Shown one piece after another: positions 1-64,000 of a stretch of 64,000 nucleotides of DNA. Within the stretch, counting starts at the first letter, position 1. Every line of letters starts with the position of its first letter. Both the position numbers and the translations under genes were made by a program. The stretch lies in assembly GCF_056712565.1 (NCBI RefSeq), contig NZ_CM160072.1; one strand, written 5' to 3'. Below the pieces are notes generated by a model that saw nothing but the letters and a program-made list of their open reading frames with translations, was not told the origin of the DNA and searched no databases.

Positions 1-487
1 CGCCGATGTACTGGGTAATTGCCCGCAGATCTTTAAAGTCGAGCAGCAACAATCCCTGATCGTCAGCAATGCGGAAAATGATATTCAGCACGCCAGATTG
101 CACATCGTTGAGATTCAACAGTCGTGCCAGCAACAGCGGCCCCAGATCCGAAACCGTCGCCCGCACCGGATGGCCTTTCTCGCCAAAGATATCCCACACC
201 ACCACCGGATTAGTATGAGGTTGCCAGTCATTTACGCCGATATTTTTAAGCCTTGCGAGCAGTTTTTCCGAAGATGTACCTTCCTCCGCAACTCCCGTTA
301 AATCACCTTTCACATCAGCCATAAACACAGGCACGCCGATTTCCGACAATGACTCCGCCAGTTTTTGCAGCGTAACGGTTTTACCCGTCCCCGTTGCGCC
401 GGTAATCAGCCCATGGCGGTTAGCCATTCCCGGCAGTAAAAACAGTTCTGTGTCCGGCGTGCGGGCAATTAACAGGGGTTCGCTCAT
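1..487 (-). CDS. yjgR: YjgR-like P-loop NTPase (DUF853), N-terminal 162 codons only; gene continues beyond window start
   Basis: Minus-strand ATG at 487; translation [41 protein letters not shown] contains a Walker A motif; reading frame open to position 1. Confidence 0.8.
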
Positions 488-564
488 GAGATTTCCTCCA
501 GTTTCCTGCCTGGAGTATAGGCAACGTCCGGCAAAGAGAATATGTGTAATGCAGAGAAAATAAC

Positions 565-1563
565 CTAAAGCGTGTTACCGTGATAAATCTGATACCCGAG
601 GTCAACAGTGTTGTGGTTGTGATCGTTATTCTTAATTTTGCTCAGCAACATTTGGGCGGCCATCCGACCAATATCAAAACGGGGAGTAATTACGCTGGCG
701 AGGCTTGGGATCATTTGCCTGCCAATCTCCAGCCCATGAAAACCCGCAATGGAAATTTGTTCTGGCACGGCGAGGTTTCGCTCGCGGCACAGCAGAAGCG
801 CACCCATCGCAATATCGTCATTGGTGCAAAATACACCGTCTAAATCCGGGTTTGCGCTAAGGGCATCACGCATTAACTGCATTCCTAAATGAATGGATGA
901 GATGGCGCGTGGATTCATGCGTAATGGGGAAAGATTATGCAGCATCATCGCATCGCAATACCCCTGATAACGCTGTTCATCGCGGGTGTCATCTTTGGAA
1001 CCGAGATACAGAATTTTGCGCCTGACTCGCTTATCCAGCATGGTACACACCATGTCAAAAGCAGCCTGCCGATTATCAAAACCGACCTCCATATCCAGCC
1101 GTTCTCCCTGTACATCCATCAATTCCACGACCGGAATGGTGGCTGAACGCAGAAATTTCACCGTCCTGATGGTGTGATATTTTTCCGAAAGAATAATCCC
1201 GTCAATGTTATAAGAGAGCAGGTTAATCACCGACTCTTCTTCGGAATCGCGATCGTAATTGTAATTAGCAATAATGGTCTGATAATTATGCACAGAGGTG
1301 ACGGATTCTATTCCCGCGAGAATGTCAGCGAAGAGTTGATTTTGAAATGACGGAATCAAGATACCGAGGGTATAACTTTGTGCATTCAACAACATGCCGG
1401 GAGCGCGATTAGGGATATAATTGATCTCTTCCATAATTTTGGCGATGCGCTCGCCTGTTTCCTTTGCCACCTTTTTCGGCGAGCGGATATAACGACTCAC
1501 GGTCATTTTTGTTACGCCAGCCAGCGTAGCGATATCCTGTAAAGAAATTCTGTGATTGCGCAT
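565..1563 (-). CDS. idnR: LacI-family transcriptional regulator of the L-idonate/5-ketogluconate genes
   Basis: ORF track 565..1593; start set at [25 protein letters not shown] (LacI-type HTH), 332 aa; position next to idnT. Confidence 0.85.
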
Positions 1564-1629
1564 AACTTCTCCCAACGTCGGGGGAATCTTCAATCTTCCC
1601 CCGAAACTACATCACAATATTTTATTCTT

Positions 1630-2949
1630 TCAGTGCAATACGGCGTTAATGGCTAACACGCCCAGCAAACCCATAATAGAAATAAGGGTTTCCATCACCG
1701 TCCAGGTACGCAACGTTTCACCAACCGTCAGATTAAAATACCCTTTAAATAGCCAGAAGCCAGGGTCGTTTACGTGTGACGCGATCACGCTGCCCGCACC
1801 GGTTGCCAGTACCATTAAAGCGGGATCGGCATGGGTAACGTTGATAATCGGCAACACCACACCCGCGGTGGTAATGGCCGCGACGGTGGCAGAGCCCAGA
1901 GCGATACGCAACAGCGCCGCAACAGTCCAGCACATCAATAACGGCGAAAGCGTAGTTCCGGTCATTAAGTGTGAAATATACTGCCCGACACCGCTATCTA
2001 CTAATACCTGCTTAAACGCGCCGCCGCCAGCGATAATAAACACAATCATCGCGATAGCGCCTATAGAATCCCCAATGATATCCATGATTTGCTCGATGGT
2101 GCGTCCATTACGTCGGCCCAGTGTGAAAATCGCAATAACAATGGCAATAAACAGCGCAACGGCAGGGTTACCGACAAATTCAAAGAAGAGGCGCACGGTG
2201 TTAGTTTTCGGTAACGTAATTTCACAAACGGCGGCGATAGCCATCAGGATGACCGGGATCACTGCAGCAAAAATACTGTTCCAGAAGGAGGGCATCTCCT
2301 CTTCGCTAAACAGATGAGGATTAAATAAGCCTTCCGGTGGTGCTTTCTCAAAGCGAGTTAGCAGTTTAGAAAACAGCGGTCCTGCGACAATAACTGTCGG
2401 AATGGTAATGATAAATCCATACAGTAAAGTCGTTCCGAGATTAGCCTCAAAGATAGTCGCGATGGCAGTAGGCCCTGGATGTGGCGGCAGAAAACAGTGG
2501 GTTACAGAGAGCGCTGCTACCATCGGTACGCCAACATACAACAGGGGTAATCCAGATGATGCCACGATGGTAAATACCAACGGCAACAGCAGGACAAAAC
2601 CCACTTCAAAAAACATGGCGAGGCCCACAACCAGACCGGTGATCACTAGCGCCCATTGCACGCGTTTTTTACCAAAAGTAGCAATCAGCGTAGTGGCGAT
2701 ACGTTGTGCCGCGCCCGTATCAGAAATCAGCTTGCCTAACATGGCCCCGAAACCGAGGATCATTGCCAGCCCGCCGAGTGTGCTGCCGATACCATTTTGT
2801 ATAGAGTGCAGGACGGCCTGTGCATCCATCCCTTCGGCAAATCCGACGACGGCAGCGACCAGAACGAGGGCAATAAAGCCGTTAACTTTAAAGCCGATCA
2901 TCAGGATAAGAAGCAGCGCGACGCCTGCCGCAATAATGATTAATGGCAT
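1630..2949 (-). CDS. idnT: GntP-family L-idonate/D-gluconate permease
   Basis: 439-aa polytopic membrane protein (MPLIIIAAGVALLLILMIGF...), GntP-type; synteny in idn cluster. Confidence 0.85.
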   Translation of the reverse strand: MPLIIIAAGVALLLILMIGFKVNGFIALVLVAAVVGFAEGMDAQAVLHSIQNGIGSTLGGLAMILGFGAMLGKLISDTGAAQRIATTLIATFGKKRVQWALVITGLVVGLAMFFEVGFVLLLPLVFTIVASSGLPLLYVGVPMVAALSVTHCFLPPHPGPTAIATIFEANLGTTLLYGFIITIPTVIVAGPLFSKLLTRFEKAPPEGLFNPHLFSEEEMPSFWNSIFAAVIPVILMAIAAVCEITLPKTNTVRLFFEFVGNPAVALFIAIVIAIFTLGRRNGRTIEQIMDIIGDSIGAIAMIVFIIAGGGAFKQVLVDSGVGQYISHLMTGTTLSPLLMCWTVAALLRIALGSATVAAITTAGVVLPIINVTHADPALMVLATGAGSVIASHVNDPGFWLFKGYFNLTVGETLRTWTVMETLISIMGLLGVLAINAVLH

Positions 2950-3013
2950 AGTCTTTATCTCTTATTAGTGCCAGAAAAGCAGCGCTTTCGCGCTGCACGT
3001 AGGGTAGTAGCTG

Positions 3014-3778
3014 TTAAACAGCCACTAACATGCCGCCATCAACAAACAACAGGTGGCCGTTTACGAAATCAGAGGCTTTTGAAGAAAGGAACACCGCAGC
3101 ACCAATCAGTTCCTGCGGATCTCCCCAGCGTGCGGCGGGGGTCCGTTTGCACAACCAGGCGGTGAAGGCTTCGTCCTCAACCAGTGCTTTAGTCATTTCT
3201 GTTTTGAAATAGCCCGGCGCAATACCGTTGACCTGAATATTGTGGCGCGCCAGCTCGACGCACATGCCGCGGGTGAGCATTTTTACCGCCCCTTTCGATG
3301 CGGCATAAGGGGTGATGGTGTCACGTCCCAGTTCGCTTTGCATCGAGCAAATATTAATAACTTTACCTGCCTTGCGTTCAACCATGTGACGAGTTACCGC
3401 TTGCGACACCAGGAACACGGCGGTCTGGTTTACTGCGATCACATCATTCCACTCTTGTTCAGGGAACTCAGTAAAAGGATGACGGCGCTGGATACCGGCG
3501 TTATTCACCAGCACATCAATGGGGCCGATGTCCTTTTCGATATGTTCAACGGCGGCATCAATTTCATGTTTATGAGTAACATTAAAAGGTGCGGCAACGG
3601 CCTGAATACCCTCCTGGTGGAGTTTTTCTACAGCAAGTTCTGCGCGTTCGGCAGTAATATCATTAATAATTATTTGTGCGCCATATTTACCCAGGCCGGT
3701 CGCCAGTAAAAAGCCAATGCCCTGTGCTGAACCGGTAATCAAGATATTTTTTCCTGCCAGTGAAAATAGATCGTTCAT
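3014..3778 (-). CDS. idnO: 5-keto-D-gluconate 5-reductase (short-chain dehydrogenase/reductase)
   Basis: 254 aa; SDR cofactor motif ITGSAQGIG; synteny. Confidence 0.85.
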   Translation of the reverse strand: MNDLFSLAGKNILITGSAQGIGFLLATGLGKYGAQIIINDITAERAELAVEKLHQEGIQAVAAPFNVTHKHEIDAAVEHIEKDIGPIDVLVNNAGIQRRHPFTEFPEQEWNDVIAVNQTAVFLVSQAVTRHMVERKAGKVINICSMQSELGRDTITPYAASKGAVKMLTRGMCVELARHNIQVNGIAPGYFKTEMTKALVEDEAFTAWLCKRTPAARWGDPQELIGAAVFLSSKASDFVNGHLLFVDGGMLVAV

Positions 3779-3801
3779 TGTATTATTCCTTTATTTATCT
3801 C

Positions 3802-4833
3802 TTAGAAAACAAGCTGGACTTTTGCTGCCTGGGTTTTATCACCGGCGAAACGTAGCGCCTCTTCCAGGTCTGTGAAGGGATATTCAGCACTCAGTAAAGG
3901 CAGTGGATTGATAACGCCATTCGCCAGCCATGACACTGCGGTATTAAATTCGCTGGTAAAACGGAAAGAGCCTTTGAGTGAAATCTCCTTACCAATCAAT
4001 GTCATCATTGGGAATTCTGCCATCGCGCCTCCCATACCTACCTGCACCATTACGCCGCGTGCACGAGTGACCTCCAGACAGGTATTCACTGATGAAGGAT
4101 GACCGGACACTTCAAAGCTGACATCGAAATAGCCTTTTTCCGCTTTCCAGTGATCCATGTCGTCGTTTTGTGGGTTTACGAGCACATCCGCCCCCATCTC
4201 TTTGCCCAGCGAAAGGGAACGGGGACTCACATCGGCACAGACAATTTCCGCGGCCCCCAGTGTTTTCACAGCACTGACAATCAGGCAGCCAATGGGCCCA
4301 ACACCAGAAATAAATACTCGCTTGCCCTGTAACTCGCCGGCCTGATGTGCGGCATGAATCGCGACGGCTAAAGGTTCGGCAAAAGCCATAACCTTTTCGT
4401 CAGCTTTGGCCGGATAAGGGACACATTGCGACGTTTCGACCATTTTATAACGGGTAAAGCCACCATCAACATGAGGGAAATACATGGCACTGCCAAAAAA
4501 ACGCATCTCTGTACACTGATTCTCGTTATGTTCAATGCAGTATTTGCAGTGACCGCACGGTTTAGACGGATTAATGGCTACCGTTTGCCCTTCATGTAAT
4601 TTTGATGAGTCGCTATGAATAACTTTACCGATAACTTCATGACCTAACACCATCGGTGCCTTTATCATGAAATTACCTACTTTTCCTTCCTGATAATAAT
4701 GTAAATCGGAACCGCAAATTCCACCTCGGGTTATTTGTACTAATGTTCCATTATTATTCCAATCTATCGTCTGCTCGGTAACGGCAACAGTTTTCTTGCC
4801 CGCAACAACGCAGGACTGTGTTTTCACTTGCAT
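3802..4833 (-). CDS. idnD: L-idonate 5-dehydrogenase (zinc-dependent medium-chain dehydrogenase)
   Basis: 343 aa; zinc-ADH signature GICGSDLHYY and GxGxxG fold; synteny. Confidence 0.85.
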   Translation of the reverse strand: MQVKTQSCVVAGKKTVAVTEQTIDWNNNGTLVQITRGGICGSDLHYYQEGKVGNFMIKAPMVLGHEVIGKVIHSDSSKLHEGQTVAINPSKPCGHCKYCIEHNENQCTEMRFFGSAMYFPHVDGGFTRYKMVETSQCVPYPAKADEKVMAFAEPLAVAIHAAHQAGELQGKRVFISGVGPIGCLIVSAVKTLGAAEIVCADVSPRSLSLGKEMGADVLVNPQNDDMDHWKAEKGYFDVSFEVSGHPSSVNTCLEVTRARGVMVQVGMGGAMAEFPMMTLIGKEISLKGSFRFTSEFNTAVSWLANGVINPLPLLSAEYPFTDLEEALRFAGDKTQAAKVQLVF

Positions 4834-4932
4834 AAATTCCTCACTGGTCAGGTAGACACCTCGGAAGCATTTAAGCGGTTTTAATTGTCATTATTTGTGA
4901 TGAAGATCACGTTAGAAAATTGTTACATTACT

Positions 4933-4948
4933 ATGTTACGCATAACGT
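4933..4948. promoter_or_regulatory. GntR/IdnR-type operator-like sequence ATGTTACGCATAACGT in the divergent idnD-idnK promoter region
   Basis: Resembles the gnt operator consensus (ATGTTACC..GTAACAT, about 12/16 match) within the 216-bp divergent intergenic region. Confidence 0.35.
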
Positions 4949-5049
4949 GATGTGCCTTGTAATTCTTATCAGCAGAAATAAAAAAACGTGAAATTATTAC
5001 GCCACCAGGCGTAGTATCGCAGCAGGTAAGATGATTCAGGAGATTTTAA

Positions 5050-5613
5050 ATGGCGGGTGAAAGCTTTATTTTGATGGGCGTATCAGGGAGTGGTAAAACA
5101 TTAATTGGTAGCAAGGTTGCCGCGTTATTGTCTGCGAAATTTATTGATGGTGACGATCTTCATCCAGCCAAAAATATAGATAAAATGTCGCAAGGCATTC
5201 CATTATCTGATGAAGATCGACTTCCCTGGCTGGAACGCTTAAATGATGCTTCATACAGTCTTTATAAAAAGAATGAAACAGGATTTATTGTCTGTTCATC
5301 ATTAAAAAAACAGTATCGTGATATTTTACGCAAGGGTAGCCCCCATGTTCATTTCCTCTGGTTAGATGGCGATTATGAAACTATTCTCGCGCGAATGCAG
5401 CGTCGGGCTGGGCATTTTATGCCGGTAGCGTTACTAAAAAGTCAGTTTGAGGCGCTGGAGCGTCCACAAGCAGATGAACAGGATATTGTGCGCATTGATA
5501 TCAACCATGATATTGCCAATGTCACCGAACAATGTCGGCAGGCTGTGCTGGCGATACGACAAAACAGAATATGTGCGAAAGAGGGCAGCGCCTCAGATCA
5601 GCGCTGCGAATGA
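5050..5613 (+). CDS. idnK: Gluconokinase (thermosensitive gluconate kinase)
   Basis: 187 aa; P-loop GVSGSGKT near N-terminus; gluconate kinase family; synteny. Confidence 0.85.
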   Translation: MAGESFILMGVSGSGKTLIGSKVAALLSAKFIDGDDLHPAKNIDKMSQGIPLSDEDRLPWLERLNDASYSLYKKNETGFIVCSSLKKQYRDILRKGSPHVHFLWLDGDYETILARMQRRAGHFMPVALLKSQFEALERPQADEQDIVRIDINHDIANVTEQCRQAVLAIRQNRICAKEGSASDQRCE

Positions 5614-5616
5614 TTT

Positions 5617-6636
5617 TCAAAAATCGGCTTTCAACACCACGCGGTAACGCGCCTTACCGTCGCGCACATGCTGGATGGCGTCGTTAATTTTCGACATCGG
5701 GAACAGTTCGGTAGTCGGCGCAACCTTGCTGCGGGCGGCAAAGCGCATCAGCTTACGCAACTCATAAGGTGTACCGGTAGCAGAGCCAGAGACACTGCGA
5801 TCGCCCGCAATCAGCGTAAAGGCCGGAACCGGCAACGGCGTGAGAACCGCACCGACGGTGTGGAAATTACCGCCATACGTCAGCGCCTCAAAATAAGGCT
5901 GCCAGTCGAGGCTGACGTTCACAGTATTGATAATGAGATCAAACTGCCCCGCCAGAGTTTTCAGTGCCTGCGGATCGCGGCTATTCACCACTTTATCGGC
6001 ACCCATCGCCAGTACTTCCTGCTCTTTCGCCGGATTTGAACTAAAGGCTGTCACCTCGCATCCCATTGCGTGCAGAAGTTTTATAGCGATATGCCCCAGC
6101 CCGCCAATACCAATTACCCCAACGCGGCTGGTAGCAGTGATATGGTGCATCAACAGTGGTTTAAAGACCGTGATACCGCCGCACAACAGCGGCCCGGCGG
6201 ACTCGATATCAATATTTTCTGGCAGTGGAATCACCCATTGCCAGTCCGCACGCAACTTCTCGGCAAAGCCACCGCGATTCATAATCGTCGGCACCGCACC
6301 TTGCTCGCAGTTGATCTGATTACCGCTAATACAGGCGTCGCAGTGACCACAGCTACGCGCCGTCCAGCCAATCCCGACACGCTGACCGACCTGCAAACCT
6401 TTATCCTGCGCGGCGCTCCCGAGTGCCACCACGCGCCCAATCACCTCATGCCCGGCAACCAGCGGATATTGTGAAAATCCCCATTCGTTATCGATCATCG
6501 ACAGATCGGAATGGCAGATCCCGCAGTAATCCACCTGCACTTCAACATCTTGTGGCCTCAGCTCACCGGGATCGTACTCATAAACTTCCAGTTCGCCGCC
6601 CGCTTCTTTTGCGGCATAGCTTTTTATCATCGACAT
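5617..6636 (-). CDS. ahr: NADPH-dependent aldehyde reductase Ahr (YjgB), zinc-ADH family
   Basis: ORF 5617..6678; start set at [14 protein letters not shown] (339 aa); zinc-ADH motif GICHSDL. Confidence 0.8.
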
Positions 6637-6774
6637 TTTTTGGTCCTTCTCTGGTGTTGTTTGGGAAGTGTAGAGCATGGCAGGGCGGGGTGCCTGGAGT
6701 GTGACAAAGGTTACACATCGCTGTATGCAATGCTGAAAATTTCAGCACTTAGCGAGGTGCGAGCAAGCTGGCGC

Positions 6775-6802
6775 TTGCATGGTGGCGTGCGACAGGTATA
6801 AT
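6775..6802 (+). promoter_or_regulatory. Sigma70-type promoter of leuX (-35 TTGCAT, 16-bp spacer, -10 TATAAT)
   Basis: TTGCAT at 6775-6780 and TATAAT at 6797-6802, about 30 bp upstream of the tRNA 5' end. Confidence 0.5.
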
Positions 6803-6831
6803 CCACAACGTTTTCCGCATACCTCTTCAGT

Positions 6832-6916
6832 GCCGAAGTGGCGAAATCGGTAGACGCAGTTGATTCAAAATCAACCGTAGAAATACGTGCCGGTTCGAGT
6901 CCGGCCTTCGGCACCA
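6832..6916 (+). tRNA. leuX: tRNA-Leu (anticodon CAA), 85 nt with encoded CCA end
   Basis: GCCGAAGTGGCGAAATCGGTAGACGCAGTTGATTCAAAATCAACC...GGTTCGAGTCCGGCCTTCGGCACCA: class II tRNA with long variable arm, anticodon loop TTCAAAA. Confidence 0.95.
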
Positions 6917-6930
6917 AAAGTATGTAAATA

Positions 6931-6953
6931 GACCTCAACTGAGGTCTTTTTTT
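6931..6953 (+). terminator. Rho-independent terminator of leuX
   Basis: Hairpin GACCTC-AACT-GAGGTC followed by a run of 7 T. Confidence 0.75.
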
Positions 6954-7176
6954 ATGCCTGAAATCCAGTGTTTATCTATCTTTCCCGCTATATTAACTCT
7001 CTCAAGGTCAACCGATATCAACGTACATCTACCAACATATGTTGGTACAGATGATGGTATTTCCGGTTCGATAATGCTTGTACCAACAGGGAGGGAATAC
7101 GATGGCATTAACAGATATCAAAGTCAGAGCAGCCAAGCCAACGGATAAGCAATATTAGCTGACTGATGGTGGCGGT

Positions 7177-8367
7177 ATGCATCTGCTTGTCCATCCAAAT
7201 GGTTCTAAGTACTGGCGTTTGCAGTACCGTTATGAGGGAAAGCAAAAAATGCTGGCACTTGGGGTTTATCCTGAAATCACACTAGCGGATGCCAGAGTAC
7301 GTCGTGACGAGACGCGTAAGCTGCTTGCGAATGGCGTCGATCCGGGAGACAAAAAGAAAAATGATAAGGTTGAACAGAGTAAAGCACGAACCTTTAAAGA
7401 AGTCGCGATTGAGTGGCATGGCACCAATAAAAAGTGGTCTGAAGATCACGCCCATCGTGTGCTAAAAAGTCTTGAAGATAATCTTTTTGCAGCGCTTGGT
7501 GAACGTAATATCGCTGAGTTAAAAACTCGAGATTTATTAGCACCTATTAAGGCCGTAGAAATGTCTGGACGTCTTGAAGTGGCCGCTCGTCTTCAGCAGC
7601 GCACTACAGCCATCATGCGCTATGCAGTGCAAAGTGGGTTAATTGATTATAACCCGGCACAAGAGATGGCTGGGGCGGTTGCTTCCTGTAATCGACAACA
7701 TCGTCCCGCGCTTGAATTAAAGCGCATCCCTGAGTTGCTTACAAAAATAGATAGCTATACTGGTAGGCCGCTAACCCGATGGGCGATAGAACTCACTTTG
7801 CTGATCTTTATTCGGTCCAGTGAGCTGCGTTTTGCTCGTTGGTCAGAGATCGATTTCGAAGCGTCTATATGGACTATCCCACCGGAGCGGGAGCCTATTC
7901 CTGGAGTGAAACATTCCCATAGAGGCTCAAAAATGCGTACAACGCATCTAGTGCCTCTTTCAACGCAAGCTCTTGCAATTTTAAAGCAGATAAAACAGTT
8001 TTATGGGGCCCATGACTTGATATTTATTGGTGATCACGATTCGCACAAACCCATGAGTGAGAATACGGTAAATAGTGCGTTACGGGTCATGGGGTATGAT
8101 ACAAAAGTAGAGGTTTGTGGTCATGGCTTTCGAACAATGGCCTGTAGTTCATTGGTCGAATCAGGTCTGTGGTCTCGTGATGCTGTTGAACGCCAGATGA
8201 GCCACATGGCGCGAAATTCAGTGAGGGCCGCGTATATCCATAAAGCAGAGCATCTGGAAGAACGGCGATTGATGCTACAGTGGTGGGCCGATTTTCTGGA
8301 TGTAAACAGAGAAAGGTTTATCAGTCCATTTGAATATGCAAAGATTAATAATCCATTAAAACAGTAA
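7177..8367 (+). CDS. intB: P4-type tyrosine integrase; intact ORF begins at internal ATG because the native start (ATG 7102) is followed by an in-frame TAG at 7156-7158
   Basis: 396-aa ORF with tyrosine-recombinase C-terminal region (HGFRTMACSSL...RAAYIHKAE); upstream in-frame MALTDIKVRAAKPTDKQY-stop-LTDGGG is the typical P4-integrase N-terminus; directly downstream of tRNA. Confidence 0.85.
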   Translation: MHLLVHPNGSKYWRLQYRYEGKQKMLALGVYPEITLADARVRRDETRKLLANGVDPGDKKKNDKVEQSKARTFKEVAIEWHGTNKKWSEDHAHRVLKSLEDNLFAALGERNIAELKTRDLLAPIKAVEMSGRLEVAARLQQRTTAIMRYAVQSGLIDYNPAQEMAGAVASCNRQHRPALELKRIPELLTKIDSYTGRPLTRWAIELTLLIFIRSSELRFARWSEIDFEASIWTIPPEREPIPGVKHSHRGSKMRTTHLVPLSTQALAILKQIKQFYGAHDLIFIGDHDSHKPMSENTVNSALRVMGYDTKVEVCGHGFRTMACSSLVESGLWSRDAVERQMSHMARNSVRAAYIHKAEHLEERRLMLQWWADFLDVNRERFISPFEYAKINNPLKQ

Positions 8368-8371
8368 TCAT

Positions 8372-8389
8372 CCCGGGCAAATGCCCGGG
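8372..8389 (+). terminator. Hairpin CCCGGGCA-AA-TGCCCGGG immediately after intB stop (possible terminator, weak T tract)
   Basis: 8-bp perfect stem 5 nt after the intB stop codon. Confidence 0.35.
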
Positions 8390-8539
8390 AATTATTCTAG
8401 GATTATTTTCTTTGTTAAAAAAGACAAACGGTATTAACTGATGTATTTACTATTTACCGCTCCCTGCAGGGGGGATTATCAGAATCCGCGGTTATTCATT
8501 ATTTATATACATTCAATAAAAAAGTAACTGGATTTGCCC

Positions 8540-9445
8540 CTATATTTCCAGACACCTGTTATCACTTAACCCATTACTGGCTTGCTGCCGTAGATATTCC
8601 CGTGGCGAGCGATAACCCAGTGCACTATGCGGATGCCATTCGTTATAATGCTCGAACGCCTCTGCAAGGTTCTTTGCTGCCGTTAACCCGTCTGGTTTGG
8701 GCATGACACTGATGTAGTCACGCTTTATCGTTTTCACGAAGCTCTCTGCTATGCCGTTACTCTCCGGACTCCGCACCGCCGTGCTCTTCGGTTCAAGCCC
8801 CAACATCCGGGCAAACTGCCGTGTTTCATTAGCCCGGTAGCATGAACCATTATCCGTCAGCCACTCTACTGGAGACGCCGGAAGCTCGTTGCCGAAGCGG
8901 CGTTCCACCGCTCCCAGCATGACGTCCTGTACTGTTTCACTGTTGAAGCCGCCCGTAGTGACCGCCCAGTGCAGTGCCTCACGGTCACAGCAGTCCAGCG
9001 CGAACGTGACTCGCAGTTTTTCTCCGTTATCACAGCGGAACTCGAACCCGTCAGAGCACCATCGCTGATTACTTTCTTTCACAGCCACTCTGCCTGTATG
9101 TGCCCGTTTCGATGGCGGTACAGCAGGTTTTCGCTCAAGCAACAGCGCATTCTGGCGCATGATCCGGTAAACACGTTTGGCATTGATCGCAGGCATACCA
9201 TCAAGTTCTGCCTGTCTGCGAAGCAGCGCCCATACCCGACGATAACCATACGTGGGCAGCTCTCCGATAACATGGTGTATACGGAGAAGCACATCCGTAT
9301 CATCAGTGTGACGACTGCGGCGGCCATCCATCCAGTCATCGGTTCGTCTGAGAATGACGTGCAACTGCGCACGCGACACCCGGAGACAACGGCTGACTAA
9401 GCTTACTCCCCATCCCCGGGCAATAAGGGCGCGTGCGCTATCCAC
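8540..9445 (-). CDS. insD: IS2 transposase OrfB (InsD)
   Basis: 301-aa ORF, IS3-family DDE transposase (…[25 protein letters not shown]…). Confidence 0.9.
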
Positions 9446-9768
9446 TTTTTTGCCCGTCCATATTCAACGGCTTCTTTGAGGAGTTCATTTTCCATCGTTT
9501 TCTTGCCGAGCAGGCGCTGGAGTTCTTTAATCTGCTTCATGGCGGCAGCAAGTTCAGAGGCAGGAACAACCTGTTCTCCGGCGGCGACAGCAGTAAGACT
9601 TCCTTCCTGGTATTGCTTACGCCAGAGAAATAACTGGCTGGCTGCTACACCATGTTGCCGGGCAACGAGGGAGACCGTCATCCCTGGTTCAAAGCTCTGC
9701 TGAACAATTGCGATCTTTTCCTGTGTGGTACGCCGTCTGCGTTTCTCCGGTCCTAAGACATCAATCAT
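9403..9768 (-). CDS. insC: IS2 OrfA (InsC), HTH protein
   Basis: ORF 9403..9813; start set at [24 protein letters not shown] (121 aa); overlaps insD in the usual frameshift arrangement. Confidence 0.85.
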
Positions 9769-10103
9769 CTGCTCTCCAATGACTAGTCTAAAAACTAGTA
9801 TTAAGACTATCACTTAAATAAGTGATATTGGTTGTCTGGAGATTCAGGGGGCCAGTCTAGTAACCTCATAAAAAATCCTGTACTCACAGGGTGATGCGGG
9901 ATAACTGACGTAAGGAGTGCTGCAGGGATTTGATGGTCCCTTGTGCTGATATGAATACGGATATTTTATACAGAATACTTTTCAGTACAAGCGACTGTAT
10001 TACAGTCTGCCATATATGATTACCTGTGATCAGGAAGAATAAGTGGCTGAGGTTTCAAACTGTCTGCCGGTATATTCCTCTCTCCCTTAAAAACCATAAC
10101 AGG

Positions 10104-11325
10104 TTAGTTATCTTCGTCTGTCAGCGGATTGAATGGCGGTATATTTTCAGTACAAATACCGGTCATCCACTGAAAAATACCTGCGAAATGACGGGCACTG
10201 ATTTTTCTACTGACGGGCTGATGAGACGTTATGTCACTGGCGGTAATAATCAGTGGCACACTGTAGCCTCCCTGCACATGACCATAATGATGAACAGGAT
10301 TGGCACTGTCGCTGACCGACAGCCCAAGGCCAGAAAAGTAAAGCATGGCGAAATGACGTGAGTACCGGCGAAGGATACCATCAAGCTGGCCAAGAAAGTT
10401 ATCCAGTTTACTGATGCTGGCGAGGTAACAGGCAATTTTTCGGGGATACTGCTCCAGGTAATTATTCGGCTAGGAGTTAAGGCTGTCACACGGATTTGGA
10501 TGAGAACCCATCATGTGCAGGAAAATTATCTTCGGAGAGGATGTATCCGCCAGCGCACGTTCTGTTTCCTGTAACAACAGTTTGTCATCTGTTTTACGGG
10601 AAGCGAAGCTGCCTTTCTTGAGGAAAGTGGCATGCTCCGCATCAGAAGCAATAACAGAGATGCGTGTGTCATGCCCCCCAGTTTTCCTTGATTGGATATC
10701 CACCATGTGCTGTATCCTGCTTTTGCTGCCAGCGCCACCACATTGTTGCCGGAATCAGGGTTCTGCTCATAGTCATAAATCAGTGTCCGGCTCAGGGAAG
10801 ACACTGTACTGGAGGCTGTCGAGGTATAATCGTCAATAAATAAACCGGGTGCCGTATTCAGCCACGGTGTGGTTGGTACGGGATAGTCATACACTGACAT
10901 ATAATCCCTGCGCACACTCTCACCAGTGACAATAACAATCGTATCATATAACGGTGCTCCCGGCTGGATTTTCCAGTTGTCAGCCCCGTGCTACTCAGTT
11001 GTTCATAACGCTGCATTTCACGTAATGTGTCAGTTGTCCCCACAACTGTTCCTTTAACCATCCGCAATGGCCAACGGTTTACAGAGCATAATACGAATAG
11101 CCGTAGAGCCAGCCAGTTACGGTGGTCGCGATGGTGTGTCCGCCAGAAAATCACCACGAATACCAGAATCGCGGCACTGACCAGAAAATGATAAACAGGA
11201 AACACGGGGCGGTTCACTTTGCTTTCTCCTGTAGTGTTTTCTGTAGGTTCTGAACCGGTTCTAGCGGGGTTGTGAGGCTGATGGCAATCGCCGGGCTCTT
11301 CCTGCATGTTACACTGGTACTGCAA
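10104..11325 (-). pseudogene. yjgX: Decayed phosphoethanolamine-transferase/sulfatase-family gene (yjgX-like), broken into at least 5 frame-shifted fragments
   Basis: Consecutive minus-strand ORF fragments (80, 79, 78, 129, 155 aa) in different frames; sulfatase-type motif IIFLHMMGSHPNP; a TM segment in the N-terminal fragment. Confidence 0.6.
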
Positions 11326-11685
11326 GAGGGGGCCTTCGCTCCTCTGACATTACTCAGTATTTTCACTACTACACCCCATCTGCCATCCATAACAACCGAT
11401 TCACCCCCTCGCGAGGCGTTGTTGCCCGTCACCCGGACAGACACCGTTATGGATTTCTCTTGTTGCACGATCGATCAATTGTTATGCATGCTGACACCAC
11501 AACCCCGGTGGGTATGACCGATGCCTTTCTCACTCTCTTCCCGGTCATCGTCGGCCTTCCCCGTTATTGTGGCGTGTCAGCACCCTCGACGGCATTTCGA
11601 TGGCTGCTCAGTGTTCACTCACGTTACGGCCCGCATAACCCGTTGACTTCCTGAAGAAGTCGTTTCAGGGAGAGATTCAGCCCTT

Positions 11686-12015
11686 TTGTTACCTCCTGGA
11701 CCGCTTCTTGTCCTTCCAGTCGGAGCGAGAGTTAGCCGGGGCGGACTTTCACCGACGGAAAGATCGTGCATTTCAAGGCACACACAACAATATCTGCGAG
11801 CGTGCTATCCGTCCGGTCGTTATGGGACGAAAGGCCTGGTTGTTCGCTGGTTCACTGGTGGCCGGGAACCGCGCGGCACAGATAATGAGCCTTCTGGGAA
11901 CCGCAGTCTGGAGCCACATGCTTGGCTGACGGACGTCCTGACGCGTCTGCCGGAGTGGCCGGAGGAGAGGTTGGCTGAGTTACTGCCTCTTGAGGGCTTT
12001 ACCTTCTTCGGGTAA
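11686..12015 (+). CDS. yjgZ: 109-aa ORF that is a C-terminal remnant of an IS66-family transposase (yjgZ-like)
   Basis: Overlapping frames carry NNICERAIRPVVMGRKAWLFAGS and WLTDVLTRLPEWPEERLAELLP, both IS66 TnpC C-terminal signatures; frame-shifted. Confidence 0.45.
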   Translation: MLPPGPLLVLPVGARVSRGGLSPTERSCISRHTQQYLRACYPSGRYGTKGLVVRWFTGGREPRGTDNEPSGNRSLEPHAWLTDVLTRLPEWPEERLAELLPLEGFTFFG

Positions 12016-12503
12016 GTGATACCTGCCGTCAGGTGTTTGTGCACCGGGCCATAACCTGCAGTTGGGAATTGAACGCCTGACAACAGGAAATGAGCTAGAG
12101 CAGTAAACACGCGGGCTGACAATGGGTCAGAATATGAGTTAGCCCGGCGTTATTCCTGGGGTCAGTACTTCAGATCTAGCCTCCGGTACCAGACTAGCTA
12201 GCCCCTACGCAACCAAATAAATCAACCATCGTCAGAGTGCAATCGTTCATATACACTGTCGGTGATGCGCTAAAAAATGCGTTAATGTTGAGTTCCTCGA
12301 ACCCTTACCAATTAAGGGACATAGCCAGATACGCAACTGGCTGATGCAAGCAGTCTAATGTCTTTAGATCCGCTGGCCTGCGGGCATGACAATGTCAAAC
12401 AGTCAAAGATTGTGGCGTTGACGGTCAGTCTTGGGGACAAAAAAGCTCAGTATTCTCGTTGGCAACCAGATAATTTAACAGTTGATGCTGAAACGAAATA
12501 GGC

Positions 12504-12515
12504 ATCTTGGTTCTG
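12504..12515. repeat. Left copy of 12-bp IS4 target-site duplication ATCTTGGTTCTG
   Basis: Identical 12-mer directly abuts both IS4 ends. Confidence 0.85.
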
Positions 12516-13941
12516 TAATGCCAGTCAGTTAAGCAACTGACTGGCTCTTTTTCGGGGCTGTGGGGTATTTCCAGGGCCTCTCCTTTACCACTCTCGGGAA
12601 GGCCCTTTCCCTTCTTGTCGGTAATTTCACAAGTTGTCCCATACTTGCAAGATCGCGCATCAGCTCCGGTATACGTCCCGGTGAAGCGCCCTGCAATGTT
12701 ATCAGCATTCTCATCACCATTCCGCATGATTCTGAGAAACTCAGTTGATTCGGCCAGTAACCTTTCAGATGTTCCGCCATTTTAATCATCTGATATCTCA
12801 CCAGATTATAAGCCAGTAAGACACCCCACAGCTCTTGCTCCACAAGCTCCGGCTTTTTACTTCTCAGCGTCAGCCTGCTCCGTTGCATCGTCTGTTTTAT
12901 CTCCCTGTATCCCAGTTCGATTTCCCAGCGATGACTGTACAGATCCCCCATTTCTCCTCCGGGGAAGCGCATGGCGTCCGTCATCGACGTCAGCAGATGG
13001 CAGACTTTTCCTTTGCGCGTCACGGTCAGCAGGCGGGCAGTCACTTCATTTCCCAGTCCCGGCCACTTTTTTCGTGCCTGCGGGCTGGTTTTCAGCTTCA
13101 CCAGATGATCGCCTTTACCCAGTTTTCTGATCTCTTCATATTGCGCTCCCTTTCTGAGAGGTATCATCCAGTGGCGGTGTTCTCCCGCCAGGCTCCAGGC
13201 ATTTAACAGTCCCAGTGAGTAATAACCTTTATCCATTAACGTCAGAGTGTTATCGCCGGTTTGTTCTATAAGTTGCTCAGCAAGCTCATTTTCGCTGTTC
13301 TTCATCGTGCCGAAGGCTGCAGCCGTCAGCAGATGGCTGGTCAGTTCCATCTGGCAGACCATTTTGACCTGCGGGTAGAGCGCCGGGTTCCCGGCATGTG
13401 TCTGGCGGGGGAAGGCTGCATCGTTCTCTGGTGTATCCGGTGTGCGCCAGAACACACCATCGATGGCCAGCAGGGTCAGGCCGCACCAGTGCGGATGCGG
13501 CGTGGCGTTATGCCAGAGCTGCGCTGTTTTCGTGAACACGCGGCGGACAGCCTCACTTCCCAGGCGCTGGCGGGCCTGAATAACGGCACTGGGGGCAACG
13601 AAGGGGCGATTGCCCGGCAGCATGATGTCCAGGCGATTCACAATCTGGTGAAGAGGTTCTTTACGCTCAAGCGCCATGCCAACAATACACCAGACCATCA
13701 TTTCGAGGGGAAGACGGCGCTTGCGTAGCGTTACAGTACCTGATTCGGCAAGGCAACGAGAGATGAGTTCGGGGTCGAGGTAATCCCCCAGAGAAGTCAG
13801 TGGGTTACGCAGAGAATCGTAACGGGATACCAGATCAAGAGCCTGTCCAATGTGCATAAAAAAATCCGGAAACAAGTGAGCGTTTCCGGATTCTTACACA
13901 GCCACTGGATCGGTCAACTGATCCTTAACTGATCGGCATTA
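12516..13941 (-). mobile_element. IS4 insertion sequence (1426 bp) with 18-bp terminal inverted repeats
   Basis: Ends TAATGCCAGTCAGTTAAG ... CTTAACTGATCGGCATTA; length 1426 bp; encodes the IS4 transposase. Confidence 0.9.
12529..13857 (-). CDS. insG: IS4 transposase (InsG)
   Basis: ORF 12529..13875; start set at [16 protein letters not shown] (442 aa); DDE transposase. Confidence 0.9.
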
Positions 13942-13953
13942 ATCTTGGTTCTG
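13942..13953. repeat. Right copy of 12-bp IS4 target-site duplication ATCTTGGTTCTG
   Basis: Identical to 12504..12515. Confidence 0.85.
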
Positions 13954-14049
13954 GTGTTTGTAACAAACTATCAGCTACAAAAATATGCTCAATTTGTGAC
14001 ATCAGTAACAAAACGCGTTTTGTTATGTGGATTGCTTGTTTTTTGATCT

Positions 14050-14072
14050 GGTATAACAGGTATAAAGGTATA
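14050..14072 (+). promoter_or_regulatory. NanR-type operator: three GGTATA hexamer repeats upstream of yjhBC
   Basis: GGTATAACAGGTATAAAGGTATA, the repeated GGTATA motif bound by the sialic acid regulator NanR. Confidence 0.55.
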
Positions 14073-14483
14073 CAGAAAAGCAAAGAAATACTGCAAAGGA
14101 AAACAGCTATAACGTAAGCTAAAGTAATAACCTCTCAGTCTTTCCTCATTTGACGAAGGGAGTTTTATTCAACCTGAACGGACTACGAAAATGAGCACAA
14201 TGAATAAGTCAATTTTTGAAGCAGGGTTGAACTGTGCCAGTGGTGGAATATCTGGCGAACATTGTTTTTTGTTGGTGACCCAAAACTGTAGGTGGGTATC
14301 AGTTTTATCTTTCATAGAGTGAAATATGTTAAGAAGAAATGGAGGAAAAGATTGTACTGATTAGGTATTGATAACAATCAATAGTACTGGCGTATTTGAA
14401 GACAATATAATTATTTCTGGATATTGTTGAGGCTCCCTAATATTTACTTTAAGGGCTATATTAGAATAACACAGGAAACAAAT

Positions 14484-15701
14484 ATGGCAACAGCATGGTA
14501 TAAACAAGTTAATCCACCACAACGGAAAGCTCTTTTTTCCGCATGGCTTGGATATGTATTTGATGGCTTTGATTTTATGATGATATTTTACATTCTTCAT
14601 ATTATAAAAGCAGATCTTGGCATTACGGATATTCAGGCTACTTTAATAGGGACAGTGGCCTTCATAGCCAGACCTATTGGAGGTGGTTTTTTTGGTGCCA
14701 TGGCTGATAAATATGGTCGTAAGCCAATGATGATGTGGGCAATTTTCATTTACTCAGTCGGAACAGGCCTTAGCGGTATTGCTACAAACTTATATATGCT
14801 CGCAGTTTGCCGTTTTATTGTTGGCTTAGGGATGTCTGGTGAATATGCATGTGCTTCAACTTATGCGGTAGAAAGTTGGCCTAAAAATCTTCAATCTAAA
14901 GCTAGTGCTTTTTTGGTAAGTGGTTTTTCTGTTGGAAATATTATTGCGGCACAAATAATCCCTCAGTTTGCTGAAGTATATGGATGGAGAAACTCTTTTT
15001 TTATAGGCCTGTTACCAGTTTTACTAGTTCTTTGGATCAGAAAAAGTGCTCCAGAAAGTCAGGAGTGGATTGAAGATAAATATAAGGATAAATCAACATT
15101 TTTGTCTGTCTTCAGAAAACCACATCTTTCAATCTCTATGATCGTTTTCCTCGTCTGTTTTTGTCTATTTGGTGCAAACTGGCCGATAAACGGACTACTT
15201 CCTTCCTACCTGGCAGATAATGGAGTTAATACAGTGGTCATTTCAACTCTGATGACAATAGCAGGTTTAGGAACACTGACAGGTACAATATTTTTTGGTT
15301 TTGTTGGTGATAAGATTGGTGTAAAAAAAGCCTTTGTAGTCGGTCTAATAACTTCATTTATTTTCCTTTGTCCTCTTTTTTTTATTTCTGTGAAAAACTC
15401 TTCTCTTATAGGATTATGTCTCTTTGGATTAATGTTTACAAATTTAGGTATTGCAGGGTTGGTTCCAAAATTTATATATGATTACTTTCCAACAAAATTA
15501 AGAGGATTAGGGACCGGTCTTATTTATAACTTAGGGGCAACTGGAGGAATGGCCGCACCTGTATTAGCTACATACATTTCAGGATATTATGGCTTAGGTG
15601 TTTCATTATTCATTGTTACGGTTGCATTCTCTGCCTTATTAATTTTGTTAGTTGGTTTTGATATTCCAGGTAAAATTTATAAACTATCCGTGGCTAAATG
15701 A
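14484..15701 (+). CDS. yjhB: MFS transporter, NanT-like (sialic acid-related)
   Basis: ORF 14424..15701; start set at MATAWYKQVNPPQRKALF (405 aa); 12-TM MFS protein. Confidence 0.8.
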   Translation: MATAWYKQVNPPQRKALFSAWLGYVFDGFDFMMIFYILHIIKADLGITDIQATLIGTVAFIARPIGGGFFGAMADKYGRKPMMMWAIFIYSVGTGLSGIATNLYMLAVCRFIVGLGMSGEYACASTYAVESWPKNLQSKASAFLVSGFSVGNIIAAQIIPQFAEVYGWRNSFFIGLLPVLLVLWIRKSAPESQEWIEDKYKDKSTFLSVFRKPHLSISMIVFLVCFCLFGANWPINGLLPSYLADNGVNTVVISTLMTIAGLGTLTGTIFFGFVGDKIGVKKAFVVGLITSFIFLCPLFFISVKNSSLIGLCLFGLMFTNLGIAGLVPKFIYDYFPTKLRGLGTGLIYNLGATGGMAAPVLATYISGYYGLGVSLFIVTVAFSALLILLVGFDIPGKIYKLSVAK

Positions 15702-15712
15702 TTGGAGGCTTT

Positions 15713-16831
15713 ATGATTAATTATGGCGTTGTTGGTGTTGGATACTTTGGCGCTGAATTAGCTCGTTTTATGAATATGCATGATAATGCAAAAATTACAT
15801 GTGTATACGATCCTGAAAATGGAGAAAATATTGCCCGTGAATTGCAGTGTATCAATATGTCAAGCTTGGATGCTTTAGTCTCAAGTAAATTAGTCGATTG
15901 CGTGATCGTAGCCACCCCAAATTATCTGCATAAAGAACCAGTAATTAAAGCAGCAAAGAATAAGAAGCATGTTTTTTGTGAAAAACCAATTGCATTAAGT
16001 TATGAAGATTGTGTGGATATGGTCAAAGCGTGTAAAGAAGCTGGTGTGACCTTTATGGCCGGGCATATTATGAATTTTTTCAATGGGGTTCAATATGCAC
16101 GGAAGTTAATTAAAGAAGGTGTTATCGGCGAAATATTATCATGTCATACTAAGAGAAATGGCTGGGAAAACAAACAAGAGAGACTTTCCTGGAAAAAGAT
16201 GAAAGAACAATCTGGTGGACATCTATATCATCATATACATGAGTTAGATTGTGTTCAGCATTTACTTGGAGAAATACCAGAGACGGTTACTATGATTGGT
16301 GGAAATTTGGCCCATTCTGGTCCAGGATTTGGCAATGAAGATGATATGTTATTTATGACCTTGGAATTCCCGTCAGGAAAACTAGCAACCTTAGAGTGGG
16401 GGAGTGCATTTAACTGGCCGGAACATTATGTCATCATCAATGGAACTAAAGGCTCTATTAAAATTGATATGCAAGAAACAGCAGGGTCACTTAGGATTGG
16501 CGGTCAGACAAAGCATTTTTTGGTCCATGAAACACAAGAAGAAGATGATGATCGTCGGAAAGGCAATATGACCTCAGAAATGGATGGCGCTATAGCATAT
16601 GGTCATCCAGGAAAAAAAACACCATTATGGCTTGCCAGTTTAATAAGAAAGGAGACGTTATTCCTCCATAATATCCTCTGTGGTGCAAAACCTGAAGAAG
16701 ATTATATTGACCTTCTCAATGGTGAGGCGGCCATGTCGGCGATTGCTACTGCTGATGCTGCCACTCTTTCAAGATCGCAGGACAGGAAAGTGAAAATCAG
16801 TGAGATCATTAAACATACATCAGTAATGTAA
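15713..16831 (+). CDS. yjhC: Gfo/Idh/MocA-family NAD-binding oxidoreductase
   Basis: ORF 15698..16831; start set at MINYGVVGVGYFG (Rossmann motif), 372 aa; 4-bp overlap with yjhB suggests an operon. Confidence 0.8.
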   Translation: MINYGVVGVGYFGAELARFMNMHDNAKITCVYDPENGENIARELQCINMSSLDALVSSKLVDCVIVATPNYLHKEPVIKAAKNKKHVFCEKPIALSYEDCVDMVKACKEAGVTFMAGHIMNFFNGVQYARKLIKEGVIGEILSCHTKRNGWENKQERLSWKKMKEQSGGHLYHHIHELDCVQHLLGEIPETVTMIGGNLAHSGPGFGNEDDMLFMTLEFPSGKLATLEWGSAFNWPEHYVIINGTKGSIKIDMQETAGSLRIGGQTKHFLVHETQEEDDDRRKGNMTSEMDGAIAYGHPGKKTPLWLASLIRKETLFLHNILCGAKPEEDYIDLLNGEAAMSAIATADAATLSRSQDRKVKISEIIKHTSVM

Positions 16832-17051
16832 AAACTATACGCCTCTTGATTTAATTCAGGAGGCCTTTTATGTATGATCAAGAATTTTATCTTCGATAAT
16901 CTCATAATTTTAGCAGTGCCATTTATGATAAAAACATCCCTTAAAACCAATCTAATCTTTTTCTTCCTCTGTGTATTTGTTCCCCATATGGCGTCATAAT
17001 TTACGCTACGTAATACGGGATAGTTACGATACGCAGCGATAGCGCTAAGTT

Positions 17052-17282
17052 TTAGTTAAAATCCCCCATCAGCGGGATATGGGGATCTCTGGGAGGTTCA
17101 GGTTTTAGCATCGCGACTTTAATACGACAGACGCTGGTGACGATGATGCCAAGTAGTGACTCTTCCGAATAAGGTTCCCACTGACCAATTGGCGCGCGCT
17201 TCGCAATAAAATCTCCCTTCGCCCAGTATTGGGAAAAGTAGATACATTCAAACTGTGTACGCTGTTTCGTCTCACAGTTCAC
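17052..17282 (-). CDS. yjhD: Small 76-aa ORF (yjhD-like) with GTG start; function unknown
   Basis: C-terminal 76 codons of a 131-aa minus-strand ORF; GTG at 17282; assignment by position between yjhC and yjhE. Confidence 0.3.
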   Translation of the reverse strand: MNCETKQRTQFECIYFSQYWAKGDFIAKRAPIGQWEPYSEESLLGIIVTSVCRIKVAMLKPEPPRDPHIPLMGDFN

Positions 17283-17286
17283 GACA

Positions 17287-17535
17287 TTGCTGGCCGATGA
17301 GCTGACCATTGGGCCTATCCGGGCTGTCCCGATGGATATTACGCCGAAGTATGTGGGAATTGCCAGCGGATTGATGAACGCCGGTTCCGCTGTCGCCGAC
17401 ATTATTTCACCTATCGCCTTTGGCATTATTATCGACAAAACAGGCAACTGGAGTTTACCATTCTACGGTTCCGTCGCATTGCTTGTTATTGGTATATTCC
17501 TGACGTTCTTCATGCGTCCAGATAAGTCATTGTAA
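17287..17535 (+). pseudogene. yjhE: C-terminal fragment of an MFS transporter gene (yjhE-like remnant)
   Basis: 82-aa ORF with MFS C-terminal TM segments (…IIDKTGNWSLPFYGSVALLVIGIFLTFFM…); ends 16 bp before the IS911 left end. Confidence 0.6.
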
Positions 17536-17622
17536 AAGTCGAATCAGGGCTGAAGTGGCACACTGAATTTGGCCACCTGAACAGAGGTGATATGCTCACC
17601 TCAGAACAACACAGGTGCTCCA

Positions 17623-19137
<1,515 letters not shown>

Positions 19138-19199
19138 TCTGCATTCCCTCATATTGCGGCCGAGATAATAATTGCCGCCCCCAGGACGGCATGTTGCTA

Positions 19200-21203
19200 T
19201 TAACGAACCAGGTGCAGGAAGTGCAGGTGTTTTTCGTACTGGTCCAGTATGTCATTAATCAGCTGTTCCTGGTTCCAGCCCATCACATCATAATTTTGAC
19301 CGCCTTCTTTGAGATAAACCTCAGCGCGATAATATCGATGTTGTTCACTCTGCTGCTCATCATTATCCATTGCGGCGAGCGCGAAGGTCGGTGAGATATA
19401 CCCGCGAAGCCTCACTTCATATATAAAATTCAGCTCGTTGCCCAAATCGACTTCAAGACGAATACGATCGTCGACTGCATCACTAATGTGGCTTATCGTC
19501 CCCTGCTTGTTCAGTTCCTCCTGAACCAGCGTCATGGCGGGCTGGATAACGTCGTCCATAAAACGTTTCACAAGAGATCGCTTCGGCAGATACGCGATAT
19601 TGCGTAACCTTCTCTGCCAAGGAATTGGGTTACGTGCAGCCGTAGGAGCAATTGTCGCCATGCTCAGGCTTTCACGCTTGGTCAAATCCCGGCGCAAAGC
19701 TTTTAAAAGTCCGTATATGGATATTAGTAAGATCACTGAGAAGGGCAATGCACTCGCTATTGTCACCGTTTGCAGCGCACTTAGCCCTCCGGCAAGGAGA
19801 AGCGCAATTGCAACAATGCCCATGAGCGAGGCCCAGAATATTCGCTGCCAGACGGGTGTGTTTGCCACTCCACCTGATGCCAGAGTATCCACAACCATTG
19901 CCCCCGAATCAGCAGACGTTACAAAGAAGACGATGACCATCGCCATTGCAATGAATGACAGCACAGAAGAGAACGGGAAATGCTCCAGGAAATTAAACAG
20001 GGCCAGCGACACATCCTGCTGAACAGTATTGGCGAGGTCTGTGGCCCCCTGGTTCATAATGAGATAGATCGCGCTGTTACCAAACACCGTCATCCACATT
20101 AGCGTAAAACCCGCGGGAACAAACAGCACGCCGGTGACAAACTCGCGAATGGTTCGCCCGCGGGAGACCCGTGCGATGAACATCCCCACAAACGGCGACC
20201 ATGAAAGCCACCATCCCCAGTACAGTAATGTCCAGCCCCCCAGCCAGTTGCTCGACTTGGGCTCATACGCGTAAAGGTTGAACGTTTTACTCACCAGTTC
20301 CGAAAGATAACCGCCCGTATTTTCCACAAATGACTTCAGCAGAAGCACGGTTGGTCCCAGACACAGGACCAGCGCCAGGAGCAACAAAGCCAGACCCAGA
20401 TTGAGTTCAGACAGGATACGTATTCCCTTATCCAGACCGGACACCACTGAAATCGTCGCTAACCCCGTGATGACCACGATCAGAATTACCTGCACCGTTT
20501 CATTGATGGGCACCCCGAAAAGATGGTTCAAACCGGCATTCACCTGCAAAACACCGTAACCCAGTGATGTCGCAACGCCAAAGACCGTGCCTATAACAGC
20601 GAAAATATCAACCGCATGTCCTACAGGTCCGTATATGCGATCGCCAATAATGGGATAGAGTGCGGAGCGCAGAGTTAAAGGCAGACCGTGACGGTAACTG
20701 AAGAACGCCAGAATCAGCGCCACAATGGCATAAATTGCCCATGCGTGCAGTCCCCAGTGGAAAAAGGTCAGACGCATTGCTTCCTTGGCTGCCGCAACGG
20801 TTTCTGGAGTGCCAACGGGTGGCGAAAGATAATGCATTACAGGTTCGGCAACGCCAAAGAACATCAGGCCGATCCCCATCCCTGCCGAAAAAAGCATCGC
20901 AAACCAGGAGTGGTAGCTGAAATCAGGCTGCGCATGGTCCGGGCCCAGCTTGATATCACCGTAGCGTGAGAGTCCAAGGAACGTGACACTCAGTAAAATC
21001 AGGGCCACAGCAAGGATGTAGAACCAGCTGGCATTCGTGAAGATTTGTTGCTGAAGTAGTTTAAAATTTTTGTCGGCGACATCCGGGAATACGGCGGCAA
21101 AGGCGACAAGAAGGAAAATTAGCAAAGCAGATGTAAAGAATACCGCTTTGTTAATCTGACTTGTAGACTTCTTTGGGATTGTATCATTTTCACTCATAAT
21201 CAT
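19200..21203 (-). CDS. BCCT-family transporter, BetT-like (choline/glycine betaine type) with long C-terminal cytoplasmic domain
   Basis: 667 aa; BCCT signatures (…WTLLYWGWWLSWSPFVGMFIARVSRGRTIREF…); C-terminal tail …INDILDQYEKHLHFLHL resembles BetT. Confidence 0.8.
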   Translation of the reverse strand: MIMSENDTIPKKSTSQINKAVFFTSALLIFLLVAFAAVFPDVADKNFKLLQQQIFTNASWFYILAVALILLSVTFLGLSRYGDIKLGPDHAQPDFSYHSWFAMLFSAGMGIGLMFFGVAEPVMHYLSPPVGTPETVAAAKEAMRLTFFHWGLHAWAIYAIVALILAFFSYRHGLPLTLRSALYPIIGDRIYGPVGHAVDIFAVIGTVFGVATSLGYGVLQVNAGLNHLFGVPINETVQVILIVVITGLATISVVSGLDKGIRILSELNLGLALLLLALVLCLGPTVLLLKSFVENTGGYLSELVSKTFNLYAYEPKSSNWLGGWTLLYWGWWLSWSPFVGMFIARVSRGRTIREFVTGVLFVPAGFTLMWMTVFGNSAIYLIMNQGATDLANTVQQDVSLALFNFLEHFPFSSVLSFIAMAMVIVFFVTSADSGAMVVDTLASGGVANTPVWQRIFWASLMGIVAIALLLAGGLSALQTVTIASALPFSVILLISIYGLLKALRRDLTKRESLSMATIAPTAARNPIPWQRRLRNIAYLPKRSLVKRFMDDVIQPAMTLVQEELNKQGTISHISDAVDDRIRLEVDLGNELNFIYEVRLRGYISPTFALAAMDNDEQQSEQHRYYRAEVYLKEGGQNYDVMGWNQEQLINDILDQYEKHLHFLHLVR

Positions 21204-21350
21204 TTATTCCATTAATTAAATTCGCACTGGATAGAAGGTACTACCTCTCACAAAGTAGCAAAGTTCAACTGGCTATGCGGCGTTAATCGGAATGCATGGT
21301 GGAATGTTGAGGTGTACTGGCAATAGCGGACACTACCATTTGTTCTTTTT

Positions 21351-22169
21351 TTAAGCAGCCATCTGATGATATTTTTCCCTGAAGGCTGCCGGGGAGATAT
21401 TCCCCAGACGAGAGTGACGACGCTGACGATTGTAGAAAATCTCAATGTATTCCCGTATTACTGAGATGGCTTCATCCCGGTTATTAAAACGATAGTGGCT
21501 CAGGCTCTCATTTTTCAGCGTTCCCCAGAAGCTTTCCATCGGAGCGTTGTCGTAACAGTTACCTTTACGCGACATTGATGTTTTCAGACCAAACTGCTCC
21601 TGTATGACCCGGTAATCGTATGCGCAGTACTGTGAACCTCGATCAGAGTGGTGGATTAGCCCGGCAGGTGGGCGCTGGCTCCTGAGCGCCATAAACAGGG
21701 CTTTACCTGTCAGCTCTTTTGTCATGCGCTCTCCCATGGCGTAGCCGACAATTTCGCACGTATAAACATCTTTGATGCCAGCGAGGTACAACCATCCCTC
21801 CTGTGTGGCAACATACGTCAGGTCCGCCACCCAGACCTGATTTGGTGCTGTAGGAGCGAACGTCTGGTTCAGCAGATTTGGCGCAACTGGCAGATTGTGG
21901 TTCGAGTTCGTAGTCGCTCTGAACTTGCGTTTCTGCTTACAGCGTAGCCTTAGCTCCTTACGAAGACGTGCCAGTCGGTCACGACCAACGATGATGCCAT
22001 TCTCTGCCAGCTCCGTCTGGAGCCGCCGGGTTCCATATGTTTCGCGAGTGCGGATATGTGCCACCTTAATCTCCAGTTTTAGCCGCTCATCACTTTGTTT
22101 TCTGTCTGAGGGTTCATGCTGTACCCAGTTGTAATAACCGCTCCTGGATACACCAAATACCTGACACAT
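21351..22169 (-). CDS. IS3-family (IS600-like) transposase OrfB
   Basis: 272 aa with DDE motifs (…NQVWVADLTYV…HHSDRGSQYCA…). Confidence 0.8.
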   Translation of the reverse strand: MCQVFGVSRSGYYNWVQHEPSDRKQSDERLKLEIKVAHIRTRETYGTRRLQTELAENGIIVGRDRLARLRKELRLRCKQKRKFRATTNSNHNLPVAPNLLNQTFAPTAPNQVWVADLTYVATQEGWLYLAGIKDVYTCEIVGYAMGERMTKELTGKALFMALRSQRPPAGLIHHSDRGSQYCAYDYRVIQEQFGLKTSMSRKGNCYDNAPMESFWGTLKNESLSHYRFNNRDEAISVIREYIEIFYNRQRRHSRLGNISPAAFREKYHQMAA

Positions 22170-22204
22170 CGCTTCAATGGGAAATTGTTGTCGCCATTGT
22201 TCGA

Positions 22205-22507
22205 TTAACGCGTATTTTTCAGCGACTCCTGTGCAAAATCTACAGTTGCTTTTTTTAATATATCTCGCTCAAGGCGAGCTTCATTTAACGCCTTACGCAG
22301 TTGTAGAATTTCAGATTCCAGTTCAGCCACCGTGCGGGAACCAGGAGTACCGAGCCCTTTTCTGGCGGCGGTAACCCATTGTCCTAAAGTGCCTTCAGGA
22401 AGAGATAATCGGGAAGCGCCTTCACTGATCGAAAGTTGATTTTCAAGAACCGTTCTGACAGCTTCGGCTTTGAACTTTTTAGAGTAACGTTGGGTTTTTC
22501 TGCTCAT
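22205..22507 (-). CDS. IS3-family (IS600-like) OrfA, HTH protein
   Basis: 100 aa, MSRKTQRYSKKFKAEAVRTVLENQLSISEGASRLSLPEGTLGQWV…, leucine-zipper C-terminus. Confidence 0.8.
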   Translation of the reverse strand: MSRKTQRYSKKFKAEAVRTVLENQLSISEGASRLSLPEGTLGQWVTAARKGLGTPGSRTVAELESEILQLRKALNEARLERDILKKATVDFAQESLKNTR

Positions 22508-22572
22508 TATTAGCTCCTTCTGATGCCATTCTATTTCAGGAAGGAGTGTCCGTTAAACTCAGGCTACCTCAG

Positions 22573-23366
<794 letters not shown>

Positions 23367-37462: not shown

Positions 37463-37669
37463 ATGGCTACCCCTGTTTCGCTGATGGATGACCAGATGGT
37501 CGACATGGCGTTTATCACTCAACTTACCGGCTTAACCGATAAGTGGTTTTACAAACTCATCAAAGATGGGGGCTTTCCTGCCCCCATCAAAATGGGGCGC
37601 AGCTCCCGCTGGCTGAAAAGTGAAGTGGAAGCCTGGCTGCAGGCGCGTATTGCACAGTCCCGTCCGTAA
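37463..37669 (+). CDS. alpA: AlpA-family phage-type transcriptional regulator
   Basis: 68 aa, MATPVSLMDDQMVDMAFITQLTGLTDKWFYKLIKDGGFPAPIKMGRSSRWLKSEVEAWLQARI; start by frame within ORF 36959..37669. Confidence 0.75.
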   Translation: MATPVSLMDDQMVDMAFITQLTGLTDKWFYKLIKDGGFPAPIKMGRSSRWLKSEVEAWLQARIAQSRP

Positions 37670-37748
37670 TTTCTGACCGTTATCCGTTCACCCGCAGCAG
37701 ACGTAATCTCCGGCCTGCCGGCGGCATTCTGCTGCCTGTTATATCCCC

Positions 37749-38366
37749 GTGAGGAATATGAAAATGAAACAACAGTATCAGACCCGCTACGAATGGCTCC
37801 ACGAAAGCTACCAGAAATGGCTGACCGGCTTCACCCGGCACGCCGTATTCTGGGGCGTGTGTCATCCGAATATCTACTACTTCCATAATCTGACGCCCGG
37901 TTGGGTGTCATTCAATGGTGAAAAACCGGAGATTGCCATCGTACCCCAGAGCCTGCACCGGCTGATTTATGGCCCTGACAAACGGGCCACACCGCCCCTG
38001 GATGATGATCTGATAGTGAATTTATGCACCAGTGAACATCTGCTGGTTCATCATCCGATGCTGGAAGGCATTCTCCTGTCTGAATGTGAACGTCTGAGGC
38101 AGCGTTCTCTGGCAAATAAACTGATCAGCCTCTTCCGTCAGTTTGGTGGCACGGAGTTGCGCCTCAAACTGGTCTGGCTTTGCTGGCTTGATTTAATGAC
38201 CGGAAACTGCCTTGACGACTGGACGGAGAATCTGAAACGGAAATCAGAAAAAGAGCTGGAGGAATGGATCATCAACCGTCAGAAGCAGAGCGCAGCACTG
38301 ACGGATCTGATGGATCAGTACGTGCTCCTGTCATACCGCACAACGGTTGACGATAAGCGCACCTGA
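37749..38366 (+). CDS. Hypothetical protein, 205 aa, no recognised domain
   Basis: ORF immediately downstream of alpA; Cys/His-containing, no TM segments. Confidence 0.5.
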   Translation: MRNMKMKQQYQTRYEWLHESYQKWLTGFTRHAVFWGVCHPNIYYFHNLTPGWVSFNGEKPEIAIVPQSLHRLIYGPDKRATPPLDDDLIVNLCTSEHLLVHHPMLEGILLSECERLRQRSLANKLISLFRQFGGTELRLKLVWLCWLDLMTGNCLDDWTENLKRKSEKELEEWIINRQKQSAALTDLMDQYVLLSYRTTVDDKRT

Positions 38367-38588
38367 TGCCAGTTGTTTCAGGGAAGCTGGTATCCGGGCA
38401 GGGTGCCAGGGCTGACTGAACGGCCTGTCTGCCTGCCGTTTCGCTCTCCGTGCGTTCTGTCACACGCTGCACCTGAACGCCGGACTGCGGGCACGCAGAC
38501 AGGAAAGTCGCAGGCTGGAACTTCTGACCGGCGGGTATCAGTTATATGCCTGTTGATTCATCACCACCACGCAGCTCCTGAGCTTTAG

Positions 38589-38628
38589 TTCATCACCGAT
38601 ATTCATACATCTGAATATCGGTGATGAA
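38589..38628. repeat. Perfect 17-bp inverted repeat (TTCATCACCGATATTCA-TACATC-TGAATATCGGTGATGAA) between two convergent genes
   Basis: 17/17 complementary arms with 6-nt loop; no flanking T tract on either strand. Confidence 0.6.
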
Positions 38629-38687
38629 ATCCCCATAATAATCAATCATCTAAGTCTGAAGCATAATGGAGAAAAACTGCTCACCGG

Positions 38688-40172
38688 TTACTTCGCTCTC
38701 AGCTTATTGTAGTGATAACCCGAGGTAAAAATACCAGAGACATCAGACAACTTTAAACTGGCTATCTGGGGAAGCAGAACATACATGGTTTTTCCTTCCG
38801 GCACGACAGAAAGCCTGAACTGAGATTCAAGAATGTTCAGCAATGCGTTCAGTTTTTTCCTGTTTCTGAACCGGCCCGGGCCACACTGGAGAATATAATT
38901 TTTCCTGACACGGGGCGGGCATTCTCCGCGGCACTCCTCAATGAGCCAGTCGAACAGCTCCTCGGCGTCCTTCTGCTGCAGTTCAGATTCATCAGGTAAC
39001 GCAAATAATTTTTTATATTCATCTGTGTACCACGAACTTATTACGACAGCAGACGTCATGATATCGGCAGAGATTTTCCCTTCACCATAGCTGAAATACT
39101 GAAATAACGCTGCAATTCTTGCAATGTTTTCTGTTTTTTTTGAAACATGTCCCCGAAACGGGCTTAAGGGTCCGGAAGGGGATAAATCCTGCTCCAGAAC
39201 ATTATAGTGCTCAATAAATATTTTTTGCGCTTCAGGCGAAAAATGCAGACAATACCGTTCATCCTCACTGGATTTTTCAATACTGCCTCTGGCCAGTTCC
39301 ATTAATCGTTCATGAAATGCCGTTAATGATCCTCCCGGAATCACAGCTCCGTTAATAAAGCGTTTCCCCTGCGTGGTTGCAGGTTTACTGATAAGACAAC
39401 GGGCAAGAAAACCACTGTCCCTGGCAACAGAACCTTTTCGCTCCATATATCGGTCAAAAAGACCGGGTTGCACCATGAGGGATAACGTCATTCTGGCATT
39501 TTCAATCATCTGTTCGGGTTCATTCTTTCTGTCCACAGACAATACAGAGCCATCCCACATTTTGTTAATAAAAGGCAACTCAGACAGGGTATATCCATCA
39601 AATATAATACCGGCTTCATCTGACATAATACCAACTGAACGCCATTTACCACAAAGCTGATTCTTAATTGCCGCAGTCGTGGCATCATTAAAAATGAATT
39701 TATACCTCACAGGTTCTTCCGCACTGTTTTTCTGAAGTACTTCCAGTTGTCTGAGGGTTTCTGACTCATCCGCGCCTTTGCGGAGTTCTTTATTCAGTTT
39801 TGACAACAATGCTTTTTTCTGAGCCTTTAAAAGCTCTTCCTTGTTTTTCCAGACAGCCAGTTCACTTTTGTATCTGGAATATAACTGCATCTCCTGCTGG
39901 TACAGGGGCTTCATTAATAATTTGTCCACTGCGGTTTTTCGTTCTCCGGACTCGGCAAGCGTCAGGAAAAAAAGAGAGACCGGCCCCCGCAGTGTATTCA
40001 GTCTGCAGACATCAATCAGATTCTGGCAGACAAGTGAAACAGCGCCCAGGGCAGACGCTGCCACAAGCCCAAGGGGAGCCTGCGTAATTTGCTGAGCTTC
40101 AATAACGGCATCACGAATGAGTGGAGGCAGCGAACTCAGGGGAAACTCATCACAAGGCTGACCGAATGACAT
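38688..40172 (-). CDS. DUF3987-like (YfjI-like) protein of phage-satellite/integrative-element type
   Basis: ORF 38688..40241; start probably MSFGQPCDEFPLSSLPPLIRDAV…; N-terminal pattern typical of DUF3987 (recollection). Confidence 0.5.
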   Translation of the reverse strand: MSFGQPCDEFPLSSLPPLIRDAVIEAQQITQAPLGLVAASALGAVSLVCQNLIDVCRLNTLRGPVSLFFLTLAESGERKTAVDKLLMKPLYQQEMQLYSRYKSELAVWKNKEELLKAQKKALLSKLNKELRKGADESETLRQLEVLQKNSAEEPVRYKFIFNDATTAAIKNQLCGKWRSVGIMSDEAGIIFDGYTLSELPFINKMWDGSVLSVDRKNEPEQMIENARMTLSLMVQPGLFDRYMERKGSVARDSGFLARCLISKPATTQGKRFINGAVIPGGSLTAFHERLMELARGSIEKSSEDERYCLHFSPEAQKIFIEHYNVLEQDLSPSGPLSPFRGHVSKKTENIARIAALFQYFSYGEGKISADIMTSAVVISSWYTDEYKKLFALPDESELQQKDAEELFDWLIEECRGECPPRVRKNYILQCGPGRFRNRKKLNALLNILESQFRLSVVPEGKTMYVLLPQIASLKLSDVSGIFTSGYHYNKLRAK

Positions 40173-41241
40173 AGTAACCTCACTATACACAGATATAAAA
40201 GCACTGCAATTCTGGCTATTAATAGCAAAAATAGCAGTCAAATCAATATGAGGTAAAATTTTTTGTTGATTTAATGGTTAAATAATAACCACAGTGTATT
40301 TTGCTGCTGAAGAAAGACAAAATGAATCTGTGTGTCCCCTCCTTCCCTTCGGAGCACATCCACTATTCAAATTTTACACAACCACGTACGAACAAAAAGC
40401 ATCATCCCGGGTATTGCAGATACCGGTTTCCTGCCGGGAAGAATCATAAACAGAACACCGGGAATAACGCCTTCAGGAATCACCCCCCCTCCTGAAGAAG
40501 AATAAAATAAAGAAGACTACAGTTCCTGCACTGAATGCTGAGTACAATATTTTATGGACAGGATGACATTTTTATAAATAACAAAAACCATTTAATACTG
40601 ATACATCAATAAAATACTTCTTCCCTGCTGACACAGATAAAATGCACCATTTTTTCTTCAAATACTTCTGTATAATCGCCAGCCAATGATGAGAATGGAT
40701 TAAAATAACACTTCTTCGACAAACACAAAAACAGCCTTCATTTTACATCATCATCCAGTTTCAGTTAACCCCGGACGAGCGACAGTGTTTCAGTACAGGA
40801 ATTAAAAGCCAGCTTTTGCTCAGTAAAACACACTCAACTAATAATATCTCAGCAGATATTATCCTGACCAGGACACCTCACATTACTGAATTCTCTTCCG
40901 ACAGTATCACTGCACAAATAAAAAGAACGGGATAAATATTCAGACCGGAAGAATGGTGTCACAAAAGCATTTAATCATTACGCATGACCAGGAAGGGAAA
41001 CACTTAACCACATGGTATCAACAGATATCATTACGTGTGCACTCTTATAAAAAACACACAGAAGAAGTAAGATAATTATAAACGTAAATTTAATATCTCC
41101 CACTGACATCTCCCCCACAATACACTAAAAAATACTCACAGCAGTAAACACAGATACACCTGATAATCATACAGCCGATAAATATTTTCCCCTTTACGGA
41201 GAAATCAGCCTGCTGTTTAACAATAACGGCGTATTTTCATG

Positions 41242-41282
41242 GAAGGAGATCACCCAGTAACGGATAAGTCCTGATCTCCTTC
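41242..41282. repeat. 11-bp perfect inverted repeat with GATC in each arm, about 120 bp upstream of the GTPase gene
   Basis: GAAGGAGATCA-(19 nt)-TGATCTCCTTC. Confidence 0.4.
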
Positions 41283-41401
41283 ATGTTAATACGCAACAAT
41301 CCCATCGATTCAAAACAATTTCAGACAGATATTATCTCCGTGAATCCCCCGCCACCTTTCCGGTGCGCGGGGTTTTGTCTTTTTTCACCGGGAATACATG
41401 T

Positions 41402-42274
41402 ATGAATCCGTCTGATGCCATTGAGGCAATTGAAAAACCGCTCTCCTCCCTGCCTTACTCACTTTCCCGTCACATCCTGGAACATCTGCGCAAACTCACC
41501 AGTCACGAACCCGTGATTGGCATTATGGGTAAAAGCGGGGCCGGTAAATCCTCACTCTGTAATGCACTGTTTCAGGGGGAGGTCACCCCGGTCAGTGATG
41601 TTCACGCCGGCACCCGGGAAGTACGGCGCTTCCGTCTGAGTGGCCACGGTCACAGCATGGTTATCACTGACCTGCCCGGGGTGGGCGAGAGCCGGGACAG
41701 GGATGCAGAGTATGAAGCCCTGTACCGTGACATTCTGCCCGAACTGGACCTGGTGCTGTGGCTGATTAAAGCCGATGACCGCGCCCTGTCTGTGGATGAG
41801 TATTTCTGGCGACACATCCTGCACCGGGGACATCAGCAGGTGCTGTTTGTGGTGACGCAGGCCGACAAAACGGAGCCCTGCCATGAATGGGATATGGCCG
41901 GCATTCAGCCTTCTCCCGCACAGGCACAGAACATTCGGGAGAAAACGGAGGCGGTATTCCGTCTGTTCCGGCCCGTACATCCGGTTGTTGCCGTATCGGC
42001 CCGCACCGGCTGGGAACTGGATACGCTGGTCAGTGCGCTAATGACAGCACTTCCCGACCATGCCGCCAGTCCCCTGATGACCCGCCTGCAGGACGAGCTG
42101 CGCACGGAATCTGTCCGCGCTCAGGCCCGTGAACAGTTTACCGGTGCGGTGGACCGGATATTTGACACGGCGGAGAGCGTCTGTGTTGCCTCTGTTGCCC
42201 GTACGGTTCTGCGTGCCGTCCGTGACACGGTGGTCTCTGTTGCCCGCGCTGTATGGAACTGGATTTTCTTCTGA
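41402..42274 (+). CDS. YeeP/YkfA/YfjP-type GTPase (CP4 prophage family)
   Basis: ORF 41363..42274, start MNPSDAIEAIE; G1 motif GKSGAGKSS, G3 DLPG; precedes the Ag43 gene as in CP4-44. Confidence 0.8.
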   Translation: MNPSDAIEAIEKPLSSLPYSLSRHILEHLRKLTSHEPVIGIMGKSGAGKSSLCNALFQGEVTPVSDVHAGTREVRRFRLSGHGHSMVITDLPGVGESRDRDAEYEALYRDILPELDLVLWLIKADDRALSVDEYFWRHILHRGHQQVLFVVTQADKTEPCHEWDMAGIQPSPAQAQNIREKTEAVFRLFRPVHPVVAVSARTGWELDTLVSALMTALPDHAASPLMTRLQDELRTESVRAQAREQFTGAVDRIFDTAESVCVASVARTVLRAVRDTVVSVARAVWNWIFF

Positions 42275-42392
42275 ACAGTCCGCCAGGGAAATGCCTGATA
42301 ACATTACGTTAACCAACTGAAAACATGACACAAACCCCTCATACTCCTCCTGTTTCTCTTGCGTGACCGCCTTGTCGTTAATAGAATAAAAC

Positions 42393-42428
42393 GATCGATA
42401 AAACAGGTATCGATCGTTACTATCGATC
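42393..42428 (+). promoter_or_regulatory. Antigen 43 phase-variation switch: three GATC (Dam) sites, expected to overlap the OxyR site
   Basis: GATC at 42393, 42412 and 42425 (spacing 19 and 13 bp) about 220 bp upstream of the flu start codon. Confidence 0.65.
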
Positions 42429-42645
42429 GTTTATAGTGGTTAATGGTCTGCGAAAAGGCAGCTGAATCTCTTCATCATGCAGAACGGAATTGCACACAAC
42501 GGACTGATACTTCTCTGGCGGATGAGAGAGGGGAAGCATTTATGTCCGGGAAAAACCACTTTATCTGAGCATGCTGTTTTGTACCTGCCGGTATCCACAT
42601 TTGTGGGTACCGGCTTTTTTATTCACCCTCTGTAAGGAAAAGCTG

Positions 42646-45600
42646 ATGAAACGACATCTGAACACCAGCTACAGGCTGGTATGGAATCACATTACGGGCA
42701 CCCTGGTGGTGGCCTCCGAACTGGCCCGCTCACGGGGAAAACGCGCTGGTGTGGCGGTTGCGCTGTCTCTTGCTGCTGTCACATCAGTCCCGGCACTGGC
42801 TGCTGACAAGGTTGTACAGGCGGGAGAAACCGTGAACGACGGAACACTGACAAATCATGACAACCAGATTGTCCTCGGTACGGCCAACGGAATGACCATC
42901 AGTACCGGTCTGGAGTATGGGCCGGATAACGAGGCCAATACCGGCGGACAATGGATACAAAATGGCGGTATCGCCAACAACACTACTGTCACCGGTGGTG
43001 GTCTTCAGAGAGTGAATGCCGGAGGAAGCGTTTCAGACACGGTTATCAGTGCCGGAGGCGGACAGAGCCTTCAGGGGCAGGCAGTGAACACCACTCTGAA
43101 CGGCGGTGAGCAGTGGGTACATGAAGGCGGGATTGCAACGGGTACCGTCATTAATGAGAAGGGCTGGCAGGCCATCAAATCCGGCGCAGTGGCAACCGAC
43201 ACGGTTGTGAATACCGGCGCGGAAGGGGGACCGGATGCGGAAAATGGTGATACCGGGCAGACCGTCTACGGAGATGCCGTACGCACCACCATCAATAAAA
43301 ATGGTCGTCAGATTGTGGCTGCTGAAGGAACGGCAAATACCACTGTGGTTTATGCCGGCGGCGACCAGACTGTACATGGTCACGCACTGGATACCACGCT
43401 GAATGGGGGGTACCAGTATGTGCACAACGGCGGTACGGCGTCTGGCACTGTTGTAAACAGTGACGGCTGGCAGATTGTCAAAAACGGGGGTGTGGCCGGG
43501 AATACCACCGTTAATCAGAAGGGCAGACTGCAGGTGGACGCCGGTGGTACAGCCACGAATGTCACCCTGAAGCAGGGCGGCGCACTGGTTACCAGTACGG
43601 CTGCAACCGTTACCGGCATAAACCGCCTGGGAGCATTCTCTGTTGTGGAGGGTAAAGCTGATAATGTCGTACTGGAAAATGGCGGACGCCTGGATGTGCT
43701 GACCGGACACACAGCCACTAATACCCGCGTGGATGATGGCGGAACGCTGGATGTCCGCAACGGTGGCACCGCCACCACCGTATCCATGGGAAATGGCGGT
43801 GTACTGCTGGCCGATTCCGGTGCCGCTGTCAGTGGTACCCGGAGCGACGGAAAGGCATTCAGTATCGGAGGCGGTCAGGCGGATGCCCTGATGCTGGAAA
43901 AAGGCAGTTCATTCACGCTGAACGCCGGTGATACGGCCACGGATACCACGGTAAATGGCGGACTGTTCACCGCCAGGGGCGGCACACTGGCGGGCACCAC
44001 CACGCTGAATAACGGCGCCATACTTACCCTTTCCGGGAAGACGGTGAACAACGATACCCTGACCATCCGTGAAGGCGATGCACTCCTGCAGGGAGGCTCT
44101 CTCACCGGTAACGGCAGCGTGGAAAAATCAGGAAGTGGCACACTCACTGTCAGCAACACCACACTCACCCAGAAAGCCGTCAACCTGAATGAAGGCACGC
44201 TGACGCTGAACGACAGTACCGTCACCACGGATGTCATTGCTCAGCGCGGTACAGCCCTGAAGCTGACCGGCAGCACTGTGCTGAACGGTGCCATTGACCC
44301 CACGAATGTCACTCTCGCCTCTGGTGCCACCTGGAATATTCCCGATAACGCCACGGTGCAGTCGGTGGTGGATGACCTCAGCCATGCTGGACAGATTCAT
44401 TTCACCTCCACCCGCACAGGGAAGTTCGTACCGGCAACCCTGAAAGTGAAAAACCTGAACGGACAGAATGGCACCATCAGCCTGCGTGTACGCCCGGATA
44501 TGGCACAGAACAATGCTGACAGACTGGTCATTGACGGTGGCAGGGCAACTGGAAAAACCATCCTGAACCTGGTGAACGCCGGCAACAGTGCGTCGGGGCT
44601 GGCGACCAGCGGTAAGGGTATTCAGGTGGTGGAAGCCATTAACGGTGCCACCACGGAGGAAGGGGCCTTTATCCAGGGGAATAAGCTGCAGGCCGGTGCC
44701 TTTAACTACTCCCTCAACCGGGACAGTGATGAGAGCTGGTATCTGCGCAGTGAAAATGCTTATCGTGCTGAAGTCCCCCTGTATACATCCATGCTGACAC
44801 AGGCAATGGACTATGACCGGATTCTGGCAGGCTCCCGCAGCCATCAGACCGGTGTAAACGGTGAAAATAACAGCGTCCGTCTCAGCATTCAGGGCGGTCA
44901 TCTCGGTCACGATAACAACGGCGGTATTGCCCGTGGAGCCACGCCGGAAAGCAGCGGCAGTTATGGCTTCGTCCGTCTGGAGGGTGACCTGCTGAGAACA
45001 GAGGTTGCCGGTATGTCTCTGACGACAGGGGTGTATGGTGCCGCAGGCCATTCTTCCGTTGATGTTAAGGATGATGACGGTTCCCGCGCCGGCACGGTCC
45101 GGGATGATGCCGGCAGTCTGGGCGGATACCTGAATCTGGTACACACGTCCTCCGGCCTGTGGGCTGACATTGTGGCACAGGGAACCCGCCACAGCATGAA
45201 AGCATCATCGGACAATAACGACTTCCGCGCCCGGGGCTGGGGCTGGCTGGGCTCACTGGAAACCGGTCTGCCCTTCAGTATCACTGACAATCTGATGCTG
45301 GAGCCACAACTGCAGTACACCTGGCAGGGACTCTCCCTGGATGACGGCCAGGATAACGCCGGTTATGTGAAGTTCGGGCATGGCAGTGCACAACATGTGC
45401 GTGCCGGCTTCCGTCTGGGCAGCCACAACGATATGAACTTTGGTAAAGGCACCTCATCCCGTGACACCCTGCGCGACAGTGCCAAACACAGTGTGCGTGA
45501 ATTGCCGGTGAACTGGTGGGTACAGCCTTCTGTTATCCGCACTTTCAGCTCCCGGGGTGACATGAGCATGGGTACAGCCGCCGCCGGCAGTAACATGACG

Positions 45601-45765
45601 TTCTCACCGTCCCGGAATGGCACGTCACTGGACCTGCAGGCCGGACTGGAAGCCCGTGTCCGGGAAAATATCACCCTGGGCGTTCAGGCCGGTTATGCCC
45701 ACAGCGTCAGCGGCAGCAGCGCTGAAGGTTATAACGGTCAGGCCACGCTGAATGTGACTTTTTGA
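42646..45765 (+). CDS. flu: Antigen 43 self-associating autotransporter adhesin
   Basis: ORF 42571..45765; start [52 protein letters not shown] (extended autotransporter signal peptide); repetitive Gly/Thr/Asn beta-helix passenger; C-terminal beta-barrel ending …GQATLNVTF. Confidence 0.9.
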
Positions 45766-45788
45766 TAATCAGGTCACTCTCCTTCAGG

Positions 45789-45815
45789 CCCCGGTCATCA
45801 TGACCGGGGCTTTTT
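45789..45815 (+). terminator. Rho-independent terminator of flu
   Basis: Hairpin CCCCGGTCA-TCA-TGACCGGGG followed by CTTTTT. Confidence 0.7.
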
Positions 45816-45835
45816 ACTTTCAGGGAGCAACAGAT

Positions 45836-45994
45836 ATGCCGGGTTGTACATCTCGTTTATTGCCCGAAGGCCCTTTCTCACGCGAACAGGCTGTTGCCGT
45901 CAAAACAGCTTACCGCAATGTGTTTACTGAAGATGACCAGGGAACATATTCCCGGCTGGTTATCCGTAATGCTGAAGGTCAGTTGCGCTGGTGA
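45836..45994 (+). CDS. Small hypothetical protein (52 aa) of CP4-type modules
   Basis: In-frame ATG downstream of the flu terminator within ORF 45800..45994. Confidence 0.35.
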
Positions 45995-46148
45995 TGCCGG
46001 AACACAGCTTAATACTCAGCTCGCCAGTTAAGGGCTTCTCAGACAATAAACGTCATTCATTTCATCTGTCAGGCCGCGTCTTCTCCGGGAGACGTGGCTT
46101 TTTCATTTATTACACCAGTAAATCGTAACCACCGATAAGGAGCAAATT

Positions 46149-46967
46149 ATGCGACTAGCCAGTCGTTTTGGTTATGCGAACCAGATACGCCGTGACCGTC
46201 CGCTGACACACGAAGAACTGATGCACTATGTTCCCAGTATTTTCGGTGAAGACCGGCATACTTCCCGCAGTAAACGATATGCGTACATTCCCACCATCAC
46301 CGTACTGGAAAGCCTGCAGCGGGAAGGCTTTCAGCCATTCTTCGCCTGCCAGACCCGTGTGCGCGACCCGGGCCGCCGGGGATACACAAAACACATGCTG
46401 CGTCTGCGGCGGGCCGGAGAGATAAACGGAGAACATGTCCCTGAAATCATTCTGCTCAACTCCCATGACGGTACCTCCAGCTACCAGATGCTGCCGGGTT
46501 ACTTCAGGTTCGTCTGTCAGAACGGATGCGTCTGTGGTCAGTCTCTGGGGGAAGTGCGTGTTCCGCACCGGGGAAATGTGGTGGACAGATTCATTGAAGG
46601 GGCTTACGAGGTGGTGGGCGTGTTTGACCGGATAGAGGAGAAGCATGATGCCATGCAGTCGCTGGTCCTGTCGCCACCGGCACGCCAGGCGCTGGCACAG
46701 GCGGCACTGACTTACCGTTATGGTGACGAACATCAGCCAGTCACCACCGCTGACATTCTGACACCACGACGCAGGGAGGGTTACGGTCAGGACCTGTGGA
46801 GCGCATATCAGACCATCCAGGAGAATATGCTGAAAGGCGGAATTTCCGGCCGCAGTGCAAAAGGAAAACGTATCCACACCCGTGCCATTCACAACATCGA
46901 CACCGATATTAAGCTCAACCGCGCATTGTGGGTAATGGCAGAAACGCTGCTGGAGAGCCTGCGCTGA
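46149..46967 (+). CDS. DUF932-like protein (YfjQ/YafZ family)
   Basis: 272 aa; size and position after the GTPase/Ag43 genes match YfjQ/YafZ-type proteins (recollection). Confidence 0.6.
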   Translation: MRLASRFGYANQIRRDRPLTHEELMHYVPSIFGEDRHTSRSKRYAYIPTITVLESLQREGFQPFFACQTRVRDPGRRGYTKHMLRLRRAGEINGEHVPEIILLNSHDGTSSYQMLPGYFRFVCQNGCVCGQSLGEVRVPHRGNVVDRFIEGAYEVVGVFDRIEEKHDAMQSLVLSPPARQALAQAALTYRYGDEHQPVTTADILTPRRREGYGQDLWSAYQTIQENMLKGGISGRSAKGKRIHTRAIHNIDTDIKLNRALWVMAETLLESLR

Positions 46968-47308
46968 TGCAGCATGTCCCTGAAAGCGTGATTCAGGCAC
47001 CAGAATCACCCGACGCCCCGGAGGCGCTGCCGGGGTGTCGTTCCATTTCTGATGATGACCTGTGCGCCTGGTGTACCCGTCTGCTTTACCGTCCCGGAGA
47101 AATCAGTCTGTGCAGACTGAGTATACAGGCAATGGCATCTGGCCATCCGTCTGTGACCGGAACGGTTACGCGTACGGCTGTCCGGAATTTCAGCCGAATA
47201 TCATTCATCCCTGATATTACCGGGTCATCACGGTCAGTGATGAACGTGATGTTGCCAGCTCCCGACCTTTACTCCCTCTCATTTATTCACATTACAAGGA
47301 TTTCATAC

Positions 47309-47782
47309 ATGAAAACATTGTCTCAGAACACCACCTCTTCGGCCTGTGCACCGGAGACTGACCTGCAAAAACTGGTAGCCACTCCCGTCCCTGATGAACG
47401 GCGCATCAGCTTCTGGCCGCAGCACTTTGGCCTCATTCCACAGTGGGTGACCCTGGAGCCCCGTATCTTCGGCTGGATGGACCGTCTGTGTGAAGACTAC
47501 TGCGGTGGTATCTGGAATCTGTACACCCTGAACAACGGCGGGGCATTTATGGCACCCGAACCGGATGACGATGATGACGAAACATGGGTACTGTTCAATG
47601 CCATGAACGGTAACCGCGCTGAAATGAGCCCGGAAGCCGCCGGCATTGCTGCCTGTCTGATGACGTACAGTCATCATGCCTGTCGTACGGAGTGTTATGC
47701 CATGACGGTCCATTATTACCGGCTGCGGGATTACGCCCTGCAGCATCCGGAATGCAGCGCCATTATGCGCATCATCGACTGA
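47309..47782 (+). CDS. Antirestriction protein (KlcA/ArdB-like; YfjX/YafX family)
   Basis: 157 aa from MKTLSQNTTSS…; upstream part of the same ORF (46967..47308) may be a separate small gene or an N-terminal extension. Confidence 0.65.
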   Translation: MKTLSQNTTSSACAPETDLQKLVATPVPDERRISFWPQHFGLIPQWVTLEPRIFGWMDRLCEDYCGGIWNLYTLNNGGAFMAPEPDDDDDETWVLFNAMNGNRAEMSPEAAGIAACLMTYSHHACRTECYAMTVHYYRLRDYALQHPECSAIMRIID

Positions 47783-47797
47783 ATGGAGAGAAGTACA

Positions 47798-48274
47798 ATG
47801 CAACAGCTTTCCTTTCTGCCCGGAGAGATGACGCCCGGCGAGCGCAGCCTCATTCAACGGGCCCTGAAAACCCTGGACCGCCATCTTCATGAACCCGGCG
47901 TGGCCTTCACCTCCACCCGTGCGGCACGAGAATGGCTGATTCTGAACATGGCGGGACTGGAGCGTGAAGAGTTCCGGGTGCTGTATCTGAACAACCAGAA
48001 TCAGCTGATTGCCGGTGAAACCCTCTTCACCGGCACCATCAACCGCACGGAAGTCCATCCCCGGGAAGTGATTAAACGCGCCCTGTATCACAATGCCGCT
48101 GCTGTGGTGCTGGCACACAATCACCCGTCCGGTGAAGTCACACCCAGCAAGGCAGACCGCCTTATCACGGAACGTCTGGTACAGGCACTGGGCCTGGTGG
48201 ATATCCGGGTGCCGGACCATCTGATAGTCGGTGGCAGCCAGGTTTTCTCCTTTGCCGAATATGGTCTGCTTTAA
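47798..48274 (+). CDS. RadC-like JAB-domain protein (YeeS/YkfG/YfjY family)
   Basis: JAMM motif HNHPSGEVTPSKAD; ORF 47783..48274. Confidence 0.8.
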   Translation: MQQLSFLPGEMTPGERSLIQRALKTLDRHLHEPGVAFTSTRAAREWLILNMAGLEREEFRVLYLNNQNQLIAGETLFTGTINRTEVHPREVIKRALYHNAAAVVLAHNHPSGEVTPSKADRLITERLVQALGLVDIRVPDHLIVGGSQVFSFAEYGLL

Positions 48275-48336
48275 CCCGTCACAACCACATCACACCTGTT
48301 TTCACTTTTATCTTCTGTCTTCAGAGGTATCCCACT

Positions 48337-48558
48337 ATGAAAATCATCACCCGTGGCGAAGCCATGCGTATTCACCGTCAGCATCCGGCATCCCGTCTTT
48401 TTCCGTTCTGTACCGGCAAATACCGCTGGCACGGCAGTGCTGAAGCGTATACCGGTCGTGAAGTGCAGGATATTCCCGGTGTGCTGGCCGTGTTTGCAGA
48501 ACGCCGTAAGGACAGTTTTGGTCCGTATGTCCGGCTGATGAGCGTCACCCTGAACTGA
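48337..48558 (+). CDS. YeeT-like small protein (DUF987)
   Basis: 73 aa; position between the RadC-like gene and the antitoxin as in CP4-44. Confidence 0.65.
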   Translation: MKIITRGEAMRIHRQHPASRLFPFCTGKYRWHGSAEAYTGREVQDIPGVLAVFAERRKDSFGPYVRLMSVTLN

Positions 48559-48720
48559 TGTTCCGTCACCCGGAAAACGAGTACGACTGGCAGAGCTCAG
48601 ACGCCGCTGTGGATGAGGTCCTGCTCATCAACGAATACACCTTTACCGAAGCCGGTCTGCGCGCCGGCTGACCCGTCATCGTTAAACTATCATTCACCGA
48701 TTTTCTGTGAGGATTTTATC

Positions 48721-49089
48721 GTGTCAGACACACTTTCCGGGACAACGCATCCCGATGACAATGACGACCATCCCTGGTGGGGACTACCCTGCACAGTGAC
48801 GCCCTGTTTCGGCGCCCGTCTGGTGCAGGAGGGTAACCGGTTGCATTACCTTGCCGACCGTGCCGGTATCAGAGGCCGGTTCAGAGATGCGGATGCGTAC
48901 CCTCTGGACCAGGCCTTTCCGCTGCTGATGAAACAACTGAAATTAATGCTCACCAGTGGTGAACTGAATCCCCGCCATCAGCATACCGTGACACTGTATG
49001 CGAAGGGGCTGACCTGTGAAGCCGACACCCTCGGCTCCTGTGGTTACGTTTATCTGGCTGTTTATCCGACACCTGAAACGAAAAAGTAA
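48721..49089 (+). CDS. cbeA: CbeA/YeeU-family antitoxin, GTG start
   Basis: VSDTLSGTTHPDDNDDHPWWGLPCTVTPCFGARLVQEGNRLHYLADRAGIRG…TPETKK, 122 aa, matches the CbeA family along its length. Confidence 0.75.
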   Translation: MSDTLSGTTHPDDNDDHPWWGLPCTVTPCFGARLVQEGNRLHYLADRAGIRGRFRDADAYPLDQAFPLLMKQLKLMLTSGELNPRHQHTVTLYAKGLTCEADTLGSCGYVYLAVYPTPETKK

Positions 49090-49178
49090 ACCACCAGAAT
49101 AACCTTCTGCTCCGGCCTGGTGTTTTCACCACGCCACTGTCCCATTTTTTATCTCTGCATATCAGGAAAATCTTCAGT

Positions 49179-49409
49179 ATGAAAACATTACCCGACACGC
49201 ATGTACGGGAGGTATCGTGCTGCCCGTCTCCAGTCACCATCTGGCAGACACTGCTCACCCGGTTACTGGACCAGCATTCCCTGATTTCCTCATCGATATC
49301 GAATAAGCACTCGTCGCAGAATTCTTTATCGAGTGAGAGCCTCTGTTCAAGGACGCTTCTTTTTTTTGTTGCAACGTGCACATCCCTTCATCTTTCCGCG
49401 CCTTTGTGA
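49179..49409 (+). pseudogene. cbtA: Truncated CbtA/YeeV-family toxin gene (only about the first 33 codons are toxin-like)
   Basis: MKTLPDTHVREVSCCPSPVTIWQTLLTRLLDQH matches the CbtA/YkfI/YpjF N-terminus; from about 49278 the frame reads unrelated low-complexity sequence. Confidence 0.7.
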
Positions 49410-49546
49410 CCTCGTGATTTGGGGTACATGGAAAATGGGCGTAGCAAGCCTCAGCTAGATAACTAACCGTAATAAAAGGGCTTTTCTGCGAGCAATGTAA
49501 GAGAAGGATAACTAGGCAGGTTGCAAGAAAGATAATCGTTTTGATA

Positions 49547-49581
49547 GATCAGTTTATCGATATTGATCGTTAGTGCCGATC
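49547..49581 (+). promoter_or_regulatory. Second GATC triplet resembling the Ag43 Dam/OxyR switch, about 450 bp upstream of mtnK
   Basis: GATC at 49547, 49565, 49578 (spacing 18 and 13 bp versus 19 and 13 in the flu switch); shared GATCGTTA-N5-GATCG core. Confidence 0.35.
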
Positions 49582-49930
49582 GATAAGAAGTGCGGAAACG
49601 TTAGACTCACCTCTGTTGCTCCATCATGATGATGGGGCTGTTGGCCCTCGAATCTATCTGTCTATTAGCATCGGCATGACAAACACCATTTGTTTCCACA
49701 ACAAAAGACAATAGAAAAGTACATATGTACAAAAAGTGTGATTTATTCTGTCACTTCAGTACTTCCTTTCGCCTAAGTTTGCCCGTAATAATTCCCCGTG
49801 CAGTACTATTGTTGCGACATAACAACATGAATTACATGGTAATAATAGATGTTTTCCTCTGCTGATTCCTGTAAGGATCATGACTCCATACGACATCATT
49901 TTTAATTTTATACAGTTCAAAAAATCTACA

Positions 49931-49980
49931 TGTGTCACAAATAATTTTACATTTGATAATGTATAGTTGTCACATGACAA
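49931..49980 (+). promoter_or_regulatory. Operator-like palindromes TGTGTCACA and TTGTCACATGACAA in the mtnK promoter region
   Basis: Two palindromic sites sharing a TGTCACA core, 37-86 bp upstream of the mtnK ATG, near a GATAAT -10-like hexamer. Confidence 0.3.
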
Positions 49981-50016
49981 GTTGATTATCATTCTGTGTA
50001 GACAAGGAGAACTGTT

Positions 50017-51276
50017 ATGACGGATTCAATTCCATCAGGTTACAAGCCGCTGACATGTGACACGCTGCCGGGTTATCTCTCGTCCAGACTGACCCCTTCA
50101 TGCGAACCGGGAGGGTTACCTGAAGAGTGGAAAGTTTCAGAAGTGGGGGACGGAAACCTGAACATGGTGTTTATCGTTGAGGGGACACATAAAACCATCA
50201 TTGTAAAACAAGCTCTGCCCTGGCTTCGTGCCGGGGGCGAAGGATGGCCTTTATCTCTGAGCCGTGCGGGCTTTGAGTACAACGTCTTATGTCAGGAAGC
50301 CAAGTACGCGGGTCACACACTGATTCCGCAGGTCTATTTTTACGACCCGGAAATGGCGCTGTTTGCCATGGAGTATCTGACTCCTCACGTGATTCTGCGT
50401 AAGGAACTGATTAACGGTAAAAAATTCCCTAAACTAGCTGAAGATATCGGCAGATTTTTAGCACAGACTCTCTTCAATACGTCTGACATTGGCATGTCAG
50501 CAGAACAGAAAAAAGCGCTTACTGCCGAGTTCGCGTTGAATCATGAGCTGTGCAAAATTACGGAAGATCTGATCTTCACAGAGCCCTATTACAACGCTGA
50601 ACGGAATAACTGGACTTCTCCTGAGCTGGACGATGCCGTCCATAAGGCCTGGGCTGATGTAGAGATGATCCAGGTTGCCATGCGTTATAAGTACAAATTT
50701 ATGACAGAAGCGCAGGCATTGTTACATGGCGACCTTCATTCAGGCTCAATCATGGTGACCGACACGGATACCAAAGTGATTGATCCGGAGTTCGGTTTCA
50801 TGGGGCCAATGGCGTTTGATATCGGCAACTATATTGGCAACCTCCTGCTGGCGTACTTCTCACGCCCTGGGTGGGATGCGAATGAGCAACGTCGCGCTGA
50901 CTATCAGGAATGGCTGCTTCAGCAGATTGTCCAAACCTGGTCCGTTTTCACCCGGGAGTTCCGCCAGCTCTGGGACAACAAAACACAGGGCGACGCGTGG
51001 TCGACAGAAATGTATCAACAGAACAGGGCCGCTCTTGAGGACGCACAGGATCAGTTTTTTGCCACGCTGCTTGAAGATTCCCTGGTGAATGCCGGCATGG
51101 AAATGAATCGCCGGATCATTGGTTTTGCTGGCGTTGCCGAGCTGAAACAGATTGAAAATACAGAGCTTCGCGCAGGATGTGAACGACGTGCATTGACCAT
51201 GGCGCGCGATCTTATCGTCAATGCCCGCCAGTTTAAAAATATGGATTCCGTCATCCAGTCTGCGAAGGTTAAGTAA
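50017..51276 (+). CDS. mtnK: 5-methylthioribose kinase-like kinase
   Basis: 419 aa; phosphotransferase fold with HGDLHSGSIMV catalytic motif; first gene of a four-gene co-directional cluster. Confidence 0.8.
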   Translation: MTDSIPSGYKPLTCDTLPGYLSSRLTPSCEPGGLPEEWKVSEVGDGNLNMVFIVEGTHKTIIVKQALPWLRAGGEGWPLSLSRAGFEYNVLCQEAKYAGHTLIPQVYFYDPEMALFAMEYLTPHVILRKELINGKKFPKLAEDIGRFLAQTLFNTSDIGMSAEQKKALTAEFALNHELCKITEDLIFTEPYYNAERNNWTSPELDDAVHKAWADVEMIQVAMRYKYKFMTEAQALLHGDLHSGSIMVTDTDTKVIDPEFGFMGPMAFDIGNYIGNLLLAYFSRPGWDANEQRRADYQEWLLQQIVQTWSVFTREFRQLWDNKTQGDAWSTEMYQQNRAALEDAQDQFFATLLEDSLVNAGMEMNRRIIGFAGVAELKQIENTELRAGCERRALTMARDLIVNARQFKNMDSVIQSAKVK

Positions 51277-51285
51277 GAGGTCATT

Positions 51286-52401
51286 ATGAATATTAAAGGT
51301 AAACACTATCGTACGGTCTGGGTTTCCGGGGATGGAAAAGCGGTAGAAATCATCGATCAGACTAAGTTGCCTTTTAAGTTCGAGGTGGTGGCGCTTACCT
51401 CTGCGGAAATGGCCGCTACGGCTATTCAGGATATGTGGGTTCGTGGCGCTCCGCTTATTGGTGTCGTTGCAGCCTATGGCATCGCGCTGGGAATGAATCA
51501 CGATGCCAGTGACATGGGTCTGCAGCGTTACTATGACCTTCTTATCAAAACCCGACCAACGGCAATTAATCTCAAATGGGCCCTCGACAGGATGATAGAC
51601 ACACTGAAGGATCTCTGTGTATCAGAGCGCAAGGATGTGGCCTGGGCGCTGGCGGCAGAAATTGCCGAGGAAGATGTCGCGTTGTGTGAACAAATTGGAT
51701 TACATGGTGCAGAAGTCATCCGCGAAATAGCCCAGAAAAAACCGGCCGGGAGTGTGGTCAATATCCTGACACATTGTAACGCAGGCTGGCTGGCGACTGT
51801 AGACTGGGGAACCGCGCTTTCTCCCATCTACAAAGCGCATGAAAACGGAATCCCTGTTCACGTCTGGGTGGATGAAACGCGGCCACGTAATCAGGGCGGA
51901 CTCACGGCATTTGAACTGGGCTCACACGGTATTCCTCACACCCTGATCGCCGACAACGCGGGTGGCCACCTGATGCAACACGGTGACGTTGATCTCTGCA
52001 TTGTTGGGACCGATCGAACCACGGCCAGAGGGGATGTCTGTAATAAAATTGGTACCTATCTTAAGGCGCTGGCGGCCCATGATAACCATGTTCCCTTCTA
52101 CGTCGCGTTACCTTCTCCCACTATTGACTGGACTATCGAGGACGGAAAAAGCATTCCGATTGAGCAACGTGACGGAAAAGAGCAGTCCCATGTCTATGGG
52201 ATAAACCCTCAGGGAGAATTGAGCTGGGTCAATACCGCCCCTGAAGGAACCCGTTGTGGGAACTACGCTTTCGACGTCACGCCTGCCCGATACATTACCG
52301 GCTTCATTACTGAGCGGGGAGTCTGTGCTGCCAGTAAGTCAGCGCTGGCGGATATGTTTGCTGACCTGAAGAGTAAAGCACTCCAGGGGGAACAGCATTA
52401 A
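51286..52401 (+). CDS. mtnA: 5-methylthioribose-1-phosphate isomerase (eIF-2B alpha/beta/delta-like family)
   Basis: 371 aa; …[15 protein letters not shown]… and …[10 protein letters not shown]… typical of this isomerase family. Confidence 0.8.
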
Positions 52402-52431
52402 AACAGCGGCCATTGCTATTAAGGATCAGGA

Positions 52432-53073
52432 ATGGAACGGATTAAGTTAGCAGAAAAAATCATTTCCACTTGTCGGGAAATGAATGCGTCAGGTCTTAAT
52501 CAAGGAACATCAGGTAATGTGAGTGCCAGGTATACCGGTGGCATGTTGATTACGCCGAGTGGGATCGCTTATTCAAAGATGACGCCGGACATGATTGTCT
52601 TTGTAGACGATAAGGGAAAACCTGAAGCGGGTAAAATACCATCAAGTGAATGGTTAATTCATCTGGCGTGTTATAAAGCCAGACCAGAATTGAATGCTGT
52701 CATACATACGCATGCGGTGAATTCCACGGCGGTGGCAATACATAATCATTCAATTCCGGCCATTCATTATATGGTGGCGGTATCGGGGACGGATCATATT
52801 CCCTGTATTCCCTATTATACCTTTGGCAGTCCTGAACTGGCCGACGGTGTATCTAAAGGAATCAGAGAAAGTAAGTCCTTGCTGATGCAGCACCACGGTA
52901 TGCTGGCCATGGACGTCACGCTGGAAAAGACGTTGTGGCTGGCGGGTGAAACCGAGACGCTGGCTGATTTATACATCAAATGTGGCGGATTACATCACGA
53001 TGTTCCCGTGCTGTCTGAAGCCGAAATGACCATCGTCCTTGAAAAATTCAAAACGTATGGTTTGAAAGCGTAA
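52432..53073 (+). CDS. Class II aldolase/adducin-family protein (probable 5-methylthioribulose-1-phosphate / 5-deoxyribulose-1-phosphate aldolase)
   Basis: 213 aa; zinc-ligand motifs VIHTHAVNS and HHGMLA; no dehydratase-pathway genes downstream. Confidence 0.75.
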   Translation: MERIKLAEKIISTCREMNASGLNQGTSGNVSARYTGGMLITPSGIAYSKMTPDMIVFVDDKGKPEAGKIPSSEWLIHLACYKARPELNAVIHTHAVNSTAVAIHNHSIPAIHYMVAVSGTDHIPCIPYYTFGSPELADGVSKGIRESKSLLMQHHGMLAMDVTLEKTLWLAGETETLADLYIKCGGLHHDVPVLSEAEMTIVLEKFKTYGLKA

Positions 53074-53176
53074 TTACAGCTTTATTTTAATTAATAACAT
53101 ATGACAGCCATTCGCAGAATGGCTGCTATTCCCTCTGTCCACAACGATTGATTATAACTACCACAAGGAGTTATTT

Positions 53177-54181
53177 ATGTTTATCGTGGAATCGTATGCT
53201 GTCGCCATAATAATGTGTTTTATTACCATGATTTGCTGGGGTTCATGGGCGAATACAACTAAACTTGTCAGCAATAAAAAATGGGAGTTCCCTCTATTCT
53301 ATTGGGATTATTCAATTGGATTATTGCTGTGTTCTTTGTTATTTGCCTTCACGCTGGGTTCTATGGGCGAAGCCGGTCGCAGTTTTATACCTGATATTCA
53401 GCAGGCGAGCAGCAGTAGTCTGATGTCGGCAATACTGGCAGGGATTATCTTCAATATTTCCAATATTCTTCTGGTCGCTTCTATTAATCTTGCCGGTATG
53501 GCGGTAGCTTTTCCTGTGGGTGTGGGGCTGGCACTGGCTCTGGGTGTGATCACCACCTATATCGGCAATCCGCAGGGCGATCCGCTCATTCTGTTCCTCG
53601 GTGTCGTCTGCGTTGTGATCGCCATTATTTTTACCGCGATAGCCTATGGTCGTGTCACGCAGGAGGCGGATAAATCTCGCCGTAATAAAGGTCTCATTAC
53701 TGCCATTCTGGCGGGTATCATCATGGGATGGTTTTTCCGCTTCCTGGCGGACTCCATGTCTGACAATTTCAGCCAGCCTGCCAGCGGTCTGATGACGCCT
53801 TACTCAGCACTTGTTCTGTTTGCCGTGGGGCTGTTTTTGTCGAACTTTGTCCTTAACAGGCTGGTCATGAAAAAACCTATTTCAGGAGAACCGGTCAACG
53901 GGAAAATGTATTTTTCCGGGAGTTTACGGGATCATGTTTGCGGCTGGCTGGGCGGTATGATTTGGTGTGTCGGTCTGGCATTCAGTCTGATTGCGTCTGG
54001 TCAGGCGGGGTATGCCATTTCCTACGGTCTGGGACAGGGGGCCACAATGATTGCCGTGATCTGGGGAGTCTTCATCTGGAGAGAATTTGCCAGTGCGCCA
54101 GCCGGAACCAATAAACTGCTGCTGACCATGTTTATTTCATACATTGTGGGTATTGTTCTTATTATCGCCGCTAATCAATAA
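53177..54181 (+). CDS. DMT-superfamily sugar permease (GRP/RhaT-like), 10 predicted TM segments
   Basis: 334 aa, highly hydrophobic, two repeated 5-TM halves; last gene of the mtn cluster. Confidence 0.65.
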   Translation: MFIVESYAVAIIMCFITMICWGSWANTTKLVSNKKWEFPLFYWDYSIGLLLCSLLFAFTLGSMGEAGRSFIPDIQQASSSSLMSAILAGIIFNISNILLVASINLAGMAVAFPVGVGLALALGVITTYIGNPQGDPLILFLGVVCVVIAIIFTAIAYGRVTQEADKSRRNKGLITAILAGIIMGWFFRFLADSMSDNFSQPASGLMTPYSALVLFAVGLFLSNFVLNRLVMKKPISGEPVNGKMYFSGSLRDHVCGWLGGMIWCVGLAFSLIASGQAGYAISYGLGQGATMIAVIWGVFIWREFASAPAGTNKLLLTMFISYIVGIVLIIAANQ

Positions 54182-54185
54182 AATC

Positions 54186-54223
54186 CTGCCCCATATCTAC
54201 ATGGGGCAGTTGTTCATTCTTTT
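54186..54223. terminator. Bidirectional terminator-like hairpin between the permease gene and convergent yjhU
   Basis: CTGCCCCAT-ATCTAC-ATGGGGCAG followed by TTGTTCATTCTTTT. Confidence 0.5.
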
Positions 54224-55208
54224 AGTGTGGTAATTCACACGCCAGCAAAAACTCTGCCGTTCCTTCATCAACAATCAGGTCCGTGACATATCCTCCCAGC
54301 AGGGCACCCAACGTTGCGTCATAGCCTCTTTCCCCACCAGCAAGGAAGATCTTCCGTTCAATCTGCCTTAGCTGAGCCAGACTGATTCCCAGAATACGCT
54401 GGTCAACATCAGCCACGACGGGCATCCCTTCCTTGTCATAGAAGCGACCACAAATGACACCTACTGCGCCTAAATCCCGATACGTCTGCATTTCCTTCTT
54501 ATTCAGCACGCCCACCCGAATCAGGGGATTTTCATCAAGCGCGTTACCCACGACAAAAAAGGCTTTCGTACAGCGAGTCAGAACGTCAAAATTCGATCGA
54601 ATAATAGGCTCTGCCTGTAACTCCATGGCCAGTCTGGCGCTTGATACCACGGCGGGCACGTGCAGCGAGGCGACACGGCCTGAAAGCTTGTAGGCGATTT
54701 GCGATGAGGATTCAATGATCGTCAGGTCTGGCTGAGATGGCATGGAACCGAGCATCTGTATAACGGTGACATTTTTACATGACTTCGGCGTCATGGTTTT
54801 GCTCATCTGATGGATTGTTCTTCCCCAGGCAACCCCCAGCACATCACCATTCTCAATCACCTGATTCAGATACATGCCACCGGCACGTGAAAGGCGAGTC
54901 CGCATCAGCTTTGTATCATCACGTTTTCCGGCATGTTCGCCATCCGGCACGATGATCACTCTCTGGAGATTGAATTTATCGCGAATTTGCAAAGCAGCGT
55001 CGATAGAGCCAAAGACATTCACATCCAGGTTGATATGAACCAGTCCATTTTCCCGGGCTGTTTGCAGGTATTTGACAACCGTGACGCGGGACACCCCCAT
55101 GATAGCTGCAACTTCAGTCTGGCTTTTACCTTCCTGATAGTACAGCCATGTTGCATGAAGTACGGGATCATCATTGAACAGGCTGCTGTTTGTTTGATCT
55201 CTATCCAC
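54222..55208 (-). CDS. yjhU: SorC/DeoR-family sugar-binding transcriptional regulator
   Basis: 328 aa; HTH …SQTEVAAIMGVSRVTVVKYLQTAR…; SorC-type sugar-binding domain. Confidence 0.8.
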   Translation of the reverse strand: MDRDQTNSSLFNDDPVLHATWLYYQEGKSQTEVAAIMGVSRVTVVKYLQTARENGLVHINLDVNVFGSIDAALQIRDKFNLQRVIIVPDGEHAGKRDDTKLMRTRLSRAGGMYLNQVIENGDVLGVAWGRTIHQMSKTMTPKSCKNVTVIQMLGSMPSQPDLTIIESSSQIAYKLSGRVASLHVPAVVSSARLAMELQAEPIIRSNFDVLTRCTKAFFVVGNALDENPLIRVGVLNKKEMQTYRDLGAVGVICGRFYDKEGMPVVADVDQRILGISLAQLRQIERKIFLAGGERGYDATLGALLGGYVTDLIVDEGTAEFLLACELPH

Positions 55209-55554
55209 TTTTGTATACCTGTATTAAACCGGGGAAATGCTCATCTTAACCCTGTTTACCCGGAGAGTTGATGCAGATTGCCAGTGGCATGATTTTATAG
55301 AGATATTTTATTCTTTTACATGAAATAAACCAGCATACCATTTGAGCGATCGCCCGCTGTTCCCCCATACTGTAAAGCCGGAGACATGCTCCGGCTTTAC
55401 AGTATTACTGAGAATACACCCATCAAGCATAATCGAAGGTTCAATATCGCCCCTTTTTGATCGCCAGCGATTCGTCACAGTGCAGACGGTTGCCGTCACT
55501 CACTAAATTATGGGGGACAGTGAACAACAGGTTGGCTCACTGGCAAGAACCCGA

Positions 55555-56904
55555 TTATAAAACTAAGCTGGCGAGCAGAATAAAAATCAGCCCACTGATG
55601 GATAAGAGTGTGGACATCAGCGTCCAGGATAACAGCGTTTCTTTGGTGGTCAGGCCAAAAAAGTCTTTAATCATCCAGAAACTGGCATCGTTAACGTGAG
55701 AACAAATACAGGATCCGGCACCGGTAGCCAGCGTAATCAAGGCCAGGTTGGTATTGGGATGTACTGCCAACAATGGGATGACCAGACCGGCGGTAGAGAT
55801 CGCCGCGACGGTGGCTGAACCCAGACAAATACGCAGGAATGCGGCCACGCCCCAGGCCATCAGGATCGGGTTAATATCCATACCCGAAACCAGGGTGGAA
55901 ATATACTGACCAACGCCAGAGTCGATGAGAACTTGCTTGAATGCACCACCACCACCGATAATCAGCAGCAGACCGGCAATACCCGCGATAGCTTTTCCGC
56001 AAGAATCCATCAGGTCAGGGATTGTTTTCCCGCGCCCCAGGCCCATGGTATAGATCGCGAATAGCAGTGAAATCAGCATGGCGATCGTTGAATTACCTAA
56101 GAACAGTATCACGTTGTAAAATAAGCCTGAATCCGCGGCACTTTTGGCATGAGTCATCTGGATGATGGTGACAACCGCCATCAGGATCACCGGCAGCATT
56201 GCCGTGAGAAAACTGATCCCAAAGCCTGGCATTTCGCTTTCGCTGAATCGGCGGGTCGCGCCGAGAGAGGCTATATTCCCCTCTTTTTTAAAGGCGTCCG
56301 GAATAATGCGCTGGCAGAATTTATTCAATACCGGGCCGCAAAGAATAAAGGTTGGAATGCCGACAATGATACCGTATATCAGTACCAATCCTACATCAGC
56401 GCCATATTCCCTGGCGATAACAGTCGGGCCGGGGTGCGGCGGCAAAAAACCGTGTGCGACCAGCAAACCAGAAAGCATCGGCACACACATAAACATCGGT
56501 GATATTTTTGCTTCACGGGCAATAGCGAATAAAATAGGTACCAGAAGAATTAAACCGACTTCGAAAAAAAGTGCGATACCGACAATAAACGCCGAACAGA
56601 CCACTGCCCAGTCAAGTTTATTTTTCCCGAAATAATTCAGCATGGTCAGCGCTATTCGCTGCGCACCACCCGCATCGGCCAGCAAGCGACCGAGCATAAC
56701 ACCGAAGCCAAATATCAAACCAATATGGCCCAGCGTACCGCCAAGTCCGGATTCGACTGAGGTGACGACTTTACTCAAATCCATACCACTGGCGATGGCG
56801 ACAGCAATCGAGACAATAATTAACGAAACAAACGTATTAAGCTTAATTTTTATGGTTAAAAGCAGGAGTAAAGCAATCCCTGCCACAACGATAATTAGTG
56901 GCAT
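55555..56904 (-). CDS. yjhF: GntP-family permease
   Basis: 449 aa GntP-family transporter (paralogous to idnT); synteny with yjhGHI. Confidence 0.85.
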
Positions 56905-57010
56905 AACGTCCTCTCATAACAGGGTAGCGACCCATCATTATCCGACTGAGCAAATAACGAATGATGCAGAGTCGGATAATTCAGGTGTCTGGATGTTTTT
57001 ATTTATGCTT

Positions 57011-64000: not shown

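Follow-up and report, generated by a model that had tools for sequence, protein, structure and literature searches.

To our knowledge, experimentally established Dam/OxyR switches are few, namely agn43, mom of phage Mu, gtr and opvAB, and mom and agn43 are the two single-tetramer, three-GATC sites that we know of, both of them repressive. According to citations in PMC2909390 and PMC10742451, Mu mom is an established target of both OxyR ('MomR') and Dam. Three Dam sites precede its promoter, Pmom. Its GATC sites are spaced exactly 18 and 13 bp apart, and its two half-sites (ATAGAAAACGACGAT and ATCGGTAATACAGAT) are separated by 16 nt and score 14/20 against the OxyR consensus. The site is estimated from the Mu sequence to lie at roughly −45 to −85, with the GATC pair proximal to the promoter, and mom additionally requires the phage C activator. 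The agn43 system is represented in the DNA analysed here (a stretch of 64,000 nucleotides, referred to as the window) by the leader of flu, in which a single OxyR tetramer site at 42381–42427 contains three GATCs (42393, 42412 and 42425; 19/13 spacing). Half-site 1 of agn43 (ATAGAATAAAACGAT) overlaps the −10 element TAGAAT, which lies 5 nt before GATC1, the site as a whole is located at the start and beyond it, and the IsrC annotation in flu begins at GATC1.

The remaining systems are built from more elements. The P22 gtr half-sites bind OxyR unless they are methylated, and OxyR blocks Dam (PMC2909390); the OxyR sites are also tabulated in PMC7708049 (Table 2). In P22 and Salmonella gtr, four GATCs are arranged in two pairs, with three half-sites 17 nt apart and two OxyR positions, one activating and one repressing, and the switch governs a horizontally acquired, surface-modifying glycosyltransferase operon (gtrABC). 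Salmonella opvAB is also a horizontally acquired, envelope-modifying locus under Dam/OxyR control (PMC4856963, PMC7708049), with four OxyR sites and four GATCs in alternating occupancy and with no 13-bp GATC pair within one half-site. Pap-type Dam/Lrp switches consist of two GATC boxes 102 bp apart together with a papI-like gene (PMC2909390).

The window covers a tRNA-leuX island with a CP4-type module (yfjI, a GTPase gene, agn43, antirestriction, radC, DUF987, cbeA and a truncated cbtA, cbtA'). The annotation is based on RefSeq NZ_CP033850 (E. coli FDAARGOS_497), which is 100% identical over the 1.4 kb compared. Between the 33-codon cbtA remnant and mtnK (50017) are 740 bp of unannotated DNA, which contain a triplet of GATC sites in the following setting.

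49179–49277, + strand: truncated cbtA toxin gene of 33 codons (RefSeq annotation), on the left side of a deletion junction.
49277–49391, − strand: remnant of a 55-codon CxxC...CxxC gene, frameshifted, with its 3' end lost at about 49277 and fused to cbtA'.
49508–49536, − strand: candidate weak leftward promoter, with a −35-like ATTATC (49536–49531) and a −10-like AGTTAT (49513–49508), placed by analogy with phi80.
49535–49549, + strand: putative OxyR half-site 1, ATCGTTTTGATAGAT, matching ATAGnTnnnAnCTAT at 7/10 positions and ending in the GAT of GATC1.
49547–49550, unstranded: GATC1, a Dam target (from the sequence).
49565–49568, unstranded: GATC2, a Dam target 18 bp after GATC1.
49566–49580, + strand: putative OxyR half-site 2, ATCGTTAGTGCCGAT, matching at 7/10 positions and bounded by the GATC pair 13 bp apart.
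49578–49581, unstranded: GATC3, a Dam target 13 bp after GATC2.
49635–50016, + strand: native upstream region of mtnK, a module separate from the switch, delimited by the alignment limits of two other mtn clusters (H60 and H59).

A preliminary description of this DNA had compared the 18/13 spacing of the triplet with the 19/13 spacing in flu and had pointed out a shared GATCGTTA-N5-GATCG core. The positions and spacings are borne out by the sequence, and the core is present in both regions, at 42412–42429 in flu (GATCGTTACTATCGATCG) and at 49565–49582 in the 18/13 site (GATCGTTAGTGCCGATCG). The closer counterpart is Mu mom, which has the same 18/13 spacing, the same spacer and the same GATC register. 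Three GATCs fall within ~35–47 bp, and the pair 13 bp apart bounds one half-site, as it does in agn43. The register of half-site 1, with GATC1 within it, equals that of both agn43 half-site 1 and Mu mom half-site 1, whereas agn43 differs in its 19/13 spacing, in a spacer that is one base longer (17 nt) and in the location of its site at and beyond the start, that of the window being upstream of its presumed promoter. The form of half-site 2, ATTGATCG-N7-CGATC, recurs in P22 gtr half-sites A and C (ATTGATCG-N7-CGATCAA, with GATCs 13 bp apart), which match the GATC2–GATC3 unit of the wider family described below. Unlike gtr, the window site has one GATC pair plus one single GATC, a single tetramer position and no third half-site. 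Nor does it resemble a pap-type switch, since one must go 7.1 kb leftward or 295 bp rightward to reach another GATC. Mu mom and the window site are both carried on a mobile element but share no homology outside the operator, and the operon that the window site would have served is dead.

The consensus score and the clustering of GATCs are by themselves poor guides. Scored against ATAGnTnnnAnCTAT taken twice, the window site reaches 7 + 7 = 14/20 with a 16-nt spacer, the best such site in the window and equal to Mu mom, while flu reaches 16/20 with a 17-nt spacer. In dinucleotide shuffles of the window, however, sites scoring at least 14/20 occur about once per spacer length per 64 kb (about two for the 16- and 17-nt spacers together), and the score, which the preliminary description had put forward as a check, is therefore not significant alone. 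Scoring with a 7-nt spacer gives an unremarkable 12/20. GATC triplets within 36 bp form four clusters in the window against ~1.5 expected, so that clustering alone is also unremarkable, and no OxyR-like operator architecture was seen at the two further clusters (6493/6504/6517, spanning 6493–6520, and 13908/13920/13931, spanning 13908–13934). The excess over chance lies in the particular layout of the site and in how well it is conserved, not in GATC clustering itself. The flu and 18/13 triplets flank a 7.1-kb stretch that is free of GATC, in which ~27 would be expected. An Rfam scan of 49100–50100 gave no match, and the DNA fold of the site is unremarkable (z = −0.8).

The gene associated with the triplet lies to its left. 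The three GATCs are 156–190 bp upstream of the start of the minus-strand, 55-codon CxxC gene (ATG at 49391). A protein search found 32 homologues of the CxxC mini-protein, in Enterobacteriaceae. An intact GT2 gene of 311–329 aa comes after the mini-gene in Lelliottia, Klebsiella aerogenes, K. michiganensis, Kluyvera, Yokenella and metagenomic contigs, often with a third small gene after it; a downstream GT2 of this length was counted in six loci. The best NCBIfam match of the GT2 is PRK10073, at a score under that model's cutoff. In several loci, including those of Yokenella and metagenomes, the operon and an intact cbtA are transcribed toward each other where a CP4-type island ends. The CxxC/GT2 operon, with its WaaH/YibD-like GT2, probably serves to modify surface glycans and is carried at the cbtA end of CP4-type islands; it is comparable in this respect to the gtr and opvAB loci, although its cargo is a CxxC mini-protein and a GT2 instead of gtrABC.

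The triplet is retained upstream of this operon across genera. Among the orthologous loci collected by the mini-protein search, the triplet is found in Lelliottia, K. aerogenes, K. michiganensis, Yokenella, Citrobacter and metagenomes, and nine of ten loci keep it at −190/−177/−159 (within 4 bp) from the ATG. Read toward the gene, a 13-bp interval is followed by one of 18 bp, or of 19 bp in Citrobacter; in Kluyvera none of the three GATCs is left. The flanking DNA falls into two lineages that can no longer be aligned, and the triplet is kept nonetheless. The small CxxC gene is downstream each time, and no autotransporter gene was found there. Conservation within E. coli is of a different kind: of 5426 complete E. 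coli genomes, 1076 have a match to the stretch 49290–50010, with few exceptions a single one, and 1042 of the 1076 match at 99% identity or more; the 340-bp piece that carries the triplet is single-copy in the species. This reflects recent common descent and is uninformative on function.

In the strain analysed here the operon has decayed. The minus-strand ORF from 49391 begins MKGCARCNKKKK and, after a shift of frame, runs through RSVLEQRLSLDKEFCDECLFDIDEEIRE to the junction at ~49277. The frameshift is due to an extra base in the homopolymer at 49360–49367 (T8 on the + strand versus T7 in EC958); EC958, in which the intact homologue is MKRCARCNKKRSVLEQRLSLDKEFCDECLFDIDEEIRERRIITIRRLKDDNERKS, and Nissle 1917 both have a run one base shorter and an intact 55-codon CxxC gene, followed 7 bp on by the GT2 gene. 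A deletion has joined codon 33 of cbtA to the 3' end of the CxxC mini-gene in the window, since other loci have an intact mini-gene/GT2 operon convergent with intact cbtA. Full-length GT2 operon DNA is present in 435 E. coli genomes; the one copy checked, that of Nissle 1917, is full length in DNA but a pseudogene, with four in-frame stops and a frameshift. With its CxxC gene frameshifted and truncated and the GT2 gene gone, the operator in the window is an orphan without intact output.

The same geometry recurs on mobile elements that are otherwise unrelated. A BLAST search with a 362-bp piece gave no match in phages and, in plasmids, a hit over a 48-bp core only. A short query against plasmids recovered this core, its spacing unchanged, in three settings: on an ICE of Enterobacter ludwigii, ~200 bp ahead of a csrA-like gene, ~70 bp upstream of cor on Rahnella and Enterobacter phage-plasmids, and upstream of the gene for an 84-aa secreted protein on a Klebsiella plasmid. 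The motif of this family can be written AATTGnTTnnnTAGATCAAT-N8-ATTGATCG-N7-CGATC. A search of IMG/VR with the exact pattern TAGATCA-N11-TTGATCG-N8-GATC (18/13 spacing) found at least 120 contigs, against four when the first spacing was lengthened by one base (19) and six when it was shortened by one (17). Among the matches listed, ~88 sites are located between a 224-aa tail-region gene and cor (phrog_1119), at ~69 bp from the cor start, ~14 are in P2-like prophages between the terminator of a tail-fibre assembly gene and the tail-sheath gene FI, and the remainder precede other small lipoprotein or membrane genes.

In a sample free of motif bias, consisting of 80 loci collected by Cor protein homology, a 13/18 triplet is present at −109/−96/−78 in 68 (85%), corresponding to 40 of 46 distinct upstream sequences. 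The remaining loci have point-mutated or deleted copies; HK022, for example, keeps one GATC. Many cor phages also have a perfect TATAAT 10 nt before GATC1 on the strand opposite to cor, an arrangement that echoes agn43. A scan of species-representative genomes used a 19-bp GATC1–GATC2 spacing and samples the 19/13 variant only; it gave 41 sites against ~9 expected, of which ~25 are intergenic in Enterobacterales and Orbales and several are upstream of RfaH-like antiterminator paralogues. Versions with 18 bp and with 19 bp therefore both exist.

The orientation of the element relative to its neighbour varies within the family. In Mu mom the GATC pair is proximal to the promoter, whereas at the small-ORF and cor genes the half-site with the single GATC is proximal, so that the arrangement is flipped; the same is true of the window site relative to its conserved leftward gene. 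In the P2-like subgroup the element faces FI as the Mu site faces mom, and a leftward gene is often missing; a leftward target is therefore not universal. The P2-like intergenic region had no match among deposited phage genomes, and its late promoter could not be placed.

A conservation profile was compiled from 27 non-redundant family members that are less than 80% identical to one another. Among positions that are not forced by the search pattern, positions 1, 2, 4 and 6 of half-site 1 (A, T, G and T) vary little or not at all, and positions 6, 10 and 12 of half-site 2 (T, A and C) are conserved; all seven agree with the OxyR consensus. Half-site 1 of the Citrobacter/Yokenella lineage matches at 5/10 positions and lacks the otherwise invariant G. 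The triplet can thus be said to have the anatomy of a Dam/OxyR operator, and OxyR is the likely binder on the grounds of geometry, conservation and likeness to proven sites, not of score.

The promoter can be placed by analogy only with phi80, the cor gene of which carries the 18/13 operator geometry. In the phi80 record (FN582354) the depositors marked a cor promoter with −35 ATTATA and an extended −10 (TGGTATTGT), together with its start site. Counted from that start, the GATCs fall at −83, −70 and −52, and half-site 1 adjoins the −35 element. The cor-branch site is hence placed from the start much as the Mu mom site is. In the window, the positions of ATTATC and AGTTAT relative to GATC1 match those of the phi80 cor −35 and −10 elements, suggesting a weak leftward promoter; a simple promoter and terminator scan at the site detected no σ70 promoter on either strand and no terminator.

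We consider it probable (about 0.65) that the triplet is a Dam-methylation/OxyR-type switch operator, of the Mu mom/agn43 class, belonging to the leftward operon and orphaned in this strain. The two OxyR-like half-sites, 16 nt apart, would be enough for one OxyR tetramer. OxyR sitting on unmethylated DNA would keep Dam away and silence the neighbouring promoter, giving an OFF state in which the GATCs are protected, whereas OxyR could not bind once the site is fully methylated and the promoter would stay ON, each state being heritable. The output would be the minus-strand operon from 49391, that is, the CxxC gene and, in other genera, the GT2 gene after it. The sequence anatomy of the site, its conservation, its association with the CxxC gene and the decay of that gene are shown directly by the comparisons above; OxyR binding, bistability and the direction of regulation are what we infer for it, and the OxyR-bound state is assigned as OFF because mom and agn43 are both repressive.

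The preliminary description had recognized a switch-type arrangement at 49547–49578 and had offered two origins or roles for it, a relic of another agn43-type leader or a switch for the mtn genes. The arrangement holds up as Dam/OxyR operator anatomy, with the geometry of Mu mom, but neither of the two proposals fits the wider evidence. Descent from a second agn43-type leader that has lost its autotransporter gene would account for the shared core, for the occurrence of GATCGATAAG after GATC3 in K-12 flu as well and for the presence of both sites on the same island. The alignment of 49495–49635 with the flu leader that had been suggested as a check, made on both strands, nevertheless finds nothing in common outside the 35-bp core; the window site has neither the −10 element over half-site 1 nor an IsrC-type leader, its spacer is shorter by one base, and the orthologues precede the CxxC gene and GT2, never an autotransporter. 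This origin is very improbable. A rightward action that would make mtnK-mtnA-ald2 (the DHAP shunt) phase-variable is distinctly unlikely as well. Its appeal is that the 18-then-13 order on the + strand faces mtnK, as in Mu mom and the P2-like FI sites, and that the triplet adjoins mtnK in most of the 1076 matching E. coli genomes. Exceptions, however, keep only the mtnK-proximal part: the alignment of a divergent mtn cluster (H60, 82.7% identity, strain UMB200201_11) begins only at ~49630–49635 and extends rightward, that of an IS-interrupted copy (H59) begins at the same place (query position ~341–346), and H60 retains 380 bp upstream of mtnK without the triplet. Because a divergent mtn cluster exists without the triplet, the boundary of homology at ~49635 separates two modules, and the left module (49277 to ~49635) is not part of the mtnK upstream region. 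In addition, GATC3 is 436 bp from the mtnK ATG, whereas the corresponding distance is ~75 bp in Mu and ~130 bp in P2-like phages. The simple promoter scan gave mtnK promoter-like sites of its own at 49916–49960 and found no + strand promoter upstream of GATC1, and none of the triplets in the loci of five other genera is beside mtn genes.

Two further readings concern whether the site is functional and what binds it. That the triplet is a chance cluster of GATCs could be argued from the four clusters in the window and from the frequency of 14/20 scores in shuffled sequence, but the comparative data already contradict it: the triplet is kept across genera at a fixed distance from one gene, the family is specific in spacing (at least 120 versus four and six), and 85% of cor loci chosen by protein homology keep it, so that chance is scarcely credible. 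A real, conserved operator bound by a protein other than OxyR, such as Fur, another LysR-type factor (for example HdfR) or SeqA, is unlikely. The OxyR consensus scores are modest (12–14/20), and the conserved AAT after GATC1 and the A before TTGATCG are unexplained by the OxyR consensus. For Fur in particular, box 0 and GATC1 form TGAT-N7-ATCA, the outer arms of a Fur 7-1-7 box, and since Cor blocks the Fur-regulated receptor FhuA (FN582354 annotation), iron control would be biologically sensible; putative Fur sites have also been reported beside gtr and opvAB (PMC7708049). Against this, the profile of the 27 members, as we read it, shows no conservation of the inner bases in the 7-1-7 box, the geometry is identical to that of Mu mom, where OxyR is proven to act, the GATC pair hardly differs from the proven gtr half-sites, and the unforced conserved positions all fit OxyR. 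The occurrence of the element on unrelated mobile elements calls for a universal host factor.

A literature search found nothing specific on methylation, OxyR or expression for the locus, for cor or for related morons, and the EC958 methylome paper and its supplements list no individual unmethylated sites. No paper was found on the site, on the mini-gene/GT2 operon or on Dam/OxyR control of cor; the literature coverage is incomplete, so that this absence is no proof of novelty.

Little follows for the genome itself: a fossil operator beside a dead operon is the likeliest reading of the site, which should not be taken as evidence for phase-variable methylthioribose/DHAP-shunt metabolism. The family-level pattern is a more interesting lead than this single site, as the same operator geometry is common on prophages, ICEs, plasmids and islands. 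The cargo seen comprises the FhuA-blocking exclusion lipoprotein Cor of phi80-like prophages, other small envelope proteins, a csrA-like gene on an ICE, RfaH-like antiterminators (in the 19/13 variant), the slot beside the P2-like tail-sheath gene and the CxxC/GT2 operon of CP4-type islands. We tentatively suggest, at somewhat less than even odds, that the 18/13 operator is a portable epigenetic switch cassette that mobile elements of Enterobacterales put on cargo genes. In that case host Dam and OxyR would make superinfection exclusion, among other traits of lysogenic conversion, phase-variable, and natural locked variants such as HK022 would be decayed switches. The orphan copy in the window would go on alternating between a methylated and an OxyR-bound state, and a variable antisense transcript might run from it into cbtA'-cbeA. 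Exclusion of FhuA-dependent phages by Cor, and the functions of other prophage cargo, would then be heterogeneous within clonal lysogens, a prediction for which phi80 and HK022 provide a natural pair of intact and decayed operators.

Between the two OxyR-type GATC triplets of the window, that of the flu (agn43) regulatory region and the putative Dam/OxyR-type operator at 49547/49565/49578 (the 18/13 element, after its GATC spacing), lies a 7.1 kb stretch (42429-49546) with no GATC at all, against approximately 27 expected from base composition. Its two ends coincide exactly with the triplets, and it spans agn43, DUF905, DUF932, antirestriction, radC-like and DUF987 genes, cbeA and cbtA'. K-12 likewise lacks GATC in the coding sequence of flu and across yeeS-yeeW, but has it in yeeR. 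The flu OxyR site (42381-42427) is the top-scoring site and the only one in the window to reach 16/20, with a spacer of 17 nt between half-sites; its half-site 1, ATAGAATAAAACGAT, overlies the −10 hexamer TAGAAT. OxyR-like half-sites are absent from both of the further three-GATC clusters in the window, of which one is in unannotated DNA adjoining IS4 and the other within a BCCT transporter gene:

6493-6520, spacing 11/13
13908-13934, spacing 12/11

To the left of the 18/13 element lies an unannotated mini-gene, for which no Pfam or NCBIfam family was found:

49277-49391, minus strand (2934-3101 at the EC958 locus), 55-codon CxxC...CxxC mini-gene

It is kept across the Enterobacteriaceae (32 homologues), in every case as the first gene of an operon with a GT2 glycosyltransferase. 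Two lesions have inactivated the window copy: an additional base within an A7/A8 run, and a truncation. In E. coli Nissle 1917 the GT2 gene 3′ of the mini-gene (4379-5320 of locus L204) is full length as DNA, yet carries four in-frame stops and a frameshift, and the RefSeq annotation there is limited to a 'glycosyltransferase family 2 protein' of 84 aa. The operon appears to be in decay across E. coli generally. An orthologous mini-gene/GT2 locus in Kluyvera (L197, 2240-2500) has no GATC upstream; its aligned stretch reads GACCGATTTTATCGATT.

The top promoter-like match of the intergenic region, GTGACA-18-TAAAAT (10/12; 49944-49973, minus strand), sits within the conserved mtnK upstream module and faces left, away from mtnK.

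The 18/13 element also occurs in P2-like prophages, at 6640-6831 of IMG/VR locus L069 and, among the matches listed, at about 13 other IMG/VR loci. There it is flanked on one side by the terminator that follows the tail-fibre assembly gene and on the other by FI, the tail-sheath gene; its GATC pair points to FI, which is the same orientation as in Mu mom. Small leftward ORFs accompany some copies and are lacking beside others, and the spacer carrying the element found no match among deposited phage genomes. A 19/13 version with conserved flanks, spaced as in flu, precedes RfaH/NusG-like antiterminator paralogues (phrog_6386) at a distance of 110-147 bp:

L164, L181, L182, L183, L187: Pantoea, Erwinia, an Enterobacteriaceae MAG, Xenorhabdus, Pectobacterium

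In Gilliamella genomes, a gene for a 127-aa membrane protein is preceded by a related site whose spacer contains a fourth GATC.

In many phages with the exclusion gene cor, a perfect TATAAT lies 10 nt before GATC1, the single GATC of half-site 1, on the strand opposite cor (e.g. 3000-3012 of locus L007), overlapping the annotated −35 of cor; its counterpart in the window is GATAAT (49531-49536). This hexamer mimics the agn43 layout of a −10 followed by GATC1 and could represent an antisense or divergent promoter. Among cor loci collected through protein homology, 85% retain the triplet intact. All three GATCs are present upstream of cor in phi80 (406-440 of L134), whereas in HK022 (L202) the first is deleted and the third is lost through a G-to-T change. 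The cor loci are therefore a source of natural intact/decayed pairs, such as phi80 and HK022.

What the first reader, a model, noticed from the sequence alone, without database searches (positions are those of the whole stretch)
49931..49980. Palindromic operator-like sites in the mtnK promoter
TGTGTCACA (49931-49939) and TTGTCA-CA-TGACAA (49967-49980) share a TGTCACA core and lie 37-86 bp upstream of mtnK. The spacing suggests binding of a dimeric regulator, but no regulator gene is inside the cluster; yjhU and yjhI nearby are candidates by proximity only.
Basis: seen in the sequence. Interest (0 to 1): 0.35.

Follow-up and report, generated by a model that had tools for sequence, protein, structure and literature searches.

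The report
MtnR operator and CRP site, mtnK promoter
The two small palindromes lie in the promoter of an E. coli operon for growth on 5'-deoxynucleosides, whose regulators (the repressor YjhU/MtnR and the activator CRP) were published in 2025; comparison with other genera suggests the downstream palindrome is half of a two-part MtnR binding site and the upstream one is mostly a CRP half-site.

Summary
Both motifs are present exactly as described. Taken alone, neither is rarer than chance. The window is the leuX-island end of an ExPEC-type E. coli carrying the DHAP-shunt operon (mtnK-mtnA-ald2-transporter), with yjhU convergent downstream. Huening et al. (J Bacteriol 2025, PMC12632272) showed that YjhU, renamed MtnR, represses this promoter and that CRP activates it. 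They state that the MtnR binding site is unknown.

I compared the promoter with the same operon in 13 alleles or species. The shared layout is a CRP-like site ending in TCACA, a 12-mer "site A", a TAnnnT -10 hexamer, and a 12-mer "site B" 20-21 bp after A. The site consensus is TTACAWWTGTAA.

- A matrix built only from non-Escherichia sites ranks E. coli site A (49947-58) first of 63,989 positions in the window. A distal palindrome (49719-30) ranks second.
Its TGTG half is not conserved, even in a divergent E. coli allele.

MtnR belongs to the SorC family. Its closest solved relative, B. subtilis DeoR, binds two-part operators as a tetramer.

This is an ordinary repressor-plus-CRP promoter with a newly predicted operator. 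The conserved -10 disagrees with the published transcription start.

The parts
49924..49939 (.). CRP-like 16-mer ATCTA-CATGTG-TCACA. Only the right half, TCACA (49935-39), is conserved.
   Evidence: It matches the CRP consensus TGTGA-N6-TCACA at 6 of 10 positions in E. coli. The same position in other genera reads TGTTA-N6-TCACA (9/10) in Morganella, Cedecea and Klebsiella sp., and TGCTA, TGATA or TGTTG-N6-TCACA (8/10) in Vibrionaceae. TCACA is invariant and TGTG variable in the 4-allele alignment. CRP dependence and CRP EMSA on this fragment are published. This is probably the paper's weaker '-17.5' predicted site (my inference).
49947..49958 (.). Site A: predicted left half-operator of MtnR, TTACATTTGATA.
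   Evidence: It ranks 1 of 63,989 positions in the window with a matrix built only from 20 non-Escherichia, non-Citrobacter sites. It is identical in Citrobacter, and V. sinensis has TTACATTTGATC. It keeps a fixed distance (6-7 bp) from TCACA in 13 promoters.
49962..49967 (+). Predicted -10 hexamer TATAGT, between sites A and B. Predicted start about 49973-49975.
   Evidence: A TAnnnT hexamer sits at this position in 12 of 13 promoters (TATAAT in Morganella, TATACT in Providencia, TAGTAT or TAATAT in Vibrio; CATATT in Cedecea). GTATAGTT is invariant in the 4-allele alignment. This is an inference and conflicts with the published start, '72 bp upstream'.
49967..49980 (.). Site B: predicted right half-operator of MtnR. 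Core 49968-79 is TGTCACATGACA.
   Evidence: It lies exactly 21 bp after site A, where other genera carry TTACATATGTAA-type palindromes. Its matrix score is 0.76 bits, rank 393 of 63,989 (p = 0.006), and it is the only register within +18..+24 that scores well. The pattern T..CAYATGAYA is invariant across four divergent Escherichia/Citrobacter alleles.
49926..49937 (.).
   Evidence: Matrix score 4.67, p = 0.0014 at exactly -21. The right half is not conserved in Citrobacter, the divergent E. coli allele or other genera. Weak and lineage-specific.
49719..49730 (.). Distal perfect palindrome GTACATATGTAC: candidate upstream MtnR operator, with a weak partner CAACAAAAGACA at 49699-49710.
   Evidence: Rank 2 of 63,989 with the non-Escherichia matrix. 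The partner at -20 has p = 0.003. The divergent E. coli allele has ATACACATGTAT and Citrobacter On2M has ATACATGTGTAT, so the outer G..C has changed symmetrically to A..T. It is lost in C. amalonaticus.
49938..49955 (.). Semi-palindrome CAAAT-N8-ATTTG, which the 2025 paper proposed as a possible MtnR site.
   Evidence: Located from the paper's description. The ATTTG half lies inside site A. The CAAAT half and the paper's presumed -10 (AATAAT, 49940-45) are not conserved: AATTAC in the divergent E. coli allele, AATGAT and ATTGAT in Citrobacter.
50017..54181 (+). DHAP-shunt operon: mtnK 50017-51276, mtnA 51286-52401, ald2 (class II aldolase) 52432-53073, GRP-family transporter 53177-54181.
   Evidence: ORFs, RefSeq annotation of identical DNA, Pfam, and operon status in PMC12632272.
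54222..55208 (-). yjhU = mtnR, a SorC-family repressor (N-terminal HTH plus the Sugar-bind domain).
   Evidence: Pfam PF04198, E = 9e-80. Best solved relative is B. subtilis DeoR 8R7Y, E = 1e-41. Repressor role is published. It stays next to mtnK-mtnA-ald2 in other genera.
53095..53106 (.). TAACATATGACA in the ald2-transporter spacer: a possible internal MtnR site, with a weak partner TTACAGCTTTAT at 53074-85.
   Evidence: Rank 6 in the window. Partner p = 0.01. Only partly conserved in Citrobacter and absent in Providencia. Weak.
50051..50062 (.). Third TGTCACA-containing 12-mer (TGACATGTGACA), inside mtnK codons 12-16.
   Evidence: One mismatch to site B on the opposite strand, 83 bp away. 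Matrix rank 197. It encodes the conserved Thr-Cys-Asp/Glu, which explains the bases. Probably coincidental.

Best explanation
The mtnK promoter is a catabolic promoter under dual control.

CRP-cAMP binds a site whose conserved half is TCACA (49935-39).

The SorC-family repressor MtnR (YjhU) binds a two-part operator, most likely as a tetramer (a dimer of dimers). The operator consists of two pseudo-palindromic 12-mers 21 bp apart, which is two helical turns:
- Site A: TTACATTTGATA (49947-58).

The two sites bracket a conserved -10 hexamer (TATAGT, 49962-67), and site B covers the predicted start point. Bound MtnR would therefore exclude RNA polymerase. A phosphorylated pathway intermediate would release it.

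Shown by others: MtnR represses, CRP is required and binds the fragment, and 126 bp upstream of mtnK is enough for regulation.

Shown here: the motif, its pairing and its position are conserved.

Inferred: physical binding of MtnR to A and B, the tetramer, the -10 and start point, and the effector.
For: 1. Regulators. PMC12632272 shows about 5 log2 derepression of the operon in a yjhU deletion, complementation, no growth on 5-deoxyribose without crp, and a CRP EMSA. A 126-bp fusion (49891-50016) is fully regulated and a 66-bp fusion is dead. All elements proposed here lie within those 126 bp.
2. Gene neighbourhood. MtnR orthologues (51-99% identity) sit beside mtnK-mtnA-ald2 in Citrobacter, Providencia, Morganella, Cedecea, Klebsiella sp., Vibrio, Aliivibrio, two Pasteurellaceae and Pseudovibrio.
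3. Conserved layout. Upstream of the first operon gene (mtnK in some species, an ABC ATPase gene in others), 13 promoters share CRP-like...TCACA, 6-7 bp, site A, 8 bp containing TAnnnT, then site B. The A-B spacing is 20-21 bp.
4. Independent test. A matrix built only from non-Escherichia, non-Citrobacter sites ranks 49947 first and 49719 second of 63,989 window positions.
5. Cross-validation. With each genus left out of the matrix in turn, the best hit in about 21 kb falls in the operon's upstream region in 10 of the 14 mtnK-linked loci compared, including all of Citrobacter On2M, Providencia, Cedecea, Klebsiella sp., Morganella, Aliivibrio and both Pasteurellaceae. In C. amalonaticus and three Vibrio loci it ranks second.
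6. Site B. It is the only good-scoring register within +18..+24 of site A (p = 0.006). Its core is invariant across four divergent alleles, as are TCACA and GTATAGTT.
7. Recognition helix. SRVTVVKYL is identical in the Escherichia, Providencia, Vibrio, Photobacterium, Proteus and Morganella orthologues and differs by one or two residues in Aliivibrio, the Pasteurellaceae and Pseudovibrio, so a shared specificity is plausible.
8. Family precedent. MtnR has PF04198 plus an HTH, and its best PDB match is B. subtilis DeoR. DeoR and CggR bind two-part 39-45 bp operators as tetramers, and the DeoR operator's right half contains TTTACATATGT (PMC11229326).
9. K-12 evidence. YjhU ChIP-exo in K-12, which lacks this operon, gave no peaks (PMC6237786).
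Against: - No binding data exist for MtnR on any DNA.
- E. coli site B matches the cross-genus consensus at only 7 of 12 positions and ranks only 393rd in the window.
- The CRP-like site is only 6/10 in E. coli. The paper's software preferred a different site 18 bp upstream (my mapping, centre about 49913.5).
- The published primer-extension start, '72 bp upstream of mtnK' (about 49945), does not fit a -10 at 49962-67. With that start, sites A and B lie at about +3..+14 and +24..+35. Those positions still allow repression, but the CRP geometry would differ.
- I chose the sites used to build the matrix by eye from positionally aligned promoters. This risks circularity, which is only partly offset by excluding Escherichia/Citrobacter and by the leave-one-genus-out test.
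Confidence: 0.65

Rival explanations
1. One reading: TGTGTCACA and TTGTCACATGACAA are two copies of one operator (core TGTCACA) bound by the same dimeric regulator.
For: They share the heptamer, and three TGTCACA copies cluster within 130 bp (simulated p about 0.0015). A 17-nt direct repeat at 35-bp spacing is 76% identical. A register shifted by 7 nt (CTACATGTGTCA, 49926-37) is an in-phase MtnR-like 12-mer exactly 21 bp before site A (p = 0.0014). MtnR could therefore also touch this region in E. coli.
Against: In the shared TGTCACA register the upstream motif scores -2.7 bits. Its TGTG half changes to GCA or ACG in the divergent E. coli allele and in Citrobacter. Other genera keep only TCACA there, as part of CRP-type sites. 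The 35-bp spacing is not a whole number of helical turns. One of the three heptamers is explained by conserved codons.
Confidence: 0.12
2. The published suggestion: MtnR binds the semi-palindrome CAAAT-N8-ATTTG (49938-55) lying over the -10 of promoter P1, whose start is 72 bp upstream of mtnK.
For: The authors proposed it after primer-extension mapping. The ATTTG arm lies inside site A, so the two models overlap by half. A TTCAAA-18-AATAAT promoter-like match exists at 49916-45.
Against: The CAAAT arm and AATAAT are not conserved (AATTAC in a divergent E. coli allele; absent in Providencia, Morganella, Cedecea and Vibrio). The ATTTG arm becomes ACATG in the divergent E. coli allele, while the MtnR-type 12-mer is kept. 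The paper's own numbers (72 bp; 188 versus 218 bp; -10 under 49938-55) are not mutually consistent. The mapping extended a primer with Vent polymerase on a cDNA pool, which is not a standard primer extension.
Confidence: 0.1
3. The palindromes are chance features of an AT-rich intergenic region and have no binding function.
For: Inverted repeats of this size are common: 120 per 64 kb, and 46% of shuffles of this region have at least one. Site B is only a moderate match to the consensus.
Against: The position is conserved across more than 10 genera whose flanking non-coding sequence is otherwise unalignable. The two best matrix hits in 64 kb both lie upstream of mtnK. MtnR-dependent regulation maps to this 126-bp segment.
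Confidence: 0.08
4. The downstream palindrome acts as an RNA hairpin in the 5' leader.
For: If transcription starts near 49945, the palindrome is transcribed. The minimum-energy fold pairs UGUCA with UGACA.
Against: The fold energy of 49945-50030 is not unusual (z = -0.81; 41 of 200 shuffles fold as well). Substitutions in other genera keep a DNA palindrome of the TTACAWWTGTAA type, not a particular stem. Under the conserved -10 model the start lies inside the palindrome.
Confidence: 0.03

Closest known systems
B. subtilis DeoR and its dra-nupC-pdp operator (SorC/DeoR subfamily; PDB 8R7Y; PMC11229326)
   Same: DeoR is the best solved homologue of MtnR (E = 1e-41, full length), with the same HTH plus PF04198 architecture. 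The operator is two-part, about 39 bp, with two half-operators about two helical turns apart, bound by a tetramer and overlapping the promoter. The right half contains TTTACATATGT, which resembles the MtnR consensus TTACAWWTGTAA. The effector is a sugar phosphate.
   Different: The DeoR left half is TTGAA-N6-TTCAA and the operator lies at -60 to -21. The MtnR halves bracket the -10. The effector differs: dRib-5-P for DeoR, while the effector for MtnR is unknown and presumed to be a 5-deoxypentose phosphate. MtnR binding has not been measured.
MtnR/CRP regulation of the E. coli DHAP-shunt operon (Huening et al. 2025, PMC12632272)
   Same: It is the same locus and the same promoter sequence. The regulators and the 126-bp regulated segment come from that work.
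   Different: The paper leaves the MtnR site unknown and suggests CAAAT-N-ATTTG. It places the start 72 bp upstream and CRP at -35.5. Comparative data here point to TTACATTTGATA-N9-TGTCACATGACA, a -10 at 49962-67, and the conserved TCACA as the CRP half-site.
Class II CRP-dependent promoters with an overlapping specific repressor (such as galP1 or melR; general E. coli knowledge)
   Same: There is a poor -35. In Morganella and Cedecea, a 9/10 CRP site is centred about 41.5 bp before the start predicted from the -10. Catabolite repression is shown experimentally.
   Different: In E. coli the left CRP half-site has decayed (ATCTA), and the geometry depends on a start point that conflicts with the published one.
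E. coli DeoR/GlpR family (HTH_DeoR plus DeoRC, such as DeoR, GlpR, FucR)
   Same: These are sugar-phosphate-responsive repressors of catabolic operons that are co-regulated by CRP. The 2025 paper uses this analogy.
   Different: MtnR has no DeoRC domain. It carries PF04198 and belongs to the SorC family. The E. coli DeoR operator and its long-range three-operator looping (my own knowledge) should not be carried over.

Membership tests
SorC/DeoR-subfamily repressor with a two-part operator | The regulator has an N-terminal HTH DNA-binding domain plus the C-terminal sugar-phosphate-binding domain PF04198. | tested here: met
   Pfam PF04198 E = 9e-80, plus HTH hits at residues 19-57. Full-length match to B. 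subtilis DeoR 8R7Y, SorC 2W48 and LsrR 4GO1.
SorC/DeoR-subfamily repressor with a two-part operator | Two (pseudo)palindromic half-operators about two helical turns apart, together about 33-45 bp. | tested here: met
   Sites A (49947-58) and B (49968-79) are 21 bp centre to centre. The spacing is 20-21 bp in 13 promoters. The family paradigm comes from PMC11229326.
SorC/DeoR-subfamily repressor with a two-part operator | The operator overlaps or closely follows the core promoter, so that binding blocks transcription. | tested here: inconclusive
   With the conserved -10 (49962-67), A and B bracket it. With the published start (about 49945), they lie at +3..+35. Both allow repression, but the start point is disputed.
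SorC/DeoR-subfamily repressor with a two-part operator | The protein binds the operator as a tetramer and is released or loosened by a phosphorylated sugar effector. | not testable with these tools
   This needs EMSA, footprinting or mass photometry with purified MtnR and candidate effectors. Only genetic repression is published.
CRP (cAMP receptor protein) binding site, class II promoter | Match to the consensus TGTGA-N6-TCACA. | tested here: inconclusive
   E. coli ATCTA-CATGTG-TCACA matches at 6/10, with a perfect right half. Orthologous positions match at 8-9/10. The alternative site TTTTA-TACAGT-TCAAA (49906-21) matches at 7/10 but is not conserved.
CRP (cAMP receptor protein) binding site, class II promoter | Site centred near -41.5 from the transcription start. 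| tested here: inconclusive
   The centre at 49931.5 is at -41.5/-42.5 from the start predicted by TATAGT. It is at about -13.5 from the published start as stated (72 bp upstream, about 49945), and at -17.5 if that start lies near 49949, which is my reading of the paper's second predicted site. The paper reports its sites at -35.5 and -17.5.
CRP (cAMP receptor protein) binding site, class II promoter | CRP-dependent expression and CRP binding to the promoter DNA. | not testable with these tools
   Published: a crp deletion cannot grow on 5-deoxyribose, growth is diauxic, and EMSA shows one dominant complex on the 255-bp fragment. The exact site has not been mapped.
E. coli-type DeoR/GlpR family | C-terminal DeoRC sensor domain with an HTH_DeoR N-terminus. 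| tested here: not met
   No DeoRC or HTH_DeoR hit. The sensor domain is PF04198. The neighbouring gene sgcR is the true DeoR/GlpR member.

The most novel reading that the evidence does not exclude
Two readings remain open.
- E. coli and close relatives may have evolved three in-phase MtnR sites at 21-bp steps (49926, 49947, 49968), plus a distal pair near 49699-49730. The first of these overlaps the decayed CRP site. If so, MtnR would not only block polymerase but also compete with CRP, possibly looping to the distal site.
- The functional start may lie near 49973 rather than 72 bp upstream as published.
Probability: 0.2. Interest if true: 0.4.

Novelty: new member of a known kind. Interest (0 to 1): 0.3.

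Why it matters
The DHAP shunt lets ExPEC lineages such as ST131 grow on 5'-deoxynucleoside waste products. Its regulators were identified only in 2025, and the operator was left open.

A concrete operator prediction, conserved across genera, gives the field direct point-mutation and footprinting targets. The prediction is TTACAWWTGTAA twice at 21-bp spacing, which in E. coli is 49947-58 plus 49968-79.

It also flags a likely problem with the published start point and -10 assignment. In addition, it gives a search motif for MtnR regulons in Vibrio, Morganella, Providencia and Pasteurellaceae.

Beyond that specialist use, this is a textbook repressor-plus-CRP promoter.

Tried and rejected
- RNA hairpin in the leader: the fold is not better than shuffles (z = -0.81).
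- Autoregulation of yjhU in E. coli: no motif in its upstream region (55209-55554), by eye or by matrix.
- A third TGTCACA copy inside mtnK as an operator: explained by the conserved Thr-Cys-Asp codons. It cannot be excluded.
- efeU, reported as up in the mtnR deletion: the K-12 efeU upstream region has only TTAGATTTGATA, 340 bp upstream, which lacks the invariant C4. This is no convincing site, so the effect may be indirect.
- Site B as a CRP site: the right half AAGTT matches 0/5 (sequence).
- Fur box: GATAATG (49955-61) matches only the first 7 nt of the Fur consensus, and the TGATAAT/ATTATCA repeat is 24 nt apart. Not pursued.
- Proteus MtnR orthologues (60% identity) have no mtnK within 10 kb. 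Their neighbours are an unrelated SBP_bac_11 ABC transporter, so they were not informative for the motif.
- I tried to recover the exact promoter drawing (Fig. 5A) from the paper's text and supplement. Only primers and the 5'UTR sequence are available. My mapping of the paper's -35.5 and -17.5 CRP sites to centres 49913.5 and 49931.5 is therefore an inference from their 18-bp spacing.
- No other paper in the library describes an MtnR or YjhU operator.

Full report
**Locus.** The window segment 48500-56000 is 100% identical to many ExPEC-type E. coli chromosomes. RefSeq annotation of identical DNA, ORFs and Pfam give these genes:
- mtnK, 50017-51276
- mtnA, 51286-52401
- a class II aldolase (ald2), 52432-53073
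- a GRP-family transporter, 53177-54181
- yjhU, convergent, 54222-55208 on the minus strand
- yjhF, yjhG, yjhH and yjhI follow

About 1,075 of 5,426 complete E. coli genomes carry this promoter. In 1,058 of them it is at least 99% identical.

**Observation.** As bare palindromes they are unremarkable. The window has 120 perfect inverted repeats with 6-nt arms and 247 of the 4-1-4 kind. Three TGTCACA copies within 130 bp are unusual (simulated p about 0.0015), but one lies in conserved Thr-Cys-Asp codons of mtnK.

**What is already known.** Huening et al. (J Bacteriol 2025, PMC12632272) studied exactly this promoter in ATCC 25922. The supplement's 5'UTR sequence contains both motifs unchanged. 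Their findings:
- The four genes form an operon.
- Deleting yjhU, renamed mtnR, derepresses it about 5 log2 on glucose, and the effect is complemented.
- CRP is needed for growth on 5-deoxyribose and shifts the 255-bp promoter fragment.
- A 126-bp fusion is fully regulated and a 66-bp fusion is inactive.
- The primary start was put 72 bp upstream of mtnK.
- CRP sites were predicted at -35.5 and -17.5.

The paper states that the MtnR recognition sequence is unknown. It offers CAAAT-N-ATTTG (49938-42 and 49951-55) as a visual guess. The open question is where they bind.

**Comparative test: gene context.** MtnR is a SorC-family protein (PF04198 plus an HTH), not an E. coli-type DeoR/GlpR protein. 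Orthologues at 51-99% identity were found in Providencia, Vibrio, Photobacterium, Aliivibrio, Morganella, Proteus, Pasteurellaceae and Pseudovibrio. One scan of species-representative genomes returned 36 loci. In 21 of them mtnK and mtnA lie within 10 kb of mtnR, with ald2 as well in all but two (Pseudovibrio and a Hyphomicrobiales MAG).

mtnK is the first operon gene in E. coli, Citrobacter, Providencia and Morganella. In Cedecea and Klebsiella sp. the operon starts with ribose-type ABC transporter genes, and in Vibrionaceae and Pseudovibrio an RbsD/FucU gene precedes them as well. In the Pasteurellaceae the ABC ATPase gene comes first.

**Comparative test: shared layout.** Lining up the DNA upstream of the relevant first gene shows the same layout in 13 promoters:
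- a CRP-type 16-mer ending in TCACA (TGTTA-N6-TCACA in Morganella and Cedecea; TGCTA or TGATA-N6-TCACA in Vibrio)
- 6-7 bp
- a 12-mer "site A"
- 8 bp that, together with the next base, give a TAnnnT hexamer
- a 12-mer "site B"

The A-to-B spacing is 20-21 bp and the site consensus is TTACAWWTGTAA. In E. coli these elements are:
- ATCTA-CATGTG-TCACA, 49924-39
- TTACATTTGATA, 49947-58
- TATAGT, 49962-67
- TGTCACATGACA, 49968-79

**Independence and statistics.**
- A matrix built from 20 sites, none from Escherichia or Citrobacter, was scanned over the 64-kb window. It ranks 49947 first and a perfect palindrome GTACATATGTAC at 49719 second. TAACATATGACA at 53095 (the ald2-transporter spacer) ranks sixth.
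- Site B ranks 393rd (p = 0.006), but it is the only good register within +18..+24 of site A.
- When each genus was left out of the matrix in turn, the best hit in its roughly 21-kb locus fell in the operon's upstream region for Citrobacter On2M, Providencia, V. plantisponsor, Aliivibrio, Cedecea, Klebsiella sp., both Morganella species and both Pasteurellaceae. In C. amalonaticus and three other Vibrio loci it was the second-best hit.
- Pseudovibrio and a Hyphomicrobiales MAG were never used in the matrix. Their top hits also lie in the operon's regulatory regions.
- The recognition helix (SRVTVVKYL) is identical in most orthologues and differs by one or two residues in the most distant ones, which justifies carrying the motif across genera.

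**Within-lineage footprint.** I aligned the window, a divergent E. coli allele (strain LR14, 87.5% identity) and two Citrobacter species.
- Invariant: ATCTACAT, TCACAAAT, TTTACA..TGATAA, GTATAGTT and the core T..CAYATGAYA of site B.
- Not conserved: AATAAT (49940-45), which I take to be the paper's -10. It becomes AATTAC, AATGAT or ATTGAT.
- The distal palindrome changes symmetrically (GTACATATGTAC to ATACACATGTAT), as expected for a site bound by a dimer.

**Mechanism.** B. subtilis DeoR, the closest solved relative of MtnR (8R7Y, E = 1e-41), and CggR bind two-part 39-45 bp operators as tetramers, each a dimer of dimers. Each DNA-binding-domain dimer sits on one half-operator. A sugar phosphate weakens the complex (PMC11229326).

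The A+B pair at 21-bp spacing fits this pattern. I therefore propose that an MtnR tetramer occupies 49947-79, bracketing the -10 and covering the start, and that a phosphorylated shunt intermediate releases it. The authors also suggest a phosphorylated effector.

The conserved TCACA is best read as the strong half of the CRP site. In E. coli and Citrobacter the left half has decayed. There, the 12-mer CTACATGTGTCA (49926-37), exactly 21 bp before site A, happens to score as an MtnR-like site (p = 0.0014).

**Conflict with the published start.** A -10 at 49962-67 predicts a start near 49973-75. That would put the conserved CRP site at -41.5/-42.5, the class II position. The paper reports 72 bp upstream (about 49945). 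Several points weaken that figure:
- The paper's own numbers are not fully consistent: 188 versus 218 bp for P2, and a -10 said to lie under 49938-55.
- The assay extended a Cy5 primer with Vent polymerase on a random cDNA pool.
- The primer's 5' end is at 50047. A 72-nt product would end at 49976. This is speculation on my part.

I cannot resolve the conflict. Under either start point, sites A and B are placed so that a bound repressor could block transcription.

**Rivals.** These were considered:
- The authors' CAAAT/ATTTG model.
- Pure chance.
- An RNA hairpin (z = -0.81).

All are weaker than the two-part operator model, for the reasons listed under each rival.

**Verdict.** The regulators and the logic of regulation are already published. 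The operator assignment is a modest new prediction of a familiar kind.

Noticed in passing
window 49719-49730 (partner 49699-49710): A perfect 12-bp palindrome GTACATATGTAC lies 298-287 bp upstream of mtnK. It is the second-best match in the whole window to the MtnR matrix built from other genera. Its outer bases change symmetrically in a divergent E. coli allele and in Citrobacter On2M. It may be a distal MtnR operator. It lies upstream of the paper's weak P2 promoter.
   Followed up: partly
window 53074-53125: The ald2-transporter spacer holds an MtnR-like 12-mer TAACATATGACA (53095-106, rank 6 in the window). It is followed at once by a stem-loop (CAGCCATTC-GCA-GAATGGCTG) with no T-run. The stem-loop is conserved in Citrobacter and Providencia, but the 12-mer is only partly conserved.
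   Followed up: partly
window 49940-49975 versus PMC12632272: The published start (72 bp upstream) and its implied -10 are not conserved, even among E. coli alleles. A TAnnnT hexamer between sites A and B is conserved in 12 of 13 promoters. The paper also gives P2 as 188 bp in the text and 218 bp in a legend.
   Followed up: partly
L004, L005, L016, L028 about 9845-9880 (Vibrio); L026 and L030 about 9700-9830 (Pasteurellaceae): In Vibrio, a second pair of MtnR-like sites (ATACTTTTGTAT ... ATACAAAGGTAA) lies in the divergent mtnR / rbsD-like intergenic region, and the two Pasteurellaceae carry extra site pairs in their mtnR / ABC-ATPase intergenic region. This suggests autoregulation or a second promoter there. 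E. coli yjhU has no such site upstream.
   Followed up: partly
L004-L009, L016, L026-L030: Outside Escherichia, Citrobacter, Providencia and Morganella, the operon carries a ribose-type ABC importer (ATPase, permease, Peripla_BP_4 binding protein), preceded in Vibrionaceae and Pseudovibrio by an RbsD/FucU gene, instead of the GRP permease. Uptake of 5-deoxypentose or methylthioribose has therefore been solved in two ways.
   Followed up: partly
L011-L018, L023, L033 (Proteus): Proteus species keep a 60%-identical MtnR orthologue with the same recognition helix, but have no mtnK, mtnA or ald2 within 10 kb. The neighbours are an SBP_bac_11-type ABC transporter. Its target there is unknown.
   Followed up: partly
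L038 (E. coli LR14, NZ_CM188746.1) and 11 other genomes: Twelve complete E. coli genomes carry an mtnK promoter allele only 80-90% identical to the common one. In LR14 it lies next to a degraded TnpB/InsQ gene. This suggests a separate acquisition or a recombinant origin of the island end.
   Followed up: partly
window 49954-49960 / 49985-49991: A TGATAAT / ATTATCA inverted repeat, 24 nt apart, flanks site B. GATAAT is a Fur-box hexamer, and the paper links MtnR to iron-related efeU. However, there is no contiguous Fur box here, and no convincing MtnR site upstream of efeU in K-12.
   Followed up: partly
L029 6490-6596 (Rhodospirillaceae MAG): The locus of a distant MtnR-like protein (38% identity) carries strong matches to the same motif: TTACATTTGAAA, then TTATATTTGATC 22 bp later, then TAACAAATGAAA. 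No mtnK was detected there. The motif may extend to a wider SorC subgroup.
   Followed up: no
window 42571-49400: Upstream of the operon lie typical leuX-island genes: Ag43 autotransporter, DUF932, antirestriction protein, JAB/RadC-like protein, YeeU antitoxin and a truncated CbtA toxin. The operon therefore sits at the junction between island and core.
   Followed up: no

Follow-up and report, generated by a model that had tools for sequence, protein, structure and literature searches.

The window (the whole stretch of 64,000 nucleotides analysed here) very probably carries the DHAP shunt of E. coli, a five-gene module made up of a mtnK-mtnA-ald2-permease operon and the convergent repressor gene yjhU (mtnR). 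Novelty is low, since the literature already covers the pathway, the four-gene operon and how YjhU (MtnR) and CRP regulate it; the permease is the sole operon gene still described as "putative, function unknown" in published work. The first-pass annotation had suspected that the pathway was not new, and it was indeed described in 2020, 2024 and 2025. It had also supposed that the permease and the regulation might be new; the permease is still "putative", but repression by YjhU (MtnR) and activation by CRP were published in October 2025 (PMC12632272). With the published operon, some pathogenic E. coli can use 5-deoxyribose and related S-adenosylmethionine by-products for growth.

The ORF list for 50017-54181 contains exactly four ORFs, all on the + strand and separated by gaps of 9, 30 and 103 nt, in agreement with the co-directional, closely spaced genes first noted. 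They are mtnK (50017-51276, 419 aa; RBS AAGGAG at 50004-50009), a 5-methylthioribose/5-deoxyribose kinase gene; mtnA (51286-52401, 371 aa), for an MtnA-family 1-phosphate isomerase; ald2 (52432-53073, 213 aa), for a class II Zn-dependent aldolase; and a gene for a DMT superfamily permease (53177-54181, 334 aa), a candidate 5-deoxypentose importer. On the - strand, yjhU (54222-55208, 328 aa) encodes a SorC-family repressor. Between the permease gene and yjhU, a scan found a bidirectional terminator-like hairpin of 9-10 pairs (54186-54209, both strands), which is kept unchanged in K-12. The operon lies at the distal end of the leuX island, the island to which the cluster had first been assigned; leuX (tRNA-Leu CAA) is at 6832-6916. 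The CP4-type module 5' of the operon contains DUF932, antirestriction protein, RadC/JAB, DUF987 and YeeU genes and ends with a truncated cbtA at 49179-49277.

The functional unit is the five genes; yjhU (mtnR) is part of the module rather than a neighbouring core gene. It accompanies the operon in Klebsiella oxytoca, Providencia rettgeri and two metagenome loci, and the module of five genes is conserved as a unit in five distinct genomic settings. The YjhU orthologues of K. oxytoca and P. rettgeri occupy the same position and are 93% and 89% identical, respectively.

The same four genes, with a convergent yjhU/mtnR, are found at the end of the leuX island in E. coli ATCC 25922, in which the DHAP shunt has been characterised (North et al. 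2020, Mol Microbiol 113:923; Huening et al. 2024, PMC10986504; Huening et al. 2025, PMC12632272). The 'DHAP shunt reference' of that strain is 4,165 bp long (Dataset S2, PMC12632272), equal to the span of 50017-54181. The DNA is 99.5% identical over 6,960 nt, with zero to three residue differences per protein: P329S in MtnK; E49D and T142A in MtnA; I63K and F76I in Ald2, residue 76 being three residues from the catalytic E73; and three residues in the permease. YjhU is identical. The promoter has two SNPs (49875 and 49907) within its proximal 255 bp. Primers from the published work have exact matches here, the mtnK cloning primer at 50017-50039 and the ald2 primer at 53049-53073. Homology to ATCC 25922 starts at 49277; upstream, the left flank differs, with the truncated cbtA in the window and a glycosyltransferase fragment plus restriction-system remnants in ATCC 25922. 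The window allele is also present in ATCC 11775, S88 and many ExPEC genomes. Its pathway function is predicted by extension from the near-identical ATCC 25922 operon.

Enzyme activities and growth on 5-deoxyribose, MTA and 5'-deoxyadenosine (5dAdo) have been reported for ATCC 25922 and for K-12 with pK2 (PMC10986504). Going by that literature, 5-deoxyribose and 5-methylthioribose would enter as such or be freed from 5dAdo and MTA by the Pfs nucleosidase. MtnK would then phosphorylate the sugar at C1, MtnA would isomerise it to the 1-phospho-ribulose form, and Ald2 would split 5-deoxyribulose-1-P or methylthioribulose-1-P into DHAP and acetaldehyde or 2-methylthioacetaldehyde; these end products, which had been anticipated from the gene content, are those published for ATCC 25922 (PMC10986504). 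The pathway would yield carbon and energy for growth rather than recycle methionine. Growth on 5-deoxyribose, 5dAdo and MTA requires mtnK-mtnA-ald2, and these three genes are enough to confer it when moved into K-12 (PMC10986504).

The kinase and isomerase assignments agree with those made initially. MtnK scores 522.5 bits against the TIGR01767 equivalog (cut-off 275, NCBIfam); its GDGNLN, HGDLH (residues 237-241) and DPE motifs line up with those of the PDB entries 2pyw and 2olc, both MTR kinases. MtnA scores 411 bits against TIGR00512 (cut-off 279, NCBIfam) and 463.2 bits against NF004326 (cut-off 271). Neither enzyme groups with those of the fuculose or rhamnulose pathways in the HMM comparison. 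Ald2 is a FucA paralogue, with the expected HxH zinc motif: H92-x-H94 and H155 (Zn ligands), the catalytic E73, Y113, F131 and Y209 all match the residues of E. coli FucA. On family membership, MtnK, MtnA and Ald2 form a predicted DHAP-shunt set in which a class II aldolase replaces the MtnB dehydratase.

Two other uses of these enzymes can be considered. That the cluster is the front end of canonical methionine salvage, mainly recycling MTA sulfur to methionine, is very improbable. MtnK and MtnA are bona fide family members, and in Rhodospirillum rubrum sulfur salvage does draw on the DHAP shunt (work cited in PMC10986504); however, no mtnB, mtnC or mtnD homologues were found in or near the cluster (ORF list; annotation of colinear records, window 1-63400), as the first reading had remarked, and Ald2 reaches only 68.5 bits against the MtnB cut-off of 137.05. 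The universal methionine salvage pathway was rejected because the MtnB dehydratase, the enolase-phosphatase and the dioxygenase are absent from the cluster and the window annotation. E. coli is described as lacking the later methionine-salvage genes, and labelling of ATCC 25922 showed sulfur accumulating as 2-methylthioethanol with no significant recycling (PMC10986504); the methionine-salvage reading is already largely refuted. Even less probable is a reading of Ald2 as an additional FucA, in which the substrate of the cluster would be L-fucose or another 6-deoxyhexose or pentose instead of 5-deoxypentoses. Ald2 shares 58.5% identity with E. coli FucA and scores above the cut-off of the PRK08087 'L-fuculose-phosphate aldolase' subfamily model (365.6 bits, cut-off 264), and its RefSeq name follows L-fuculose-phosphate aldolase. 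It nevertheless scores below the trusted cut-off of the fucA equivalog TIGR01086 (317.6 bits vs 400.25), and ald2 starts 30 nt after mtnA, with mtnK and mtnA rather than fucK and fucI as partners; FucA equivalog identity was rejected on this score and on the lack of a fuc-regulon context. In addition, the promoter is induced by 5-deoxyribose, but not by fucose, rhamnose, arabinose or N-acetylneuraminate (PMC12632272).

K-12 does not contain the operon; this is explained by a deletion beside an IS1 element. K-12 corresponds to the window minus 32805-54123 (21,319 bp), a segment with Ag43, the CP4-type module, mtnK, mtnA, ald2 and the first 947 nt of the 1,005-nt permease gene. The left breakpoint is the right end of the IS1 copy adjoining ykiE/fecI (32037-32804, + strand), and the deletion is flush with the IS1F end: positions 22000-25240 of the K-12 sequence (L002) align with 29564-32804 at 99.75% identity, and 25241-27000 align with 54124-55883 at 99.83% directly after the IS1F end. 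IS1F adjoins yjhU in K-12, as the first-pass annotation stated. That annotation described the cluster as inserted, which has the polarity wrong with respect to K-12: K-12 still has the terminal 58 nt of the permease gene, which identifies a deletion and not an empty site. On this model, K-12 would have lost both operon and operator in the IS1-associated event; that its yjhU is an orphan repressor left by the deletion is well supported. Of 5,426 complete genomes, only 1,601 carry yjhU, 1,239 have at least some part of the operon and 356 show the K-12 junction; nearly all yjhU carriers without the operon share this junction.

YjhU has the SorC-family architecture, with N-terminal HTH matches (residues 21-57) and a sugar-binding domain (Pfam Sugar-bind PF04198, 1.1e-79, residues 64-323). 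The nearest NCBIfam models are Bacillus-type DeoR (210.6, cut-off 420) and LsrR (108.9, cut-off 486), both below the equivalog cut-off. Membership of the E. coli-type DeoR/GlpR family was rejected, as neither PF08220 nor PF00455 is among the Pfam matches. Deletion of yjhU derepresses the operon by ~5 log2; all four operon genes are induced ~7.5 log2-fold with similar read depth, and a crp deletion mutant does not grow on 5-deoxyribose (PMC12632272). Following the ATCC 25922 work, MtnR would shut the main promoter unless substrate is present, and cAMP-CRP would activate it once glucose is exhausted. By analogy with other SorC-family proteins, MtnR probably responds to a phosphorylated pathway intermediate. 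ChIP-exo of YjhU in K-12 gave no binding peaks, which the authors attribute to the growth condition (PMC6237786); the absence of peaks is also consistent with operator loss.

The promoter/operator core (49921-49980, + strand, 60 nt) lies in the published P1 region and is conserved across genera. In a five-locus alignment of this core, TCACA at 49935-49939 is invariant and TATnnT at 49962-49967 is conserved. The core also has three CAnnTG-type boxes, with centres at 49931.5, 49952.5 and 49972.5, which are probably a phased array of candidate operators, to which MtnR would bind. The promoter was mapped with lacZ fusions to 66-126 bp upstream of mtnK, and a CRP EMSA was positive (PMC12632272). 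The published P1 start (72 bp upstream of mtnK, i.e. 49945) misfits the cross-genus TATnnT, and the published candidate semi-palindrome, which falls at 49938-49955 (PMC12632272), is not conserved between genera in the alignment; the operator model is consequently a prediction only. The distal non-coding leader (49278-49920, + strand) travels with the operon within E. coli and matches the Dataset S3 sequences of PMC12632272. The published '799-bp 5'-UTR' includes this leader, and a weak constitutive promoter, P2, has been reported within the leader, ~188-218 bp upstream of mtnK (PMC12632272). The leader has no conservation in K. oxytoca or P. rettgeri and no Rfam match.

The permease belongs to the DMT superfamily: hydropathy gives nine clear hydrophobic stretches and one weaker one (~10 segments in two halves), and the Pfam matches are of the DMT clan. 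PF07168 (Ureide_permease) matches both halves, residues 42-158 and 171-331, at 1e-9 and 3e-9, and PF06800 (Sugar_transport) matches at 5e-6. The RhaT/GlcU match is weak (NCBIfam), and a strict GRP (GlcU/RbsU) sugar porter was rejected (TIGR00776, 34.6 bits, cut-off 319.6). RefSeq nevertheless names the protein 'GRP family sugar transporter'. A structure search found no solved relative. Orthologues at least 84% identical are always inside the five-gene module. Homologues at ~60% identity occur across Bacteroidota, KSB1, Elusimicrobiota, Aeromonas and Salmonella, and those at 58-72% identity adjoin PfkB (ribokinase-like) kinase and nucleoside-hydrolase genes. Their most constant neighbour is the PfkB sugar kinase, which points to a pentose substrate. 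Tentatively, and with somewhat less than even confidence, we suggest that the permease founds a DMT branch for ribofuranose-type substrates, the module copy importing 5-deoxyribose and 5-methylthioribose (or their nucleosides) with high affinity. K-12 given mtnK-mtnA-ald2 alone grows on 5 mM 5-deoxyribose, so the permease is dispensable there and another uptake route exists (PMC10986504); import by the permease may matter at low (micromolar) concentrations. If so, it would be relevant at the micromolar levels found in urine, and the widespread homologues would be ribose or nucleoside importers feeding the adjacent ribokinase-like kinases and nucleoside hydrolases.

It is unlikely that the permease imports nucleosides (5dAdo, MTA) and not free 5-deoxypentoses. 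Its best Pfam match is to ureide permeases, carriers of heterocyclic nitrogen compounds; Salmonella and Bacteroidota homologues are beside inosine-uridine nucleoside hydrolases and ribokinase-like kinases; and ATCC 25922 grows on 5dAdo and MTA (PMC10986504). However, induction has so far been shown with the free sugar (PMC12632272), K-12 that lacks the permease can likewise use 5dAdo once it carries mtnK-mtnA-ald2 (PMC10986504), and the constant PfkB neighbour argues for a pentose. Slightly less likely still is a role in export of pathway products (e.g. 2-methylthioethanol, aldehydes), or no pathway role at all. Many DMT proteins are exporters, and natural isolates exist with an IS-disrupted permease gene and intact enzyme genes; the growth of K-12 on 5 mM 5-deoxyribose without the permease can be read in the same way. 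Small alcohol and aldehyde products are expected to cross membranes unaided, however, and the permease is 84-87% identical between genera within the module. Moreover, distant homologues are found in catabolic kinase/hydrolase clusters typical of uptake systems, and the gene is co-transcribed with the enzyme genes and induced alongside them to the same ~7.5 log2-fold (PMC12632272).

The module shares its enzyme logic with other known systems. The DrdK-DrdI-DrdA system of Bacillus thuringiensis (Beaudoin et al. 2018, PMC6079011) runs through the same three steps, with a kinase, an isomerase and a class II aldolase; the regulator and DMT-type permease are specific to the enterobacterial module. 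Some 5-deoxyribose disposal clusters carry predicted sugar transporter genes, which suggests salvage of exogenous 5-deoxyribose (PMC6079011). Ald2 matches E. coli FucA at E 8e-81 and is far more distant from 6btd/6btg, at E 8e-33. The latter are presumably the DrdA structures of the B. thuringiensis study; PDB labels them only as fuculose phosphate aldolase. FucA (PDB 1FUA) shares the fold family and the active-site residues listed above with Ald2, but differs in operon partners and inducer. YjhU shares the full-length PF04198 domain with the sugar-phosphate-responsive SorC-family repressors (B. subtilis DeoR, CggR and E. coli LsrR), and is outside the E. coli DeoR/GlpR/FucR family used as an analogy in PMC12632272. 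The DHAP shunts of R. rubrum and Rhodopseudomonas palustris have the same enzymes and products as that of E. coli. In those species the shunt serves sulfur salvage at low constitutive expression; in contrast, the E. coli shunt serves carbon catabolism and is encoded by an inducible operon that is subject to catabolite repression (PMC12632272).

The operon that encodes the dihydroxyacetone-phosphate (DHAP) shunt occupies the distal end of the leuX island. Its four genes lie on the plus strand: mtnK (50017-51276, 419 aa), mtnA (51286-52401, 371 aa), ald2 (52432-53073, 213 aa) and a permease gene (53177-54181, 334 aa), separated by 9, 30 and 103 nt. The ORF list agrees exactly with the first-pass annotation, which also rightly reported an HGDLH motif in the kinase (MtnK residues 237-241) and an HxH motif in the aldolase (H92-x-H94). 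The regulator gene yjhU, renamed mtnR, is convergent with the operon (54222-55208, 328 aa), and the terminator scan places a bidirectional terminator-like hairpin, on both strands, at 54186-54209. Upstream, the order in the window is idn genes, leuX (tRNA-Leu(CAA), 6832-6916), integrase, nanXY, fec operon, IS1, Ag43 and a CP4-type module; the cluster directly follows the latter and is bounded by yjhU beyond, as had been noted. This module contains DUF932, an antirestriction protein, RadC/JAB, DUF987, the YeeU antitoxin and cbtA, which is truncated at 49277. E. coli HS13-1 is colinear with the window.

The leuX island carries several other traits. The nanXY genes (14484-16831) are for 2,7-anhydro-N-acetylneuraminate uptake and a hydratase, the fec operon (24255-31800) is for ferric citrate and the Ag43 gene (42646-45765) encodes an autotransporter adhesin. 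Many IS remnants and pseudogenes, one of them for a phosphoethanolamine transferase, are also present in the island. A 78-aa minus-strand ORF over the promoter (49756-49992) is probably spurious, as it is not annotated in the matching records examined; the remaining short overlapping ORFs of the ORF list are unsupported by annotation and are taken as mechanical.

The operon is real and was correctly read, but it is already known, regulation included. A 5-kb query is 100% identical to many extraintestinal pathogenic E. coli (ExPEC) and type-strain genomes, including ATCC 11775 and S88, where the RefSeq names are mtnK, mtnA, 'L-fuculose-phosphate aldolase', 'GRP family sugar transporter' and yjhU. 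One group has described the operon of ATCC 25922 in three papers: North et al. 2020, which is the primary description and is cited as ref. 12 in PMC12632272, Huening et al. 2024 (PMC10986504) and Huening et al. 2025 (PMC12632272). The expectation that the shunt was 'probably not new' is thus borne out by a near-identical operon in print. The ATCC 25922 locus was fetched via the coordinates in Dataset S2 of PMC12632272; it is 99.5% identical to the window in DNA over 6,960 nt, with residue differences of one in MtnK, two in MtnA, two in Ald2, three in the permease and none in YjhU. At 4,165 bp, the published 'DHAP shunt reference' has exactly the length of the cluster in the window. A study of metabolic capacities in ExPEC lineages (PMC13001218) does not mention the pathway.

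ATCC 25922 homology begins precisely at the end of the truncated cbtA (49277/49278). To the left of this point, a glycosyltransferase fragment and McrB and restriction-endonuclease remnants replace the CP4-type module in ATCC 25922. These different flanks indicate that the left border of the module is a recombination hotspot.

In ATCC 25922, the pathway sustains growth with 5-deoxyribose, 5'-deoxyadenosine and MTA, and does not contribute significantly to sulfur salvage or detoxification (PMC10986504). The three enzyme genes and a 'putative permease' form one operon, which is induced by about 7.5 log2-fold on 5-deoxyribose and has two start sites; the main promoter is repressed by YjhU, hence MtnR, and CRP is both needed for the operon and bound to the promoter (PMC12632272). 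Two points had been suggested as possibly new, the permease and the regulation. The permease still has no assigned function in the literature; control by MtnR and CRP has been published (PMC12632272). A hairpin with a 10-bp stem is reported by the minus-strand terminator scan at 53104-53126, inside the ald2/permease gap; read depth is alike over all four operon genes (PMC12632272).

K-12 lacks the operon body. The first-pass annotation correctly stated that IS1 adjoins yjhU in K-12, but its description of the cluster as 'inserted' has the polarity reversed. K-12 aligns at 99.75% identity to 29564-32804, which extends from fecA to the right end of IS1F, and the alignment resumes directly at 54124-55883 (99.83%). 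The IS1 by ykiE/fecI in the window (32037-32804) is the same copy as IS1F in K-12, and the absent segment (32805-54123; 21,319 bp) is flush with the end of this element. What K-12 retains is the hairpin and yjhU, preceded by the final 58 nt of the permease gene. Such a truncated gene right against the end of an IS is characteristic of an IS1-associated deletion, and on this alignment the K-12 allele is a deletion rather than an empty site. It could have arisen either by adjacent deletion or by recombination with a second IS1 copy.

The distribution of the operon among 5,426 complete E. coli genomes was also determined. yjhU is found in 1,601 of them (29.5%), a count unchanged with sensitive blastn, which qualifies the description of mtnR as widespread in E. 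coli (PMC12632272). A total of 1,239 genomes have some part of the operon body (1,078 have at least 80% of it), and 356 have the exact K-12 junction between IS1 and the permease stump. Since these two groups sum to 1,595, almost all genomes which have yjhU without the operon carry the K-12 allele. Genome size is 4.58-4.60 Mb in the three junction carriers listed, two of which are labelled 'conjugation assay' or 'laboratory developed' strains. In the remaining partial operons, truncation always comes from the island side and the yjhU end is preserved. In K-12 MG1655, ChIP-exo of YjhU gave no binding peaks, and the authors suggest that the protein is inactive in the growth condition used (PMC6237786). 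The location of the cognate promoter inside the deleted segment suggests an explanation for this null result.

Klebsiella oxytoca, Providencia rettgeri and two metagenome contigs have permease orthologues with 84-88% identity. The order mtnK, mtnA, aldolase gene, permease gene and convergent PF04198 regulator gene is common to these four loci, and the genes flanking the module are unrelated in each. YjhU is the most conserved protein of the module (93% and 89% identity in K. oxytoca and P. rettgeri, respectively), followed by the permease (87% and 84%) and the enzymes (78-85%). DNA homology across genera runs from about 49916 to 55214, i.e. from the proximal promoter up to the yjhU start codon. 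By this conservation, the functional unit comprises five genes, yjhU/mtnR included. In the K. oxytoca record L008, an iron-type alcohol dehydrogenase gene (2282-3382) lies directly upstream of mtnK on the same strand; its product is a candidate reductase for the aldehyde products. No remnant of this gene was detected in the window by tblastn; decay of such a copy is thus not the origin of the E. coli leader.

YjhU contains a full-length PF04198 sugar-binding domain (Pfam, 1e-79), which places it in the SorC family and not in the E. coli DeoR/GlpR family; the nearest NCBIfam models are Bacillus-type DeoR and LsrR. SorC-family repressors use repeated operators. In a five-locus alignment, conservation upstream of mtnK is limited to 49921-49980 and the ribosome-binding site (50004-50009). 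The conserved stretch includes an invariant TCACA (49935-49939), a conserved -10-like TATnnT (49962-49967) and three CAnnTG-type boxes centred at 49931.5, 49952.5 and 49972.5, with a phasing of 20-21 nt. By analogy with the operators of SorC-family repressors, these boxes are proposed as a predicted MtnR operator array. No Rfam match to a riboswitch or structured RNA was obtained at E<=1 for 49000-55700, which includes the long leader.

There are several discrepancies between this footprint and the published promoter map. The published candidate semi-palindrome (49938-49955) is not conserved across genera. A start site at 72 bp before mtnK, as published (PMC12632272), corresponds to 49945 and could not be reconciled with the conserved -10-like element, from which a start near 49974 is predicted. 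Nor could the published start site and CRP positions, taken without the figure of the paper, be brought into line with consensus hexamers or with the cross-genus footprint. In addition, the distance given for P2, the weak upstream promoter, differs within PMC12632272 (188 bp in the text, 218 bp in the figure legend).

The permease belongs to the DMT clan. It has about ten hydrophobic segments by hydropathy and matches Ureide_permease on both halves (1e-9 and 3e-9) and Sugar_transport (5e-6) in Pfam; in NCBIfam, only weak RhaT/GlcU matches were obtained, and no related solved structure was found at E<=1. Within the literature searched, a single paper deals with both permease and pathway, and it gives the function as unknown. 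In Beaudoin et al. 2018 (PMC6079011), the presence of transporter genes in clusters of this kind was already suggested to mean that exogenous 5-deoxyribose is salvaged. The search for homologues retrieved more than 8,000, of which many share about 60% identity over distant phyla. Homologues of 58-72% identity were examined in Aeromonas, Salmonella, a Bacteroidota genome, a KSB1 genome and two metagenome contigs; every one adjoins a PfkB ribokinase-like kinase, and an inosine-uridine nucleoside hydrolase or ADP-ribosylglycohydrolase is often adjacent. These neighbours point to ribofuranose-type or nucleoside substrates; on this basis, the most economical candidate role for the module permease is to import 5-deoxyribose or 5-methylthioribose.

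The plasmid carrying mtnK-mtnA-ald2 alone allows K-12 to grow at 5 mM 5-deoxyribose (PMC10986504). At 50017-50039 and 53049-53073, the window contains perfect matches to the published cloning primers, which confirms that this plasmid leaves the permease out. Another uptake route is thus sufficient at 5 mM, and any role of the permease is likely to lie in affinity at low concentration. In two clinical isolates (NZ_CP145622.1 and NZ_CP049852.1), the permease gene is split near 53911 by ISEc23 (IS66 family) or an IS3-family element while mtnK-mtnA-ald2 is intact; these isolates are natural permease knock-outs. In a third genome, truncation occurs at this position.

The operon opens a carbon source to ExPEC, namely 5'-deoxynucleoside by-products of SAM metabolism, as already published; commensal K-12-type strains excrete the same compounds as waste. 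The K-12 deletion, the five-gene module and the SorC assignment are modest refinements. Orphaning of yjhU, a module-borne regulator, by the deletion accounts for a long-standing K-12 y-gene. Interest remains in the permease, the sole operon gene to which no function is assigned; it falls in an uncharacterised group of transporters that is conserved and very large, so that assigning its substrate would provide annotation for thousands of genes.

For the near-identical operon, the literature describes release of the 5-deoxypentose by the Pfs nucleosidase, phosphorylation of C1 by MtnK, isomerisation by MtnA and cleavage by Ald2 to DHAP and acetaldehyde or 2-methylthioacetaldehyde (PMC10986504), under MtnR repression and CRP activation (PMC12632272). 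The permease would import the substrate, a phosphorylated intermediate may be the MtnR effector, and MtnR would bind the phased boxes.

The family assignments of the enzymes are consistent with these steps. In NCBIfam, MtnK passes the TIGR01767 equivalog (522.5 bits; cut-off 275) and MtnA passes both TIGR00512 (411 vs 279) and NF004326 (463 vs 271); neither groups with fuculose or rhamnulose enzymes. Ald2 scores above the cut-off of the FucA-like subfamily model (365.6 vs 264) and below those of the FucA equivalog (317.6 vs 400.25) and the MtnB dehydratase model (68.5 vs 137). Relative to the characterised enzyme of ATCC 25922, the window allele of Ald2 is changed at two residues, with K63 instead of I63 and I76 instead of F76; residue 76 is three positions past the catalytic E73, and F76 is also present in FucA. 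The K63/I76 allele is common to ATCC 11775 and many other ExPEC genomes. Compared with E. coli FucA, Ald2 is 58.5% identical and retains E73, H92, H94, H155, Y113, F131 and Y209.
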